Shown here in pieces: positions 1 to 64,000 of a stretch of DNA of 64,000 nucleotides. The translations under genes and the position numbers were made by a program. The notes below the pieces were generated by a model that worked only from the letters and a program-made list of their open reading frames with translations, made no database searches and had not been told where the DNA came from. Position 1 is the first letter of the stretch, and the number at the start of each line of letters is the position of its first letter. Where the stretch lies: sequence record OR844650.1. One strand, written 5' to 3'.

Positions 1-44
1 ACACCAGTACAATAAATTTACTTGTTCAAATAATTTTTTTATAT

Positions 45-347
45 TCATAAAAATCTCACAGATTTAATATTACTGGTTACATGATTTACCCAAGTGTTAT
101 CGAACTTGTAAACAATTGTATTAAGTGATTTATGAAAATTAACCTCGCACACTAATGCCTTGGAACCATTGATTGTACAGACCGTGGATGGTAAGTTGTT
201 TGCTAATATCTCTTTTTCATCTAAACATAGTGAACTAATACAATCATAATAGAGAGGTTCAAGAACTTTTTCAGTACTGAGAAAGTCAAAAGAAAGATCA
301 TCTATTAGTTTTATGTAATCGAATAAATTATGATAATATTCATTCAT
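45..347 (-). CDS. hypothetical protein
   Basis: ORF in packed minus-strand run; start moved to MNEYY, which overlaps the upstream gene's end. Confidence 0.6.
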   Translation of the reverse strand: MNEYYHNLFDYIKLIDDLSFDFLSTEKVLEPLYYDCISSLCLDEKEILANNLPSTVCTINGSKALVCEVNFHKSLNTIVYKFDNTWVNHVTSNIKSVRFL

Positions 348-594
348 TGTAGATCCTTTTAAATTTAGCATTATTAGAATATGTATATGAATGACCAAAA
401 TCATTTACACCATGTACATTTAGTACACCGTCACTGAAATAAATTCGATCAATCGTGAGTTCACGTTTATAATCCCAATCATCATACCAGCACAGAACAC
501 GAATGCCTTTGTACTTTGTAGTTAAATCATTTTCTAATATAGTCAAGTAATCAATATGACTTTTGAATATCTCTAAGTCCTGCTCAAACATCAT
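340..594 (-). CDS. family C small protein
   Basis: N-terminal helix then TKYKGIRVLC. Confidence 0.7.
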   Translation of the reverse strand: MMFEQDLEIFKSHIDYLTILENDLTTKYKGIRVLCWYDDWDYKRELTIDRIYFSDGVLNVHGVNDFGHSYTYSNNAKFKRIYNE

Positions 595-851
595 TGTTCC
601 TCGTATAATTCTATATCATCAACTCCAACTTGGCGAATTGCAGTACTTCTGATGAATGTATTTTTTTCAAACAAACATACTGTTAAACGTATTTCACACT
701 TCAATGCACTGTAATAAATCATATCAATAACACCATATGTTTCATACATTTCTACGTATACATTTCGACCTAAGTACTTTTCTTCTAAATCAGTAATTAG
801 ACTATTGATAAGATTACCTATCTGTGTTATATCTGTGTGAAATTTATCCAT
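591..851 (-). CDS. family C small protein
   Basis: EEKYLGRNVYV. Confidence 0.7.
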   Translation of the reverse strand: MDKFHTDITQIGNLINSLITDLEEKYLGRNVYVEMYETYGVIDMIYYSALKCEIRLTVCLFEKNTFIRSTAIRQVGVDDIELYEEQ

Positions 852-1027
852 TATAATAAACCTCTCACATAAAACATTGATGAAAATAGATAATCATCAG
901 TACTGGAATTTAGTAGTTTATCAAAACTATAATTTTTATGCTTATTTTCATACAAAGACAATCTATAGTATCGTTCTATATTTTCTAAGTAGTCTTTTTG
1001 TAATAACATCTGTGTTGTTACATTCAC
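851..1027 (-). CDS. small hypothetical protein (58 aa, GTG start, not in ORF track)
   Basis: Read by hand; fills the gap exactly; TAA overlaps next ATG; AAGG upstream. Confidence 0.45.
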   Translation of the reverse strand: MNVTTQMLLQKDYLENIERYYRLSLYENKHKNYSFDKLLNSSTDDYLFSSMFYVRGLL

Positions 1028-1040
1028 TATAATGTACCTT

Positions 1041-1073
1041 AAAAGAAAAAGGGACCAATATATGATCCCTTTT
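1041..1073 (-). terminator. putative rho-independent terminator after pseT
   Basis: AAAGGGA..TCCCTTT stem followed by a T-run on the minus strand. Confidence 0.45.
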
Positions 1074-1076
1074 GTA

Positions 1077-2009
1077 TTAGAAATTTCCTTCAGCCACTTG
1101 GAAAACTTTCAACCCAAGTAGCTTACGCCACATGAATACAACTTGATCGCGGTCATCATATACCTTTTTAACATCGTAATGATCAACCACATTTTTCATG
1201 TACAGGTCGAATTTTACAACATCATCAGGACGTTTATCATCGATATCTCGCATAAACAATGCATCGTAAGGAACACCCCAATTCTTAAGCCACTGTTCGG
1301 TATCAGCACGACACCCTTCAGTACGCCCACTCATGACGATAATCTTGCGTTTATGAAAAACTGCTTCAGCGATAATAGACAAAATAACTTCTTCATCAGG
1401 TGTATCCTGAAGAACAGTACTTTCATCGTAAGGATTACGACCCCATTTATGAGCAAGAGTTCCATCGATATCAACGATGATAGCAGCTTCGCGTGAATTA
1501 CCATAGTAACCAATGTGTAATGCCTTACTATAATAGTACGTATCTGCCATTGTGTCAATGATATCATCTTGTACTGAACGCTCACGCTGGAGGTTATATT
1601 TCTTACAAAGTTTTACGAACTCTTTAATCTTAAAGAATTCATGAACATCTGCACCACGGTCTTCATTAGGTACAAAATCATCATAGAAGTTCTTTTCTTT
1701 GTAATCATAACCATTATCTTTAGCCCATACTTTCCAGAGATTACGGAAATGTTGTTTAAGGTTTGTATCGGATATGATGATGTTCCAACCATTCTCTGCT
1801 GCTGAATTTGCTGCACTGAACTGTAAATTAGTTACGTGCTGCTCATTAGCATCGTTGAATTTGTAAGCATCATGTGACCCAGCCATAGATTCACGAATAT
1901 CATCACGGTTGATGTTGATAGTCTTGGATTTGGCATTTTTAATTTCTTGAACTGCCCATGTGGTTTTACCACACCCAGGTAATCCAACTGTTAGTGTAAT
2001 AGTTGGCAT
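1077..2009 (-). CDS. pseT: polynucleotide 5'-kinase / 3'-phosphatase (T4 PNK family)
   Basis: P-loop GLPGCGKTT, INRDDIR, HAD motif DIDGT, SGR, C-terminal DDRDQVV..W..LGL.VFQVA.G.F; 310 aa. Confidence 0.95.
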   Translation of the reverse strand: MPTITLTVGLPGCGKTTWAVQEIKNAKSKTININRDDIRESMAGSHDAYKFNDANEQHVTNLQFSAANSAAENGWNIIISDTNLKQHFRNLWKVWAKDNGYDYKEKNFYDDFVPNEDRGADVHEFFKIKEFVKLCKKYNLQRERSVQDDIIDTMADTYYYSKALHIGYYGNSREAAIIVDIDGTLAHKWGRNPYDESTVLQDTPDEEVILSIIAEAVFHKRKIIVMSGRTEGCRADTEQWLKNWGVPYDALFMRDIDDKRPDDVVKFDLYMKNVVDHYDVKKVYDDRDQVVFMWRKLLGLKVFQVAEGNF

Positions 2010-2021
2010 TATTACTCCTTG

Positions 2022-2336
2022 TTACTCAATGAATTCTACATCTTCGAGTTTGTGCCATCCTCTTGAAAGGTTTCTTGTTCCGTTATTGTATTCAGTGTAT
2101 ACAAAGCATTCACCATTTACTAAATTACCAATAGCAGTACGCGATACTTTAACATCAAGAATTATAGTACTGAACCATTCTCTGATTGTATGATCCCAGC
2201 ATTTAACTTTACATCCAATCAATGTTTTCTTAAAATCGAAAACGTAATCTTCGACCATTGATTCGACAGATTCTATTAGTTCCTTTTCAATGTACTTTAA
2301 CTTTTCGATCCTCTCAAATGCAAGTTCTTTATTCAT
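2022..2336 (-). CDS. family C small protein
   Basis: KKTLIGCKVKC after N-terminal helix. Confidence 0.7.
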   Translation of the reverse strand: MNKELAFERIEKLKYIEKELIESVESMVEDYVFDFKKTLIGCKVKCWDHTIREWFSTIILDVKVSRTAIGNLVNGECFVYTEYNNGTRNLSRGWHKLEDVEFIE

Positions 2337-2342
2337 ATGTCC

Positions 2343-2597
2343 TCAATTATCTAGAACATCCACTATCAAACAAGCTTCAATAACGAAACAATCATCTAAT
2401 TCAAAGAGTAATTGATAGTCATCAGAAAACTTCACTTTAGTAATGTAAGCACTTTCAATTCCACCACTATGATAAGAACTATATAAAATACATTTACCTG
2501 TATATTCCTCACGGATACGACTAAATTCTTCATATAAATGAGTAATAAACGTATCCGCAGTTTTGTTGTAGTATTTTAGGTCACTTACTGTGCTCAT
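2343..2597 (-). CDS. family C small protein
   Basis: REEYTGKCILY. Confidence 0.7.
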   Translation of the reverse strand: MSTVSDLKYYNKTADTFITHLYEEFSRIREEYTGKCILYSSYHSGGIESAYITKVKFSDDYQLLFELDDCFVIEACLIVDVLDN

Positions 2598-2811
2598 TAA
2601 CTTTTCCTACTCCAAATCGCTTGGAGATTTTCACAAGTACAGATTCATCACAACGAATACTAGCAGTATCATTGGATGAACTGTACTTTAATGGGGTCCA
2701 CTGTAATTGAGATTCTTCTAGGAACTTGATACATCTGAAATAATCTTTCAAGGAAAGAAATTTAACTACTGACATATCCTGAACAATACTATGCTGAACT
2801 TCAACTTTCAT
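2581..2811 (-). CDS. hypothetical protein
   Basis: ORF with GGAG RBS, packed. Confidence 0.6.
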   Translation of the reverse strand: MKVEVQHSIVQDMSVVKFLSLKDYFRCIKFLEESQLQWTPLKYSSSNDTASIRCDESVLVKISKRFGVGKVNEHSK

Positions 2812-2820
2812 ATGAACTCC

Positions 2821-3078
2821 TTATAGTGGGTCAAATTTATTTTCACGTTTCGATGTATAGCGAGTTACATCATGTATTCTCGGCTTAACACCTTTTGGTT
2901 TCCTTTTCTTCTTGTATTCAGTACTACTACATCCGAAGGTATTCTCGATTCGTTTCTTACTTATCTTCACACCTTTCATTGAGCGTTTGTGCTGTAATTC
3001 ATCGATTTCTTCTTGTATTTTCCTGAACTCAGTCGGAGAAAGGGAACCGTCATTTTTATACTTAGGTTTAGCCATCAC
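2821..3078 (-). CDS. small basic hypothetical protein
   Basis: Lys/Arg-rich; AAGGAG RBS. Confidence 0.65.
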   Translation of the reverse strand: MMAKPKYKNDGSLSPTEFRKIQEEIDELQHKRSMKGVKISKKRIENTFGCSSTEYKKKRKPKGVKPRIHDVTRYTSKRENKFDPL

Positions 3079-3105
3079 TTCTCCTTGTGCTTAGGCTAGA
3101 TAGTA

Positions 3106-4248
3106 CTAAAAATCCTTTAGTACAATTTTCATGTATTTTATAAGAGTCTCTTTGTAATCAACTTTCTTATTGTTATACATTGCAAAGGCCAAGCCCTGAC
3201 GATTCAGTTCATTAGTTAAACACTCCTGAACCTTCATTGCGAATTCCTTTCGCTCCAAGTGCTTGTGTTCCTTGACGAAGCTTTCTACTTCATCTTGTAA
3301 TGCATTATAGCACGAAAATACCAATTGTTCCATTCTTAATATCTTTTGCATAGCATATTCATCAGTACTGAACAATTGTTTTAAATCATCACTTGAACCA
3401 TTTAATACTGCTTCATATAAATGAGAATCAATAATAATACTATCTTTTGTAAGATGTAATGAACTGTACCAGTCAGTCTTTATTTTACACATTGTCCCAT
3501 TATTTAGGATGCACACAAAACCCTCAATATCAAGCATTTTATGAACTTCCTCCACGCTTTCACGGAAGGTATTTCGTACCGGAAAAGTGTGATGAATATC
3601 TTTTCCAGTCATATTAGTACTGTACTGTGCAAGACATGGAAACTTATCACGTAGTGCTTTACCACATAGCAACTCACCACTCACACGATGACGAACGTTC
3701 AGTACAAACAGTTGTTCTACCTGATATGGTAATACAATTCGGTACTCTGGGCTTGTATACTCCATATTAACTGTGTAACCTAAACGTTCCGCTTCGTCGA
3801 TGTACTGATACAAATTCTGGTTCTCGTTAATAAGTCGAGTACTGTTAATCGCATGGTCAGAATACAATGCAGTATGTGATTTACAACGAATCTCACCATC
3901 ATTATCACGGTAAGTACTGATAATCGAACCATCCAACTTAGGCATCACTACCGCAATGTCATCGCATGTGGTGTTAGCAGGGAACATTGTAGCAGGATTC
4001 TCGTAAGCATTGAAGAACTTTTTCATTGTACGTGCTGCACAACGTATCATTTCACCTTCTTCATCAATTTCCCACATAGAGCCACGGGTTTCCAACGCAT
4101 TTGGTTGCATGAAATCAGTGTATGATGCTAGACGATAACTGAATACACGATACGTGCCACCAGCAGGACTTTTATGATCCACATAAAAGAATGCATCGTT
4201 TGTATTACATAAGTGCATTAAATCTTCATATATTTGCAAAAGGGTCAT
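3106..4248 (-). CDS. rnlA: RNA ligase 1 (T4 RnlA family)
   Basis: Motif I KLDGS, N-terminal YRxFSYRLASYTDF, KFFN, EYTSP, EGFV, KIKTDWY; close to pseT as in T4. Confidence 0.93.
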   Translation of the reverse strand: MTLLQIYEDLMHLCNTNDAFFYVDHKSPAGGTYRVFSYRLASYTDFMQPNALETRGSMWEIDEEGEMIRCAARTMKKFFNAYENPATMFPANTTCDDIAVVMPKLDGSIISTYRDNDGEIRCKSHTALYSDHAINSTRLINENQNLYQYIDEAERLGYTVNMEYTSPEYRIVLPYQVEQLFVLNVRHRVSGELLCGKALRDKFPCLAQYSTNMTGKDIHHTFPVRNTFRESVEEVHKMLDIEGFVCILNNGTMCKIKTDWYSSLHLTKDSIIIDSHLYEAVLNGSSDDLKQLFSTDEYAMQKILRMEQLVFSCYNALQDEVESFVKEHKHLERKEFAMKVQECLTNELNRQGLAFAMYNNKKVDYKETLIKYMKIVLKDF

Positions 4249-4508
4249 TTTATTACCTCTATATCTACATCAGTTCCATAATATGATATTAATCCATCAT
4301 CAGATTCACACTGAATAGACAACTCAGATTCATAGTATGTTACTTTATTCACTGTTAGTACTTGTTCTTCAATTACTCCAGAAAAATAATTCATCTCACG
4401 TACACGAACTTTAGTTCCTTTAGGTAGTTCATCTGAGATTTTTCGAACAAGATCATAAGCAGCCTGTTCAAGTGTGTACAGTAATTGTAATCTATCTTGA
4501 ATATTCAT
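4245..4508 (-). CDS. family C-like small protein
   Basis: ELPKGTKVRV; start moved to MNIQDRL. Confidence 0.6.
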   Translation of the reverse strand: MNIQDRLQLLYTLEQAAYDLVRKISDELPKGTKVRVREMNYFSGVIEEQVLTVNKVTYYESELSIQCESDDGLISYYGTDVDIEVIK

Positions 4509-4509
4509 A

Positions 4510-5199
4510 TTATTTCCACCAACTGGTATCACGTCCATTAGACAAAGATTCATTGTACTGATGCCTAAAATTAGTTTTTGGATTATTGTTCATAGTACTA
4601 ATAAAATCAAATTTAACATTCTCTTGAATATATTTTTTAACACTATCTTTAAATTTAATAGTACTGAAGTCTAAATCTAGATGTTCATACAATACCGGAT
4701 GACAAAACTCATGTGTACGCAACGCTGGCATGGTATCCTTAATGTATTGCACAGTGTTAATCATTGCATTGTATTCCGGCATAGCACGCATCATCATTAG
4801 CTGAAAGTGTTCTTCCTCTGACATTGACTCATCCAAATCAATAACGACTTCATCATTTTTAGAGTCATAAACTTTAATGGTACTCTTGGTTGGATCAAGC
4901 ATAGCCCACTCTGGATACAGGCATGTTTTCCAAAAAGGATTATTGCACTGAAACATACTAATGAGATTTTGATCTTTATCAAAAATAGCAAATCCAAGAT
5001 CCGAACTTGGTTGTACTTCACATACACAAATATCGTAAGACGAGTCTTCAGTACTGAGTGAACCAACTACATTTGATATATGTGAATATGGAGTTTCTCT
5101 TGACTCCAACTGAAATGTACTTTCAATTCGATTGATTTGTGGATGTAATGTAATTACACCCCTTAGTACATATAAAATTCTATCTAAATCTTTAATCAA
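4510..5199 (-). CDS. family A protein (FQ motif)
   Basis: SEEEHFQLMM. Confidence 0.7.
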   Translation of the reverse strand: MIKDLDRILYVLRGVITLHPQINRIESTFQLESRETPYSHISNVVGSLSTEDSSYDICVCEVQPSSDLGFAIFDKDQNLISMFQCNNPFWKTCLYPEWAMLDPTKSTIKVYDSKNDEVVIDLDESMSEEEHFQLMMMRAMPEYNAMINTVQYIKDTMPALRTHEFCHPVLYEHLDLDFSTIKFKDSVKKYIQENVKFDFISTMNNNPKTNFRHQYNESLSNGRDTSWWK

Positions 5200-5774
5200 A
5201 ATTCTATCCCCGTATCAGTTAATTTCGTTCCGTCCATGTACTTAACAGTTATTTCAATGCGTCGATCAGTACTCAATTTTTGAAGATCATTGTAGTACAA
5301 TTTAAATTCTTCAAAGAACTCAAGTGGTGGAATATCGTATAAAGTACTAATCTGGAAGTGCTCAGGTAATCCAAATTCCAATATATCAATCTTAGGCATA
5401 AGTCCATCGGCTGCTGCACCTTCTGGAGTACTGCTATCTGCTACATAAAACATAGAATTACCATGACGCTGGATAACGAATATGCAATCATCTTCACTTA
5501 CATAAATCATATTTCCAAGGTATGGATCGTTATCACACCAATTATCATGGACGAGTTGTTCAACTTGAAGTAAATCTTTTATAATTCCCTGACCACTATC
5601 GTCAACTAGAATATGTAAACCAGAACAATCTTTGCTCAACCAGCGGTATCTTGCATCACATCCTGATTCCATAAATGGATATTTTGAAAAATCCATATCA
5701 GTACCATTATAAAACCAATCGTACCACTCATTACGCATACTAATCAGCTTAGTACTTAATTCTAATACATTCAT
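5196..5774 (-). CDS. family A protein (FQ motif)
   Basis: PEHFQISTLYD. Confidence 0.75.
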   Translation of the reverse strand: MNVLELSTKLISMRNEWYDWFYNGTDMDFSKYPFMESGCDARYRWLSKDCSGLHILVDDSGQGIIKDLLQVEQLVHDNWCDNDPYLGNMIYVSEDDCIFVIQRHGNSMFYVADSSTPEGAAADGLMPKIDILEFGLPEHFQISTLYDIPPLEFFEEFKLYYNDLQKLSTDRRIEITVKYMDGTKLTDTGIEF

Positions 5775-5781
5775 TTTAGTT

Positions 5782-6084
5782 TTATCCTCTTAATTTAATA
5801 GTACTGGCTGGATATTCTACAAAAGTATTATCTGGTAATCCTATACAGTAATAAGGTAAATACCCCATCTTTATATTAATACCAATTAAAATTCCTGTTT
5901 TATATGAAGTATTAATTCCATAGTAATCGTCTATATCAACAGCAAGTCCATATAATGATATGTTACAATCCTTGATGTATCGGTCAAACATTTTATACAT
6001 TGATGGATATAAAGTTCCATTGGATTGTCTCACCAAATCAGCCAACATTTTGATAGTACTGTTAATTAAATCTATACTGAACAT
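5782..6084 (-). CDS. hypothetical protein (family C-like)
   Basis: Helix then beta-rich C-terminus; packed ORF. Confidence 0.6.
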   Translation of the reverse strand: MFSIDLINSTIKMLADLVRQSNGTLYPSMYKMFDRYIKDCNISLYGLAVDIDDYYGINTSYKTGILIGINIKMGYLPYYCIGLPDNTFVEYPASTIKLRG

Positions 6085-6128
6085 CTTTGTACCTGCGAAA
6101 AAAGACCAGCAAACGCTGGCCTAAGAAT

Positions 6129-6410
6129 TTAAATTATTTCATAAAGACAATATACACCATCAACGCCAGCATCAGGAAAATCAACATAGAAATTGACACT
6201 AACAGTGTCGTAATCTATATCAGTGATTCGTCCGGTTTTACCTACACTTTTTACAAATATATCAGACCCAAGATACACAAACTCGAACTCGTCAGCATAC
6301 TCTTTTATGATATCTGCGAACCAACAACCACACCTAGGTTCTGTGTTAATAATTTCAAGATATAATGTAATATATTGTTCGTATGTCCATGTGTGTAGAT
6401 AAAAATCCAT
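6129..6410 (-). CDS. hypothetical protein (family C-like)
   Basis: FVYLGSDIFV. Confidence 0.6.
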   Translation of the reverse strand: MDFYLHTWTYEQYITLYLEIINTEPRCGCWFADIIKEYADEFEFVYLGSDIFVKSVGKTGRITDIDYDTVSVNFYVDFPDAGVDGVYCLYEII

Positions 6411-6420
6411 AGAAGTTTCC

Positions 6421-7158
6421 TTAGAAATATATCATACCCATCAATTCAGAATCGGCGGGGCGAGTATAACCTTGCTTCTTAACTTTAAAATAGAATGATT
6501 CATGCTCTTCTAAATTATAACGTTTTTTCAAGCAACGAGTGTATGTCTGACAATTTGGGTGAACCCATTCATAAATGTGAATGCCATTTTCGTCATAACC
6601 ATTTATACTACAACGATTTCCTTCATGCTTCATGAAGTTTTTACTTTTTTCAGTAAATTCTTTCACTGTAGTTGTATATGGAGATTTGTATTCAAAAGGA
6701 ACTTCAGTCATACGAAAATAATAGTATTCTTCGTCTTCATCATATCCCAAGAGCACTGTGTTAGTTTCACGTACATTGTAATGATTCTTACTTTTTAATT
6801 CATTTTCGTATATATCTTTCAGTACTTCTGCAAAAACTTCCTCGCTTGATGCATTAGGATTAGATACACCTGATACTCGGCGTTCAATAATAAAATCAGT
6901 GAATTTACGGTCTTCGGCAATATCTTCGTTCATATAAAGACTAACAAACTTATCCTTATATGTCTTTACACTATATTGCTTACTTTGCACTTCACTATAA
7001 ACATCTGCTAACATATTCTCCTGACCACACTGCACACCACTTACAGAATAAGCACATGCATGTTCAGCCATTACTGATGTTAACATTTGGAAATTTGCCA
7101 TGTTTAATTCATTCGCCATCTCTGTAGCGAAACGGATACGGTCAAGCATTTCACACAC
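6421..7158 (-). CDS. hypothetical protein
   Basis: 245-aa ORF, AAGGAG RBS, TGnTATAAT upstream (~7190). Confidence 0.75.
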   Translation of the reverse strand: MCEMLDRIRFATEMANELNMANFQMLTSVMAEHACAYSVSGVQCGQENMLADVYSEVQSKQYSVKTYKDKFVSLYMNEDIAEDRKFTDFIIERRVSGVSNPNASSEEVFAEVLKDIYENELKSKNHYNVRETNTVLLGYDEDEEYYYFRMTEVPFEYKSPYTTTVKEFTEKSKNFMKHEGNRCSINGYDENGIHIYEWVHPNCQTYTRCLKKRYNLEEHESFYFKVKKQGYTRPADSELMGMIYF

Positions 7159-7207
7159 TCCTTGTGTTAATTATTGTTCCTTACCCATTATTATATCATG
7201 AATTAAA

Positions 7208-7504
7208 CTATTGTCCCTGTTTATAGCAATAAAGATTCTCTAATTTAAAGTCCACTAGGTCACATTCAGAACGTACTCGATTCTTGTTCCAGAATAAAAT
7301 ACGAATCCTTTCATAATCACGATAAACACTAATAATGCTTCGGTGCTTGGATTTGTAGTACTCCTGTACTATCCCCAGATACACAGTCCTCAATAAAGAC
7401 TTAGTTGGATAGGGAATATTCTGTGCTGACGTGATATTGTAAATCATCTTCATTGTTTCAGCAATAAGTACTTCATTTGTTCTCATTGTAATCCTTACAT
7501 ACAC
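7208..7504 (-). CDS. family C-like small protein
   Basis: Same size and layout as the neighbouring array. Confidence 0.55.
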   Translation of the reverse strand: MYVRITMRTNEVLIAETMKMIYNITSAQNIPYPTKSLLRTVYLGIVQEYYKSKHRSIISVYRDYERIRILFWNKNRVRSECDLVDFKLENLYCYKQGQ

Positions 7505-7649
7505 TATGCAAAGTAAACCCTAAACCAACACCGACAAATGGAAATAGTAAATTGATATACCAAGTATTAATTGATGAAAGGAAACAAATCCCACATACTG
7601 TCAGTACTGCCAATGAAAAAAGACTCCAGATAAAAAATACTGTTCTCAT
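7473..7649 (-). CDS. small two-helix membrane protein (58 aa, not in ORF track)
   Basis: MRTVFFIWSLFSLAVLTVCGICFL..YINLLFPFVGVGLGFTL; GAGG RBS; ATG overlaps upstream stop. Confidence 0.6.
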   Translation of the reverse strand: MRTVFFIWSLFSLAVLTVCGICFLSSINTWYINLLFPFVGVGLGFTLHSVCKDYNENK

Positions 7650-7936
7650 AAAAATATTACCTCATCAAATGAAAAGTTTAAGTACGTTGTTGAATCTTGG
7701 TCTAAACTATGAATAGTAATATGACCATTGAAATAAAAAGAAACATCAACTATTTGAAGTTTTGGGTATTTTCTAGTACTGAAATATCTACCCACTAACA
7801 CAGCATATATATAATCCCTGTACTCTTGAGTAATGAATTCATACATATTATGATTTGCACTGCACTTTTCATCATAAGTATTAGTATATTCTTTCATCAG
7901 TAGAGTATATGTTTTTTGTATTAATATGATATTCAT
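7646..7936 (-). CDS. family C small protein
   Basis: LIQKTYTLL; VLVGRYF; YFNG. Confidence 0.7.
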   Translation of the reverse strand: MNIILIQKTYTLLMKEYTNTYDEKCSANHNMYEFITQEYRDYIYAVLVGRYFSTRKYPKLQIVDVSFYFNGHITIHSLDQDSTTYLNFSFDEVIFL

Positions 7937-8196
7937 AAATCACCTAATACCTCAAAAATTACTGATATTGGGTATAATGGGTTACCAGTTGAAGTAATAC
8001 ATACAATTAGTACGTTTTTTCCTGGTCCCACATCCGTTATAGTGAAATTAATATTATTAATATTCAGTGATTTACCAATATAATGCTCTTTCAATAATTC
8101 AACAAAATAATCCAGTACTGGATTATCTGCACTATATGATAACTCAGTACTTGATATCATTTTATATGTATGAACTATTAGTTCAGCTTTAGTCAT
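7933..8196 (-). CDS. family C small protein
   Basis: Start moved to MTKAELIVHTYKMI; HYIGKSL. Confidence 0.7.
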   Translation of the reverse strand: MTKAELIVHTYKMISSTELSYSADNPVLDYFVELLKEHYIGKSLNINNINFTITDVGPGKNVLIVCITSTGNPLYPISVIFEVLGDL

Positions 8197-8389
8197 GAAC
8201 ACGCTCACAATTAAGGCAATAAATGCACTCAATGTCAGGTCGCCATGATTTATCAAAATCTTTGTGTTGTTCTTCGGTGTATTCCGCATCATCATTAATA
8301 GGGAAGAAATCACCAGCACCAGTCGCCCAGTCTGAATCTAAACGGAAACGAGCTAATTGAGTACTGTTACAATATGGACATTTATTCAA
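8189..8389 (-). CDS. small C4 zinc-ribbon protein
   Basis: CPYC...CLNC. Confidence 0.7.
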   Translation of the reverse strand: MNKCPYCNSTQLARFRLDSDWATGAGDFFPINDDAEYTEEQHKDFDKSWRPDIECIYCLNCERVHD

Positions 8390-8666
8390 AATTTATTCCT
8401 TCTAACTGATATACGTTTAATGAAAATGACCCACTATTATTATCGCATCTGAAACACAGTGTTAAAGAACCATTAAAACTAACTACATCCGTACAGATAC
8501 ATTTTTCACCATTGGATATGATAGATTTTCCTATATATAAATCTCTTACTATAGTACGGTAATGTTGCCATAAAAAATAATACACACTTTCATAGTACTC
8601 ATCTTTTACATATGATAAGTATAAGAATTTATAAAATACTTGTATTTCCTTTAAGTTGTTTTTCAT
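8382..8666 (-). CDS. family C small protein
   Basis: EIQVFYKFLY; LYIGKSI; VSFNG. Confidence 0.75.
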   Translation of the reverse strand: MKNNLKEIQVFYKFLYLSYVKDEYYESVYYFLWQHYRTIVRDLYIGKSIISNGEKCICTDVVSFNGSLTLCFRCDNNSGSFSLNVYQLEGINFE

Positions 8667-8940
8667 TCTCCAACTCCAGTAAATTTACACCAATCCAATC
8701 AACATCACTATCAGTACTTAATTCCAATCGTAGCTTACCGCTATGACTAACAATATCGCGGAATTTGTATATTTTATTATCACGAACTATACACAAATCA
8801 TGGTAATATTCATGTAATTCATCCAAAAACTTTATCCATACCGAACGATAGATTTCACTGTAGAGATATTCTCCAGCATCAACCGTAGCGTATTGGATAT
8901 ACAAAAATTTGTATGTGAATTGTATATCATTTAATAACAT
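8629..8940 (-). CDS. family C small protein
   Basis: NDIQFTYKFLY; VSHSG. Confidence 0.75.
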   Translation of the reverse strand: MLLNDIQFTYKFLYIQYATVDAGEYLYSEIYRSVWIKFLDELHEYYHDLCIVRDNKIYKFRDIVSHSGKLRLELSTDSDVDWIGVNLLELENEKQLKGNTSIL

Positions 8941-8950
8941 ATGTAACCTC

Positions 8951-9262
8951 TTATAAATTCACCAACTTCACAACTTTAATCTCGATAAATCCCCTATCGG
9001 TTATTTCCTGAAATTGAACATGGATTATACCATTATATGATTGCACACCATAGAAATCGAATTTATCATTTCCATCGATAAAAGTACTGTAATTCTTTTT
9101 TATATATTCACCTACTGAATCTAAGTACTCAATATATAAATCAATAAATGGTTGTTCTTTGGATCGGTTATGTGAACCTATGTTGTTACTAACAAGGTAT
9201 ACATCATACAAATCATATAGTATCTTATAAGTGAATTGTATATCATTTAAATTTAATCCCAA
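8951..9262 (-). CDS. family C small protein
   Basis: NDIQFTYKILY; QSYNG. Confidence 0.75.
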   Translation of the reverse strand: MGLNLNDIQFTYKILYDLYDVYLVSNNIGSHNRSKEQPFIDLYIEYLDSVGEYIKKNYSTFIDGNDKFDFYGVQSYNGIIHVQFQEITDRGFIEIKVVKLVNL

Positions 9263-9519
9263 GGGAATATCTCCAACGGAATACTGGTAAATCCAAAATC
9301 AGTGTAGTACTGAACCTCAACTTTACCATCACGTCTAATGATTATATCAGAAAATTCTGCATGGTCATCACCAATAATAACAGTACTGAATTTTTTTTTA
9401 ATCTTACCACGAATCGTATGAATCATTTCAGTGCATGTGTCTTCTAGACTAGGGCTATCATTGTCGTGTGCTAAATCTTGAATAATCTTGTATGTTAGTA
9501 GGAAATCTTTATAATTCAT
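9253..9519 (-). CDS. family C small protein
   Basis: MNYKDFLLTYKII. Confidence 0.7.
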   Translation of the reverse strand: MNYKDFLLTYKIIQDLAHDNDSPSLEDTCTEMIHTIRGKIKKKFSTVIIGDDHAEFSDIIIRRDGKVEVQYYTDFGFTSIPLEIFPWD

Positions 9520-9791
9520 ATGTCCACCAAATCTATACTATATCTTTCATTAGTATTACTATCTATAAATGATAGTACTAATTTACCACCAAAACTATTA
9601 ACTTGTTCTATCTTCTGTTTTTTACCACGAATGATTATCTCACTATTAACAAAATATTCACGTATCATTATTAAGTGATTAATCCAGATAGTATGAGTGA
9701 ATGTGTTTTCTCGTATTGTATTGAGATATCTTCCATTGTGATGTAAATCAAACAAAACACTGTATGTATATTGTAGAACTTTATAATTCAT
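9516..9791 (-). CDS. family C small protein
   Basis: MNYKVLQYTYSVL; NSFGG. Confidence 0.75.
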   Translation of the reverse strand: MNYKVLQYTYSVLFDLHHNGRYLNTIRENTFTHTIWINHLIMIREYFVNSEIIIRGKKQKIEQVNSFGGKLVLSFIDSNTNERYSIDLVDI

Positions 9792-9803
9792 ATATCCCCT
9801 TAC

Positions 9804-9831
9804 AAAAATAGCCCGAACTTATGTCGGGCTA
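9804..9831 (-). terminator. rho-independent terminator
   Basis: TAGCCCGA / TCGGGCTA stem plus T5 on the minus strand. Confidence 0.7.
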
Positions 9832-9837
9832 TGTACA

Positions 9838-10452
9838 TTATTCATCGTCGTCATCGTCATCTAGATCGATATAGATACTATCATCACCATCATCAAAGTA
9901 CTCCACAATAACTCCTGGAATATTAAGAGCAGTAAACATTGCATCATATTTCTCATCAGATGGAATCAAAACAAATTCATCAATGTTTTGAACTTCTGGC
10001 ATTTTATCTTCGGGGATACCCATATCAACAAGTGACTGAATAATCTTTTCTTTGAATTCTAAAAACTTCTCTTCAGATTCAAAATCCATAATAAGCTGTG
10101 CAACATATCCTTCATCGTTACCGAATGAAATTGACATTTGTGCATCCGTACCGACATAGCACCAAACACGTTTACCTGTGTGCTGCTCAATAAAGTTTTG
10201 AATCTGTAACACAATGTCATGGCGAGAACTGTTAGCAATGTTGTTAAGATTTTCTACACCAGCATTAATTCCAGTACTGTCATTTGTTTCTTCAAATTCA
10301 CCATAATCACCCAATACATACTGTACACCTTCATGATGTAATGCATATGCATAGTCAAGGTCAGCGAGTGAATCGCACTTTCCACGGATCGGACGTAGGG
10401 AAAGACCTAAGCGAAGATAACGGAAATATGTATTAGTATTTGTATTTGTCAA
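9838..10452 (-). CDS. acidic hypothetical protein with poly-Asp tail
   Basis: Probable TTG start at 10452 after GGAG; C-terminus DLDDDDDDE. Confidence 0.7.
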   Translation of the reverse strand: MTNTNTNTYFRYLRLGLSLRPIRGKCDSLADLDYAYALHHEGVQYVLGDYGEFEETNDSTGINAGVENLNNIANSSRHDIVLQIQNFIEQHTGKRVWCYVGTDAQMSISFGNDEGYVAQLIMDFESEEKFLEFKEKIIQSLVDMGIPEDKMPEVQNIDEFVLIPSDEKYDAMFTALNIPGVIVEYFDDGDDSIYIDLDDDDDDE

Positions 10453-10732
10453 CGTAATGCTCCTTAACAATATAAAAGTAGTTGCTGTTATTGTCAAAAA
10501 AGATAACCATCCCTTTATAGACATTTACACCAATTTTGATTTCACATATGTTATTTGATTTACTGGCTTCAGTCAATAACATTTTGTGCTCTTTACTGAA
10601 AGTGTGGAACAGTGGTTTGACATGCCACATTTCGATACCATCCAGTACTGAAAATTTATCACTAAATTTAATCATTGATTCTTGTAAAAAATATCCTGTA
10701 AGATTTATTTCATCACACATGCAAGTTTCCAA
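10433..10732 (-). CDS. hypothetical protein
   Basis: Packed ORF. Confidence 0.6.
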   Translation of the reverse strand: METCMCDEINLTGYFLQESMIKFSDKFSVLDGIEMWHVKPLFHTFSKEHKMLLTEASKSNNICEIKIGVNVYKGMVIFFDNNSNYFYIVKEHYVDKYKY

Positions 10733-11006
10733 GAAAATTAATCACATCTGCATGTGATAATGTATCATTACCTTCTAGTACATTAATGATAAACGGCACT
10801 TGACGATATAGTTCAGCCAGGAATTGAACCTCATCAGATGTGTAAGAATATCCCATAGGAACAACCTGTGCAGTCCAGTTTCCTAGAGTTTTGTTAGCAA
10901 TAATTGCAACTACAGTATTACCTTTGTATTCAACATGGATGGAACGAAATCCTGATTGCTCATTTTGATCCCAAAGTACTGGATTGGTTTTGAACAGTAC
11001 TGACAT
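10713..11006 (-). CDS. hypothetical protein
   Basis: Packed ORF, GAGG RBS. Confidence 0.7.
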   Translation of the reverse strand: MSVLFKTNPVLWDQNEQSGFRSIHVEYKGNTVVAIIANKTLGNWTAQVVPMGYSYTSDEVQFLAELYRQVPFIINVLEGNDTLSHADVINFLGNLHV

Positions 11007-11008
11007 AA

Positions 11009-11542
11009 TTATTTCCTCATGTATTTTATAACGTCTTCAAATAATTGTATTTTTAAGTCCTCGTCATTTCCAGGTAAAAACTCACGAAAACTATCAAAAT
11101 CTTCATTTTTTGCGAAGTTACGCATTTGTGTTGAGCTATATTGACTTACATTACGGTCAATACCTGCTTGAATTGCTTTTATACTACAAAAATTATACAA
11201 CTTACCATTGTACATGTCAAGAGTTTTTTGAAAAGAATCAATACGGTCAGAACCACATATGAAAAGAACATCTAAGTACTTTCCATCCAGTTCTCTCATT
11301 ATATCAAATAGATTGTCTTCTGTGTAGATGTTCTCTTGCACTGAAGGATAGAATCCCTCTGTATAATACATTTTTAGTTCAGGTGGGAGTGGGTTTTTTA
11401 TATTGTCAGTACTGGTGCTTAGATATATTTTTAAATCAGCATTGTACTGTTCTTTCAATTCCAATGCACTGTTGAATACAAACCCATGTCCATTATGTAT
11501 TGGGTTACATCTCATGAATGATAGTATACATGTTTCTTTCAT
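11009..11542 (-). CDS. HxGH-class nucleotidyltransferase (phage cytidylyltransferase-like)
   Basis: R.NPIHNGH, KNPL, GSDR, YNG, SSTQMR match the cytidylyltransferase-like family of T4-like phages. Confidence 0.8.
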   Translation of the reverse strand: MKETCILSFMRCNPIHNGHGFVFNSALELKEQYNADLKIYLSTSTDNIKNPLPPELKMYYTEGFYPSVQENIYTEDNLFDIMRELDGKYLDVLFICGSDRIDSFQKTLDMYNGKLYNFCSIKAIQAGIDRNVSQYSSTQMRNFAKNEDFDSFREFLPGNDEDLKIQLFEDVIKYMRK

Positions 11543-12324
11543 TTAAGGTACTCTCTTACAATTCTCACAACTTCATCCAGCTTATCAATCCCAACAGTTT
11601 CGGTGTATCCACTACCATATTCTTCTTTTGTAAAGAATGTATGATAACCCATACTTTTTATATACTTTTCAATTTCATTAGTATATCCAATATATTCATG
11701 AAGATATAACTCATACTTTTGTTTGGAAGTATTTTCAATATCATATTTTCTGCGAGTGATATCTTTAGAAACACCTAATTTGAAATGGTCTTCAGCTTTC
11801 AGGATATAAAAATAAAGCTCATCATCAGATTTAACATCATGCTTTAAATTATAGGTTGAGCATTCTGGACAACCATAGCCATGAACTTTGAAATTATTAT
11901 AACTGGTAGTGTTCCATATACCATGTGTTGGGCATTCCAAAGATAGTATTGAATCTTTACCAGAAAATTTATGTATGCCATGAAATGTATACATATTTCT
12001 TTCTGAATCATTTGCGATAATTGATTTTACATTTTCACTTATTGATTCTTTGGTATGTTTTTTGCAGCCAACACATACAGGACAACCGACTGTTTGATGT
12101 GTAAAATTACCAATTGTACATTTCCATGTCCCATGTTCAGAACATTCCATTTCACAATAAGTTCCGTGTCCATTCCATTCACCAACAAAGCCATTAAATT
12201 TAATATTTGATAGCTTAGGTGCTTTTAGTTTATCATTTATTCTACTAGCATAAACACGTGGGTGTAGAGCATTTGGTGGTTTTCCTATCATAGAAACTGT
12301 GTTGATATCAATGTATTTTGTCAT
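11539..12324 (-). CDS. putative free-standing homing endonuclease (CxxHG/CPxC Zn repeats + GIY-YIG-like domain)
   Basis: CSEHGTW..GCPVC, CPTHGIW..GCPEC, then YFYIL..FKLGVSKDITRR..GYTE. Confidence 0.7.
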   Translation of the reverse strand: MTKYIDINTVSMIGKPPNALHPRVYASRINDKLKAPKLSNIKFNGFVGEWNGHGTYCEMECSEHGTWKCTIGNFTHQTVGCPVCVGCKKHTKESISENVKSIIANDSERNMYTFHGIHKFSGKDSILSLECPTHGIWNTTSYNNFKVHGYGCPECSTYNLKHDVKSDDELYFYILKAEDHFKLGVSKDITRRKYDIENTSKQKYELYLHEYIGYTNEIEKYIKSMGYHTFFTKEEYGSGYTETVGIDKLDEVVRIVREYLK

Positions 12325-12842
12325 AAATTCTTCATCACCAATCCAAGAGATTTAAGATAATTGATTTTAGCAGTGGTTAAGTACTTATCCAGTACTATCA
12401 GACACGAAGGAAATGGTGCTGAATCTGTTTTCTTCTCTGGTTCTTCTGGGATACCAAATCGTAACCTTCCCTTAATAAAACAAATACAATCACAAACTTT
12501 CGCAGCATAATCCTGAAAGGCTATAGTATCCGTTCTTGATGGTACAAGAATTAATACAGTTGCCCCTTTATTATACGCATCTACTGCTTTAGATAACCAT
12601 GTTTTCAAATCACTATATGGAGGGTTCAACCAAACTATATTCTTTCCCCAATCCTGTGAAAGAGAATCATCATTTGGTGTAAAATAATTCTCACATAATG
12701 CAGTCTCATCAACACAAGCAGCATCAAGCGTAAATCCCCATAACTCATCTAACTCTTCAAAGAAATCTTTTGGAGTTGTCCAGTTATCTTTACCAGTACT
12801 AAAATGTACTGAATGTTTTTTCGAAGCATCCTTCTTCGACAT
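12321..12842 (-). CDS. dam: phage DNA N6-adenine methyltransferase (phage Dam family)
   Basis: WTTP..F..L...GFTLDAA, catalytic NPPY, LVPSRTDT, FIKGRLRF; target site not established. Confidence 0.88.
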   Translation of the reverse strand: MSKKDASKKHSVHFSTGKDNWTTPKDFFEELDELWGFTLDAACVDETALCENYFTPNDDSLSQDWGKNIVWLNPPYSDLKTWLSKAVDAYNKGATVLILVPSRTDTIAFQDYAAKVCDCICFIKGRLRFGIPEEPEKKTDSAPFPSCLIVLDKYLTTAKINYLKSLGLVMKNL

Positions 12843-12858
12843 TATATAATTCCTTTTG

Positions 12859-13401
12859 TTAGAGACAGTTCTGTACTATCTTATCAAAAGTACTACTGTC
12901 AATGTTATATTCATATAAAAATTTAAAATGTGAACCATAACGCATCATCAGATTAAACTCTTCTTCAGTATTAAATTTGTAATCATGAAGAGTTTCAGGG
13001 GTACATGTTAAACCTAAAAACTCAATTATTTCAGATGTTACATCATTTCCTGAATTGAAGTATTTAACCCAAACACATTTTCCTTGTGGGTTGTATTTTC
13101 TATATTCTCCTTCTAGTTCTCCTTTTATAATATGAGCCTTAACACTTATTAAATTATTACTATATCTTTCCTCGAAATAATTACCATACTGTGCTTTTAA
13201 TATTGTTGGTTTTTGTGTAGGAAGTAATTTGACTGAAGTAACTTCAATGCCGTTCTGTAATTCCTTTATATACGAAATGCATCCTTTTTCTTTAAAAACA
13301 ACAAATCCAGTAAAGATATCTTCGTCTTGTGATTGATTAATGCAATCATCAAAATTCAAAGTTTTATAAGTAACAGTTTTTTCTTTTCTAATAAATGCCA
13401 T
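12859..13401 (-). CDS. hypothetical protein with MORN-like repeat and degenerate family A motif
   Basis: GELEGEYRKYNPQGK; TEEEFNLMM; start moved to MAFIRK. Confidence 0.65.
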   Translation of the reverse strand: MAFIRKEKTVTYKTLNFDDCINQSQDEDIFTGFVVFKEKGCISYIKELQNGIEVTSVKLLPTQKPTILKAQYGNYFEERYSNNLISVKAHIIKGELEGEYRKYNPQGKCVWVKYFNSGNDVTSEIIEFLGLTCTPETLHDYKFNTEEEFNLMMRYGSHFKFLYEYNIDSSTFDKIVQNCL

Positions 13402-13509
13402 CATTATTCCTATGGAAACATCAATGAATATACGTGACGTTGATTTCATCAACATCAGTAGAATTACCATGCTACGCATGTCTAATTCTACAAGTACTAT
13501 TTTCTTTTA

Positions 13510-14023
13510 ATTAATATTGACGGGGTTTGCTTGAGCATATTTCATCCCCCCGCAGGGGAAAGAACAAAAAAGTTTGACGCTGGTGGCCTTCACATAGTTC
13601 ATATCACGAATTCTCTTACGAGACGAAAGCGGGTTGCTCTGTTTCTCTCTATCGCGGTTCTTGTAGCAACGGTCGTCGGTCTTAAACATCCCGACACATA
13701 ATACAAATACCATATGACCAGTACTTGTATTTGATTTCACAAAATTTGGACGCAACTATATTGTATAATTCCGACCGCATATTTCTTATGAAATCTCCCT
13801 TAGATAATTGGTAAGGTGCGATCCTTATATGTCTATCGAGGAACTCTCTTTATCCTATTGGAGTTCTTTATACAGCCGCATTGCCGTGAGTGGTTCAAAC
13901 TATGCCATCATCTAACGGGTTTCATCTGCTGTTCGTACTGAAAGGACTACTCATCTACCCTCTACATTTTCGAGTGGATTAGGCTTTTAATCATTTCCTT
14001 ATGGGAACCTTTCAGGATTAAAA
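13510..14023 (-). ncRNA. candidate large structured ncRNA (class unknown)
   Basis: ORF-poor, more GC-rich than flanks, many complementary segments; strand inferred from G-U pairs and an upstream TGnTATAAT. Confidence 0.5.
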
Positions 14024-14054
14024 AAAGGTGACTAACATATTATGTTGTCACCTT
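14021..14054 (-). terminator. rho-independent terminator or 5' hairpin of the ncRNA
   Basis: AAGGTGAC..AACAT / ATGTT..GTCACCTT stem plus T-run on the minus strand. Confidence 0.65.
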
Positions 14055-14082
14055 ATATTATATCATTAACTTATCATTTGTC

Positions 14083-14937
14083 TCAGTTATATTCGGTTTT
14101 TTCTGTGAAATTTGTTAGTATATCAACACTAAAACTTCGAATAACCTCAATCTTGCTTGGCATGAAACGGTGTTTATTTTTAATATACAACTCATCATCT
14201 TCAATAAAAGATGTAAAAATGAATGCCATATCTTCACGTGGAATTTGTAAAATATCACACATTTCATTTGCCGATGCTACTGGTGAATCATTATAGTACT
14301 GAGAGTATGCACTAGATTGGCGACCGATTATAATAGAATTTCTGATTAGAAAATTACTACAGTACTGAAAATCTTTGTAGTACTTTTCAATAATGTACGG
14401 CATAAGTGCTTCTTTCACGTCTTCATACCCATTAGTACTATCAATTGCTATACAGTAATCTTCACGTTCTTTTTTCTCATGATGGTAATCATAAACATAC
14501 TCAAAGAATAAATTTTCATTTAATGAATCATTTAAACCAACTGATCCACTATAGTATGATTTTCTATCATTCATTCGATCATCTGGGCATGATGCATACA
14601 TAGAAGTGTCATGTGATGATGTACCAATATAAATTTTCTTAGTAATATGATTATATGCTATGTAATCATAATCTTGAACTCCAGTTAGCATTAACTGGAA
14701 CATTAAATCATCAGGAACATCAATTAACGGGTACTCAAACTTCGAATATCTACTGCGGCAGAAGTTCTTTTCAAATGCTCGGTATGCGATAAAATCTTTT
14801 AGATTTTTACAAGATTCATGTTCATGAGCACTACTGCTACGTACATTGACATTAGTCGATGTGCAATATCCATCCGAATCTTCGGTGAAGTTACCAGCAT
14901 AATCCTTATTGTAGTCAACGATTAGATAAAGTTTCAT
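14083..14937 (-). CDS. hypothetical protein with family A-like motif
   Basis: PDDLMFQLML; start moved to MKLYL. Confidence 0.7.
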   Translation of the reverse strand: MKLYLIVDYNKDYAGNFTEDSDGYCTSTNVNVRSSSAHEHESCKNLKDFIAYRAFEKNFCRSRYSKFEYPLIDVPDDLMFQLMLTGVQDYDYIAYNHITKKIYIGTSSHDTSMYASCPDDRMNDRKSYYSGSVGLNDSLNENLFFEYVYDYHHEKKEREDYCIAIDSTNGYEDVKEALMPYIIEKYYKDFQYCSNFLIRNSIIIGRQSSAYSQYYNDSPVASANEMCDILQIPREDMAFIFTSFIEDDELYIKNKHRFMPSKIEVIRSFSVDILTNFTEKTEYN

Positions 14938-14949
14938 ACATCTCCAGAC

Positions 14950-14982
14950 AAAAAAAGGACGAGATAACAAATCCCGTCCTTT
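14950..14982 (-). terminator. rho-independent terminator
   Basis: AAAGGACG / CGTCCTTT stem plus T-run. Confidence 0.65.
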
Positions 14983-14988
14983 GGTTTA

Positions 14989-15294
14989 TTAGTGACTTGC
15001 CCAGCAGTAAACAGGACGTAGATTTTCCATTGGATTTACTTCAGGCTTCAGTACTGTTACACGTACTTCATATGGAGTTCCATCTGCATGATGGAATGTT
15101 TCATAATGAATACTTTCAATAAATGTTTCGTATTCTTCTTGTGAACGTGAACGTACTGCTGATGAATATTTCTTCTTAGAATCTGCTTTAAGTGTAACAC
15201 TGACTAGTTCTGATTCCTCACCTTCTTCAAGTTTGTTGAAATCGAACTCTGGTACACCTTCAAACATATCAAATTTCATTCCATTGTCTTCCAT
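14989..15294 (-). CDS. hypothetical protein
   Basis: AAGG RBS, followed by terminator. Confidence 0.7.
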   Translation of the reverse strand: MEDNGMKFDMFEGVPEFDFNKLEEGEESELVSVTLKADSKKKYSSAVRSRSQEEYETFIESIHYETFHHADGTPYEVRVTVLKPEVNPMENLRPVYCWASH

Positions 15295-15343
15295 TTTTAA
15301 ATTCCTTTTATATAATGTTAATTAGATATTTTTAATAAGCAGA

Positions 15344-15730
15344 TTAGATTGTGTTATACTGTAGTGTTCCGTGACGGAATTTTTCAAGTCGTGCTAGGAC
15401 TTCTTTTCGTTCGACAATTTCTGGAACATCTTCTTGTAGTTGATCACAAACTTCAACAATGAAGTCCCAATCACTCTCACAACTTTGTCGTACCGCCTCA
15501 ATTGTTTTCCAATCAGTACTGATATCACCATCAGCATTTTGATATACAGGCCAAACTTTTCCATAATCAGCAATGGATTTGTCATTTAGAATACGAATGG
15601 CATTGAAAATCTGACCAGTACTGAAGTGTTTTGTATTCTTCATATCTTCTAAACAGCATAGCTTTGGCTCACCTTTTACTTCAATGAGTAAAACACCACC
15701 AATTGCTTTTAGGATTGAACTTGTATTCAT
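15344..15730 (-). CDS. hypothetical protein
   Basis: GGAG RBS; TGATATAAT upstream. Confidence 0.75.
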   Translation of the reverse strand: MNTSSILKAIGGVLLIEVKGEPKLCCLEDMKNTKHFSTGQIFNAIRILNDKSIADYGKVWPVYQNADGDISTDWKTIEAVRQSCESDWDFIVEVCDQLQEDVPEIVERKEVLARLEKFRHGTLQYNTI

Positions 15731-15801
15731 CTATATCTCCGTTATCAAAAAAAGATGTGAACATTATATCACAAGAATCTAATATGTTCACATTATTTTC
15801 A

Positions 15802-16095
15802 TTAGATTTTAATAATATTGTACCAGTTATCAAAATCCTCGATTGCTAGAATGAACATATTTTCATCATTAAATTCTAGAATATGTTCATTGTATAAGTA
15901 GCTAATGTACTTATTACTACAGTGTTTGCTATTCATAATTAGCATTTCAACTGCACGTTCATAAGAACAAGGAACAAGGTATAACTTAGTACCATCTTGG
16001 TGAATAATTTCCTCAGCACCATGTGGTATAAAACGTTCTGCTGTATGTGGAATATACGGCTTAGTTTTAAAAATAATTTTGAATTTAGTATCCAT
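15802..16095 (-). CDS. hypothetical protein
   Basis: Packed ORF; DENMFIL is a weak family A echo. Confidence 0.65.
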   Translation of the reverse strand: MDTKFKIIFKTKPYIPHTAERFIPHGAEEIIHQDGTKLYLVPCSYERAVEMLIMNSKHCSNKYISYLYNEHILEFNDENMFILAIEDFDNWYNIIKI

Positions 16096-16111
16096 ACCAA
16101 ATCCTCCAGAT

Positions 16112-16957
16112 TTATAATGTTTCTTTTATGTTATGTAACATAGTATTAACTATGCACATCTTACCACCTAACTTGTAGTAATATTCTAACTTATTAATAA
16201 TATTACTTTTTAATATATCAAATATTTGATATTCATTTGGATCGAAACTAAGTTCGAATTGGAATGTATATAAATTGTTAAAGAGGTGAACTAATGATGC
16301 ATCTGGTGATTCCATTGTAACTGTATATTTTTCACGATAACCAGTACTAATCACTACTTCGGATATATCACCTTTCATGTATATATCAATATTGTACATC
16401 ATTGGTCTGCCTGTGGCAATATCTTTCATGCGAAAGAATGCAGTGCTACGATATACAATGCCTTCTGAAACCTGTTCTTGTATAGTGATATTTGAAACTT
16501 CACTCTCTTGGAATTTGGACTCGAATGAATGAGTGTAATTTGTTTTTTCATTATCCGTGTGCATAGTACATGTGTATTTTCCAAAATCATCTCTAGATGT
16601 ATATGATTTATCACTGCTAGTTTTATAGAACGAAACACCATTGATATGTTGTTCTTTATACATCATCGTGTCATGGGATTTGTAGTATGAACAATTAGGT
16701 GTTGCAAGAGATTCAAAATTGTTCACATCATGACAGTAAGAAATAGAAGAATCGCTATACAGTACTACATCACGAATTGCAACTTCTTTTGAAGTACCTT
16801 TTTTGACAGAAATTTGAAAGTCATTGCATGGGAAGATTCTATATCCATCGTATGTATCTGATGTACTGATACCAAATGGTGTTGGGGAATTCAGAAATTC
16901 GTTGATATGTTCAAGTACTGAATACTTTTTGAAATTACGAAAATCTGTTGTATCCAT
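16112..16957 (-). CDS. hypothetical protein
   Basis: 281-aa ORF, AGGAG RBS. Confidence 0.75.
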   Translation of the reverse strand: MDTTDFRNFKKYSVLEHINEFLNSPTPFGISTSDTYDGYRIFPCNDFQISVKKGTSKEVAIRDVVLYSDSSISYCHDVNNFESLATPNCSYYKSHDTMMYKEQHINGVSFYKTSSDKSYTSRDDFGKYTCTMHTDNEKTNYTHSFESKFQESEVSNITIQEQVSEGIVYRSTAFFRMKDIATGRPMMYNIDIYMKGDISEVVISTGYREKYTVTMESPDASLVHLFNNLYTFQFELSFDPNEYQIFDILKSNIINKLEYYYKLGGKMCIVNTMLHNIKETL

Positions 16958-16990
16958 AGTAATACAATCTCCTAAATTTCGGATAAAAAA

Positions 16991-17122
16991 TTAGTCGAGA
17001 ATAAATCTCGACTTGTGTTTTACTTTACCATTCTTCATTGCTTTTTTACGGTCCACATGTGTTTGAGGTTTATTAAACTCATTCATATGCTTTTGTACAA
17101 AGTTGTTTACATTTTTAGCCAT
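16991..17122 (-). CDS. small basic protein (43 aa, not in ORF track)
   Basis: MAKNVNNFVQKHMNEFNKPQTHVDRKKAMKNGKVKHK; GGAG RBS; terminator-like hairpin AGTCGAGA/TCTCGACT at its end. Confidence 0.6.
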   Translation of the reverse strand: MAKNVNNFVQKHMNEFNKPQTHVDRKKAMKNGKVKHKSRFILD

Positions 17123-17124
17123 AC

Positions 17125-17598
17125 TTACTCCAAATCGGGATCTTTAACTGTTAGGCTTTCAATATCACTTGCGTAAAGAACTACATTAGTTTGTGTCTCT
17201 GATACTTTAAAATCATGATAACTATCTTTCACTTTAAAATTATCCAAAATAAACCCTTTACTACAACACATCATGATTTTATCATCTTTGATAGTGTATG
17301 TATTCTTTTTCTTACGTACTTCAGATTGTGGGGTAATATTATCATTGTTACGAATAACACAATCAATGTACTCGTCATTTGTACTCATAGGCATACCCAT
17401 GATAAACGAATTACTAGTACTGATTGTTAGTATAAAAACATTAGTATTTGGATTGTGAAAGAAGTCGTGCATAGTTTTACTGCATAAAAACAAGCACTGA
17501 ATTATGTCCTTTACATTAAACATTATATCATGAACTTTGAATGCGTCCAACTCTAAAATGTCATCAATTTTCCCATTTTCAACAGTTTTAATCTCCAT
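17125..17598 (-). CDS. hypothetical protein
   Basis: AAGG RBS. Confidence 0.7.
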   Translation of the reverse strand: MEIKTVENGKIDDILELDAFKVHDIMFNVKDIIQCLFLCSKTMHDFFHNPNTNVFILTISTSNSFIMGMPMSTNDEYIDCVIRNNDNITPQSEVRKKKNTYTIKDDKIMMCCSKGFILDNFKVKDSYHDFKVSETQTNVVLYASDIESLTVKDPDLE

Positions 17599-17640
17599 GA
17601 TCTATCCTTGATCTTCTAATGCACTCCATGTGCGTTTTTA

Positions 17641-18138
17641 TTAAGTCACTGCATTATACTTCTCTATAGCATTAGTAATATTTAATATAGCTTCAGGAAC
17701 CATTTCTTTATTGTATTCACGTTTTAAATTTTCCATTTTCTTAATAATTTCCAAGAAAAATGGCAAAATACATGAAGTATCTGTAAAATTACATGAGTAC
17801 AAAGTACTCATTTGAAATAATTCACCTGAATCAATATTAAGAGTATTGTATTCCTTAACAATGTTTTCGTTTGAATTGAAAATGTGAAATACTGTTCCCA
17901 TGTGATGAAGATATACACCATTCTCATTTTGAATATTGCATGGTGTGATTACAATAGCAGTGTTGTCAATATTATTTACTATTGATAAACGTAGACTATG
18001 TAAACCTAAAATAACAGTACAATCACTTGAACTGCTTTGAATTTGGTCAGCAGTTTGTGTAACACTTGTAATATTTTCCCCATCAAGACAACTCTTGATT
18101 TTATCAAATGAATTTTTCATTGATTTAGTTAGATACAT
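17641..18138 (-). CDS. family A protein
   Basis: SGELFQMSTLY. Confidence 0.75.
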   Translation of the reverse strand: MYLTKSMKNSFDKIKSCLDGENITSVTQTADQIQSSSSDCTVILGLHSLRLSIVNNIDNTAIVITPCNIQNENGVYLHHMGTVFHIFNSNENIVKEYNTLNIDSGELFQMSTLYSCNFTDTSCILPFFLEIIKKMENLKREYNKEMVPEAILNITNAIEKYNAVT

Positions 18139-18542
18139 TTATGAACACCTTCGAAATATTTGATTAATGATTTTATCATATCGCTACTAATGCCATGTAA
18201 GTCAACACCTAAACACTCGTATTGAAAAAAATCAATATCCTCCAGTGTGTTTAGATCAATTTCCACCTTATCATGACCCAACGAATTCATAATAACATTT
18301 TTATCATTAATTGTCAAGAAAGTTTTTTTATTTGAACCTAAAAAGATTTTTACATGTTTTTTTGGCATTACATCATAAGATAAAGATTGTGAACCATAAA
18401 TGTATATGCCTTCCATTGAACCAATATCTATAAAATATAGACGAATCCCTTTGTGGTATTTTGACTCCTTAGTCATCGCCTCTATTAGTTCATCTGTGGT
18501 TGTTAACCTTGTTTCTTTCTTCTCTAAATTGCTCAAATGCAT
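18129..18542 (-). CDS. family A protein
   Basis: DIDFFQYECL. Confidence 0.7.
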   Translation of the reverse strand: MHLSNLEKKETRLTTTDELIEAMTKESKYHKGIRLYFIDIGSMEGIYIYGSQSLSYDVMPKKHVKIFLGSNKKTFLTINDKNVIMNSLGHDKVEIDLNTLEDIDFFQYECLGVDLHGISSDMIKSLIKYFEGVHKCI

Positions 18543-18963
18543 AAAATAATACCTTGATCATTTGTAATGTTTCTGACATTACATCAGCAGAAAATTGAAC
18601 ATCAGTGTATTTTACCATAGTACTTTGAGTAAAGAAAGTAGCTTCAATATCTTCAAGGTCAAATGGCTCATCAAATAAATTAGTACTGAACATATCAGTT
18701 TTTTTCTTATAAGTCAACATAAACTTAGCACTGTATCTCAATACAATTTCATCTTTACTTACTAAAATTCGTGCAATGTTCTGTCTACCCAGTGTTGTAA
18801 TGTTAACATTAAACGTATTCTTTCGTGCCTCAACAATATCAACGAAATAACCATCACCTTGGTAAACGTTATGACGAACTTCTAATCCTTGTTGAACTGT
18901 ATTGAACAGTGCGTCCTGGATAAAATAATTTGCAGTATCGATGTTTCCTAAAATATCTAACAT
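18490..18963 (-). CDS. family A protein (degenerate)
   Basis: EATFFTQSTM. Confidence 0.7.
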   Translation of the reverse strand: MLDILGNIDTANYFIQDALFNTVQQGLEVRHNVYQGDGYFVDIVEARKNTFNVNITTLGRQNIARILVSKDEIVLRYSAKFMLTYKKKTDMFSTNLFDEPFDLEDIEATFFTQSTMVKYTDVQFSADVMSETLQMIKVLFYAFEQFREERNKVNNHR

Positions 18964-19493
18964 AACTTCTCCTTTATAGCTGTCATATTTAGAAGAAATT
19001 CAGTAAGCAATTCCTCCGTAACATGCTCTGTATACCAGAATATCACAATATCTTTTGAAAGTCGTGTATTCATAAAAATATCTACTAACTCTTTGTAGAA
19101 CTCTAGTGTTTCGAGATTTGTGAGAATTAACGAGTACTGAAAGAGTAATTCTTCCGTTAGATTAAATTCTGGATAAAGTAAATCATTGAACTCATGTGAT
19201 GCAGTTTGAACTTTAATTTCTTTGAAGTTATTGGTTATACAACCGGAATAAATATTTCTGTGCAACTCTCTGTACAACGCAGCATAATCTATGAATTTTG
19301 CTTTAGGGTTAAAATCAAGAACACTTTCACCTTTATATGACAATCGGTGGAACGCCGAGAACATAGTCACTTCCCACGGTTGCTTAATATCTAGCTCAGT
19401 GATATCAATATTATTGGACAGAAGAACCGTAAAAATCTCACCAATCTTTAATAGTAATTTTGTACGTGCCAGTGCTACCATCGGTTCAGACAT
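18957..19493 (-). CDS. family A protein
   Basis: EELLFQYSLI. Confidence 0.75.
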   Translation of the reverse strand: MSEPMVALARTKLLLKIGEIFTVLLSNNIDITELDIKQPWEVTMFSAFHRLSYKGESVLDFNPKAKFIDYAALYRELHRNIYSGCITNNFKEIKVQTASHEFNDLLYPEFNLTEELLFQYSLILTNLETLEFYKELVDIFMNTRLSKDIVIFWYTEHVTEELLTEFLLNMTAIKEKLC

Positions 19494-19906
19494 TATACAC
19501 CTTCATATTCATCAAGAAAATCTTCGATAATCATTTCAGCTTCATCCATATGCATAGCATCAACTTCAATGATGCGAACTTTAGATGCATCCCAAATCAT
19601 AAAGCTAGGAACATTGTCTGGCTCGTAATCATTTTTGTACTGAACAGCATCATAACCTTGAGCAGTGCAATTCTCAATAAGTGAACGCCACTCATCATCA
19701 CTGCCTAAATCTTCACACAGAAGCACGTTATCAACATCAACTTCTAAGGTATGCAAGTATACTGTACATGCGTCTACTACGTTCAGTGGGCTTCTCAGCT
19801 TGCGTAATGCAGCTTCCAAAGCACTGTGTTTACCTCCCATATGAAGACCACCATACGGGATATAAAAGTTATCAATTTTTACAGTACTCGCATGATACAG
19901 TTTCAT
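19493..19906 (-). CDS. putative ADP-ribosyltransferase-fold protein
   Basis: LYHAS first strand, GLHMG, GYDAVQYKNDYE..SFMIWD, resembling ART-PolyVal-type domains. Confidence 0.45.
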   Translation of the reverse strand: MKLYHASTVKIDNFYIPYGGLHMGGKHSALEAALRKLRSPLNVVDACTVYLHTLEVDVDNVLLCEDLGSDDEWRSLIENCTAQGYDAVQYKNDYEPDNVPSFMIWDASKVRIIEVDAMHMDEAEMIIEDFLDEYEGV

Positions 19907-19915
19907 ATTTCATTC

Positions 19916-20500
19916 CTATTTCAGTACTTTAGTCAATGCTTTCACAGCGGTTTCGAGTTGAGCATAGTCGTTAATTGTAAGGTAATGAATACCATGTGCC
20001 TTCATTTCAGCATCTATTTTACTATATAAATCAAACATGTCAAGGATATGATTGTATGCATATGAAGTATTTGAAACACACAATTCTTGGAACAAACGTT
20101 CTTCCAAGTCATTCACAACTTCTCCATGAATATCAAGTACTACACCATCTTTGTAAGTGTAGTACTCTTCACTCCACTCTTCAGAAAGTCGGAACAGTAA
20201 CGGATTCCCGCCGAACACTTCCATGTCATAGGAATTTATCTCACTAAGTAGTGTTTCACCTGGTTCTGGTGTGAAGTCAAAATATGCGAGTGTTGTACCA
20301 TCATAGTCCTTGAGTGATATACCAGTATGATTTAAGGTTACTTCACCATAATTATTATTCTTGAACTTGATTTTGATATTAATCTCAATGTATTTTATTG
20401 TCTCATCATCACTGAAATTGTAATCAACTTTATACTTTTTCCAAAGAAGTTTGATATCTTTGAAGTACTTTAATTTACTTTCAATTTCTTTAAAGTCCAT
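19916..20500 (-). CDS. family A protein
   Basis: EERLFQELCV. Confidence 0.7.
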   Translation of the reverse strand: MDFKEIESKLKYFKDIKLLWKKYKVDYNFSDDETIKYIEINIKIKFKNNNYGEVTLNHTGISLKDYDGTTLAYFDFTPEPGETLLSEINSYDMEVFGGNPLLFRLSEEWSEEYYTYKDGVVLDIHGEVVNDLEERLFQELCVSNTSYAYNHILDMFDLYSKIDAEMKAHGIHYLTINDYAQLETAVKALTKVLK

Positions 20501-21092
20501 CTGGAACCACCATTTCTTGAATGTGCTTACATTTTATATTTGCCATATTGGTATGTAATATAATGCTGTGTTTACGCAATGATTTTACTTTGTAGCACTC
20601 ATTGAGTACTGAAATAATTCCCCATAACTCTTCTACACTAATAGTGATAGGTTCACTTGTACTCAGTTGCATCAGTGCTGCTTGAACATCATCTTTGTTA
20701 TTAATAGTGAACTGGATTCCTCTTTTGAGAATTTTAGTTTTTGGATTGTACTCAGCTAATACATCACCTTCTGGATAACCCTCATGAAGTAATAATGTTG
20801 TTTCAAAATCACCGCAGTTGAAGTTAATTTCATCATAATCAGGTACACAAATGTTCCCTTCCCCGTACTCATTAGGTTCAGATTCTAGTGTTAAAATACG
20901 CTGAGTCTCATTGCTCAGGATGATAGAATCATTCCAGTACTGGGTAGTGAATGCTCTACGTTTCTTTTGAAAGCACATACTCGACATTGAACCATACTTC
21001 TTGTATATGGACTTCTTGAACTCAATAGCAGCAGGAGCCACCTTGATAACTTCACGAATTAAGTCAATAGCTTCTTGATAACTTTTTCTCAT
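20490..21092 (-). CDS. family A protein (degenerate)
   Basis: QAALMQLSTS. Confidence 0.65.
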   Translation of the reverse strand: MRKSYQEAIDLIREVIKVAPAAIEFKKSIYKKYGSMSSMCFQKKRRAFTTQYWNDSIILSNETQRILTLESEPNEYGEGNICVPDYDEINFNCGDFETTLLLHEGYPEGDVLAEYNPKTKILKRGIQFTINNKDDVQAALMQLSTSEPITISVEELWGIISVLNECYKVKSLRKHSIILHTNMANIKCKHIQEMVVPDGL

Positions 21093-21640
21093 TTATCGTA
21101 TCCATATAAAATATGATCTAGTGTACTTTGTACTTCTTCATGAAAGAATGAAGGGTAAACTTGTATCAATTTATCTTTAAGTTCAAGGGAATGGCATAGT
21201 TCTAATGTTTTGTAACAATCCTCGTACTGTGCCAGATCATGTAATGTACTTAACTGAAAATGTTGTTCTTCGGAGTACAATAAATCATAAACCATATTAT
21301 CGGATAAAAGATTAGATTTGATTGAAGGATCAAGTACTGTCTGGTGGTGACCAACCCAAAAGATAGCTTTTGAGTTAATGTTATTACAACCCCATCCTTT
21401 CCCCATCTTTTGGTGAATAGCAAATACACAGGAATCATACAAATTAATGCTCAGACGTTCTTCGTCTGCATGGATAGTTACACCATCAATAGATAGTGTA
21501 TATTTGAAATCCATAGCCCCCTCACTTCGTGCACGAGAACTAAAGACCAGATATCGATGAATTATGGTATTGATTTTATCTGTCCATCCATCAACACATT
21601 TGGATGCACATAATGTAAAAAGATCATGATTGTAGTTCAT
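21089..21640 (-). CDS. family A protein
   Basis: EEQHFQLSTLHD. Confidence 0.75.
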   Translation of the reverse strand: MNYNHDLFTLCASKCVDGWTDKINTIIHRYLVFSSRARSEGAMDFKYTLSIDGVTIHADEERLSINLYDSCVFAIHQKMGKGWGCNNINSKAIFWVGHHQTVLDPSIKSNLLSDNMVYDLLYSEEQHFQLSTLHDLAQYEDCYKTLELCHSLELKDKLIQVYPSFFHEEVQSTLDHILYGYDK

Positions 21641-21701
21641 AAAATTCTCCTTTAGGACAATGTATCATACAAAAATACCAGAGTCAACCCCTGGTACGAA
21701 T

Positions 21702-22283
21702 TTAATCCATCATAAGTGGGATAATTGCCCATATCTTTTTCATAATCATATCTTCAGTAAAAACAAATGTTTTAGGAGCAGTATATGATATTGACACACC
21801 AAATGGAAGTTTGATTGCATCATCAATTATATTATGAATATCAAACAATGTTTTAACATAATCATACGGTGGAAGTTCATGAATTGTACTTAACTGAAAG
21901 TAATTCTCTTCACCAAAATCACTATATTCAATTTCACAAATTTTAGTGAATTGATGATTCCATTTAGATATAATACTATTTTTATTATTGTACATAGTAG
22001 TTCTATGCATAAAACCATTTTTGCTAGTATGATTTGATATTACGTTTTCTTCAATGTCAGTATCTATTTTAAAATTCATATCAAAGTTGTAGTACGGACT
22101 TGACGATTCTTTGAATTTTAAATGTAAATTGCGATTGTTATTAATTTCAATTTCAATACAAAACACATCTGAATCAAAACGATTAAACTTGTAATCGTTA
22201 TCTTCCGGTAGATTCTGTATTTTTTTCATAATACTAAGCATAGGGTGTACTACACTTTTAATAAAATCATTTGTTATTTTCAT
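21702..22283 (-). CDS. family A protein
   Basis: EENYFQLSTIHE. Confidence 0.75.
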   Translation of the reverse strand: MKITNDFIKSVVHPMLSIMKKIQNLPEDNDYKFNRFDSDVFCIEIEINNNRNLHLKFKESSSPYYNFDMNFKIDTDIEENVISNHTSKNGFMHRTTMYNNKNSIISKWNHQFTKICEIEYSDFGEENYFQLSTIHELPPYDYVKTLFDIHNIIDDAIKLPFGVSISYTAPKTFVFTEDMIMKKIWAIIPLMMD

Positions 22284-22776
22284 AGTATTCCTTTAGAACT
22301 TTATATGATTCAACAATACTATCTTGTGTATAATTTGAACTATATACAACAGCACTTGTTTTAGTTGACCATAGATATGACATAAAGGTTATAACACTAC
22401 TACATGGACTTAATGTATTGTTTTGAAATTCAATTTCTTCAATGTTATCAGTACTGGTATAGATGAATTGGAAAGTACCCATTGATTTATTGGACAGCGA
22501 TACTATAGTAGAATCCGTACCAGGACTATACATGAATGTCTCATTACTAATTGAACTATCATTAGTATATGATGGTTTGGGAATATAAATCAAACGCATG
22601 ATATCGCGTTCAAGACCTGACTTATTACTTTCCACCAAAGAAATCATATCTATATTTGATATATGTTCAACACTGACATGGAACTTTTTGTCGAGAATCA
22701 CATCTCCATGAGAATTTTTATATGAAGACAAAATCTCATACATCTCAACTAATTCGCGTGCATTTAATAAACTCAT
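22267..22776 (-). CDS. family A protein
   Basis: EEIEFQNNTLS. Confidence 0.7.
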   Translation of the reverse strand: MSLLNARELVEMYEILSSYKNSHGDVILDKKFHVSVEHISNIDMISLVESNKSGLERDIMRLIYIPKPSYTNDSSISNETFMYSPGTDSTIVSLSNKSMGTFQFIYTSTDNIEEIEFQNNTLSPCSSVITFMSYLWSTKTSAVVYSSNYTQDSIVESYKVLKEYYENNK

Positions 22777-23201
22777 GTTTTGTCTCTTAATGAAAGAATA
22801 TCCTTAGTATAAACTGAAACAGAAATATGATTATATTTCATCATTAATTTATACACATAAGAAGCTAGTACTAAATCGTAAATTAATTTAGTATTATACA
22901 GTACTTGGTATTGTAACGCAAGTGAATCAATATCATCTTTACTTTCAATATCCAGAAATGTACCGAAAAATGTAGTACCGTAGAGATGAAAAGTGGAATT
23001 AATGCAATCAATGCATTCATTGTCCAATAGAGTAGATGCTGATGCCCTCGGTGAATCCCAAATAGTCACTGCGTGTATGCCCTCAACGAACAAATCTATC
23101 CATATTTTGTGTCGTTGTCTTTTTTTTGTTTTATAATTTTCTGGATTTGAAAGTGTAGTTTCAATTATATCCCATATGTACAAACAATCATCTCTTGTCA
23201 T
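22773..23201 (-). CDS. family A protein (degenerate)
   Basis: DSLALQYQVLY. Confidence 0.65.
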   Translation of the reverse strand: MTRDDCLYIWDIIETTLSNPENYKTKKRQRHKIWIDLFVEGIHAVTIWDSPRASASTLLDNECIDCINSTFHLYGTTFFGTFLDIESKDDIDSLALQYQVLYNTKLIYDLVLASYVYKLMMKYNHISVSVYTKDILSLRDKT

Positions 23202-23779
23202 TGTAGCACCTTATCCATTGCTGCATTTAATGCTTTTAAACGATCAACATTCAAAGTATTGAAGATGTACGTTCCTAAAATGTGGAAATCGAATTGGTTC
23301 TTTTTGTATGTATGATAAATTAAACTACAAAAAACAACAGTACTAAGAACCTCTTCAGGTATAACAGTGCTCATCTGGAACAGTTCTTCTTCAACTGTAC
23401 TTGAATCTGGATTGATAGCTTTTAACACATACTCTTCATCACCGAATAGTACTTTAATATTATATAAAACACCAATAGTACTAATATGGAATGGGTGATG
23501 TGAAAAACTTCCATCATCCTTAATTTGTATATCGGTTCTAATCTCACACTCTTCATTACTTTTACTTTTATTTTTTACAATACAAATATTTCTGGCCCCA
23601 GAAATAGTAAGAATACCGTGGTCGTAATATTCATTTGACCAACATTTGGATGAAATTGATACATCACGGATGAGATATTGTTTTTCAATTTCTTTCGCAC
23701 TACCAACAATTGATAGCATTTTTTTACTGATATCATATAATAACTGATGGCGTTCTGTCATATAACTATAAGCGTTCAT
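23198..23779 (-). CDS. family A protein
   Basis: EEELFQMSTVI. Confidence 0.75.
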   Translation of the reverse strand: MNAYSYMTERHQLLYDISKKMLSIVGSAKEIEKQYLIRDVSISSKCWSNEYYDHGILTISGARNICIVKNKSKSNEECEIRTDIQIKDDGSFSHHPFHISTIGVLYNIKVLFGDEEYVLKAINPDSSTVEEELFQMSTVIPEEVLSTVVFCSLIYHTYKKNQFDFHILGTYIFNTLNVDRLKALNAAMDKVLQ

Positions 23780-24350
23780 ATTTTTCCTTAACAGATTCTA
23801 TATTTTGAAGTAGTGTATTCAGAACATCAGTCTTGCAATTGATAAAATCATTGTACATAACTAGTTCACCACAATCAAGAATTTTTGCAGTATCGTAACA
23901 AAGCATTAAGTACTCGAATTCTTTGTAATTGTCCAACAAGGATTTCTGGAAAATGAATGCATCTCGAATATCTTCACTTTGGTCTAATTCTGGTGGAACA
24001 TCCAACCCAATAAAACCATCATCTTCACTGAAATCAGATTCTACAATTTTATTCATTTTTTCATGTAATGCATTCGCAAATACCATATTAGAAGAAATAG
24101 AACCAATACGTTCACGATTTCTGGATGTGCGAATGTACATAGTAATCGTATCCCATGAACTTTTAATTTTTTTAGAAAATTCATAAGTTTTATATACATC
24201 CAACTGAACTGATCCAAAACGATGTTTGGATTTGTTTTCAATTTTCAGTCGATAATCATCAAATTCAACAATTTCTGTAATGTCATGAATCTCTGAAAGT
24301 TCTGCAATGTCATGCATGAGTCTCAAAATTTTAGTTCTGATATGGTTCAT
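23766..24350 (-). CDS. family A protein
   Basis: DAFIFQKSLLD. Confidence 0.75.
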   Translation of the reverse strand: MNHIRTKILRLMHDIAELSEIHDITEIVEFDDYRLKIENKSKHRFGSVQLDVYKTYEFSKKIKSSWDTITMYIRTSRNRERIGSISSNMVFANALHEKMNKIVESDFSEDDGFIGLDVPPELDQSEDIRDAFIFQKSLLDNYKEFEYLMLCYDTAKILDCGELVMYNDFINCKTDVLNTLLQNIESVKEKYERL

Positions 24351-24925
24351 TGTGCATCCTCGAATTTAACAGGTACATGTTCATTAATGAAATTCTTAAG
24401 AGCCTGTACTAAATCCTCTAATTCTTTTGTACTGTATTTTAAAATAGTTTTAAAGTGAATCAAATCTTTTCTTTCCATGATCTTTGGAATTTTATATGCT
24501 AACTCTAAACAGCGTACAGTACTGGCATCATACAAAAGGTTTGCGTTGAACATTAGAACATTGTATTCATCAGATGAAATTTTATAATTATATGTATCAA
24601 TCACTTCATGTGTGTATAAATTCTTATACACAATTTTATTCTCACTGAAGTTTGAGCAAACACACAGATGATCGTTGTAAAATGAAGAACGATAATCTTG
24701 TTTACGTTGTACATCTGATATGATTTGTAATACTGTATATTTTTCTTCAGAATCCAACTCAATGTTAGCATAACTGCTTGCAGTTTCGGATGCAAGGATA
24801 TTGATGTTATATTTCTCATTGACTTTAATGTACTGGCGGGAACCAGTATCAGGAATGAACTTAAAACAATGCTTCAGAAGTAATGTGACTTCTTTAATTA
24901 ATTCAGTACTCATAGATTCCTCCAA
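24347..24925 (-). CDS. hypothetical protein (family A-like layout)
   Basis: Similar size; motif degenerate (VLMFNANLLYD). Confidence 0.65.
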   Translation of the reverse strand: MEESMSTELIKEVTLLLKHCFKFIPDTGSRQYIKVNEKYNINILASETASSYANIELDSEEKYTVLQIISDVQRKQDYRSSFYNDHLCVCSNFSENKIVYKNLYTHEVIDTYNYKISSDEYNVLMFNANLLYDASTVRCLELAYKIPKIMERKDLIHFKTILKYSTKELEDLVQALKNFINEHVPVKFEDAQ

Positions 24926-24940
24926 CTCTATTTAAAATCA

Positions 24941-24969
24941 AGTATAACACACCTGAATGCTCTTGTAAA
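24941..24969 (-). promoter_or_regulatory. sigma70-type promoter
   Basis: TTTACA-17-TATACT. Confidence 0.65.
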
Positions 24970-24980
24970 GCCATAAACAC

Positions 24981-25002
24981 AAAAAGACCCATACGGGTCT
25001 TT
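24981..25002 (-). terminator. rho-independent terminator
   Basis: AAAGACCC-ATAC-GGGTCTTT plus T-run. Confidence 0.7.
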
Positions 25003-25567
25003 ATTTTGGTAAAACACTGTCAATGTACGCTAGAACCTCATCTCGAAGGTACGTTCCATCTATAGTTAGGTAATAGTTCATGGGAATATCACTCCCAACC
25101 TTCTCATAAATTTTCATACATGATATCACATCTTCATCACAAATGGTACTCAATTGAAAAAGTACTTCATCGGTTAACGGTACGATATCATGTTTAGATA
25201 GGGGATTGGTATTTTCATTCAACACAATATTAATCAAGTTAGGCGTATTCTTTGACGAAATATAACGATGCTTACTACGAATTACCATTCTCGATAGTGA
25301 AATACTGGAACTCCATCTTGGATCAACATCTTCATATGATAACGATATTAACATCTCGTGAAAATCTTGAAATTTCATTGACGCATAATATGTTTTATCC
25401 TCACCGTACATACCAAATGATTTAAATTCAATATCCCCTACTTTGTATGTATCGACATCATTATTTGAGAACTTTATTAAACTATTAATTAGTCTAATTA
25501 GAATATCATCTTTATCCATTCTTAAATAACTCCAAGTGCATGTCGTATAAATCTCTGAAGTCTTCAT
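25001..25567 (-). CDS. family A protein
   Basis: DEVLFQLSTICD. Confidence 0.75.
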   Translation of the reverse strand: MKTSEIYTTCTWSYLRMDKDDILIRLINSLIKFSNNDVDTYKVGDIEFKSFGMYGEDKTYYASMKFQDFHEMLISLSYEDVDPRWSSSISLSRMVIRSKHRYISSKNTPNLINIVLNENTNPLSKHDIVPLTDEVLFQLSTICDEDVISCMKIYEKVGSDIPMNYYLTIDGTYLRDEVLAYIDSVLPK

Positions 25568-26075
25568 AGAAATCTTTTTCTTCCAGAATATCCTTTAAAC
25601 TAGGAAACAGTGCCATAATTTCTTCTATATCCGATTCTATGAAAAACCCTGATGGATTATCGTAGTTTTGTAACAGATAACTGAAAGTAATAATGTAAAG
25701 AAGTTCATTAGGATTGTGAATTAAACTTAGCTGGAACATAGCTGATTCTAAATCGGATTCAGTACTAAGATCAACCCAACGTGAATTTCTATAATCAATT
25801 CGTACTTGACTTGTATTTGGATTCCATGTGAAGCAATGTGTACCAATATGACCTATACAACCAACCCTTGTACTGTCTCCGGTATCAACACTGATATCAA
25901 CAAATAGTTCAATACTGATATCGGATGATGTTACACGACCTTTTTTCAGAAATAAATCATTATCCTTACGAAATTGTTTGGATGAAAGAGTGTCAATGAT
26001 GCACATCAATGTTTTTGCAAATGCAACACAATGACGAAATTCAAGCCTATGAAATTGGTAATCATTGATATTCAT
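25512..26075 (-). CDS. family A protein
   Basis: ESAMFQLSLIHN. Confidence 0.75.
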   Translation of the reverse strand: MNINDYQFHRLEFRHCVAFAKTLMCIIDTLSSKQFRKDNDLFLKKGRVTSSDISIELFVDISVDTGDSTRVGCIGHIGTHCFTWNPNTSQVRIDYRNSRWVDLSTESDLESAMFQLSLIHNPNELLYIITFSYLLQNYDNPSGFFIESDIEEIMALFPSLKDILEEKDFYEDFRDLYDMHLELFKNG

Positions 26076-26614
26076 AATTCAACCCTCAATATTTTATCAG
26101 CAATTGATATAACCTTATCATTGAATACATTACCAATCTCAATCCTTATATACATAGCAGGTGGAATCTTTCCTTGTAGTGAATAATATGTTTGTATACC
26201 TAAGTACTCATTATCTGATAATGAAAATTTGATTCTCTCCATATCAATGTCTGTTACTGGTAAATCAATCATTTCATAATGGTAGTCAACGTTTTCAGTG
26301 TATATTTTATCGAAGTAATTTGAATAATCACTACTAATGTAGATGCTATCATCACGAATAATTACTTTATAATCAGAAGGTTCAAATTTATCTTTACAGG
26401 AAAAGAATGCATCATCTATTTTCTCTTCTCTTATACCGAATAACATTTTACCATCATATTTTACATCAAGAATACTACCTAGTATATTAATGGTACAATG
26501 CTCATCAATATTATGATGTAATGAACGTTTTTTGTATTTTGGGTTAATGAAAATTTTCATTAATTTTATACAAATGTCAGTAATGCATTTTACATTCTCA
26601 TTTTCTATGTACAT
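26072..26614 (-). CDS. family A protein (degenerate)
   Basis: MERIKFSLSD; same size class. Confidence 0.6.
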   Translation of the reverse strand: MYIENENVKCITDICIKLMKIFINPKYKKRSLHHNIDEHCTINILGSILDVKYDGKMLFGIREEKIDDAFFSCKDKFEPSDYKVIIRDDSIYISSDYSNYFDKIYTENVDYHYEMIDLPVTDIDMERIKFSLSDNEYLGIQTYYSLQGKIPPAMYIRIEIGNVFNDKVISIADKILRVEL

Positions 26615-27101
26615 TAAAAGCCCTCTTTAATTCTTTTACATTTTTAATGAATACTTTCATTGCAGAAATCTCAAAAGATAATGTATTAAATTTGCAGTAC
26701 TTTTTAAAGTACGACATAATATATAACATTTTGAGTTCTTTTTCTGTATAAATTAAACTGTTTTGAAAGTAACTTTCTTCGGAAATGTCCGTAAGAAAAG
26801 AATAAAATGTATTTTGCTTGTGCACAATTTTAATACTATCAGACCAAGATTTGTATGAAACGTAATCAGTACGTGCAAAATCATATAGTGAATTAGATGT
26901 ATCTGTGTATGTTTCCGAGAACACAATCTTATATATCTTATCTTGAATTCGAGAACATATGTACCTATGGTCATCTGTCTCACTGATTGCAATGTATCTA
27001 TGGAGTAAATCTTTATGAGCATTGATGAACTCAAACACTTCTAAACACTCCTTAGCGAACTTCATAGTTTCTCTGTACTTTCGGTTCATTAGTCTCTCCA
27101 A
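26598..27101 (-). CDS. family A protein
   Basis: EESYFQNSLIY. Confidence 0.75.
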   Translation of the reverse strand: MERLMNRKYRETMKFAKECLEVFEFINAHKDLLHRYIAISETDDHRYICSRIQDKIYKIVFSETYTDTSNSLYDFARTDYVSYKSWSDSIKIVHKQNTFYSFLTDISEESYFQNSLIYTEKELKMLYIMSYFKKYCKFNTLSFEISAMKVFIKNVKELKRAFNVHRK

Positions 27102-27502
27102 ACTTTACCAGGGAAGTGTTTCTCGTAGTACTCATCATCACTTAACATATAATCAGGAGTTTCTACTTCTATGGTTTTGAAGATTGTTTCTGGAATGTGT
27201 GTGACTTTATTGGGTTGTACTTTATGTTCGCGTAAAACCTTCTGTATCGCTCCTAGACGTTGTAAATCGATACATGTAGGAAGAACTAAGCTGTACTGAA
27301 ATAGCTCATCAGGGGTCATTATAGACACATCTTTCGCTTGTTTGATTTGATAATTAGTACTAATGAATATATCAAATCCTTGTACAGCATTATAGCTTAC
27401 ATAGGTTGTTTTATTTTTGTCAATAGGAGCACTTAAACGATATCCATATACCCCGTGTTGATCAACAAGACAGCGTTGCATAATTTTAATCATTTCTAAC
27501 AT
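27089..27502 (-). CDS. family A protein (short type)
   Basis: PDELFQYSLVL. Confidence 0.75.
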   Translation of the reverse strand: MLEMIKIMQRCLVDQHGVYGYRLSAPIDKNKTTYVSYNAVQGFDIFISTNYQIKQAKDVSIMTPDELFQYSLVLPTCIDLQRLGAIQKVLREHKVQPNKVTHIPETIFKTIEVETPDYMLSDDEYYEKHFPGKVWRD

Positions 27503-27848
27503 AATTTACCTCATATGTATTGTAACACCACGGTTTAACAATATCGATTTGTATATCATTTGCTTCATGAAAATGTTTAAGTACCTTCTGGTATTCCATT
27601 ATTTCGTACACATCTTCAGTACTGATAGTGCTCTCCTGAAATAATTCCTCTTCTGATAAAGTACTATAATCAGGGATTTTTATTTCTGAATATATATCAT
27701 TTATCTTTCCATTATTTTGATAAATCTGGATATAAAATTGATTGTACTCTGGAATATAGGTTACATAATGGTTGTGGTTGATTACATATCTTGAAACAAA
27801 GTATTCAGTACCATCAGTCATGTACTGAATTGTTGTCGTATTTTGCAT
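27486..27848 (-). CDS. family A protein (short type)
   Basis: PDYSTLSEEELFQEST. Confidence 0.75.
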   Translation of the reverse strand: MQNTTTIQYMTDGTEYFVSRYVINHNHYVTYIPEYNQFYIQIYQNNGKINDIYSEIKIPDYSTLSEEELFQESTISTEDVYEIMEYQKVLKHFHEANDIQIDIVKPWCYNTYEVNYVRND

Positions 27849-28308
27849 TCAAATAATCCACGCATTTATAGTATACTACTAAATCTAAAAAGAATCGTTG
27901 TTTGTATTTGTAATGATGAAGTAGTGCACCATAAAATAACATAGCATTAAGTACTTTTACATCATGAATACAAGACTCTTGAAAGTACATTTCTTCTGTC
28001 ATGAAAACTAACTCACTATAAGGGACAAGCACTGAATCTCTAAAGGTATCAATATTAATCTTCAAATCAGACCCAGGGCAATATGAAATGTATTCTGCTT
28101 TGTAATGAAAGTCATTATCATCAAAGTACTCCGCGTAGATTTGATTACCTCTACCATTAGTAAATGCTAGTCTTCCTTTAGATGAACTGAACTCATCGTA
28201 TTGAAACATACCACCAAAAGGTTTAGGACTTCTGAACTCCTTTGCAATGCGATAGATATTTTCTGCAAATTCTAAAACACCATCGTAATCATATTCTGTA
28301 GTAATCAT
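27814..28308 (-). CDS. family A protein
   Basis: EEMYFQESCIHD; FFLDL. Confidence 0.75.
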   Translation of the reverse strand: MITTEYDYDGVLEFAENIYRIAKEFRSPKPFGGMFQYDEFSSSKGRLAFTNGRGNQIYAEYFDDNDFHYKAEYISYCPGSDLKINIDTFRDSVLVPYSELVFMTEEMYFQESCIHDVKVLNAMLFYGALLHHYKYKQRFFLDLVVYYKCVDYLNAKYDNNSVHD

Positions 28309-28781
28309 AAACCATTTTTCTCCAGGTACTCAATAATACAATCGACATTGTTCAGGTCCAAGTAGAAATGATCACTATCGGAATTTAGTTCATTTTTAAG
28401 GGCTGTTAAAATCACTGAACTGAAAACAATCCTCTCTGGATACACAGTACTGTACTGGAAGAACTCTTCTTCAGTGTTAATTACAATCGTATCAAATGCT
28501 TCATTTATAAGAAGATGATTGTAGTATTTGAAATTATCTGAACTTGGGAAATGGTATGAAATAAAATCACCACTTGGTACTTCATCAAGCACTCTAATAC
28601 TACAAGTTGATTCATCTGAGCTATAGAGTAACCCATCCATAAAGGAAAGATATCCATTTCGTTTAATAACTTTATTTTTATCAATTAAAAAATCTTCAGT
28701 AACATTCGCAAGGAATTTATAAACCCTGATAATGTCTTTTGCTATTTTTTGTGCATTGCTAAATGATAGGTCTTTGGACAT
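28305..28781 (-). CDS. family A protein
   Basis: EEEFFQYSTVY; FYLDL. Confidence 0.75.
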   Translation of the reverse strand: MSKDLSFSNAQKIAKDIIRVYKFLANVTEDFLIDKNKVIKRNGYLSFMDGLLYSSDESTCSIRVLDEVPSGDFISYHFPSSDNFKYYNHLLINEAFDTIVINTEEEFFQYSTVYPERIVFSSVILTALKNELNSDSDHFYLDLNNVDCIIEYLEKNGL

Positions 28782-28814
28782 TGTGTTATAACCCTTTACA
28801 ATTAATATAAAGGG

Positions 28815-28844
28815 ATTATATCACAAAAAATCGGTGGGTGTCAA
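28815..28844 (-). promoter_or_regulatory. sigma70-type promoter
   Basis: TTGACA-18-TATAAT. Confidence 0.65.
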
Positions 28845-29377
28845 GAGTGGTTGCGAAGTTCTACCATTTCTTCCCAAACTAATTGGTAATCTTCTAAGTC
28901 CAGATAGAAGTCTTCATTCCAGTGCTCATGAAAGTACTTATACATGAATAGAACTCCTAAATCGTATGCAGGAAACAATAATGATAGTTGAAAGTAGTAT
29001 TCCTGATTTAAAACTATATCAATAAACTCTAATGTACGTATGCCACCTTTCGATGAACGTATCTCAATGTGTGAGGTATCCTTCATACTGTAACACATGA
29101 AACCACCTCTAAATTCTGGATCATATTCACATTCGAACTGCTCACTGTTGTTATAGAAATCTCTCCCACTTTCTTGATCTTTCGGTCTACGTACTGATAC
29201 ATGAATATTTTTATCACGGTACATTGAACGATTTAGTATTTTCAAACATTTGAACTTATCTTTTTTAATGAACTTGATAATATCAATTATATCTTGTGCT
29301 GTACTGATAGCTGATTCGAATGTATCCAACTTAAGATGATTATATTGGGTTCCAGAGTTCATTTTTTTATCTAACAT
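28841..29377 (-). CDS. family A protein
   Basis: QEYYFQLSLLF; FYLDL; start moved to MLDKK. Confidence 0.75.
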   Translation of the reverse strand: MLDKKMNSGTQYNHLKLDTFESAISTAQDIIDIIKFIKKDKFKCLKILNRSMYRDKNIHVSVRRPKDQESGRDFYNNSEQFECEYDPEFRGGFMCYSMKDTSHIEIRSSKGGIRTLEFIDIVLNQEYYFQLSLLFPAYDLGVLFMYKYFHEHWNEDFYLDLEDYQLVWEEMVELRNHS

Positions 29378-29384
29378 ATAAACC

Positions 29385-29726
29385 TCATAATTCATACATT
29401 TTTGATTTGAACTGCATATGACCACCTATTTCACATGGATAACAATTCATAATTTTGTTCAATAGAATCTGGTATTTTTTAATAACTTCTATATCAATTT
29501 TTATATTACTATTAAAAACTAATGATTCTTGAAATAATTCCCCCTCGTCAAGTGAAGTAAAATCATTTATCTTCAAGGGTATATTGTTGCATCGCAAGGA
29601 GAATGTATTTTCATCACGAATTAAAGTATAGAAATCATTATGTTTTTTATTATAATCAAATTTAACAAGTAGTAGTTTAATATGAGTAGCGTACATTACT
29701 TTAACTAATTCAGATTCACGTCGCAT
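29385..29726 (-). CDS. family A protein (short type)
   Basis: EGELFQESLVFN. Confidence 0.75.
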   Translation of the reverse strand: MRRESELVKVMYATHIKLLLVKFDYNKKHNDFYTLIRDENTFSLRCNNIPLKINDFTSLDEGELFQESLVFNSNIKIDIEVIKKYQILLNKIMNCYPCEIGGHMQFKSKMYEL

Positions 29727-30082
29727 ACAATACCTCTCTTATGATGCAAACATTCTTGCATAATGTGTTGTATTTTTCGTAACAGAAACACATCCAGTTC
29801 ATTAAAAACAGTACTGTACTGGAACATCTCTTCTTCCCCGTACTCAGTTAAATCATCAATTTCATCTCTAGAAACAGCTACAATATTAAAACCACGTGTA
29901 CTACAATAACCCTTAGTAAGATAATATATGTACTTGTACTCTCCGTTGATATCTAAGAGATCTTGTGTGATACAGAAGCTTTTGGGTGACAGTTTATCAT
30001 CAGGAACCATATGCCTTGCTTGTACATAGCAACGGATACCATCACCTATACTATATGTAATAACTTCAAATTCAATCTTCAT
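29705..30082 (-). CDS. family A protein (short type)
   Basis: EEEMFQYSTVFN; start moved to MKIEF. Confidence 0.75.
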   Translation of the reverse strand: MKIEFEVITYSIGDGIRCYVQARHMVPDDKLSPKSFCITQDLLDINGEYKYIYYLTKGYCSTRGFNIVAVSRDEIDDLTEYGEEEMFQYSTVFNELDVFLLRKIQHIMQECLHHKRGIVCDVNLN

Positions 30083-30434
30083 AGGTGAATATAATCCTTT
30101 TATATTGCTCAGGTGCAGTACTGAAACGTTTGATTGGATAATTATCAAAGATTCTTTTCATTTCTTTCTGGATTAAACATAAGAAATCAAAGTTACAATC
30201 GTACTTATTATCCCATACTAAACTTTCTTGGAATAACTCATCCTCTTGCATTAGTGTAGTGTCAATTACATCTTCACGGACATAGCTATATACTTCATAG
30301 CTCTTGAAGCCATCTTCTGATAATTCTAATTCATATGCAGCCATATCAAACATATCATCATGGTTTGTCTTCAAAGATATTAAACAAGTAACTAATTTTT
30401 TAGTTGTATAGTATGTAATACTTAATGTGTTCAT
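30072..30434 (-). CDS. family A protein (short type)
   Basis: EDELFQESLVWD. Confidence 0.75.
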   Translation of the reverse strand: MNTLSITYYTTKKLVTCLISLKTNHDDMFDMAAYELELSEDGFKSYEVYSYVREDVIDTTLMQEDELFQESLVWDNKYDCNFDFLCLIQKEMKRIFDNYPIKRFSTAPEQYKRIIFTYED

Positions 30435-30439
30435 TTGTT

Positions 30440-31042
30440 TTATACCTCAGTGTATAGCTTACAATAACTTTCATCGAAGTCACAAACACTTCTCAAGTAC
30501 TGACACAGGTCATTGAAAATATTTACATTTGATATATATACATTATCAAATTCTGTTCGTTGAAAGAATGTATGCATAGAATTTGTAATATATCGCATTG
30601 CATCTTCACGTCCCATAGTTATATCATTTGTGAACATTGCATCTTCATCAGTACTGATGTGTTCTATTTTAAATGATTTCATAAATGGAATACTCTTTCC
30701 TAGGGCATAACCATCACCATATGATGCTTCTACTGCACCTTTAGAATAAAGGAATTGATATAAGTCCGAATCACGATTATAAAAAGTACGACATACGGAG
30801 GAACATAATTTATTATCTATATGAAATAAAAATCTTTTAGCATTTTTGTCTAATACTATTCGCAATGCATCACTCTCTAGAAATATATCACCATCAAGCA
30901 TAAATGAGAACTGTACTAATGCTTTTTCTAAATCCGCTCGTTTGTGATAAATCATTTCCTGCATATATATAATATCATTTGCTAATTTCTTAAAAAACAA
31001 ATGCACATCTGCACTACAACATTTATTTGCATTTATTGACAT
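30440..31042 (-). CDS. hypothetical protein (family A-like, degenerate)
   Basis: STDEDAMFTNDIT. Confidence 0.65.
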   Translation of the reverse strand: MSINANKCCSADVHLFFKKLANDIIYMQEMIYHKRADLEKALVQFSFMLDGDIFLESDALRIVLDKNAKRFLFHIDNKLCSSVCRTFYNRDSDLYQFLYSKGAVEASYGDGYALGKSIPFMKSFKIEHISTDEDAMFTNDITMGREDAMRYITNSMHTFFQRTEFDNVYISNVNIFNDLCQYLRSVCDFDESYCKLYTEV

Positions 31043-31593
31043 AATAGTTCCTTATACATATGATGTACTTTACAAATCTCATTATAGTATTTCATATCAA
31101 TGTCATTTGTATTAAAAACGGAAACAGACAATACTGCTAACTTATCAATTAAGTAATTATTATCGGCGTACTGTTTTAACTTATTGAACATATAGATGCA
31201 TTTTATACTTAATTCATCATGCAACACACTGTTCTGAAAAATATTCTCTTCAGTATTAGGAGATAAGTAATCTTCAATTATATACGATAAACTACTATCG
31301 CAATCTTTATAGATTGAAATTGATGGATGTAATGTGTCATACATTACACTAAACAGATCACCGTCATATGTGGATATTAAACTATTATTGGAAACAGTAG
31401 GATGATAATATTTCAGTACTGAAAACTTTGAACAATCAGTGCAGTAAAAATGATCCATCCCTCGACGACTTTCGTATGAGAATAGTTTACTTGTATATTC
31501 AATCCCTTTGGTGCGACGGATTGTTTCATGCATTTCTGCACATTGCATTAAAATTACCATACGTTCAAACGCAATATCTAAATCATCGTACAT
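31033..31593 (-). CDS. family A protein
   Basis: EENIFQNSVLHD. Confidence 0.75.
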   Translation of the reverse strand: MYDDLDIAFERMVILMQCAEMHETIRRTKGIEYTSKLFSYESRRGMDHFYCTDCSKFSVLKYYHPTVSNNSLISTYDGDLFSVMYDTLHPSISIYKDCDSSLSYIIEDYLSPNTEENIFQNSVLHDELSIKCIYMFNKLKQYADNNYLIDKLAVLSVSVFNTNDIDMKYYNEICKVHHMYKELLCQ

Positions 31594-31774
31594 AACGGAT
31601 ATCCTTCTTCAGCGAATTAATATATTCCAAAATAACTTGTTCCTGATATTGGGTTCCCAAGTACATCAGGACTTTCAACTCTTTGAATTCAGTACTATAT
31701 GAGTCTGTTTGCATCATTCTAGTAGAATATATATTGAATAGTTTAGCAATGTCATTTTGGTCTATTATTTTCAT
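31583..31774 (-). CDS. family B small protein
   Basis: YLGTQYQEQ. Confidence 0.75.
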   Translation of the reverse strand: MKIIDQNDIAKLFNIYSTRMMQTDSYSTEFKELKVLMYLGTQYQEQVILEYINSLKKDIRYVR

Positions 31775-31973
31775 ATATTCTCTTCTGGATTAGTTCCTGT
31801 AAGTGCTGAATATAACCCTTCATTGCAACATCCTGTTTGTTAGAGCCAACGAAGAACAAGAGCTTAAAGTCATGGTAATCCATTTTTGGTTTAGTAGTGA
31901 ACCATATGTCCCACACTGCACTCACAGTTCTCATGTATTCAATTCGATTAAATGTTTTTGAATACTTCATCAA
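31752..31973 (-). CDS. family B small protein
   Basis: FVGSNKQDV. Confidence 0.7.
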   Translation of the reverse strand: MMKYSKTFNRIEYMRTVSAVWDIWFTTKPKMDYHDFKLLFFVGSNKQDVAMKGYIQHLQELIQKRIYENNRPK

Positions 31974-32484
31974 TGTTAATCGCCAATAAGTTAATATACA
32001 AATTACTGTTAAATGCTATCTGCAATTCCATATAGAACTGAATGATAGCATAGTCAGGGTCAGTACACGATAGTTGAAAACACTGTTCGTCAAATGCATT
32101 GTAATTGTACTTAGGGATGTGAATTTCACGCTTCAAATCAGGTTGACCCCACTTCATCGCATACACACCAATGTTATTGTTCTTTTTCCTTTTCTTAAAT
32201 GTTAATTGTTGAATATTTCCAGCGTTGTCTAGGAAAATAGTATTATTCGACACAGGTGCACCAATAGAAAACAATGATGTATCAATTACGTGTGTCTCAC
32301 GCACCTCACACTTCTGGAATGCCCCAGTACCCTGTAATACATAATGAAAATTGTACTTCTCATTAACAACAGTACTAGGATCGATTAAACCAGTACTGCA
32401 TTTTTTGAGTACTGGTACAATGGTGCGAATCTTTTTTGATAAATCTTGTAATGCATCAAAGTCATTGATGTTAACTTTCATCAC
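31948..32484 (-). CDS. family A protein
   Basis: DEQCFQLSCTD. Confidence 0.75.
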   Translation of the reverse strand: MMKVNINDFDALQDLSKKIRTIVPVLKKCSTGLIDPSTVVNEKYNFHYVLQGTGAFQKCEVRETHVIDTSLFSIGAPVSNNTIFLDNAGNIQQLTFKKRKKNNNIGVYAMKWGQPDLKREIHIPKYNYNAFDEQCFQLSCTDPDYAIIQFYMELQIAFNSNLYINLLAINIDEVFKNI

Positions 32485-32930
32485 TCGAATGTAGCCTCTT
32501 CAGTAGTAACAAAATTGGTTAGTGTATCCAGTTCAGCAGTGTCAAGATAAAATACATCTAGTACAGATTTCTGATATATTACACTGAATGTGCATAGATT
32601 GTCAAGTGTTCCTTGTTCATAAACAGTACTACCCTGGAAGTACCCTTCTTCAGTACTCAGGGATAAAATATCTGAAATTTTAAAAGATTCTTCAGTTGCA
32701 TGTCTTTCTATATTAACTATATTGCCGTTTCGGTTCAATGAAATATAATCGTATGCTAACTCAATTAGACTATAATTATCCGCATTAGTGTCAAATAAAG
32801 CGACAATTTTTCGTCTCAATCTCTCATCGTGATCATGGTTTTCATCAGCTAAGTATTCAGGATTTTCTTTGAAGAATTTAACGACGCGTAGAATATCATT
32901 TGCTTTCTTGATTGCACTTTCGTAACTCAT
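32481..32930 (-). CDS. family A protein (MSxxSA subgroup)
   Basis: EEGYFQGSTVY; FYLD. Confidence 0.75.
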   Translation of the reverse strand: MSYESAIKKANDILRVVKFFKENPEYLADENHDHDERLRRKIVALFDTNADNYSLIELAYDYISLNRNGNIVNIERHATEESFKISDILSLSTEEGYFQGSTVYEQGTLDNLCTFSVIYQKSVLDVFYLDTAELDTLTNFVTTEEATFE

Positions 32931-33235
32931 AATAATTCAACCACTCCATCTCTAAAGTACATATAACTACCACCATTGGATACTGTGAATTCTATTGTCC
33001 CCAATAATATATTATATTTTTTTATTTCACATGTAGTACTTGTAGTGTAAGGCTCACCATCTCCTAAGTACATTGACATATGACATAGAACTTTTCTACC
33101 AGCATATTTCTCTTCAAACGATTGTTCAAAACTATGCATAATTTGATTTAAAGCTGAAATGTAATTAATAAAGTCAGGTATTTCTGTCAATGAATTATAA
33201 ACCGTACAAAGTGAATCAAATTCATTTTTAGTCAT
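32927..33235 (-). CDS. family C small protein
   Basis: EEKYAGRKVLC. Confidence 0.7.
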   Translation of the reverse strand: MTKNEFDSLCTVYNSLTEIPDFINYISALNQIMHSFEQSFEEKYAGRKVLCHMSMYLGDGEPYTTSTTCEIKKYNILLGTIEFTVSNGGSYMYFRDGVVELL

Positions 33236-33549
33236 TATATTTCTATCTCAATGTAATCCTGTGTGATTAAGTAATCCCAATGATACTTCACCTGCTTTTG
33301 TAATTCAATTAACGTAAAGAAGTTGATCGATTTATCCCATACGAGCGATTCCTGGAAAATAAATGATTCATGTTCATCGTAATAATCACACTCTAAAAAA
33401 TCAGGTATATATTCACTATCGTGAATGTATTCAACAAACGAACTAGCTTGGCATTTCTTTACTACTAGTAATAATGAATTATCATGATCAAACAGATACA
33501 ATAAACTAATTTCACCAGGGACGTACTGAACACTGAATAAGTTTTTCAT
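33235..33549 (-). CDS. family A protein (short type)
   Basis: ESFIFQESLVWD. Confidence 0.75.
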   Translation of the reverse strand: MKNLFSVQYVPGEISLLYLFDHDNSLLLVVKKCQASSFVEYIHDSEYIPDFLECDYYDEHESFIFQESLVWDKSINFFTLIELQKQVKYHWDYLITQDYIEIEI

Positions 33550-33998
33550 TCTATACCTTCTGGATCTTTACGAAGTTCTTCGAAATCCAAATAAAATCGA
33601 GGACAGTTAACACTCTTTAAATACCACATAATAACTAATGCTTCAAGTACTTCATCATCGTAAACAGTACTGTTTTGGAAGTAATACTCTTCACTATCCC
33701 ACGGACCATCCAGTACTTCATAATTCAAAATTAATGGTTTTTTGCGATTAATAAAACGAATGCTACCATTTTCAACATAACTAATAAATTCTGCATCTCT
33801 ATTGTATTCAGAAAACGATATAGGACTATTGGAATTCAACCCAAGAATAACCCTTACACCAACGGAGTTATTATACATTTCATCTTTGTAGTAGTTGCCG
33901 TTCTCGGCTTTGTACACTTCTTTGAACTTTCCTGCCTTTATATCGTCAAAGTATCCATGTAGTTCTTTTGCTTTTTCAAGAGCACTTTGTAATGACAT
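33546..33998 (-). CDS. family A protein (GPWDSEEYYFQ subgroup)
   Basis: MSLQSAL..LDGPWDSEEYYFQNST. Confidence 0.8.
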   Translation of the reverse strand: MSLQSALEKAKELHGYFDDIKAGKFKEVYKAENGNYYKDEMYNNSVGVRVILGLNSNSPISFSEYNRDAEFISYVENGSIRFINRKKPLILNYEVLDGPWDSEEYYFQNSTVYDDEVLEALVIMWYLKSVNCPRFYLDFEELRKDPEGIE

Positions 33999-34464
33999 TA
34001 CCTTCTCCTACAGTATTCTCTACATATTCATAATCAAAATAGAAACTACTGGAGTCAATACTTTTGAAATACCACATAATCACAATAACATCCAGTTCTT
34101 CTTCATTGTACAACGTACTATTCTGGAAGTAATACTCTTCACTATCCCACGGACCTTCTAGTACTGAATAAGGAATGATAGTGTCATCAGCATCACTATC
34201 TGTGTTGTAGATGGTAATATCTTCATTACGGCAATAACTAATGTACTGATTGTACATATGATATTCACAGTTATCACTGTCACCAGTATCAGTGTGCAGT
34301 ACTAATGTTTCTGCACATATCTCGGACTCGTCATAATCGTCACGGTCTTTTACAAAAAATTCAGTATCAGATGTTTTATATACACCTGGAACTGAACCTT
34401 CTTGTACCATAATCATATACTCATGAATCTTCTTTGCTTCTTTCAATGCACTTTGTAATGACAT
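33976..34464 (-). CDS. family A protein (GPWDSEEYYFQ subgroup)
   Basis: MSLQSAL..LEGPWDSEEYYFQNST. Confidence 0.8.
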   Translation of the reverse strand: MSLQSALKEAKKIHEYMIMVQEGSVPGVYKTSDTEFFVKDRDDYDESEICAETLVLHTDTGDSDNCEYHMYNQYISYCRNEDITIYNTDSDADDTIIPYSVLEGPWDSEEYYFQNSTLYNEEELDVIVIMWYFKSIDSSSFYFDYEYVENTVGEGNVITKCS

Positions 34465-34907
34465 TACAAATCCCCTGTACTTAAATATTCACATGCTCCC
34501 CAGTCAAGAAAGAATGGTTCAAAATTCAATTCCTTAAAGTACCACAACACAACCAAGGAATCAAGAATTTCTTGGTTAAAAATGAGACTCTGTTGGAAGT
34601 AATACTCTTCAGTACCCCACGGGCCATCAAGTACCCCGAAGTCAACAGGTGTATTTGTTGTGTCAAAAGTAATCTTAGTACCTGGAATATATACAAAAAA
34701 ATTAGTATATTGACTACATGAAGAGTACTGTATAGTATTGTCTTTATCCTGTCCCATAAGTAAAATATCATCAGAGTATGTCTTTATACCTGATAGATAA
34801 TACTCATCACCAAATGCACTTACTTTATCACCATAGACCCCACTTTTTATGTTATCGTGGAAGTGATGTATTCTGTGTGCTAGTTCAAGTGCACTTGCTA
34901 AACTCAT
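34464..34907 (-). CDS. family A protein (GPWDSEEYYFQ subgroup)
   Basis: MSLASAL..LDGPWGTEEYYFQQSL. Confidence 0.8.
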   Translation of the reverse strand: MSLASALELAHRIHHFHDNIKSGVYGDKVSAFGDEYYLSGIKTYSDDILLMGQDKDNTIQYSSCSQYTNFFVYIPGTKITFDTTNTPVDFGVLDGPWGTEEYYFQQSLIFNQEILDSLVVLWYFKELNFEPFFLDWGACEYLSTGDL

Positions 34908-35374
34908 ATATCCTCTTTAATAACTCGTAGTAGATCCAAGTCCAAATAGAAGCTAGGACAATCTGTATTATTAAAGTACCACAGAATGACAAGCTTGTCA
35001 AGTACATCTTCCTCGTAGATAGTATTCTGCTGGAAGTAGTACTCTTCACTTCCCCAGTCATTATCCAGTACTGAATACGGAAGATGTTTCTCTGCTGCAC
35101 CAGTTATAATGTCAGTATATTGTATTAAAATATCAGCATCACGACAGAAGTACATGTAATTATCTTCCAGATTAACATCACACCCAGTGAGTGTTGTTTC
35201 AGAAGAATCTAAGTTTTCTTCGTACATGTGAATGTACTCACTACTGTCATCGTATATCATTCGACAATAAGCTTTACCTTCCTTGAATAGATACCCATTG
35301 AGACAATTTGCTACAATTTCTTTGCTGCATAAATCAATTAACTTCGCAATCTCTAATGCTCTTTCTAAACTCAT
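34904..35374 (-). CDS. family A protein (GPWDSEEYYFQ subgroup)
   Basis: MSLERAL..DWGSEEYYFQQNT. Confidence 0.8.
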   Translation of the reverse strand: MSLERALEIAKLIDLCSKEIVANCLNGYLFKEGKAYCRMIYDDSSEYIHMYEENLDSSETTLTGCDVNLEDNYMYFCRDADILIQYTDIITGAAEKHLPYSVLDNDWGSEEYYFQQNTIYEEDVLDKLVILWYFNNTDCPSFYLDLDLLRVIKEDI

Positions 35375-35375
35375 T

Positions 35376-35870
35376 TCAACCCCTGTTAATACCGTTATCT
35401 ACAGTTTTCTTTACGTATTTGTAATCGAAATAGAAGTTCCCAGAACCAATACTTTTAAAGTACCACATAATTATAATAACATCAAGTACTTCATCATCGT
35501 ATACAGTACTTTGTTGGAAGTAATACTCTTCACTATCCCACGGACCTTCCAGTACTTCACTCGGAATTATAATGTCATCGGAATCGCTGTCAGTACTGTA
35601 TATGGTAATATCTGCATCATTAATATAGACCATGTACTCATTATGCATATCAATGAAACATTCATAATCATTAGGGTCGGTATCTAGTATGCACGTTTCT
35701 GTATCCAGTACACACGTTTCTGTATCTGAGTAGTCATTATTAAGGAGGTTATCCGGTACATAATATTGAGTACTTGTGTCTTTGAAAACACCGTAAACTG
35801 AACCTTCTTTTGCCATATTCATGTACTCATGAATCTTCTTTGCTTTTTCCAATGAACTCTGTAATGTCAT
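35376..35870 (-). CDS. family A protein (GPWDSEEYYFQ subgroup)
   Basis: MTLQSSL..LEGPWDSEEYYFQQST. Confidence 0.8.
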   Translation of the reverse strand: MTLQSSLEKAKKIHEYMNMAKEGSVYGVFKDTSTQYYVPDNLLNNDYSDTETCVLDTETCILDTDPNDYECFIDMHNEYMVYINDADITIYSTDSDSDDIIIPSEVLEGPWDSEEYYFQQSTVYDDEVLDVIIIMWYFKSIGSGNFYFDYKYVKKTVDNGINRG

Positions 35871-35879
35871 TTTATAATC

Positions 35880-36239
35880 TCATATATTGAAATAATAATT
35901 ATTCGTTCTTGATGGGGATGGATTAAATACGTTTTCTTTTTCAAATCTCTTCATTTCATTTTGCAAAGAAACCATTTCTTCAAATGTACAGGAGTACTTA
36001 TTCTTATCAAACACTAATGCAGCCTGAAATAGTTCACCATCGTCCAGTACTGTATAATCTATAAGACTCTCAGATTCATAGTCATAGTCGTCATGTGATA
36101 CATGAATAAATTTAAAACAAGAATCTTTGTAATGCATATATAAACTCAACTCATGTTCCGAGTCGCCCTTAATAAGATTACAGCACAAGTCCCATCCTTT
36201 AGGTAACTTATAATAGTACATAGAATAATCATATGTCAT
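35880..36239 (-). CDS. family A protein (short type, NLxKGD subgroup)
   Basis: DGELFQAALVFDK. Confidence 0.75.
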   Translation of the reverse strand: MTYDYSMYYYKLPKGWDLCCNLIKGDSEHELSLYMHYKDSCFKFIHVSHDDYDYESESLIDYTVLDDGELFQAALVFDKNKYSCTFEEMVSLQNEMKRFEKENVFNPSPSRTNNYYFNI

Positions 36240-36592
36240 TCTTGAATTCCTAAATTGAATTTGTATTCTTGATTAATACTTGCATTGGGTTTATGCAAAG
36301 CAGCATACTCTTTCATTTCATTTTGTATTGCAATAACTTCTTCAAATGTACACAAGTACTTCTTATCAAATACTAATGATTCTTGGAATAGTTCTGCGGT
36401 ATCCATTAATGTATAGTCCGGCATATCTTGGTGTGGATACTGTAATGAACTGTAATCAATGAATGTAAATTTACCCTGAGTGTAATGAATATACTCATTT
36501 GCACTGTGCATTAAATCACCTTTGTTTAAATTACAAAAGTACTGATAACTGTGCTTGAAAGTATGTACTGATATTAAAAAATCAAATTCCAT
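36236..36592 (-). CDS. family A protein (short type, NLxKGD subgroup)
   Basis: TAELFQESLVFDK. Confidence 0.75.
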   Translation of the reverse strand: MEFDFLISVHTFKHSYQYFCNLNKGDLMHSANEYIHYTQGKFTFIDYSSLQYPHQDMPDYTLMDTAELFQESLVFDKKYLCTFEEVIAIQNEMKEYAALHKPNASINQEYKFNLGIQE

Positions 36593-36963
36593 CAGTACTC
36601 AACCTCTACATAAATAGATTCAGGAAACTTAGTCATATAATCTTCTGGATAGTTCTGCATTACTTTGATCATTTCTGCCTGTGTAGCACGGACGTATTCA
36701 ATTGGTGCTCCTGGTAAATTCCAGACAGTACTTTCCTGAAAGAATTCCTCTTCTGACAGTACTGTCAGATTTACAAAATCATTACGGTAATTTTTTGAAT
36801 CATCATATGTGAAGATTTTAAAAGACCCATTTTCATATAGTACAAGAACAAAATGGGAGAATTTTTGTAATGCACCACCAAGGCTTTCCACGACCGCATG
36901 ATTCAGTGTACAGATGACCTCTCTTTTCCTCATACCGAATTGAATTCTAATTTCTTTTTTCAT
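36592..36963 (-). CDS. family A protein (short type)
   Basis: EEEFFQESTVWN. Confidence 0.75.
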   Translation of the reverse strand: MKKEIRIQFGMRKREVICTLNHAVVESLGGALQKFSHFVLVLYENGSFKIFTYDDSKNYRNDFVNLTVLSEEEFFQESTVWNLPGAPIEYVRATQAEMIKVMQNYPEDYMTKFPESIYVEVEY

Positions 36964-37121
36964 AAAATCTCCTTCAGATTAGTACTGAATTTGTACAGAA
37001 TATTAGAACTGTATACAGCCTCTGTATCTGTATCCATAATCAAATCACCTTTGTTTAAATTACAAAAGTACTGATAACTGTGCTTAAAAGAATGTACTGA
37101 TATTAAAAAATCAAATTCCAT
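36960..37121 (-). pseudogene. truncated/chimeric duplicate of the 5' end of 36236..36592 (53 aa)
   Basis: MEFDFLISVHSFKHSYQYFCNLNKGDL nearly identical at DNA level, then diverges and stops. Confidence 0.65.
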
Positions 37122-37498
37122 CACACTTCCCCTAGATTGAAATGATTACAAAAATTATCTTCACCAGTACTGCACCAGATATCTATACATTCCCTGTGAA
37201 TACATTTAATTCTACGCTGTAATTCAATCATCTCTTCTAATGTACAGATGTACTTCTTATCAAATACTAATGCCTCCTGAAACAGTGCAGCATCATCAAG
37301 TACTGTATAGTCCAACATCTCGGTTGCTTTACCCCTAAACCCAGTACTAAAATCCATCAAATAAAAGTCAGCATTCCAGTACTTTAAAATCTTGTCCCTG
37401 GCGTAGTTTAAATCACCCTTGTATAAGTTAGAGTGCGTAACTAACTCACCAGTGTACATCCATGTCCTTGCACAAAATTCATTATATTTTATTTCCAT
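37121..37498 (-). CDS. family A protein (short type, NLxKGD subgroup)
   Basis: DAALFQEALVFDK; start moved to MEIKY. Confidence 0.75.
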   Translation of the reverse strand: MEIKYNEFCARTWMYTGELVTHSNLYKGDLNYARDKILKYWNADFYLMDFSTGFRGKATEMLDYTVLDDAALFQEALVFDKKYICTLEEMIELQRRIKCIHRECIDIWCSTGEDNFCNHFNLGEV

Positions 37499-37694
37499 CT
37501 TAATCTCTACTATAATTAATAAGGTAAACTCCAATATAAGGAGCACGTTGCGGGGGCGGGGTATTTTTTGTTTCAGGAAACATGAACTGTACTCTGAAAA
37601 ACACACTATAAAACTTTATATTAAACATATACCTTAGCATGTTTTTCAGCGGAAATTTTTTTGACCCCCTGCGGCCTGTCAAAATGAAACGTCT

Positions 37695-37919
37695 CTATTT
37701 ATTCAGCCTAGAAACCTTGATTTCTTCAATCCTTTTCATTGCACAAAGCCTTCGACTTGTCTTCTCGTACATATTCATTACACGCTGTAATGCATTATCT
37801 GTATTATCTGTAACTGCAATCTGAACCAAATATGTATCCTTCAAAATCGAATCCATCATGAATTCAAAACCTTTCACACTAAAGCAATATACCACTTCCG
37901 GCTCTTCAAACGTAATCAT
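37695..37919 (-). CDS. small hypothetical protein
   Basis: Packed ORF; possibly a very degenerate family B member. Confidence 0.55.
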   Translation of the reverse strand: MITFEEPEVVYCFSVKGFEFMMDSILKDTYLVQIAVTDNTDNALQRVMNMYEKTSRRLCAMKRIEEIKVSRLNK

Positions 37920-38136
37920 AATTCCAATCCCCTATTCCCTCTAACCTTCTAAGATATCTTGCGTAAATTATTTCGAAATATCTGTGCAACGAAATTACGG
38001 ATTGTTCATAATCATCATCCCTGAACATTGTGCATGTAAGAAAATTATTTAAACCGTAATCTAAACTGCACTCCAACTTCTCCTTTGCAACGGCACTATT
38101 ACTTGCACTTTTCATAATAAACCCTTTGTACCGCAT
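37906..38136 (-). CDS. small hypothetical protein
   Basis: Packed ORF. Confidence 0.5.
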   Translation of the reverse strand: MRYKGFIMKSASNSAVAKEKLECSLDYGLNNFLTCTMFRDDDYEQSVISLHRYFEIIYARYLRRLEGIGDWNYDYV

Positions 38137-38297
38137 TGGTGTACTGTGAACTCAGCACCACCAATAGGTAATCAATATTGTAAGCACGATTTCCTCTTTG
38201 ACTGGCACGACTGGAATAAAGAATATTATCCACATATGTATTGAACTGATCTTCAAATAACTCTTTCATCAGCATTATCCCATCCCATAATCATACA

Positions 38298-38849
38298 TCA
38301 TACATTAACAACTTTATCGATGTAATCTTCTAACATATCAATATATCTGGTATTGGTTCTAACTAAAAGGTATGCAAATCCAGAGAACTCCTGTGTATAA
38401 TGCTTTACAGCGTACATACAACGAAGCTTATCATTGTCATACATTGTACTGTACTGAAACAAACTCTCGTCTGATAGCTCTAATAACGCTTGGGCTTCAC
38501 TTCTCGTGAACTTCATAGGGTCATGTACTGCATCACAAAAACAAACCTGTGTCTCGCTATTGAAACCCTGTGATAGATATATACCTTCACACTCTGAACG
38601 CACCGATACTGCATTATAACTATGTGTTGCCCCCATCATATCTGAACTCAAAACTAAAATCAACCCATTTTTATTTTTAATCAACAAATCTGACTTAAGG
38701 GATTTTATCTCCGTATGGGAAATATCACCAAATCTTCCTGGGACTTCAAACTTATCAACGTTGTATACAATCTTTTGTACTTGCTCTTTTAAACGCTTAA
38801 TTGCACTTCTGTCTTTTTCTAATGTATCTAATAAACTCATTGAACTCAT
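38298..38849 (-). CDS. family A protein
   Basis: DESLFQYSTMYD; start moved to MSSMS. Confidence 0.75.
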   Translation of the reverse strand: MSSMSLLDTLEKDRSAIKRLKEQVQKIVYNVDKFEVPGRFGDISHTEIKSLKSDLLIKNKNGLILVLSSDMMGATHSYNAVSVRSECEGIYLSQGFNSETQVCFCDAVHDPMKFTRSEAQALLELSDESLFQYSTMYDNDKLRCMYAVKHYTQEFSGFAYLLVRTNTRYIDMLEDYIDKVVNV

Positions 38850-38859
38850 TGTACTTTCC

Positions 38860-39204
38860 TTACATATTTGTACCGAACAAAACGGAACTTTGAATGCCAT
38901 TAATCGACACTTCATGTACATATATATTTTGTCTGAATACCTGAAGCAATTGAACTAAACTTTGTTGCATAATAATATGCATATGTACATTATCAAAGGC
39001 CGTTTCGTATTGGAATCGTGCCGCTTCATCTTCTATGAAATTCGGAACTTGGACTGGATTCTCAAAATTTGTCCTTGTACTGAACTGTACATCATTGTCC
39101 TGTACCTTAATACCATATGAATTATCATTGTTATCAACTACATCAAATTCAATTAAACTACCATCTTTACTGACGTTTACTATATAAACTGAAAATCGAC
39201 TCAT
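38860..39204 (-). CDS. family A protein (short type)
   Basis: EAARFQYETAFD. Confidence 0.7.
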   Translation of the reverse strand: MSRFSVYIVNVSKDGSLIEFDVVDNNDNSYGIKVQDNDVQFSTRTNFENPVQVPNFIEDEAARFQYETAFDNVHMHIIMQQSLVQLLQVFRQNIYVHEVSINGIQSSVLFGTNM

Positions 39205-39716
39205 AAACCTATTTCCTCTAAATCTTTGACAAATGTATCATAATCCGATAATGACAAAAATATGTCTGTACTGATGTTTTGACGTAATGTATTAAACAAA
39301 TTATGTACCTGTAATAAATCAGGTGCATAAATCAGGGATTGCTGGAAATACGATTCTTCTGTATCTAATATATCCCTGCACTCAATTTCACGAACTCGTT
39401 GGTATATTGAATTTAATAATACATTTTCATCTTTGAGCATTGGAAGGTATCGGATGTACATGTTCTCCATCAACTCATCTTGGATTGAACCCCTGAACTG
39501 CAACACGTATTCAAAACACATCACTACATCTTGTAGGTAATTGGCACTGTACTGATTACTATACACGATTTTATGACAACTGAACTCGGAATCATTTCTG
39601 AACCAATTGTTACCCTCTTTCCTGTACTTATGACTAAGCTTCCCATCCTCCAACGCTCGAATGAACTTCATAATGTTAATTGCAAAATCATATGAATGAT
39701 GCTTGTGTTGATGCAT
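39201..39716 (-). CDS. family A protein
   Basis: EESYFQQSLIY. Confidence 0.75.
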   Translation of the reverse strand: MHQHKHHSYDFAINIMKFIRALEDGKLSHKYRKEGNNWFRNDSEFSCHKIVYSNQYSANYLQDVVMCFEYVLQFRGSIQDELMENMYIRYLPMLKDENVLLNSIYQRVREIECRDILDTEESYFQQSLIYAPDLLQVHNLFNTLRQNISTDIFLSLSDYDTFVKDLEEIGL

Positions 39717-39724
39717 TTTTTACC

Positions 39725-39919
39725 TCAATTCTGTCCGAAAAAATAACCAAAATGTTTAAAGCAAGAAAGCATTACTATGTTCATCACTCTATCATCAAAT
39801 TCATCTTGTGTTTCTGCACATAATGTTTCACAGATATTCAAATGTAATAATTCAAGCTGGAAACTGTCGGTGAACCAATCAAACTTACGGTATTTTTGTT
39901 TAACATCAACTGTAAGCAT
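39725..39919 (-). CDS. small hypothetical protein
   Basis: Packed ORF. Confidence 0.55.
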   Translation of the reverse strand: MLTVDVKQKYRKFDWFTDSFQLELLHLNICETLCAETQDEFDDRVMNIVMLSCFKHFGYFFGQN

Positions 39920-39920
39920 A

Positions 39921-40544
39921 CTATATATCCAACCCTTTTACAACATCTACGAAATGTTCAAACACTTCTTTTGAAAAATAACCACCTTCACAAAAAAGCA
40001 TACTAAACGGTGGCAGCATGTCCGATAACTCTTTAGCTAAATTGATTTCTGCTCTTAACTCTTGAACATCAATGATATCATGTACTAAAGATAATTGAAA
40101 CATGAATGCATCTACATCTTCATTCATTTCTGAATTGTAATATAACTCTTCAGGGAATTTGTCGGTTTCGTAATAATAAAAAACTTTATTGTTGAACACA
40201 CCACTAATAGGAACATCATTTTCATCTTTCTTTGAAATGTTTGTTTCCCATGACTCTATATTATTAGGAACAAAAAAATCATAGGCTGATTTTGAACCCT
40301 GAACTGAATCCAACTTTATTCCATAATATTCCGTATCCATGTATTTCTGCTGTAATGTAATACCACGTGTACTGACATTCACTTGGAATATATCATCTTT
40401 ATCTGGAACGCTAAATGGAATACATAACACTGAATTCTCAGGGTATTTGGCAATGAATGCATCCAGCACTTTATTAAGCACTGGAATGGCAATTTTACTG
40501 TACTGCATCAAATCATACATTTTAATTCTGGTCATATCATTCAC
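39921..40544 (-). CDS. family A protein
   Basis: DAFMFQLSLVHD. Confidence 0.75.
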   Translation of the reverse strand: MNDMTRIKMYDLMQYSKIAIPVLNKVLDAFIAKYPENSVLCIPFSVPDKDDIFQVNVSTRGITLQQKYMDTEYYGIKLDSVQGSKSAYDFFVPNNIESWETNISKKDENDVPISGVFNNKVFYYYETDKFPEELYYNSEMNEDVDAFMFQLSLVHDIIDVQELRAEINLAKELSDMLPPFSMLFCEGGYFSKEVFEHFVDVVKGLDI

Positions 40545-41064
40545 CTGTGTATGTTTTCACCCTTAGCGATTCAAAATCCCATACATCACTGATTGTACCA
40601 TTGTGCCTGTAATCATAATATTCTACTAATACATTATACAATAACTTCAACGATACAAATTCATGATTCCACGGAGCTTTATTCTCATGAACACATTTGG
40701 TGATATAAGGTATAATATATAAACTAAACAACACTAATGGTGAATGTATACATTGCATTTGAAAATATTCTTCTTCTTGCATACAATGTTCAGGAATAAT
40801 TAGATCATAATGTGTCTCAAATAAATGTAAACCTATTGTGGTTTTTTTCGTATCACATGCGTACCATATTGTACTATCCGAAATAAATGGAATGATACCA
40901 TTATTGTTTGCAATGTACATCATATGGTAAGAGCGATTTGTCTTGTTAAATATCTCGATACTTTCGATATTACTACAAATCATGTATTCAATGCAATCAA
41001 TGATCTTATCTTTAAATGTACCAATTTCATTGAATGTCATTGATTTCTGCACTTCACTGCTCAT
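40537..41064 (-). CDS. family A protein
   Basis: EEEYFQMQCIH. Confidence 0.75.
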   Translation of the reverse strand: MSSEVQKSMTFNEIGTFKDKIIDCIEYMICSNIESIEIFNKTNRSYHMMYIANNNGIIPFISDSTIWYACDTKKTTIGLHLFETHYDLIIPEHCMQEEEYFQMQCIHSPLVLFSLYIIPYITKCVHENKAPWNHEFVSLKLLYNVLVEYYDYRHNGTISDVWDFESLRVKTYTGE

Positions 41065-41603
41065 ATTTTCTCCTTAAAAAAATTCAAATACTCTTCATTG
41101 AAAGCATATGTATCATCTTTTTTGTTATGCACCACATAATCATAAAGAGCTATGAATGCAGGGATTATGATCTTACATGATTTATTATTGTATTTGTACT
41201 GCTCCAAATCAACGGTATTCAATTTAGCAATAAGCATAGCAACAAAGATATCTTCATGGTGGTGTACTGTACTGTACTGAAAATATTCATCCTCTCCAAT
41301 ATCAGGATGATATAACGGTATATCCAAATTATTACGAATTGACATTTTATATTTTTGTAATGCAGCTAAATGCATGAACCACAATCTATCTTCATGGAAA
41401 GATGGAAAAATAATTTTGTCTGTGCTAATAAAAATTTCTTCATTTCGATTATTTGTCACAAGAGGTGCATACATTTTAATTTTTGCAGATCTAATAATTA
41501 AATTAAAAATATAATGAATCTTATGAACTGCACTTGATGCATCTTCGTATGTACTTGGGATTATGAAACTCACTATATGTTCTCCTTTAAAATGATTACA
41601 CAT
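41061..41603 (-). CDS. family A protein
   Basis: EDEYFQYSTVHH. Confidence 0.75.
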   Translation of the reverse strand: MCNHFKGEHIVSFIIPSTYEDASSAVHKIHYIFNLIIRSAKIKMYAPLVTNNRNEEIFISTDKIIFPSFHEDRLWFMHLAALQKYKMSIRNNLDIPLYHPDIGEDEYFQYSTVHHHEDIFVAMLIAKLNTVDLEQYKYNNKSCKIIIPAFIALYDYVVHNKKDDTYAFNEEYLNFFKEKI

Positions 41604-41630
41604 GATAACAGCTTTGGTCTTCTATGTCAA
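41602..41630 (-). promoter_or_regulatory. sigma70-type promoter
   Basis: TTGACA-17-TATCAT. Confidence 0.6.
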
Positions 41631-41655
41631 TACCAAAACGAAAAAAGCCCATATC

Positions 41656-42162
41656 TTACGATACAGGCGTTCTGGGCATGTTTATTTGAATTTCATTGTA
41701 CAAATCATCAATATATAGACATGAAAACGATACACTTTCTTTAACTATATTGTTGTGATAAAGCATTTTAAATGCAATATAGAAAAATAAATCAATATCA
41801 TCATGTACTAAATTCTGCTGGAACCACCACTCTTCTGTTAAATCTTGTGCATTAAAATCATCAGGAACTACAATTGACGACATATCAGAATCTTCTTTGT
41901 ACTCAAACCACATGTCGTCATTCGGATAACGTTCATGCTTCTCTGGGTAACAATTGGTGGGATTAAATGCTAAAATATAAAATGCCGTCGAAGAATGTTC
42001 TTTATTAAAAAATGAATTATTCCACACCTGATATTTTTCACCAACATCAAGCTCTTCTGTTACTGATTTTATTGCACATAATGTACTGTATATTGTTTCT
42101 ATCTTGTGAACATATTTAAATGCAGCATCTAAGCTGAACTCTAAATCATACATGTACTGCAT
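41656..42162 (-). CDS. family A protein
   Basis: EEWWFQQNLVHD. Confidence 0.75.
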   Translation of the reverse strand: MQYMYDLEFSLDAAFKYVHKIETIYSTLCAIKSVTEELDVGEKYQVWNNSFFNKEHSSTAFYILAFNPTNCYPEKHERYPNDDMWFEYKEDSDMSSIVVPDDFNAQDLTEEWWFQQNLVHDDIDLFFYIAFKMLYHNNIVKESVSFSCLYIDDLYNEIQINMPRTPVS

Positions 42163-42482
42163 AAAATTACCTCAACTAAAGCAAGGACTGTATTGAATTC
42201 CACTATACTTGTAATTCCTTGAAGGTACATGTACTTTGCTACTACATATTTCTGTACTAAATTATAATTTTTAAATTCCTCAAAATTGTAATTTAGAACA
42301 AAATCTGTACTCAAAAATAACTTATGCATCTCTAATGCACTTTGATAATACGCGTACAACTCACTGATATCAATACTGGTTAAATTATATTGTTCATATC
42401 TATGATACGGGATGGCTTCAATTTCAATACTATAAAACCATTCTCTTAACTTATTAATATCAAATGTATTATTCAGCTTCAT
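42141..42482 (-). CDS. hypothetical protein
   Basis: Packed ORF. Confidence 0.6.
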   Translation of the reverse strand: MKLNNTFDINKLREWFYSIEIEAIPYHRYEQYNLTSIDISELYAYYQSALEMHKLFLSTDFVLNYNFEEFKNYNLVQKYVVAKYMYLQGITSIVEFNTVLALVEVILCSTCMI

Positions 42483-43035
42483 AACTCAATATCTCCATTA
42501 AGCACTCATAAACACCATCAATCGCATAAGCACAAAAATTGAAATTAATTTTGTGATTCTTGTGTAATGGACTATTGTGTACTGTACTCATTATGACATT
42601 ATAAAATAACAAACGCACTGGTACAAGCATTGAACCTTGGAAAAATTCTTCCTCTGATTTATATGTATTGTACTCTATTGTTTTGTTCGTTTCTTTATTA
42701 TATGTTACCATTACTAATGGGGAATTTTTATTATACCATGCGTACTCTAAATCATTCTTTCCAATAACAGCCCCAGGGGCAAAATCCAAAAGACCAATAA
42801 CACTACGGGCATTTGGGTTATCAGGTGTATTGAATCGTTTATCAAAATGACTCGTGCACGTAATATATGTATTGTACTTCGATGGAATAATACCAATACA
42901 TTTGTGGATGTGACGCTTGTAATCTTTCTGTGCATTATATAAGGCTGCAACAATACAAGCTAACTTTTGTCCCATAAGGATTGCATTAGCGTAGGTGTAC
43001 TGAATATCATTGCTGGTACGGTACTTCGAGGTCAT
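42469..43035 (-). CDS. family A protein
   Basis: EEEFFQGSML; N-terminal NDIQYTY echoes family C. Confidence 0.75.
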   Translation of the reverse strand: MTSKYRTSNDIQYTYANAILMGQKLACIVAALYNAQKDYKRHIHKCIGIIPSKYNTYITCTSHFDKRFNTPDNPNARSVIGLLDFAPGAVIGKNDLEYAWYNKNSPLVMVTYNKETNKTIEYNTYKSEEEFFQGSMLVPVRLLFYNVIMSTVHNSPLHKNHKINFNFCAYAIDGVYECLMEILSYEAE

Positions 43036-43318
43036 AATATTTCCTTTGCCATATCATGGGCTTAAAATCAATAACAGCTTTCTGTATCTTTTTTAATAAT
43101 AAGACATCATAACCACCCGTGTCAATCACTAATTGCTGTTGGAACAATTCTTCATCGGATAATGTATTGAAATCTACAAAATAATCTGTAACTATCGAAT
43201 CATTTAAATGTGCCATGTACCAACCTGAACTTCTTGAATAAATCAAATTCCACCCATCGTCATCATCTTCTAATTCAACATAAATCATATCTGGGGTATA
43301 CATCATTTTATACTTCAT
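43007..43318 (-). CDS. family A protein (short type)
   Basis: DEELFQQQLVID. Confidence 0.75.
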   Translation of the reverse strand: MKYKMMYTPDMIYVELEDDDDGWNLIYSRSSGWYMAHLNDSIVTDYFVDFNTLSDEELFQQQLVIDTGGYDVLLLKKIQKAVIDFKPMIWQRKYYDLEVPYQQ

Positions 43319-43814
43319 AACTATATCCTTGCATCAAAATATCATAAACGTTTGAAAGGTACGGAATTTTGATATAAAATTTAAAACCCTTAATTAAAGG
43401 ATTCGCGTACAATGAACTGAATAACTTTAGATAATGTATTTGACGAGGACTGTATAATAACGATTTCTGAAATAATTCAGAACTACAATCTGAACTAATA
43501 TCAATTAAATCAATTCGTGCTTCTACTTCATCATTTTGTTTCAAATCATAAAAGAAATAATCGTTTGTGTTGACCCACAAATACCCTTCACTATTTTCGT
43601 ATATAACAGGAGATGCTTGTTCTGGATTGCCTTGGGCAAATGCTGCAAAACAAACTTTTGCATTACTTTCATCTTTAAACAAAAACGATAATTTATCATA
43701 TCTATCTTCTATGCGTAAATCACCTATATAAATGTACTTATGCATAGAATGATTATTCTTGAGCATAAGCATTACTGTACTAATCTTGTGTGCTAATAAT
43801 TCTATCTCATTCAT
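43308..43814 (-). CDS. family A protein (MNEIELLAHKIST pair)
   Basis: SSELFQKSLLY. Confidence 0.75.
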   Translation of the reverse strand: MNEIELLAHKISTVMLMLKNNHSMHKYIYIGDLRIEDRYDKLSFLFKDESNAKVCFAAFAQGNPEQASPVIYENSEGYLWVNTNDYFFYDLKQNDEVEARIDLIDISSDCSSELFQKSLLYSPRQIHYLKLFSSLYANPLIKGFKFYIKIPYLSNVYDILMQGYSYEV

Positions 43815-43837
43815 ATATTATTACCTATTGATGGATG

Positions 43838-43912
43838 CATCATCTTCTAATTCAACATAAATCATATCTTGGGGTATACATCATTTTATACTTCATAACT
43901 ATATCCTTGCAT
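43838..43912 (-). repeat. near-exact copy of 43261..43334, carrying a frameshifted remnant of the next gene's start
   Basis: 74/75-bp direct repeat differing by one inserted T (ATATCTGGGG vs ATATCTTGGGG). Confidence 0.85.
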
Positions 43913-44440
43913 TAATAAATCATAAACTACATGGACTAAATTTAATTGAATATAAAATTTTAAACCTTTAATTAATGGATTCAAATGCATTGTACTGAAT
44001 AAAATTAGATACATCATCTCATGCGGTTTTGTGATTAATGATTTTTGAAATACTTCAGCTTCATCATAAGGGTCTATGAACTGAAATTTGTCTTCATCAT
44101 AATTTGTATTGGAATGCTGATATATAAAATAATCATCATTGGTATTGTACCACAAATACCCTTCGAATCCTGTACTTACATTTCTTGTCAATGGTGATGC
44201 TGATACTGGATTTGAACTGATTAATGCACCTACACCAACAATCCCCGTTGTATCATATTCGATTTCAACATCAATGTCAATATCAATGTATTTCCTTGCG
44301 ATATCTGCGTTTATGGACAAATATAAACTACCACCTGTCCTCTGACTCAGGATTCCATCTATCTGCGATATAGGATGGTTGTTATTGAGGATAAGCATTA
44401 TTGTACTTATCTTGTGTGCTAATAACTCTATCTCATTCAT
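43886..44440 (-). CDS. family A protein (MNEIELLAHKIST pair)
   Basis: EAEVFQKSLI. Confidence 0.75.
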   Translation of the reverse strand: MNEIELLAHKISTIMLILNNNHPISQIDGILSQRTGGSLYLSINADIARKYIDIDIDVEIEYDTTGIVGVGALISSNPVSASPLTRNVSTGFEGYLWYNTNDDYFIYQHSNTNYDEDKFQFIDPYDEAEVFQKSLITKPHEMMYLILFSTMHLNPLIKGLKFYIQLNLVHVVYDLLMQGYSYEV

Positions 44441-44640
44441 AATTTACCTATCGATGGATACCTAGGATTTGTAGGATGTAAAATCCTGTCCTGTACTGAA
44501 AGGTGCTCAAATGTAATTAAACTCAAATAATAATCGTAATCATCAATACCACCCTTCAAATGTATATTGTAATACATCTTAATACTATCTAATAATGAAT
44601 CCTGTAATGCATTTAATGTTATCGTATTAATCTTTTGCAT
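44437..44640 (-). CDS. small hypothetical protein
   Basis: Packed ORF. Confidence 0.55.
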   Translation of the reverse strand: MQKINTITLNALQDSLLDSIKMYYNIHLKGGIDDYDYYLSLITFEHLSVQDRILHPTNPRYPSIGKL

Positions 44641-44788
44641 TAATGTTCTTCTCTTAAAAATCGTTTGATAGCATAATCTAAATAAAATTCATAACACATG
44701 CTATCTCTGTTCTTTATCCATATTTTGTAATCGGATTTTATATTACGCAACAAATAATTTGTATTAATTGTGTAATAATCTAATCGCC

Positions 44789-45175
44789 CTAATCTTTCCA
44801 TTTAATAGGATACTCCTTTCCTTGTACTATATATGACAAAATCCATCCGTAATGAATAGGATGATTTTTATCTGAATCAGGAATAAAATATAAAGCTGTA
44901 CTTGGATTATGACTGAATAAATCTTTATTGTCAAATGTAAAATGTGATAATATAATTTTCCTTGTACTTGGACGAATAACATTCTTAACACTGAACTCTG
45001 TTCCTTTGTATTTCTCCGAGAATTCAAATAATGCATCTGTAATTAAATCACTGAACTCTTGGATTACAAAATTCTGATAAAATGCATTAATCTCTTTTAA
45101 CTCTGTATACAATTCACTTCTGGTATTCAAAAGGAATATTACTTGTTTAAGATCCTGTACTATTGTTGGGTTCAT
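44789..45175 (-). CDS. family C-like protein
   Basis: SEKYKGTEFSV after long helix. Confidence 0.65.
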   Translation of the reverse strand: MNPTIVQDLKQVIFLLNTRSELYTELKEINAFYQNFVIQEFSDLITDALFEFSEKYKGTEFSVKNVIRPSTRKIILSHFTFDNKDLFSHNPSTALYFIPDSDKNHPIHYGWILSYIVQGKEYPIKWKD

Positions 45176-45410
45176 ATTTGTTTATCTCATTATGTACCTT
45201 AAGCATAAAAATTTGCATATGAATTTTTTGTTCAAGGTGCTTGATAAATTTCTGTACTGTATCTTCTTGATCTTTTGTACCAAGATAAAATAACATATTA
45301 AATTCAGATAATCTCAGAGAGAAATCTTCCTCTCCCCCTCGTAAACAAAAATCCCTGTACTTTGAAGCGTACAATAAAGAATCTACCTTTTTATATATTT
45401 GGGTCTGCAT
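45147..45410 (-). CDS. family B small protein
   Basis: FYLGTKDQED. Confidence 0.75.
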   Translation of the reverse strand: MQTQIYKKVDSLLYASKYRDFCLRGGEEDFSLRLSEFNMLFYLGTKDQEDTVQKFIKHLEQKIHMQIFMLKVHNEINKYEPNNSTGS

Positions 45411-45595
45411 TGTATCTCCATTTTCAAGGACCATATGAGCTTATCAACGCATTGATCCTGTGCTATTGTCCCTAGATAAAATAATACATCAAAATCTGAT
45501 ATTTTGATATTAAAAGGATCGGTGTGTACATTTTTAATAAACTCCCTGTACTTCATTTCATATGCATTAGGTATATTCTTATATGTCAATTTCAA
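45383..45595 (-). CDS. family B small protein
   Basis: FYLGTIAQDQ. Confidence 0.75.
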   Translation of the reverse strand: MKLTYKNIPNAYEMKYREFIKNVHTDPFNIKISDFDVLFYLGTIAQDQCVDKLIWSLKMEIQCRPKYIKR

Positions 45596-45896
45596 TGATC
45601 CTCCCTGACATACCTTGTATTAGCTTATCATACATATCGAGCATCACTTTTTGAATACTAATTAGTACTGGCATCGTGCAAATATCAATGTCGTATACTA
45701 AGCTGTACTGGAATAATTCATCTTCCTGCATTTGTACTAAATTAGGTAAAAGATAATTGTCTGCCTCTTCATCCTGGTACTTGAAATGCATAACACCATC
45801 CTTTTTGTACAAAAGAATGTCAATATCACCCAACTCTTCGGCATAACCAAATATACATATATTAGATGTTTTTGCTATATTAAATTTCATCTCCAC
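45579..45896 (-). CDS. family A protein (short type)
   Basis: EDELFQYSLVYD. Confidence 0.75.
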   Translation of the reverse strand: MEMKFNIAKTSNICIFGYAEELGDIDILLYKKDGVMHFKYQDEEADNYLLPNLVQMQEDELFQYSLVYDIDICTMPVLISIQKVMLDMYDKLIQGMSGRIIEIDI

Positions 45897-46132
45897 CTCT
45901 CTCCGTCAGCACAAGAGTACTGGTACGTTGTCGTTAGGGTAGGGACCATGTTTGTAATGGGCATATTATTAACAATAACGGTAACAGGCATAAGAATCGT
46001 CTCTACTCTACTCTGTCCTGTCCTTGTACAATTCATCTTCTGCATTTCATCTGAATCCATGAAATACAATACAAATGGTGCAATCCCAAGAACAATACAC
46101 AAGACGATAAGGAAATTTAAAAAATTTAACAT
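45887..46132 (-). CDS. small membrane-anchored protein
   Basis: N-terminal TM helix FLNFLIVLCIVLGIAPFVLYF; two Cys in the exported part. Confidence 0.7.
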   Translation of the reverse strand: MLNFLNFLIVLCIVLGIAPFVLYFMDSDEMQKMNCTRTGQSRVETILMPVTVIVNNMPITNMVPTLTTTYQYSCADGERWR

Positions 46133-46161
46133 AATTTTTACCCTATGATTAACGTTAGTGT

Positions 46162-46190
46162 ACTATATCAGTAATGAAAAGTACTGTCAA
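46162..46190 (-). promoter_or_regulatory. sigma70-type promoter
   Basis: TTGACA-17-TATAGT with AGTACT in the spacer region. Confidence 0.7.
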
Positions 46191-46191
46191 G

Positions 46192-46596
46192 CTAGTATTG
46201 CACTGTTCTAATGAAAGTACCTGAACTCATGGATTTAAGCTTATGAACCTCTTCCTGTATACCCTTGAGCAACTCTAAAGGTATAGGTACATCATGTACT
46301 AAGCTGTACTGAAAATATTCTTCTTCAGATAAAGTACTAACATCTGGAACGCCAATTTTAGTTAGATAATCTTGATGTGTTGACCAATAAATTATATCTT
46401 CAGTAGAATTGTACTCCCCATATACTGAACAATATTGATGAATATCTTTCCTGTACCCTTGAGCAATAAAGAACTTATCTACTGCATTACCAGCATTAAT
46501 AGAATTCACTTCGATTGTCACAGTACTTGAGCTTGTATAACTCTTAATATTATCAGTACTTTTAATACTCAACTGTGTGTTCTTCATAATCACCAT
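46192..46596 (-). CDS. family A protein (short type)
   Basis: PDVSTLSEEEYFQYSLVHD. Confidence 0.75.
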   Translation of the reverse strand: MVIMKNTQLSIKSTDNIKSYTSSSTVTIEVNSINAGNAVDKFFIAQGYRKDIHQYCSVYGEYNSTEDIIYWSTHQDYLTKIGVPDVSTLSEEEYFQYSLVHDVPIPLELLKGIQEEVHKLKSMSSGTFIRTVQY

Positions 46597-46906
46597 TAGG
46601 CTCCTGTTTAGATTCTTTCATTAGTACTATCATCTTATGTACTAATGGCATAGGAAACTCTAAATCCCATACTAATGATTCCTGAAAGTATTCCTCTGGT
46701 GATAAAGTACTTAAATCTTTAATATCAACGTGCTTGTATATTTTATTTTCGTAATTAACAAATGATATATATAAATCACTAACATAAGAATCATAGGTAA
46801 TTGTGAATGGCTTACCCTTGTAATCCATTACATCTCTACATAGACTACTTTTGATATATGTATGTTCAAATGATTTATATACCTTGAGTTGTATATTAGT
46901 TTTCAT
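46562..46906 (-). CDS. family A protein (short type)
   Basis: DLSTLSPEEYFQESLVWD. Confidence 0.75.
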   Translation of the reverse strand: MKTNIQLKVYKSFEHTYIKSSLCRDVMDYKGKPFTITYDSYVSDLYISFVNYENKIYKHVDIKDLSTLSPEEYFQESLVWDLEFPMPLVHKMIVLMKESKQEPNGDYEEHTVEY

Positions 46907-47138
46907 ATTTCTCTTTATTAGCTTGTTTGGTTTTATAGTGAATTAAATCTATTAATGTAATCAAGTACAACGTCAAATAGTACTCTTGTTGATCTGTACC
47001 TAATGATACAAAGAACTTGTGCTCATAGATTAAAACCTGTTTCTCTTCAAATGGACATTTAATCCTCTGTATAGGCTTAAGTAAATGATAGTACTTATTA
47101 AATCTATGATACATTTCTAGTTCTGTCAGTACTTTCAT
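46896..47138 (-). CDS. family B small protein
   Basis: SLGTDQQEY. Confidence 0.75.
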   Translation of the reverse strand: MKVLTELEMYHRFNKYYHLLKPIQRIKCPFEEKQVLIYEHKFFVSLGTDQQEYYLTLYLITLIDLIHYKTKQANKEKYEN

Positions 47139-47139
47139 A

Positions 47140-47361
47140 TTAAACACATACTCCATTAGCTGTAGCATCACGTAAAGCTGTCAAATACTTCTGTACGGCT
47201 TGCTCTTGCTTATTTGTACCTAAAAGTATATACATCCATAATTCACTGTAATGTACATCTTGTGTATAAGGGTTGTTGTAACTTTTTGATAATATAGCAT
47301 CAAATTCAGATGCATGAACCCTTGTGAACTTAAGAATATCTTGTTGTGATATGATTCTCAT
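47140..47361 (-). CDS. family B small protein
   Basis: LLGTNKQEQ. Confidence 0.75.
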   Translation of the reverse strand: MRIISQQDILKFTRVHASEFDAILSKSYNNPYTQDVHYSELWMYILLGTNKQEQAVQKYLTALRDATANGVCV

Positions 47362-47573
47362 ATCTTTTCCTGTACAATCTGTATAAGAATACCTATGTGT
47401 GAATTAACAGTTCTCTCTTGATGCTGTGTTCCTAAGAGTGTCAGTACTATCATATCTGAACGCAAAAGATTTTTTTCAAGTTCACTTATATCAGTTCTTG
47501 AATCAAGTGCCATATATTTGTGATTATTCTTCCTGAATAGTGCCAAGTACTCTTGGTTTGATATTATCTTCAT
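47358..47573 (-). CDS. family B small protein
   Basis: LLGTQHQER. Confidence 0.75.
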   Translation of the reverse strand: MKIISNQEYLALFRKNNHKYMALDSRTDISELEKNLLRSDMIVLTLLGTQHQERTVNSHIGILIQIVQEKI

Positions 47574-47785
47574 AGTTTACTTTGAATTTCCATTAAAAGT
47601 GCTCTAATATGCTCATTGACAAATCTCTCTTGGGAATCTGTGTCTAGGGTGAGAAGCATTCTTAAATCGGAACCTCTGATGGTATATTCTAAATCATTCT
47701 TTGATTCTCGCATAAGTTTCTGAAAGGATGAGAAGTGTAATCCCATGAGTTCAATGTATTCTGCTGTTCCTAGTGGTTTTGGCAT
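47570..47785 (-). CDS. family B small protein
   Basis: TLDTDSQER. Confidence 0.75.
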   Translation of the reverse strand: MPKPLGTAEYIELMGLHFSSFQKLMRESKNDLEYTIRGSDLRMLLTLDTDSQERFVNEHIRALLMEIQSKL

Positions 47786-47997
47786 TTTAGTTCAATCGCT
47801 CGTTTAAGTGTATTAATATAATCATTAATATAGCATTCTTGATAGTTAGTCCCTAGTGTAGCTTGAACATAGATTTCATTTCTCTTAATAATTTTATCCA
47901 TATCTGGTATATCTGATGTGTTAATAACAAACAACTTCAAAAACAATCCATTTATAATTGTTAGGTATTCTTCGTCGGTAATCATTCGCATTTGCAT
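47770..47997 (-). CDS. family B small protein
   Basis: TLGTNYQEC. Confidence 0.75.
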   Translation of the reverse strand: MQMRMITDEEYLTIINGLFLKLFVINTSDIPDMDKIIKRNEIYVQATLGTNYQECYINDYINTLKRAIELKCQNH

Positions 47998-48203
47998 CTT
48001 CTCAGTACTGATTCTTTAAGTTCATCAATGTAGTACTCTACATATTCTTCTTGTAGGTTTGTTCCGAGATGTAACAGTACTCTTAAATCTGCTCTCAGTA
48101 CTTCTTTATCATCTTCATCTATATCAGACAGTGTTATGTTTAAGAATTTACTTGAACTCTCTATAAGTAATATTACTGAATCACCTTTGCTTAAAATTTT
48201 CAT
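47982..48203 (-). CDS. family B small protein
   Basis: HLGTNLQEE. Confidence 0.75.
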   Translation of the reverse strand: MKILSKGDSVILLIESSSKFLNITLSDIDEDDKEVLRADLRVLLHLGTNLQEEYVEYYIDELKESVLRRCKCE

Positions 48204-48411
48204 AATCTCTTTTTGCTTTCCTCGCCAAAAGGTACATATACGATTCTTCGTATTGTGCTTGGTAGTTTGTGTTTAAGAGTCGAAACAACTTCTGTTCTGC
48301 TAGAACTAGTTGCTTATCTTCATAACAACGATAGCGTATCAACTTTTTGTATTCGATGTTGATTACATCCATTACTATAAGCCCATGTTCATCATCTGTC
48401 AAGTGTTTCAT
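48181..48411 (-). CDS. family B small protein
   Basis: LLNTNYQAQ. Confidence 0.75.
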   Translation of the reverse strand: MKHLTDDEHGLIVMDVINIEYKKLIRYRCYEDKQLVLAEQKLFRLLNTNYQAQYEESYMYLLARKAKRDYENFKQR

Positions 48412-48649
48412 GCATTTTTCTTTTTCTTATATGTTTAGTTAAAAGGTATATTAGTTTTCTATTGTATTCTTCCTGATAGTTTGTTCCTAATAGTGCAAGA
48501 AGTTTTGCTTCAACTAAAGCTAATTGACGTTCTTCAAATGTGTGTTCCAGTATGTACTTGGGGTTTGATTTTTTAGCGTAAGCACTATTAGTCTTCATTA
48601 CAATCTTATGATATTCATTAGCAGTTAGGATTTTTAAATACTTGATCAT
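48392..48649 (-). CDS. family B small protein
   Basis: LLGTNYQEE. Confidence 0.75.
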   Translation of the reverse strand: MIKYLKILTANEYHKIVMKTNSAYAKKSNPKYILEHTFEERQLALVEAKLLALLGTNYQEEYNRKLIYLLTKHIRKRKMHETLDR

Positions 48650-48869
48650 GTATCTTTTCCTTTATAGAGAATTTAAGATATCGAAGCATACTTTCAATGT
48701 AATACTCTTGTCTGTCAGTGCCAAGAAAGTACATGAGTTGAATGTATAAAACTTCTGCACTCCTTTCCGCTGGAGACTTGTTTGTGTCGTTTGGAAGTTG
48801 ATTTGTATGTTTTCTTGATTTAATTAGTCGTTCTTTTAACTCATCGTCTGTTAAGTATTTCATTTGCAT
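48618..48869 (-). CDS. family B small protein
   Basis: FLGTDRQEY. Confidence 0.75.
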   Translation of the reverse strand: MQMKYLTDDELKERLIKSRKHTNQLPNDTNKSPAERSAEVLYIQLMYFLGTDRQEYYIESMLRYLKFSIKEKIHDQVFKNPNC

Positions 48870-49095
48870 TTACTTTTTCCTTAATAGTGATTTTAAGATA
48901 TCTAATCATACGTGCAACATATTCCTCTTGTCTATCAGTTCCCAGAAGATATGGTAGTGATTGGAATAATACTTCTGCACTCCTTTCTGCTGGGGTTTGG
49001 TTTAGGTCAATTGGACGTTTATTGGTATATCTCTTGGCACGAACTAATCTCTCGACGTATTCATTATAGGTTAAGTATATCATTTCATTTTGCAT
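48841..49095 (-). CDS. family B small protein
   Basis: LLGTDRQEE. Confidence 0.75.
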   Translation of the reverse strand: MQNEMIYLTYNEYVERLVRAKRYTNKRPIDLNQTPAERSAEVLFQSLPYLLGTDRQEEYVARMIRYLKITIKEKVNANEILNRR

Positions 49096-49315
49096 TTACT
49101 TTTTCCTTAATACTCATTATAAGATGTTCAATCATATTTTGAACCATAAATTCTTGTTTATCAGTTCCAAGAACGTATGGTAGCTTCTGAAACAATACAT
49201 TTGCAGATACTTCAGATATTGATTGATTTGGAACGAACTTAAGAGTAATGTTTTTGGTTTTTAACATCTTCTCTTGAAATTCTTCATTCGTTAAGTATAT
49301 CATTTCATTTTGCAT
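49085..49315 (-). CDS. family B small protein
   Basis: VLGTDKQEF. Confidence 0.75.
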   Translation of the reverse strand: MQNEMIYLTNEEFQEKMLKTKNITLKFVPNQSISEVSANVLFQKLPYVLGTDKQEFMVQNMIEHLIMSIKEKVNAK

Positions 49316-49531
49316 TTACATTCTCTCATATATATTTTGGGTTAAAAGGTCAATCCAGATTTCCACATATCGTTGTTGGTGTTGCGTCCCTAACAGTACA
49401 CCCAACTTAGCTTCACACTCTAATAACAATCTGGTTTTGTATGGTAGACTTTGGAATCCTATAGTAGCATCTAATTTGGTAATTGCATAGTTGATTCGGA
49501 TGAATCTTTCTTGCAATGTGATGTTGATCAT
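49316..49531 (-). CDS. family B small protein
   Basis: LLGTQHQQR. Confidence 0.75.
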   Translation of the reverse strand: MINITLQERFIRINYAITKLDATIGFQSLPYKTRLLLECEAKLGVLLGTQHQQRYVEIWIDLLTQNIYERM

Positions 49532-49791
49532 TTCTTAGTACACCTCAGTGGTTGGGTCATTTGATGAAAGTACAGCTTACCTCTGATTTCCAGTAGCAAC
49601 TCCGCGATTAAGCGATTTACTTCTGTATCTTGATAGTTTGTTCCTAAGAATACACCCATCTTTAACTCACGCATCATAATCATTTTCTTACTGTGTTGAA
49701 TTTCTGGGTTGTGATAGATTGTATTACGTTTGTGCGTAATTTTTGTCATACGCTCGGTATATTCATCTTTACTTAAATTGATCATTTGCAT
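49528..49791 (-). CDS. family B small protein
   Basis: FLGTNYQDT. Confidence 0.75.
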   Translation of the reverse strand: MQMINLSKDEYTERMTKITHKRNTIYHNPEIQHSKKMIMMRELKMGVFLGTNYQDTEVNRLIAELLLEIRGKLYFHQMTQPLRCTKK

Positions 49792-49820
49792 GTTAATTAC
49801 CCTTACATTTATTTTCAATA

Positions 49821-50060
49821 CTATTCTTTAGTTTGTAGATATAGTTTTCTTCCAATGTATCTCTTAAGTGCGATTATGTATTCATCTACATAATACTCCT
49901 GATAGTTTGTTCCTATGAATGCACCCACCTTTAACTCAAGTTTCATAATCATCTTATTTCCGTGTTTAATGACTTCTCCGTGATGGATTTCATTAAGTCC
50001 AGGTGCAATTTTTACCAGGCGTTCTTTATATTTTGCTTGAGATAATTTAATCATTTTCAT
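49821..50060 (-). CDS. family B small protein
   Basis: FIGTNYQEY. Confidence 0.75.
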   Translation of the reverse strand: MKMIKLSQAKYKERLVKIAPGLNEIHHGEVIKHGNKMIMKLELKVGAFIGTNYQEYYVDEYIIALKRYIGRKLYLQTKE

Positions 50061-50061
50061 G

Positions 50062-50292
50062 TTAATTACCCTTACATTTATTTTCAATACTATTCATGAG
50101 TTCTATAAGATAGTTTTCTACCTTACCTTCCTGATAGTTAGTCCCTAGGAAGTTGCACAACACGGCTTCTATGATTTTGATTTTCCTGATATCAGGCTTC
50201 AATCTTTTGTTATTGAATATTTGAATCCTTATATCTCTGGATGCATTTAAACGTTTTTGATATTCATGGTAAGTTAAATTAATCATTTTCAT
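50062..50292 (-). CDS. family B small protein
   Basis: FLGTNYQEG. Confidence 0.75.
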   Translation of the reverse strand: MKMINLTYHEYQKRLNASRDIRIQIFNNKRLKPDIRKIKIIEAVLCNFLGTNYQEGKVENYLIELMNSIENKCKGN

Positions 50293-50507
50293 TTACGTTT
50301 AACCTCTCGCTGGAGGGCATCAATTAACATCAGTACAGCATTCTCTTGATAGTTTGTTCCTAAGACTGAAAGCATCTTTATCTCATTTACTAAAATCAAC
50401 TTCTTTGAGGGTTCAATAATGTGACTATCATAAACGGCCTTACGTGCTGGATAAGTTTTCGCCAGTATAACATAAAATTCGTCTTTACTTAAATTAATCA
50501 TTTGCAT
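50289..50507 (-). CDS. family B small protein
   Basis: VLGTNYQEN. Confidence 0.75.
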   Translation of the reverse strand: MQMINLSKDEFYVILAKTYPARKAVYDSHIIEPSKKLILVNEIKMLSVLGTNYQENAVLMLIDALQREVKRK

Positions 50508-50716
50508 TTACTTTTAACCTCTTTCTGTAGAGCGTCAATCCATAGATCCACATACATTTGTTGATAGTTTGTGCCTAAGAGTGTTAAGACATAAAGTTCA
50601 GTTATCATTATATACTTTCGTTCTTCGGCAATTCTTTTATCCTTTTGAATCATTCTCCTTCTGATTCCACAGGTTTGTAGAAGCTTAACATATTCGAAAC
50701 CTATTAATTTTCTCAT
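50498..50716 (-). CDS. family B small protein
   Basis: LLGTNYQQM. Confidence 0.75.
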   Translation of the reverse strand: MRKLIGFEYVKLLQTCGIRRRMIQKDKRIAEERKYIMITELYVLTLLGTNYQQMYVDLWIDALQKEVKSKCK

Positions 50717-50928
50717 TTTAAACTCACCGACTTCAGACGTAAGCTGCTTAACCATGCGTCTATGTAGATACTTTGATAGTTTGTCCCAATGAAGAGTAAT
50801 AGCTTCATTTCAGCTATTATAACACATCGGTCCGCTTCTGCAATAGAATTATCTAAAAAAGTCCACGAGACTTTTCCTTGTATAGTTCTTAACCTATTGT
50901 AATACTCATGCTCAGTCAGGATTTTCAT
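50713..50928 (-). CDS. family B small protein
   Basis: FIGTNYQSI. Confidence 0.75.
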   Translation of the reverse strand: MKILTEHEYYNRLRTIQGKVSWTFLDNSIAEADRCVIIAEMKLLLFIGTNYQSIYIDAWLSSLRLKSVSLK

Positions 50929-51163
50929 TCTCACGTCTCCATATCTCGGTTCTAATGTGTTGGCAGTGTGCATCGATGAACATATCTATAGATTTGGTAA
51001 TTGCTGTTTTATCAGTGCCTGTCATCAGTACAAGCATCTCTGCCTCACTATGAATTAAACGCATGATATCATAGGGTAATATTTCAGATACAGTGTCATA
51101 GTGTTTCTGTGCCAGTGTCTGTAATAGTTTACAATACATTTTGTGATTTAGTCTGTGTCGCAT
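50912..51163 (-). CDS. family B small protein (degenerate)
   Basis: MTGTDKTAI. Confidence 0.65.
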   Translation of the reverse strand: MRHRLNHKMYCKLLQTLAQKHYDTVSEILPYDIMRLIHSEAEMLVLMTGTDKTAITKSIDMFIDAHCQHIRTEIWRRENENPD

Positions 51164-51399
51164 TGTTTATTCCATTCTCTTCTGGCTTGACGGGTTTTAT
51201 CTGATATTTCGTTTCTCAATGCAGCGATATATCGTAGAGTGAACAGTTCTTGATAGTTAGTCCCTATGAATTTATTAAGATATACATCAGCGTTGACGAT
51301 ATCAGCTTCACGGGAATTATAAAGTTTATTGTTCGTGCGGAGGGTGTTTAGAAGAGAGAAGAGGGCAGTCTGATACTCCACTCCTGATAAAATCTTCAT
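51148..51399 (-). CDS. family B small protein
   Basis: FIGTNYQEL. Confidence 0.75.
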   Translation of the reverse strand: MKILSGVEYQTALFSLLNTLRTNNKLYNSREADIVNADVYLNKFIGTNYQELFTLRYIAALRNEISDKTRQARREWNKQCDTD

Positions 51400-51640
51400 G
51401 TTTTGTGAGCAAATAATCATCTAGTTTATCCTGTATAACATTCGTTAATTGTTCGATATATTCTGTGCAAAACTTATCTTGATATTGAGTCCCCATAAAG
51501 TACAGCAACCATAGCTCATTAACTTTAGCTCGCATTTGGTTCCATGTAAGGCTGGGGTCACCGTAGACTATCCTTGTGATGGGGGTTAGTTTACGAATTA
51601 TAGTTTCAAATTCATCATCAGTTAAGTGTTTCATTTGCAT
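51326..51640 (-). CDS. family B small protein
   Basis: FMGTQYQDK. Confidence 0.75.
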   Translation of the reverse strand: MQMKHLTDDEFETIIRKLTPITRIVYGDPSLTWNQMRAKVNELWLLYFMGTQYQDKFCTEYIEQLTNVIQDKLDDYLLTKHEDFIRSGVSDCPLLSSKHPPHEQ

Positions 51641-51849
51641 TTGTCCCTTATTAAATCAGTGAGGGCAACTATGTGTGCAATAACATACTCTTCCTGGAAG
51701 TTCGTCCCCAGTACAGCCATCATGCGTTTATCGGTGGTGTTTATCCTGTGTTCCCTTACACATAAACCTTCTTTGTGAGGAAGTGTAAAATATTTGTTTA
51801 TTGCAGCTATGATAATTTTATTCTTCTCTATATTACTTAAATGTTTCAT
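51631..51849 (-). CDS. family B small protein
   Basis: VLGTNFQEE. Confidence 0.75.
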   Translation of the reverse strand: MKHLSNIEKNKIIIAAINKYFTLPHKEGLCVREHRINTTDKRMMAVLGTNFQEEYVIAHIVALTDLIRDKCK

Positions 51850-52058
51850 AGTTTACTCTTAATGTAGTTCTGAAGTTCAATTAAGTATTTCCCTACATAA
51901 TACTCCTGAAAGTCTGTATCCAAAAATGCACCCATAAGTAAATCCTTCTCCATTGCCCTTGATAAGTTAAGGTCTGCATTTGAAAGGTATATAAGTAATA
52001 TTTCAGTCTGGACAGAATTAAAACGTTTCTTATATTCTTCAGGTGTTAATATAATCAT
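51846..52058 (-). CDS. family B small protein
   Basis: FLDTDFQEY. Confidence 0.75.
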   Translation of the reverse strand: MIILTPEEYKKRFNSVQTEILLIYLSNADLNLSRAMEKDLLMGAFLDTDFQEYYVGKYLIELQNYIKSKL

Positions 52059-52270
52059 AATTTGCTCCTGATGTATTTCTCAAGAGATGACAAATACTTT
52101 TCCTCATAATACTCCTGATAGTCTGTTCCCAAGAATGCACCCAAAAGTATTTCATTTTCCAATACCTCGGCTAAGTTTAAATCAGACGTCTCTTCGTATA
52201 TTATGAGGATTTCAAGTTGTCTGGCAGCGATGCGTTCAGTATATTGATATGAGTTTTCTATAATAATCAT
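52055..52270 (-). CDS. family B small protein
   Basis: FLGTDYQEY. Confidence 0.75.
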   Translation of the reverse strand: MIIIENSYQYTERIAARQLEILIIYEETSDLNLAEVLENEILLGAFLGTDYQEYYEEKYLSSLEKYIRSKL

Positions 52271-52476
52271 ATTTTACTCTTAATATCTTCTATTAAAAAT
52301 CGAATCCATTCTTCAACATAATCTTCCTGATGGTTTGTGTTCAGTACAGCCAACATGCGGATCTCTGCTCTTGCAACTTCAATTTCAGTTTTAGGCAGGT
52401 CTTTGCTGATATCCACCATTAAGTCCATGTATTTCAAGATAAGACCGTATGATTGGGTTCGTGTTATAGTTTTCAT
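52267..52476 (-). CDS. family B small protein
   Basis: VLNTNHQED. Confidence 0.75.
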   Translation of the reverse strand: MKTITRTQSYGLILKYMDLMVDISKDLPKTEIEVARAEIRMLAVLNTNHQEDYVEEWIRFLIEDIKSKI

Positions 52477-52673
52477 TGTTTCCTCGTGGACAATATTTTA
52501 TTTTTCAATGTATCCATATATTGCCACACCCATCTACCCTGATAGTTTGTTCCCAATGTAATCAAAAGGTATAACTCCATTCGTTCTACGTGTGTGTCTG
52601 TGTTGTAAATCTTTACGTAGTTTTTACGTAACAGTGATTGATATTCTTCTTTATTTAAAATACGCATTTTCAT
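52473..52673 (-). CDS. family B small protein
   Basis: TLGTNYQGR. Confidence 0.75.
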   Translation of the reverse strand: MKMRILNKEEYQSLLRKNYVKIYNTDTHVERMELYLLITLGTNYQGRWVWQYMDTLKNKILSTRKQ

Positions 52674-52867
52674 AGTTTACTCGTTATATCTTCAATTAAA
52701 TACCAAATCCAATCGTTGACATACCTTTCCTGAAAGTTAGTTCCAATGAATAGTGCCATAATTAATTCACGCTTATAGGCAATACCACGGTCATGGGACT
52801 TATACATTATCATAGCCATGTTATTGATAAGTCTTTCGTGGTGCTGTTCTTTAGTTAAAATACGCAT
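52670..52867 (-). CDS. family B small protein (first of the array)
   Basis: FIGTNFQER; GGGAG RBS before MRILTK. Confidence 0.75.
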   Translation of the reverse strand: MRILTKEQHHERLINNMAMIMYKSHDRGIAYKRELIMALFIGTNFQERYVNDWIWYLIEDITSKL

Positions 52868-52897
52868 AGGGACTCCCTTAAAATTAATATCAATCAT

Positions 52898-52925
52898 ATT
52901 TTATACGATTCATATAAAAAGTCAA
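52898..52925 (-). promoter_or_regulatory. putative sigma70 promoter for the family B array
   Basis: TTGACT-16-TAAAAT. Confidence 0.5.
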
Positions 52926-53022
52926 TAACATTTTATTCGTAATACCCCTTTATCGAAGTCGCTAAGGTTACCCGCCCTTTAGCCCCCTACGCATTTTGCC
53001 ATAGTCCAATCCCTTTTATTTC

Positions 53023-53088
53023 AAAAAAGTCAAGGGATTACCTATGCATTTTTTTAACGCATAATTTTAAAAACGCCTTGACTTTTTT
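53023..53088. repeat. 13-bp perfect inverted repeat at the module boundary
   Basis: AAAAAAGTCAAGG (53023-53035) / CCTTGACTTTTTT (53076-53088), inner TATGC/GCATA. Confidence 0.75.
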
Positions 53089-53116
53089 CTGAATCAGTAC
53101 TAGATCCCTTTACGCA

Positions 53117-53326
53117 TTAATCCTTCGTTACGCTAACGATTATCTGTGTATCCCCGTAGTCCTGCCATACTTCCACGCCATCGGTCGCCCTGGTTAGTCG
53201 TGCTGTCATCTGCTTAATGGTCTTAGGCTTTAGTGGAACCTGTTGCAGTACTGTACGCATAGCATCATTGACGTTATCATGTACGCCTGCAATAGTACCT
53301 AGAACGCTGTATACTGTATAGAACAT
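53117..53326 (-). CDS. early-region hypothetical protein
   Basis: AGGAGG RBS, GC hairpin AGGCCGC/GCGGCCT in the leader. Confidence 0.7.
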   Translation of the reverse strand: MFYTVYSVLGTIAGVHDNVNDAMRTVLQQVPLKPKTIKQMTARLTRATDGVEVWQDYGDTQIIVSVTKD

Positions 53327-53394
53327 ATGTATGCCCTCCTGATATAGTTAAGGCCGCTACAAGGCGGCCTATGATGTTTGGTGATGTGTAACGC

Positions 53395-53796
53395 TTACAG
53401 TCCTAAGATAGTGCGTGCTTCGTTACGTTCCGTACACAGCTGCATGATGTGAGCAAGTAAGTCCTTGCTAATGTATCCGGTGTTCATAGCTTCACGAATA
53501 GATACATCATAAGCACCGAACCCCGTGCGAACGATACGCACATCATTCAGGTTAGTATTATAGATACCGCCGAGATCAACGGCTTCGAATACTACATCAA
53601 CAGAATATTCATTGTTGCCATCGTGGAAGTTTTCCAGTGCAATAGTATTGGATACCGCCCAACGTTTGCAGTTTCCAATGATGCGGCACTGTTCCGGTTG
53701 GATAGTACCATTACTTACAGCGTACTCCAGTGCATCTTTACCGAAAGTCCGAGCCAGTACTAAAACGTCAGCGAAGGAATTGATTGAGAAGGTCAT
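53395..53796 (-). CDS. early-region hypothetical protein
   Basis: Start moved to MTFSIN, downstream of a promoter-stem-loop cassette. Confidence 0.75.
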   Translation of the reverse strand: MTFSINSFADVLVLARTFGKDALEYAVSNGTIQPEQCRIIGNCKRWAVSNTIALENFHDGNNEYSVDVVFEAVDLGGIYNTNLNDVRIVRTGFGAYDVSIREAMNTGYISKDLLAHIMQLCTERNEARTILGL

Positions 53797-53885
53797 GATA
53801 AAACTCCTTAATTTAGGAGGGAGAACCATTTCCCCCTCTCTATGTAAAACATTATACTTGATTCTAAGTACTATGCAAGTACTTT

Positions 53886-54218
53886 TTACATTTTAATACC
53901 TGGATTCAGATAGCGGTGAGAACCATATTCTGGATCGGTTTCGGTCCAGTACTGTAAATCGATAGTACCTTTCGCGTTAATCTTGTCTACCAGCTTATTC
54001 ATCTTAGCGTATACTACGTCAGCATCGATGCGTTTAAAGCCAGTAGCTTTAGTGAAGTAGTAGTGATTTGCTTCACTATCATTAAGGATATACCGAGCAC
54101 CGTTTGCAGTCTGTGCGATAATGATTGAGTATTCTACTTCCCGATCCAGACCGTCGATGAATACAGATGAAACATTGGTACGGATGAAAGCTTTAACGAT
54201 AGCGATTGAAGTACTCAT
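53886..54218 (-). CDS. early-region hypothetical protein
   Basis: AGGAG RBS, own promoter at ~54272-54300. Confidence 0.75.
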   Translation of the reverse strand: MSTSIAIVKAFIRTNVSSVFIDGLDREVEYSIIIAQTANGARYILNDSEANHYYFTKATGFKRIDADVVYAKMNKLVDKINAKGTIDLQYWTETDPEYGSHRYLNPGIKM

Positions 54219-54368
54219 TTTGAATCTCCTAACTTTGTGGGCCGTCGCACCATTGCCGCCCTACGAGATACATTATTGCAGTACTGATATACTTTGTCAA
54301 TACTTTTTTTATTAATAGTTTTCACCCCACCAGCAGATAGTTACTCACCGTTATTAACTATATATTTT

Positions 54369-54452
54369 AGATACACTCCTGCACCCAGTGGGCTAGTTTT
54401 TGTCTATGCGTATATAATAGCAAAGGGACTGACCGGAGTCAATCCCTTTTTT
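54369..54452. repeat. repeat element R2 copy 1 (type A)
   Basis: AGATACAC..GCACCC..TGGG..TATATAATAGCAAAGGGACTGACCGGAGTCAATCCCTTTT. Confidence 0.85.
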
Positions 54453-54464
54453 TATTCTTTTTTG

Positions 54465-54665
54465 TTAGATGATTCTCCAATCTTCTACGATCATGGTAAG
54501 ATAACGGACCATCGATTCAAGTGATTCGAATTCCCGATAGTCTGCCGCTCCACCAGCGGTACAAGTACAGCCGATTAAACCATTTTGTAATTCCTTAATC
54601 TGTACATCGATAAGGTTGGCTTTAGCTTCTTTCAGTACTTCAACCAGGGCGATAGCGATAGACAT
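54465..54665 (-). CDS. early-region hypothetical protein
   Basis: GGAG RBS after cassette. Confidence 0.7.
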   Translation of the reverse strand: MSIAIALVEVLKEAKANLIDVQIKELQNGLIGCTCTAGGAADYREFESLESMVRYLTMIVEDWRII

Positions 54666-54754
54666 AATGTTTTACTCCAAACTATTGACGGGAGAACTAT
54701 TCCCCCGCTCTATGTAAAACATTATACATTACTTGTTAGTACTGTCAAATAGTT

Positions 54755-55012
54755 TTATGAAATATCTTCGATGTAGTCGGCCCATTTCATTTTTTCAGTA
54801 CTGTCAATGGCTACCGGATTATTTGGATCAAACCATTCACCATTACCGCAGTACATACCAACGGCTACGGTTTTATAGCCATCCTGGGCCGTACTCCACG
54901 ACATTGCACGATAGATATGGCCTTTAACTGGTTGCAGTACTGGTAACGTTTTATGGTCTTCTACGTAGGCCATAGCTTGAGGATTTACCCGATATTGTGT
55001 GAATTGTTCCAT
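54755..55012 (-). CDS. early-region hypothetical protein
   Basis: AAGGG RBS, TTGACA promoter at ~55041-55069. Confidence 0.7.
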   Translation of the reverse strand: MEQFTQYRVNPQAMAYVEDHKTLPVLQPVKGHIYRAMSWSTAQDGYKTVAVGMYCGNGEWFDPNNPVAIDSTEKMKWADYIEDIS

Positions 55013-55088
55013 GATGTTTCCCCTTGTAGTTAGTAAAGTTATTACATCAGTACTATCAAGCTATGTCAATAGTACTGAAATAAAACTT

Positions 55089-55313
55089 TTAGATTAGATT
55101 ATTGATGCCGTTGATGGTAGACTCGCTTTCTTCTTTCTCCCATTGGCGGTAGTACTTCCATGCTTCATGATATGTGGCGATTAGTTCATCTTTTTGATCC
55201 TGAGTACATGCCAGTACTGAATCACGGTGAGCGGTGTTATAGATAGAATCGAATGATTTCTTCTCTTCTGCCAGGTTAGCTACTTCCCGCATCAGTTCAT
55301 CAAAGTTAGCCAT
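55089..55313 (-). CDS. early-region hypothetical protein (helical, acidic)
   Basis: AAGGAG RBS after cassette. Confidence 0.7.
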   Translation of the reverse strand: MANFDELMREVANLAEEKKSFDSIYNTAHRDSVLACTQDQKDELIATYHEAWKYYRQWEKEESESTINGINNLI

Positions 55314-55380
55314 TTTATTACTCCTTTTAGTGGGGGAGGATATCTCCCCCTATGCAAAACATTATACTTTGTTTTAGTTA

Positions 55381-55644
55381 TTATGCAAGTACTTTTTTCA
55401 TATAAAGATTATATTCTACACCGCCGTAACCTTCTACGATGATATGTTTTGCGTTATCACGTTTGCACATAGTGAAACCGTTGTTGATGTGTTCTGCATT
55501 TTCCAGGGCGACATCACCGATAGCGGCACATACGGCACTAATAACAGTATTCCGCAAAGTACTGGTATCATTAGCGGTCATAGTAGTTTGCAGTACTACG
55601 TTGTCGTATACGTGTGCATTGATAGTGATTTCGATAGTGTTCAT
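55381..55644 (-). CDS. early-region hypothetical protein
   Basis: AGGAG RBS after cassette. Confidence 0.7.
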   Translation of the reverse strand: MNTIEITINAHVYDNVVLQTTMTANDTSTLRNTVISAVCAAIGDVALENAEHINNGFTMCKRDNAKHIIVEGYGGVEYNLYMKKVLA

Positions 55645-55730
55645 GGTGTATCTCCTGGACTGGCGGGAGAACTATTCCCCCGCTCTATGTAAAACATTAT
55701 ACGTTAATCTAACTACAATGCAAGTACTTT

Positions 55731-55922
55731 TTAAATTTTATTTCCGATATAGTCCGGTCTATTCTTTTCGGTCATACGCTTTGCTAATGTTTGCATATGG
55801 CTTATTGCGTTTAATGTGTCTTCCTCCAGGGATGAATCAACATAATCAGGATCATTCTTCACCTTGCAATGATTATGATAGCGTAGTACTGCCAGTACTT
55901 TTTTAACTTCTTCTACTGTCAT
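55731..55922 (-). CDS. early-region hypothetical protein
   Basis: ATGA-coupled to the upstream gene. Confidence 0.65.
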   Translation of the reverse strand: MTVEEVKKVLAVLRYHNHCKVKNDPDYVDSSLEEDTLNAISHMQTLAKRMTEKNRPDYIGNKI

Positions 55923-56191
55923 AATAAGTACCCCACTTCGTTAGCTTTCAGGTTAGTATCAATCATCAGTGGATTTTTGTAGTTCACAAAACGATTAGTT
56001 TTCTCGATAGCGAATCCCATATAATCCAGCTTACTAACAGTACATTCATTCTTAAAAACTTCTTTCGCTGCATCGATGGCTGATTGCATGGATAACCGAC
56101 CATCTAAATTAATGTTTCCAAATGATCCACCAGCAGAAGTAGGATTACCGTTCATATCTTTAATGATCATAGTAGCGGAGTAGCTGGACAT
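55919..56191 (-). CDS. early-region hypothetical protein
   Basis: AAGG RBS after cassette. Confidence 0.7.
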   Translation of the reverse strand: MSSYSATMIIKDMNGNPTSAGGSFGNINLDGRLSMQSAIDAAKEVFKNECTVSKLDYMGFAIEKTNRFVNYKNPLMIDTNLKANEVGYLL

Positions 56192-56278
56192 AATTTTGTT
56201 TCCTTTTAGTATCGGGGAGAACTATTCTCCCCTTGATGTAAACTATTATACAGTACTGATATACTTTGTCAAATACTT

Positions 56279-56686
56279 TTATTCGCCCATATAGATTAGA
56301 TTATCATCGCCTACATAGGGATCGCAAACGTTGATTTCTTCGCAGTACTTAGTGAATACATCGCCATAGTGACCTAAACCACGATCCCAAAAACCAGTTC
56401 CGTGACCTTCGCGGGTAAGGAACAGATCATGACCAGCTTGCTCATAACCGTAATCAATAAACATACCGCGAACTACTTCCAGATCATTACCGTGTTTCTC
56501 AATGAAGCGAGAACATGCAATCACCGCCGCTTGACGTGCTTCATCAGATAACTCATAATCTTCCAGGTAATCGCCGTTATCATTATGTACAGTACTGAAT
56601 TGCATAGCTTCAATGTAAGCTACAACCATTGCAGCATGATTTTTATCGTTAGTGATGTTCCGAGCGAGATTAGTAGTAGTAGACAT
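56279..56686 (-). CDS. conserved phage hypothetical protein (GHDxxLTRxGHGxGFWDR motif)
   Basis: Motif recalled as widespread in phage early regions; function unknown. Confidence 0.7.
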   Translation of the reverse strand: MSTTTNLARNITNDKNHAAMVVAYIEAMQFSTVHNDNGDYLEDYELSDEARQAAVIACSRFIEKHGNDLEVVRGMFIDYGYEQAGHDLFLTREGHGTGFWDRGLGHYGDVFTKYCEEINVCDPYVGDDNLIYMGE

Positions 56687-56769
56687 GATTTTATTCCTTA
56701 TTGTATTGGGGAGAACTATTCTCCCCTTGATGTAAACTATTATACAGTACTGATATACTTTGTCAATAC

Positions 56770-56991
56770 TTAATTACGTTTAAAATGATATGTGCCTTTA
56801 TCATCCTGTACGCCCCACACTGATTTACCATCAACACCAGTGAAACCGGATTGTAATTCAATATGGAAACCATTATTATCAACTACAAAAACTTTTTTAT
56901 TTTCATCCCGATAACATTGATATTCTGAATCAACATTAAAGGCCGCATCATTCAGAAGATTGGAAGCGTAAATGCAAGTCATTGTAGTCAT
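56770..56991 (-). CDS. early-region hypothetical protein
   Basis: Start moved to MTTMTC after cassette. Confidence 0.7.
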   Translation of the reverse strand: MTTMTCIYASNLLNDAAFNVDSEYQCYRDENKKVFVVDNNGFHIELQSGFTGVDGKSVWGVQDDKGTYHFKRN

Positions 56992-57084
56992 GATTTTATT
57001 CCTTATTACCAGGGAGAACCATTTCCCCCTCTCTATGTAAAACATTATACTTGATTCTAAGTACAATGCAAGTACTTTTTATCA

Positions 57085-57204
57085 AATAGTTTTCAGTACT
57101 GAATACTTATATAATAGATACACTTCCGCACCCTATGGGTCAGTGAGTTATCTCTCAATGAATATATAATAGCAAAGGGACTGACCGGAGTCAATCCCTT
57201 TTTT
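57085..57204. repeat. repeat element R2 copy 2 (type B)
   Basis: AAATAGTTTTCAGTACT..AGATACAC..GCACCC..TCTCTCAATGAATATATAATAGCAAAGGGACTGACCGGAGTCAATCCC. Confidence 0.85.
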
Positions 57205-57212
57205 AATCTTTT

Positions 57213-57797
57213 TTATCGTGTTACCTTACTTGCTTCTACATCACGCTTTTTATAGTACTGATTCCAGATATTGCGGGTTAAACCGTAATCAAGTACTTTA
57301 ATAAGGCCGTTGCGATCCTGGCCGATATTCTGTTTTCTGATATCTCTTATCGTTAGTGTTGACAGTGTATCATCAACGTGTTGTAGTGCATCAGCAAAGC
57401 GGTGCTGGCGTTCAATTGCATTACGTTTAATATTGTACTTTAATTCGTTGCACGCGTTAACGTGCTTTACACTGCCTTTACTTGCAGTACTCAACCGATC
57501 CATAACGATAAACATATTATCAGGATCGCATAAATGCATATGCACCTTTGCAAAGTACTGTTTCAATTGAGGGCGGTCATAGTCTAAAAAATTCCATACC
57601 TTACATTCAGTTTCATTTTGTTCTACACCCGCATCACAATTGGCGACCTTAATCACTAACCGATCATTTAAAGCGAATACAATACGGGAAGAACCCGCAC
57701 CGATGATCTCCAGACCAGCTAACCGACAAGCTGAAAGGATCTCTTTGTTGGTTTCCATTTCTGACAGGGTACGGATGAATTTAGTATAATTACGCAT
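57213..57797 (-). CDS. minimal protein-kinase-fold protein (putative Ser/Thr kinase)
   Basis: GAGSSR loop, VIK Lys, EQNETE helix C, DIRKQN catalytic loop, LDYG; start moved to MRNYT after AAGGAG. Confidence 0.75.
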   Translation of the reverse strand: MRNYTKFIRTLSEMETNKEILSACRLAGLEIIGAGSSRIVFALNDRLVIKVANCDAGVEQNETECKVWNFLDYDRPQLKQYFAKVHMHLCDPDNMFIVMDRLSTASKGSVKHVNACNELKYNIKRNAIERQHRFADALQHVDDTLSTLTIRDIRKQNIGQDRNGLIKVLDYGLTRNIWNQYYKKRDVEASKVTR

Positions 57798-57828
57798 TGC
57801 ATGTTCTCCTTGAGTTAATGAAACTATC

Positions 57829-58071
57829 TTACAGTACTTTACTATCAATGGCAACCACTTTTTTCACACTAACCGCGTGAATCACTTCCTTAGTGTTTTT
57901 AGTACTGAATACTTTCGCTGTTCCTTGTTCTACTGCAATGCGATAACGACCGTTAACATCAACCATATTAATAAAGTCCGGTGTACTAAACCGAGTAGTA
58001 CGGCATTTCAGTACTGTTAACAGTTCCACCAGCGATGTAGTTTCTTTGATACGTTTTTCTAAAGTAATCAT
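57829..58071 (-). CDS. early-region hypothetical protein
   Basis: Start moved to MITLEK; promoter TTGACA-17-TACTAT. Confidence 0.65.
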   Translation of the reverse strand: MITLEKRIKETTSLVELLTVLKCRTTRFSTPDFINMVDVNGRYRIAVEQGTAKVFSTKNTKEVIHAVSVKKVVAIDSKVL

Positions 58072-58128
58072 TTTGTTTTCCCCGTGTTGGTATGTACATA
58101 TAGTACTAAAACATTTGAGTACTGTCAA

Positions 58129-58347
58129 TTAGATAATTGCATATTTCTTTAAAGATAATGCGTCTTGGGTTGGCTGATACTCAATGCCGTTACCGTTATC
58201 TACTTTAACTAATAAACCTTTGTCAATTAGTTTTTTAATAGTCCTTTGGCCTTGTTGAAAATTGGTAAAATGTGAATCATTACGAAAGGTATAACCGTGC
58301 TTAACTGCTTCATCAATAGTTTTCTTTTCGATTTTAGATAATTTCAT
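58129..58347 (-). CDS. small hypothetical protein (possible winged-helix)
   Basis: RTIKKLIDKGLLVK; start moved to MKLSK; promoter TTGACA-17-TATTAT. Confidence 0.65.
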   Translation of the reverse strand: MKLSKIEKKTIDEAVKHGYTFRNDSHFTNFQQGQRTIKKLIDKGLLVKVDNGNGIEYQPTQDALSLKKYAII

Positions 58348-58400
58348 TTTGTTTCTCCCGTGTTGGTATGTGTACATAATACTAAAACAATTGAGTACTG

Positions 58401-58655
58401 TCAACGTGATATTAGTTTTATTTTCTTATTATATTGTTGATGTTCATAAAGGTTTATCTTTCCTGTGTTCTCTATTACTATTCTGTTGTTAGTGTCTACA
58501 TCGATTACACGCAGTTTTCCGTTGCTTAACTTCCTTGGTAATAGGTTACCATTAATAAACTCATTAGCAAGCTGTACGGCCTTTGTGATGATTCTCTGTG
58601 GTGCTTTATAGTGTACCCGCAAGATATTATCTTTAGATAGTTGTACCTTAATCAT
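58401..58655 (-). CDS. small basic hypothetical protein
   Basis: AGGA RBS. Confidence 0.65.
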   Translation of the reverse strand: MIKVQLSKDNILRVHYKAPQRIITKAVQLANEFINGNLLPRKLSNGKLRVIDVDTNNRIVIENTGKINLYEHQQYNKKIKLISR

Positions 58656-58670
58656 TTTAGTTTATCCTAT

Positions 58671-58695
58671 AAAAAAGGCGGGAACTGATCCCGCC
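58671..58695 (-). terminator. rho-independent terminator
   Basis: GGCGGGA-ACTGA-TCCCGCC plus T6 on the minus strand. Confidence 0.75.
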
Positions 58696-58717
58696 GTGTT
58701 GTTAGTACTGCAAGTTA

Positions 58718-59113
58718 TTAGATAACCTGGCGGCGTTTACTGTATACTGTTACACGATTACCCTTACGGTCGTGTCGGATCTCTTTCTGGTTGCGAACCA
58801 GTTCACTTGGACGCTTAAGGTTTGCCAGGTGATCCGCGTGAGTCCAAGCGGTATGGTTTGTCTGTACTTTGATATCAGAATCAGCGATAAATTCATCTTG
58901 TGCGTTAAGTACTGCCGCCAGTAAATCCGCTCGTTTTAGTTCTGCTGCTGTTAGTACTGGCTCCGGTGAATTCACGATATCAGAGATTTCTTTGAACTGT
59001 ACGGCCCAGCGTTGACCTTTCGGTGCATCTTTGCCCATGTCTTTAAATGCTGCTCCTTCCTCGCGTGCAACAATACGGGCAGCTTCACGGGTAGCGTAGA
59101 ATTTAGTAATCAT
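58718..59113 (-). CDS. early-region hypothetical protein
   Basis: Promoter TTGACA-17-TATAAT at 59158-59186. Confidence 0.75.
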   Translation of the reverse strand: MITKFYATREAARIVAREEGAAFKDMGKDAPKGQRWAVQFKEISDIVNSPEPVLTAAELKRADLLAAVLNAQDEFIADSDIKVQTNHTAWTHADHLANLKRPSELVRNQKEIRHDRKGNRVTVYSKRRQVI

Positions 59114-59208
59114 GGTATACATCCTATTAGTTGAGTTAGTACTACAAGTTAGAGTCTATTATAAAGTACTATCTGGGCAATGTCAAATAGTACTTTAAAT
59201 GGATTCTA

Positions 59209-59532
59209 TTACATGTCTTTCTTACGTTTTACATCGTAGTAGCGAACTGTTATTTCTTTGTTAATCTCTTTTTCGATGCGGTGAATAACTTTTTCTTTCG
59301 GGTTGAAACCTATAACGGTTTCTTTAATGATCTCCAAGCCCGTGTATTCTCCTTGTGTACCGTAACCGTAAGTAAAGGTTTCATGTCCCAAGTCTTCCCA
59401 GCGGTCGCCAATTAACGCGGACACGTAGCAAGAGTGGTAAGTGTTACCGTTCCGATCAGTCCAGCGATTAACTTTAATGTCAAAGGAGGTTACAATTTTC
59501 AGTTCTACTTTCTGGGTAAGGATCATAGCCAT
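59209..59532 (-). CDS. early-region hypothetical protein
   Basis: After cassette. Confidence 0.7.
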   Translation of the reverse strand: MAMILTQKVELKIVTSFDIKVNRWTDRNGNTYHSCYVSALIGDRWEDLGHETFTYGYGTQGEYTGLEIIKETVIGFNPKEKVIHRIEKEINKEITVRYYDVKRKKDM

Positions 59533-59619
59533 TTTTATTTCTCTCTCTTTGTTAGGAGGGGAACCATTCCCCTCGCTTGATGTAAACTATTATACAGTAC
59601 TAAGATACTTTGTCAATAC

Positions 59620-59802
59620 TTATTTTTTGGAAAGTTTACGCATTAATTCTACGCTTTCTTGTGAACGTTTTGCTACCTGGCAAGCTGTATGGGCAGTAAA
59701 CATTTTTGTATAGTCTGACGCTTTGCCACCAAACCGAGCGGCACGTTCACGGGCACTTGGAACTAATACTATTTCTTTCTTGCAGATAGTGCACTTAGCC
59801 AT
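59620..59802 (-). CDS. small Cys/His protein (CxxC...HxxC)
   Basis: CTIC and HTAC; after cassette. Confidence 0.7.
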   Translation of the reverse strand: MAKCTICKKEIVLVPSARERAARFGGKASDYTKMFTAHTACQVAKRSQESVELMRKLSKK

Positions 59803-59889
59803 TTTAATTTCTCTCTTTTAGTTAGGAGGGGAACCATTTCCCCGCCTTGATGTAAACTATTATACAGTACTAAGATACTTTGTCAATAC

Positions 59890-60165
59890 TTAAGTATTGT
59901 AAATGTCGTGAATAGTGATAAAGTTTTTACGCCCGTAAACCTGTAAATCGGTATTAATGTAGTGCTTATCAAGTACATCCTCGACGCTTAACGCGGTGTC
60001 GTGAATATCTTCGTAGAATTGGGGATCTACAATCTTGCTTAAGTCATCCGGCGTTAACTTATCGTTAAGCCATTGAACCGCCTGGATATCTGCATCACGT
60101 TTCCATTGTTCCAGGTTAGTAGTCAGTACTTGCTCGATTTCGTTAGCTGTCAGTAGAATCCGCAT
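59890..60165 (-). CDS. early-region hypothetical protein
   Basis: AAGG RBS; promoter at 60199-60226. Confidence 0.7.
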   Translation of the reverse strand: MRILLTANEIEQVLTTNLEQWKRDADIQAVQWLNDKLTPDDLSKIVDPQFYEDIHDTALSVEDVLDKHYINTDLQVYGRKNFITIHDIYNT

Positions 60166-60233
60166 TTTAATGTTTCCTTATCAGTGGTTGATGTAAGTAT
60201 TATACTCGTTTACTTTCTATTGTCAAACTATTT

Positions 60234-60309
60234 TATCAGGGGAGTTTTTCGTATGTCTTACTCCTGGACTACTTAACGGGGTTACTTGTTTCGTTCCCCG
60301 TCCTGATGT
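60234..60309 (-). ncRNA. candidate ~75-nt three-way-junction sRNA
   Basis: Own promoter (TTGCAT-16-TATAAT at 60315-60342); ATCAGG/CCTGAT closes CGGGG/CCCCG and GGAGT/ACTCC stems; no start codon. Confidence 0.45.
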
Positions 60310-60354
60310 AAAACATTATACTTGATTCTAAGTACAATGCAAGTACTTTTTAAA

Positions 60355-60470
60355 AATAGTTTTCAGTACTAGCCACCAGCAAACAATAGATACATTTATG
60401 CACCCTGTGGGCTGATTTGTTTCTATGCGTATATAATAGCAAAGGGACTGACTGGAGTCAATCCCTTTTT
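60355..60470. repeat. repeat element R2 copy 3 (type A)
   Basis: Same core; ACTGACTGGAGTCAATCCC variant. Confidence 0.85.
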
Positions 60471-60479
60471 CAAATATTT

Positions 60480-60629
60480 TTAAACTTCTTTCGGGTTGCG
60501 ATAGGTGATAGCGTTCGGGTACATTTGTTTAATGTTATTCCATGCCTGGTTAACATTATAACCACTTGAGCGAATCAGTTGGTTACTACCGACACCTTGA
60601 AACACTACTTCGAATAAGAATTCTTTCAT
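60480..60629 (-). CDS. small hypothetical protein (49 aa, not in ORF track)
   Basis: MKEFLFEVVFQGVGSNQLIRSSGYNVNQAWNNIKQMYPNAITYRNPKEV; GAGG RBS; ATGA overlap. Confidence 0.55.
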   Translation of the reverse strand: MKEFLFEVVFQGVGSNQLIRSSGYNVNQAWNNIKQMYPNAITYRNPKEV

Positions 60630-60799
60630 GCTTTCACCTCGCTATCTGCTTTACCTTTACGCCAGGACATTACTAATTGTTCGCGTTGCCATAAGTCGAG
60701 TGATACAAAAAGTTTTGCGGTATCACTTTTAGGATACTCGCCATTAGTACCTAACCGATAAAATAGATCTTTCAGTACTGATAATTCTACTTGGATCAT
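60626..60799 (-). CDS. small hypothetical protein
   Basis: Start moved to MIQVEL after cassette. Confidence 0.65.
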   Translation of the reverse strand: MIQVELSVLKDLFYRLGTNGEYPKSDTAKLFVSLDLWQREQLVMSWRKGKADSEVKA

Positions 60800-60885
60800 T
60801 ATACTTTCCTTTTTGTTAGGAGGGGAACTATTCCCCTCTCGATATAAAACATTATACACTTTATTCAGTACTGTGCAAGTACTTT

Positions 60886-61098
60886 TTAATCTTTCAGCCA
60901 ATGATCTTGGATGAATTTTTCACCGAAGCCTTGCTGCATGGATTGTAACAGTCGTTCACGGTGAGCGGCGGCAAATTGCTCAGTACTATGCGTTACACCT
61001 GGTTGATAACGTGATTCACCATTGGGGGCGATGTATTGTACATCCCACGGTTTAGCGTTAGTATCAGACCATTTACGAACGATTAGTTGACCTTGCAT
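60886..61098 (-). CDS. small hypothetical protein
   Basis: Start moved to MQGQL after cassette. Confidence 0.65.
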   Translation of the reverse strand: MQGQLIVRKWSDTNAKPWDVQYIAPNGESRYQPGVTHSTEQFAAAHRERLLQSMQQGFGEKFIQDHWLKD

Positions 61099-61185
61099 TT
61101 TTCTTTCCTCAGTACTGGGGAGAATCATTTCTCCCCTTCATGTAACTTATTATACAGTACTATAATCTATTGTCCAGTACTTTTT

Positions 61186-61374
61186 TTACAGTTTATGAAT
61201 CAATTCTTTATCTAAGCGATAGCGTACATTATTAATGGTAACAGCATTATTTTTAATGCTACGCTGTACTGGCCCACCAGCAATAACAAACGTTGCCTTA
61301 TTACCCCGAACAATAATAGCACTTCCTGGATTGCTGTATTCATCTTGTACTAAAATACTTGATAAGTTTTCCAT
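61186..61374 (-). CDS. small hypothetical protein
   Basis: GAGG RBS after cassette. Confidence 0.65.
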   Translation of the reverse strand: MENLSSILVQDEYSNPGSAIIVRGNKATFVIAGGPVQRSIKNNAVTINNVRYRLDKELIHKL

Positions 61375-61455
61375 TTTTATTTCCTCTTAGTAGGGGAAGA
61401 CGTTTCCCCTTGATGCAATACAGTATACACTATCTTTCAGTACTTTCAATACTTT

Positions 61456-61713
61456 TTATCTCATAGATCTATGCCAACAATTACGCGGATCTCTTTTAAA
61501 AGTACTATCATGATCCTCCTGGCAAGTTATGCAGTACTTACATCCCTTAACAGCCTGGCGGCGATTCTCAGGGATTTTATCGCCACAGTCGAGGCAATGT
61601 ATCAGTGATTCTATTTGTGCGTTAATTTGCTTTCTAGCGTGGTTTACGGCGGCCTGAATCACTGCGTTAATCTCGTCTTGTTCGGCCCCGTCTTTCGCGA
61701 ATCCGACAGCCAT
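61456..61713 (-). CDS. TraR/DksA-family C4 zinc-finger protein (YbiI / lambda Orf73-like)
   Basis: MAxGFAxDGAEQDEI N-terminus; CLDCGDKIPENRRQAVKGCKYCITCQ. Confidence 0.88.
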   Translation of the reverse strand: MAVGFAKDGAEQDEINAVIQAAVNHARKQINAQIESLIHCLDCGDKIPENRRQAVKGCKYCITCQEDHDSTFKRDPRNCWHRSMR

Positions 61714-61910
61714 TATTTTAACCTTTTTCTATCATTAATTAATGCTTTCAGTACTATACTAATAACTTGCAATGATTCATCAATAACTATAAAATTATTT
61801 TCTTTCATTAGATGATAGTTACCATTGATATTATATTCTAACGAGTACTGTTTACGTTTAATTTTTGATAATGTTTCTATTTGTTTTTGTACTGATTTCA
61901 TGCTAATCAT
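61713..61910 (-). CDS. small hypothetical protein
   Basis: Packed ORF. Confidence 0.6.
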   Translation of the reverse strand: MISMKSVQKQIETLSKIKRKQYSLEYNINGNYHLMKENNFIVIDESLQVISIVLKALINDRKRLK

Positions 61911-62015
61911 TGGTAAACGTCCTGTAACGCATTCTAACGAGATAAACGGTTGAGTACTGACATTGTATAGGGTAATGAATTAAAGCCCACCAGCGTTAAC
62001 CAGTGGGCTATAATC

Positions 62016-62159
62016 TTACATCTTGCGGATAATCTTAACAGTATCTTTCACCGATTTACCGTCTTGCTGGCATTGCTCGATCATTGCGTATTGTTCTGCG
62101 GTCAGATCCTCGCCAGTTTTTGCCAGTACTGCGTCGATGAATGAATCCAGTGCGATCAT
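62016..62159 (-). CDS. small hypothetical protein (47 aa, not in ORF track)
   Basis: MIALDSFIDAVLAKTGEDLTAEQYAMIEQCQQDGKSVKDTVKIIRKM; promoter at 62204-62231. Confidence 0.55.
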   Translation of the reverse strand: MIALDSFIDAVLAKTGEDLTAEQYAMIEQCQQDGKSVKDTVKIIRKM

Positions 62160-62521
62160 TTTATTTCTCTCTTAGGTTAAGTTAACTACTGTTGATAAAA
62201 CTTATTATACAGTACTATCAAACGTTGTCAATATCTTTAATAGTACTGGTAATATATTTTAGCGGTAATCGTCGTATGCTTTATTCACCTGGCGAATGTA
62301 ACTTTCAAAGGCTTCGTCTACCGTTTCATACTCCCGAACATAATCACCATAGGAAACTACATACATACCTTTTTGATCTTCAAACGTCATGATGATAGAA
62401 TCCAGACCAACGATTTCAGTTTTTGCGATGATAGCCATTTTTTAATTCCTTAGTAGTGTAGTTGATAAAAGTTATTATGTCAGTACTATCAAACTATGTC
62501 AATAGTACTGTGATAATATTT

Positions 62522-62734
62522 TTAGTTAATGATAGTCAGTGTAAAATTGTAATCACCGCAGCGATATAGCACGTTATTCCCAAATGTTCCAACTAATCGC
62601 ACATCACACAAAACGCCGGTTTTTTCTTTTACTTCCTTGATACTTGTAACTCCTGTAATATCTTTATTAAAGTATTCATGATCTGAAAATAAAACTTGTT
62701 TTGCATTTTTTAATTTCGACCGGATATTAGCCAT
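62522..62734 (-). CDS. small hypothetical protein
   Basis: After cassette. Confidence 0.65.
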   Translation of the reverse strand: MANIRSKLKNAKQVLFSDHEYFNKDITGVTSIKEVKEKTGVLCDVRLVGTFGNNVLYRCGDYNFTLTIIN

Positions 62735-62830
62735 TTTGTTTTCTCTCTCTGTTAGTGGGGAGAACTATTCTCCCCTTGATGTAAACTATTATACAGTACT
62801 ATAATCTATTGTCAAACTATTTTTTTTATA

Positions 62831-63172
62831 TTATTCGAAATCTTCTGGACCGGACTGATAATCATCTTCACCGTATGCACTTTCTAACCGCTCGCCAGTG
62901 TGATCATCAGTTAGTGAGTCATCCTCATAGTTCACGTTCACGCCCGTGATGTAAAACTGGCTATCGTCTGGATCATTGAAATTAATTTTTTGGATGTTTA
63001 CAATAACTGTATTGATACCCAGGACACCGCCATCAGCCGTTACAAAGTACTGATATTTTTCGCAACCGCCTGAATTGAAACCGTAATTAATTTCGGCCCG
63101 ACCATCATTTAAACGCAGTGCCTGGGCGATGATTTCATTTTCAAAGTTAGATTGAGCAATTGAGATAGTCAT
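62831..63172 (-). CDS. acidic hypothetical protein
   Basis: AAGG RBS after cassette. Confidence 0.7.
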   Translation of the reverse strand: MTISIAQSNFENEIIAQALRLNDGRAEINYGFNSGGCEKYQYFVTADGGVLGINTVIVNIQKINFNDPDDSQFYITGVNVNYEDDSLTDDHTGERLESAYGEDDYQSGPEDFE

Positions 63173-63254
63173 GATTTGTTTCCTTATTATCAGGGGAAAC
63201 CGTTTCCCCTTTCGATGTAAAACATTATACGCTTATCAGGAAGTAATGCAAGTA

Positions 63255-63722
63255 CTATTTCACGTTAATTTCAAAGTACTGCTCTTTGATGTTTTCCTGT
63301 TGGTAAATCTCGTTTAATGCTTTAAGATCTAAAACCTGTTTACCTGCTGCCTGAATATACTTTTTAAGAGTCGCTAACAGCTTCTCAGGCGTGTTTGTAG
63401 TCTTACGTGTTGGGATCTTATCGTGCCCCATAGCGTAGTACTGCTTACGTGCTATAGTACTGATAACACTGCGGTACGGTTCCATGATCAGCTTGTCTGT
63501 GTATTCGTCGCTATCCCCAAACTTCATACCGTGGATCGCAAAGGTCATCATCATGCGGTCGTTATCGCGGATATTGTGGGGGCAGTCGGCAAGCTCGCGA
63601 GTCAGTGACATAGTGATCCCCACGTCGCCACCCAGCGGTAAAGGTCGGGCGATAAAGAAACCGTTAGGGAATACTTTCAGGAAGTTTTCTTGAACTGCTG
63701 CGACGAATTCGATGCTATTCAT
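63255..63722 (-). CDS. early-region hypothetical protein
   Basis: AAGG RBS after cassette. Confidence 0.75.
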   Translation of the reverse strand: MNSIEFVAAVQENFLKVFPNGFFIARPLPLGGDVGITMSLTRELADCPHNIRDNDRMMMTFAIHGMKFGDSDEYTDKLIMEPYRSVISTIARKQYYAMGHDKIPTRKTTNTPEKLLATLKKYIQAAGKQVLDLKALNEIYQQENIKEQYFEINVK

Positions 63723-63825
63723 AATTCATTTCCTTAATTAGTGGGGGAAGTTGTTTCCCCTCTCGATGTAAAACATTATACGCCAATTGAGATAGTTTGC
63801 AAGTACTTTCTACAAATACTATTAA

Positions 63826-63945
63826 AATAGTTTTCAGTACTCAATACTCATATAATAGATACACTTATGCACCCTGTGGGCTAGTGAGCTATCTCTCAAT
63901 GAATATATAATAGCAAAATGGCTGACCGGAGTCAACCACTTTTTT
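63826..63945. repeat. repeat element R2 copy 4 (type B)
   Basis: Same core; hairpin variant AAAATGGCTGACCGGAGTCAACCACTTTT. Confidence 0.85.
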
Positions 63946-64000
63946 CATTTATTTTTAGCTTTTAGAATCGCCGCCTTTCGTGTCATGCCTTGTTTGATGT

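Follow-up and report, generated by a model that had tools for sequence, protein, structure and literature searches.

Jumbo phages are candidates for therapy but are poorly understood, with more than 80% of their genes lacking an assigned function. Host-takeover or pre-early modules in or beside terminal repeats are known from large virulent phages, examples being the terminal-redundancy module of SPO1 and the pre-early region of T5. Large eukaryotic DNA viruses have terminal multigene families, including the 'gene accordions' of poxviruses, that are read as host-interaction genes. The family discussed here is already present in PHROGs as phrog_4148 (with phrog_28039), under the function label 'unknown function'. 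For Bacillus phage G an expansion of a zinc-ribbon family to roughly 35 copies has been described, and it has been proposed that its paralogs differ in sequence specificity (PMC7824862).

We describe an unbroken array of 27 paralogous small genes in a window of 64,000 nucleotides, the whole stretch of DNA that was analysed (sequence record OR844650.1), which matches the 121Q/PBECO4-like Asteriusvirus Escherichia phage ECO103 4-12-1 at 100% identity. Like the phage G expansion the array comprises many copies of one small family in one giant phage, with function inferred only; however the array proteins are predicted three-helix bundles without a metal-binding Cys pattern, and the copies lie in what reads as one contiguous operon at a terminal-repeat boundary. 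With the SPO1 and T5 modules it has in common many small genes of unknown function, strong host-type promoters and a location where the genome ends in a long direct repeat, but those modules consist of unrelated genes with their own promoters while the array would be one operon of 27 paralogs, and no sequence relationship of the array to either module was found. The likeness to the terminal families of eukaryotic viruses is conceptual, in that tandem paralogs near a genome end differ in copy number and content between close relatives, whereas the host domain, the proteins and the mechanisms are all different, and poxvirus accordions in the model depend on recent duplicates with identical DNA, of which the array has none. 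The phrog_4148 entry represents the same family but gives neither function nor structure, and does not cover the tandem organisation, the terminal-repeat position or the variability. In the literature searched we found no paper describing an Asteriusvirus array or the family, and none in which the family inhibits a defence system.

The array, its dispersed copies and its upstream region

A profile HMM was made from the 27 array ORFs and run against all 703 six-frame ORFs of the window. It retrieves exactly the 27 array genes (E 1e-17 to 1e-27) and four dispersed copies (E 5e-11 to 2e-6), with no further family members in the window, and the family membership of the array genes is far beyond chance. 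A preliminary description from sequence alone had recognised 27 consecutive paralogs of about 65-105 aa with four dispersed copies and mostly overlapping stop/start junctions, and the ORF list, HMM and junctions agree with it on each of these points. The members are as follows.

46896..52897, minus strand: the uninterrupted run of 27 small paralogs, a01 to a27, from ORFs, profile HMM, junctions and alignment
46896-47138/47171, minus strand: a01, at one end of the array
52670-52867/52897, minus strand: a27, at the other end, with its ATG at 52867
31583..31774 (six-frame ORF 31586-31789), minus strand: dispersed copy d1, 63 aa, LGTQYQE, HMM E 5.5e-11
31752..31973 (six-frame ORF 31755-32015), minus strand: dispersed copy d2, 73 aa, VGSNKQD, HMM E 2.3e-6
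45147..45434 (six-frame ORF 45150-45440), minus strand: dispersed copy d3, 95-aa ORF, LGTKDQE, HMM E 3.9e-8
45383..45595 (six-frame ORF 45386-45619), minus strand: dispersed copy d4, 70 aa, LGTIAQD, HMM E 4.8e-7, phrog_4148 E 1.7e-6

The array ORFs are 66-104 aa long, or 64-102 aa from the conserved Met. The whole profile is covered by all 27, and there is therefore no broken array copy in the window. Overlaps are found at 19 of the 26 junctions (including nine 4-nt ATGA overlaps and one of 1 nt) and the other seven are gaps of 1-35 nt, and the array reads as a single tightly packed operon with a longest internal gap of 35 nt. With the dispersed copies, about 5% of the genes of this phage (31 of about 600) belong to one uncharacterised family. 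Copy d1, which is 92% identical to the representative P0063, is surrounded by paralogs of a different family of 150-200 aa; d2 is the most divergent family member, its HMM match covering the C-terminal half only; and d3 has counterparts at the same relative location in SHEFM2K, 121Q, G17 and BF17.

The region upstream of the array has the following features.

Before the ATG at 52867, minus strand: ribosome-binding site AAGGGAG
52925-52898, minus strand: promoter-like TTGACT-16-TAAAAT in the upstream gap, 10/12 match
52898..53116, minus strand: intergenic gap of 220 bp upstream of the array
53117..64000, minus strand: homolog of the left direct terminal repeat, with non-family neighbours, by homology to fEgEco12 and to the repeat side of Turkey5

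The left terminal repeat of fEgEco12 is 20,993 bp, with its ends mapped experimentally (PMC13070987). Its end maps, at about 52,965, into the gap that precedes the first gene of the array, with 88% nucleotide identity to the window, and by homology the array would begin about 100 bp inside unique DNA beside the left terminal repeat. The repeat homolog carries small genes each behind a strong sigma70-type promoter, with 59 promoter-like sites against 38.6 +/- 6.8 expected and nine perfect 12/12 sigma70 consensus sites, all on the minus (coding) strand. By Pfam its gene products include a zinc-finger protein of the DksA/TraR type, one that is ParE-like and, weakly, one that is kinase-like. The array had been placed just downstream of an early-type region and behind a putative sigma70 promoter: it does adjoin such a promoter-rich region, but its own promoter match is statistically non-significant, the pattern not being distinguishable from background (55 such sites found in the region, 59.6 expected). 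A search of the literature for expression data on any Asteriusvirus found none, and for that reason we infer early timing from position and promoter-like sequences only.

Predicted fold and relationships of the family

Seven array members match phrog_4148 with E 2e-10 to 1e-26, from profile positions 1-2 to 70-73 of 74, and most of the SHEFM2K array genes are annotated phrog 4148. No Pfam relative of the family was found. In a search of 1.84 billion proteins the family has 74 representatives, all of 52-95 aa, and in none is it joined to a further domain.

AlphaFold2 models of two members, one basic and one acidic, have pLDDT of 96.2 and 97.9, and both are up-down-up three-helix bundles, antiparallel, with helices of 15-25 residues and a bridge from residue 2 to residue 49. 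With Foldseek neither model gave a significant match to a solved structure, nor any at E below 1. The weak top matches of the first include TetR-type regulators (E 4.8-8, probability at most 0.15), and the better matches of the second, also non-significant, are the helix-bundle peptide binders FAT and MIT. The MIT and FAT domains too are antiparallel bundles of comparable size with long helices (TM about 0.48), but with E 1.1-9, probability at most 0.57, rmsd of up to 14 A and no sequence similarity the resemblance is one of shape alone and not of family membership. No sequence relative was found in the PDB, and PDB sequence and fold searches and BFVD return only the family itself. At the inner edge of the terminal repeat there is a family with a confidently predicted fold that has no solved relative.

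Conservation is confined to the hydrophobic core and two motifs, T/S-x-x-E and the T-x-x-Q within LGTNYQE, which look like helix caps. In the window the motif T is invariant, with the Q and one Leu conserved to 90% or more; G48, T49, Q52 and L63 are kept in 91-97 of 99 non-redundant members from many phages. The motif layout reported earlier is as described except in spacing, which is E-x-x-L-x-x-x-L-G-T and so one residue longer. Surface positions outside the core and the two motifs are all variable; they are distributed across all helices, and the same positions are variable among orthologs (r = 0.68). The confident three-helix model, together with conservation confined to core and turn, upholds the earlier proposal of one fixed scaffold with diversified surfaces. 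The array members have pI from 4.3 to 9.7, at least 8 in 17 of the 27 and below 6 in seven (4.3-5.6), and the net charge of the N-terminal part goes from -3 to +7. The basic to acidic range that had been assigned to the surface of helix 1 is thus seen, but the non-core positions of all three helices vary. None of the 31 members has a TM-like segment, which suggests that the proteins are soluble, and each has 0-2 Cys without a metal-binding pattern.

With regard to function, anti-defence inhibitors, decoys and hetero-oligomer subunits had been put forward as candidates, but none gained a profile, fold or literature link to a characterised function. The HMM and Foldseek checks found no characterised family that would explain the array, and in profile, PDB sequence, fold, BFVD and PADLOC searches there was no similarity to any characterised anti-defence, host-takeover or other protein. 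The array members share no PADLOC defence model, the matches being isolated and to single members, at E 6e-4 or worse and with a different model each. The virion proteome of phAPEC6 has 62 proteins (PMC7247149, Table 1), and the products of its array genes gp467c-gp489c are absent from it, although small proteins can escape mass spectrometry; this negative evidence points to the array proteins being non-structural.

Variation among related phages

There are 27 array copies in each of the window, SHEFM2K, BF17 and Salmonella SD-15_S21, about 19 in Turkey5, 23 in 121Q, 28 contiguous copies in fEgEco12 and 29 in both G17 and WPEC3, while RaK2 has the family only as scattered groups of 2-3. The 27 ortholog-like groups are maintained in collinear order from phage to phage, and orthologs are kept in their individual slots in phages of Escherichia, Salmonella and Klebsiella; that every slot is retained over the long term speaks against a very rapid arms race. 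Five window slots are without an ortholog in 121Q, and there are slot-wise and half-gene mosaics in 121Q, G17, BF17, WPEC3 and the Salmonella phage. Partial or split copies number about 0-3 per array (SHEFM2K, G17, BF17, 121Q, the Salmonella phage and Turkey5). Turkey5 has 95% nucleotide identity to the window up to 53,090 and then almost nothing in common with it across the array. For 14 of the 16 members that Turkey5 has at full length, identity to any window member is below 50%; the array is the sharpest point of divergence between these otherwise 95%-identical phages.

With seven relatives the pooled dN/dS is 0.29-0.43 for the array against 0.14-0.27 for flanking genes, and both dN and dS are higher in the array than in the flanks. 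The array genes are under purifying selection, looser than that on the flanking genes, and are real selected genes, not pseudogenes. No hypervariable patch and no dN/dS above 1 was detected in the array. The pattern resembles general drift of the surface over a scaffold that stays stable, and roles that do not involve conflict fit it as well.

Gene-accordion recombination, by which the preliminary description had the array maintained, finds little support, since at the DNA level there is almost no identity between the units. Copy number does vary among close relatives (19-29), and there are chimeras of the a09|a10 type and half-gene mosaics, but long near-identical DNA between units is not present. 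Mean protein identity among members is 25%, Tandem Repeats Finder found no DNA repeat in the array, the longest exact DNA run common to units has a median of 9 nt (26-30 nt in the best true pairs), synonymous codons are scrambled among units, even within the motif, and every slot forms an ortholog lineage of its own. The units are ancient, and the dominant visible process is exchange of divergent alleles between phages and not ongoing expansion and contraction.

Possible roles of the array

The reading that we favour, tentatively and at somewhat short of an even chance, is that the array encodes a panel of small, diversified binding proteins, soluble, made early and not part of the virion, which act against host or competitor targets; early expression, binding activity and host or defence targets are what we infer here. 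In this reading the array is a multigene family specific to its lineage; its soluble products, about 70 aa long, have one predicted fold, the up-down-up three-helix bundle, in which the N-terminal MK(I)L strand is clipped onto the LGT turn and the helices start with cap-like motifs. Host RNA polymerase would transcribe the 27 genes as one operon from the putative promoter at 52925-52898, or alternatively or additionally by read-through from the promoter-dense terminal-repeat region, and translation would be largely by stop/start coupling, an arrangement that would deliver the whole panel early in infection. Since the scaffold is kept, the surface differs and each paralog lineage is selected, each protein may bind a different partner or partner variant. 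The panel would then serve for host takeover or counter-defence in the infected cell, its contents being swapped between related phages as cassettes. The hypervariable content fits a host-handling role but does not prove it.

It is also conceivable, but unlikely, that these are small nucleic-acid-binding proteins, specific transcription factors or coats for phage DNA or RNA, with paralogs differing in sequence specificity. The 17 members with pI of at least 8, the conserved polar residues T49, N50, Q52, E53 and K70 at the start of and along helix 3, the case of a jumbo phage in which small putative DNA binders are greatly expanded (PMC7824862) and the TetR-type regulators among the weak Foldseek matches would all suit such a role. 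However no HTH or other DNA-binding Pfam family is matched by any of the 27 array members even at E up to 5, the Foldseek matches are all non-significant with peptide binders as the better ones for the second model, long helices in an antiparallel bundle are not a compact helix-turn-helix, and seven members are acidic, the charge spread being ambiguous as an indicator of DNA binding. Co-expression from one operon with translational coupling, and a common scaffold with one conserved edge (the N-terminal strand and LGT turn), would be in keeping with subunits of one hetero-oligomeric intracellular structure, a scaffold or compartment with stoichiometry set by co-translation. We consider this improbable, as copy number goes from about 19 to 29 with single slots missing in relatives, the Turkey5 set is almost entirely different, RaK2 has only its scattered groups and the proteins are undetected in virions, and a fixed assembly should restrict surfaces more than is observed.

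The evidence for a panel of binders (early position, hypervariability between close relatives, cassette-like exchange) would serve equally for competition with phages or mobile elements, by superinfection exclusion or interference with co-infecting relatives and not by action on host defence or physiology, and the sharpest divergence is indeed between phages with common hosts. But there is no specific pointer to competition, the presence of the family with differing contents in Klebsiella RaK2-like phages and metagenomic relatives fits either reading, and we give it only a slim chance. That the array is evolutionary debris, duplicated ORFs drifting neutrally without function, is very improbable. 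It has on its side that no function is assigned, that the flanks are more tightly constrained and that relatives have occasional partial or split copies. Against it, each of the 27 copies in the window is intact and of full length and orthologs are retained slot by slot across phages of three host genera, and the reading is largely refuted by a dN/dS well below 1 and by a motif held at protein level despite scrambled synonymous sites.

To return to the panel of binders, an extended form of it, which we regard as rather doubtful, would see in the array a combinatorial library whose members are single-domain inhibitors, each against a different host immunity or housekeeping protein or allele, the whole set being delivered at once from the first operon in unique DNA. 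Slots and half-genes would be re-assorted as cassettes between related jumbo phages, with content helping to decide which strains can be exploited, and the array would be a counterpart, on a fold unseen in solved structures, of the terminal multigene families of eukaryotic viruses. Should the proteins bind host targets, the array would offer a natural library of small inhibitors in compact form and would mark strain specificity; if instead they bind DNA or form an assembly, it still ranks among the largest sets of tandem paralogs described for a phage. For annotation, a family at present called only 'hypothetical protein' gains a profile together with a structural model.

Anatomy of the array

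The array lies on the minus strand at 46896-52897, where the ORF listing of the window has 27 consecutive small ORFs, numbered here from a01 at the 46896 end to a27 at the upstream end. Six-frame translation of the window gives 703 ORFs, and an HMM built from these 27, when run on all of them, retrieved in the array exactly the same 27, with E values of 1e-17 to 1e-27. Beyond these and four dispersed copies (d1 to d4, listed below) it found no family members in the window. The preliminary description of 27 consecutive genes and four dispersed copies was thus correct, and needs adjustment in the spacing before LGT in the turn motif, which was off by one residue.

Dispersed copies of the family (array HMM, E within 5e-11 to 2e-6)
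31586-31789, minus strand: dispersed copy d1
31755-32015, minus strand: dispersed copy d2
45150-45440, minus strand: dispersed copy d3
45386-45619, minus strand: dispersed copy d4

Counting from the conserved Met the array proteins are of 64-102 aa, and all 27 copies are full length, with no broken copies in the window. Their pairwise identity has a mean of 25% and a maximum of 58%, with neighbours averaging 31%. The genes overlap at 19 of the 26 junctions, nine of these being 4-nt ATGA overlaps, and the other seven junctions have gaps of 1-35 nt. As a Shine-Dalgarno-like core is present upstream of only 10 of the 27 starts (background 15%), most units probably depend on translational coupling.

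Position beside the terminal repeat

PhageTerm and restriction digests have confirmed the genome ends of the related phage fEgEco12, whose direct terminal repeat is 20,993 bp long (PMC13070987). The right end of the fEgEco12 record matches up to position 20,993, a point inside the 249-bp spacer that separates g056 from g057, the latter being the first array gene (start 21,091). At 88% identity this segment aligns to window 53,358-52,559, placing the repeat boundary near window 52,965. By homology, the array would be the first transcription unit of unique DNA beside the left terminal repeat, and be transcribed away from the end.

The homolog of the repeat (window 52,800-64,000) carries 59 promoter-like sites, compared with 38.6 +/- 6.8 in shuffles. 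Nine sites are perfect TTGACA-16/17-TATAAT sigma70 matches, all on the coding (minus) strand and at about one per small gene. The array has a promoter-like site of its own, which is listed with the recognisable genes of the repeat homolog.

Features of the array start and the repeat homolog
52925-52867, minus strand: promoter-like site of the array (10/12) and ribosome-binding site, from sequence
57213-57854, minus strand: weak protein-kinase-like ORF, sub-threshold (E 0.003), in the repeat homolog
58401-58655, minus strand: ParE-like toxin-domain protein (Pfam, E 6e-11), in the repeat homolog
61456-61713, minus strand: DksA/TraR C4 zinc-finger protein (Pfam, E 1e-11), in the repeat homolog

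There is also a 38-nt repeated element on the minus strand, at 54412-54449, 57164-57201 and 60431-60468, with a variant at 63915-63942. It comprises a hairpin with a 12-bp stem, within which lies a TTGACT -35-like box, and then TATTAT. No more than one mismatch occurs in any of the three copies, where chance would give none; the element may act as a regulated promoter, or may combine a terminator with a promoter.

Divergence and distribution of the family

The array is 100% identical to those of ECO103 4-12-1 (OR844650) and EC22.5-2, and 83-96% identical to those of other 121Q/PBECO4-like jumbo coliphages and four Salmonella phages (genus Asteriusvirus). Matches to the array came from 36 phage records. 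The genes are hypothetical proteins in every annotated record. Copy number is about 19 in Turkey5, 23 in 121Q, 27 in SHEFM2K, BF17 and Salmonella SD-15_S21, 28 in fEgEco12 and 29 in G17 and WPEC3, and the arrays of relatives have about 0-3 partial or split copies each. Gene order is collinear among the relatives, and 27 ortholog-like groups persist, such a group being defined by at least 60% identity and at least three distinct sequences.

The array orthologs have a pooled dN/dS of 0.29-0.43, compared with 0.14-0.27 for ten flanking genes, and dN and dS are both raised in the array. These values mean that each copy is under purifying selection and that alleles are older or have been exchanged. 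With such values, and every copy full length, we see none of the pseudogene-like evolution that was considered at the outset.

Identity is mosaic from slot to slot. In SHEFM2K and G17 the a17 and a18 genes are 61-74% identical to ours while neighbouring slots are 100% identical; in 121Q the same two are 97-100% identical. Single genes are mosaic too: the a17 gene of BF17 has an N-terminal half that is 47% identical and a C-terminal half that is 89% identical, and chimeras of a09 and a10 are present in 121Q and WPEC3. Up to window position 53,090 the nucleotide sequence of Turkey5 is 95% identical to ours; in the gap the figure is 71%, and across the array almost nothing is shared. Of its 16 full-length members, 14 are less than 50% identical to any member in the window. 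There is a GC step near window 52000, from 0.30-0.35 on the left (the array and other paralog regions) to 0.37-0.39 on the right (the repeat homolog), which coincides with the loss of Turkey5-window conservation.

The preliminary description had the array maintained by gene-accordion recombination. This is only partly supported, in that copy number varies and chimeras exist. However the units are ancient, and continuing unequal recombination would call for a DNA identity that they do not have: Tandem Repeats Finder detects no DNA-level repeat in the array, the median longest exact DNA run shared by units is 9 nt, and codon choice at the conserved Leu, Gly, Thr and Gln is scrambled among units. 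The long runs apparently shared by neighbouring units were an artefact of overlapping ORF coordinates and are discounted.

Family members match phrog_4148 (E down to 1e-26), and secondarily phrog_28039; phrog_4148 is a family of unknown function, and no profile search linked the array to a characterised one. Among 1.84 billion representative proteins a profile search picked up just 74 clusters at E <= 1e-3, all of 52-95 aa, and in none of these is the domain inside a larger protein. Those sources that have a name are Asteriusvirus phages, the Klebsiella phages K64-1 and phiKp_21, and phage contigs of 350 kb filed under E. coli; the remainder are metagenome contigs. In RaK2 (Alcyoneusvirus) at least 11 members, in twos and threes, lie within 24 kb; a metagenome contig of 101 kb carries 12 contiguous and 5 scattered members, and L010, a distant phage contig from Logan (40.8 kb, 29% GC), has 11 in small groups. 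From this occurrence in RaK2, Klebsiella phages and metagenome contigs the family is older than Asteriusvirus, and its expansion to one contiguous array took place in that genus.

One of the members in L010 is wedged within a long tandem array of 160-200-aa paralogs, echoing the setting of d1 and d2. In RaK2 one ORF (L015 2153-2506) has the C-terminal half of the family domain, with the VGT..Q motif and helix 3, and then runs on for about 60 aa; it is the sole case seen of the domain within a longer ORF.

Predicted fold and possible function

AlphaFold2 gave confident models for a basic member, a14 (paralog alignment, pLDDT 96.2, pTM 0.81), and for the most acidic member, a24 (73-sequence alignment, pLDDT 97.9, pTM 0.83). 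Both have helices at about 6-25, 31-45 and 52-70+, and a one-residue bridge between the invariant Thr (residue 49) and residue 2. Conserved among 99 non-redundant members are M1, L4, T/S5, E8, Y9, E40, L43, L47, G48, T49, N50, Q52, E53, V56, Y59, I60, L63, I67 and K70, and the conserved hydrophobic positions have helical periodicity. T/S5-x-x-E8 at the start of helix 1 and T49-x-x-Q52 at the start of helix 3 look like N-terminal capping boxes, judging by DSSP strings, and the fixed LGT turn motif of the preliminary description is thus most simply seen as structural. Each of the three helices has variable sites, and paralogs and orthologs vary at the same ones (r = 0.68). No TM-like segment was found in any of the 31 members.

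Pfam searches with eight members and then all 27 gave no family common to the members; the matches (DUF1374, DAM-like and others) were isolated, sub-threshold and to a different family each, and are treated as noise, as are the isolated PADLOC matches. A PDB profile search with two alignments gave nothing meaningful. Foldseek with the two models found no solved structure in PDB at E < 1 (best E 4.8 and 1.1), the best shapes being non-significant matches to FAT and MIT helix bundles at a TM of about 0.48, and in BFVD found only the family itself. Pfam on the 27 members and Foldseek against PDB give no support for a helix-turn-helix identity. The idea of virion proteins is not supported either: the phAPEC6 array genes gp467c-gp489c are absent among 62 virion proteins identified by mass spectrometry, a method that small proteins can escape.

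We have then a real and selected family of soluble, non-virion, single-domain proteins on a predicted, new-looking three-helix scaffold. Its genes form a single operon at the repeat's inner edge, and the family is hypervariable between close relatives. We infer, tentatively and as something a little short of probable, that the array would be expressed early by the host polymerase, that its products would act by binding and that their targets would be host or competitor proteins. It is unlikely that the products are small nucleic-acid binders, for which most members being basic and a precedent in phage G (PMC7824862) can be cited, but which have the missing helix-turn-helix signal against them. 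Assembly of the paralogs into hetero-oligomers is hard to reconcile with an array whose content varies, and we think it improbable; a role in inter-phage competition is given similarly little weight. That the array is junk DNA is very improbable indeed, given the dN/dS values and the conservation of the motif at the protein level.

We found no paper that describes or mentions the array, and the literature searched yielded neither a transcriptome nor an infected-cell proteome for any Asteriusvirus. The papers found say only that paralogues make up about 10% of the RaK2 proteins (PMC3622015), that 22 ORFs of CBB are paralogous (PMC5259590), and that Asteriusvirus genomes vary in blocks of hypothetical or accessory genes (PMC13070987). 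That one small protein may be expanded within a lineage of giant viruses is already known. What is new, as far as the papers found go, is this family with its predicted fold, the number of its genes in one operon, and the location of that operon where the terminal repeat ends.

The window has other paralog families. BLASTP clustering gave a second of about 10 members (ORF starts 23198, 27486, 29385, 35880, 36236, 36592, 36960, 37121, 46192 and 46562). Two of these, 46562-46906 and 46192-46596, are with 45579-45896 the three ORFs just downstream of the array, all of which have the motif EE(Y/L)FQ(E/Y)SLV(W/H/Y)D; 45579-45896 is not clustered by BLASTP. A third family, of 9 members of 147-186 aa (ORF starts 26598, 27814, 31033, 32481, 33546, 33976, 34464, 34904 and 35376), adjoins d1 and d2. 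Smaller families are at 8382-9516 (4 members), 42469-43886 (3) and 57829/58129 (2), and BLAST-detectable paralog families cover 54 of the 162 ORFs picked in the window.
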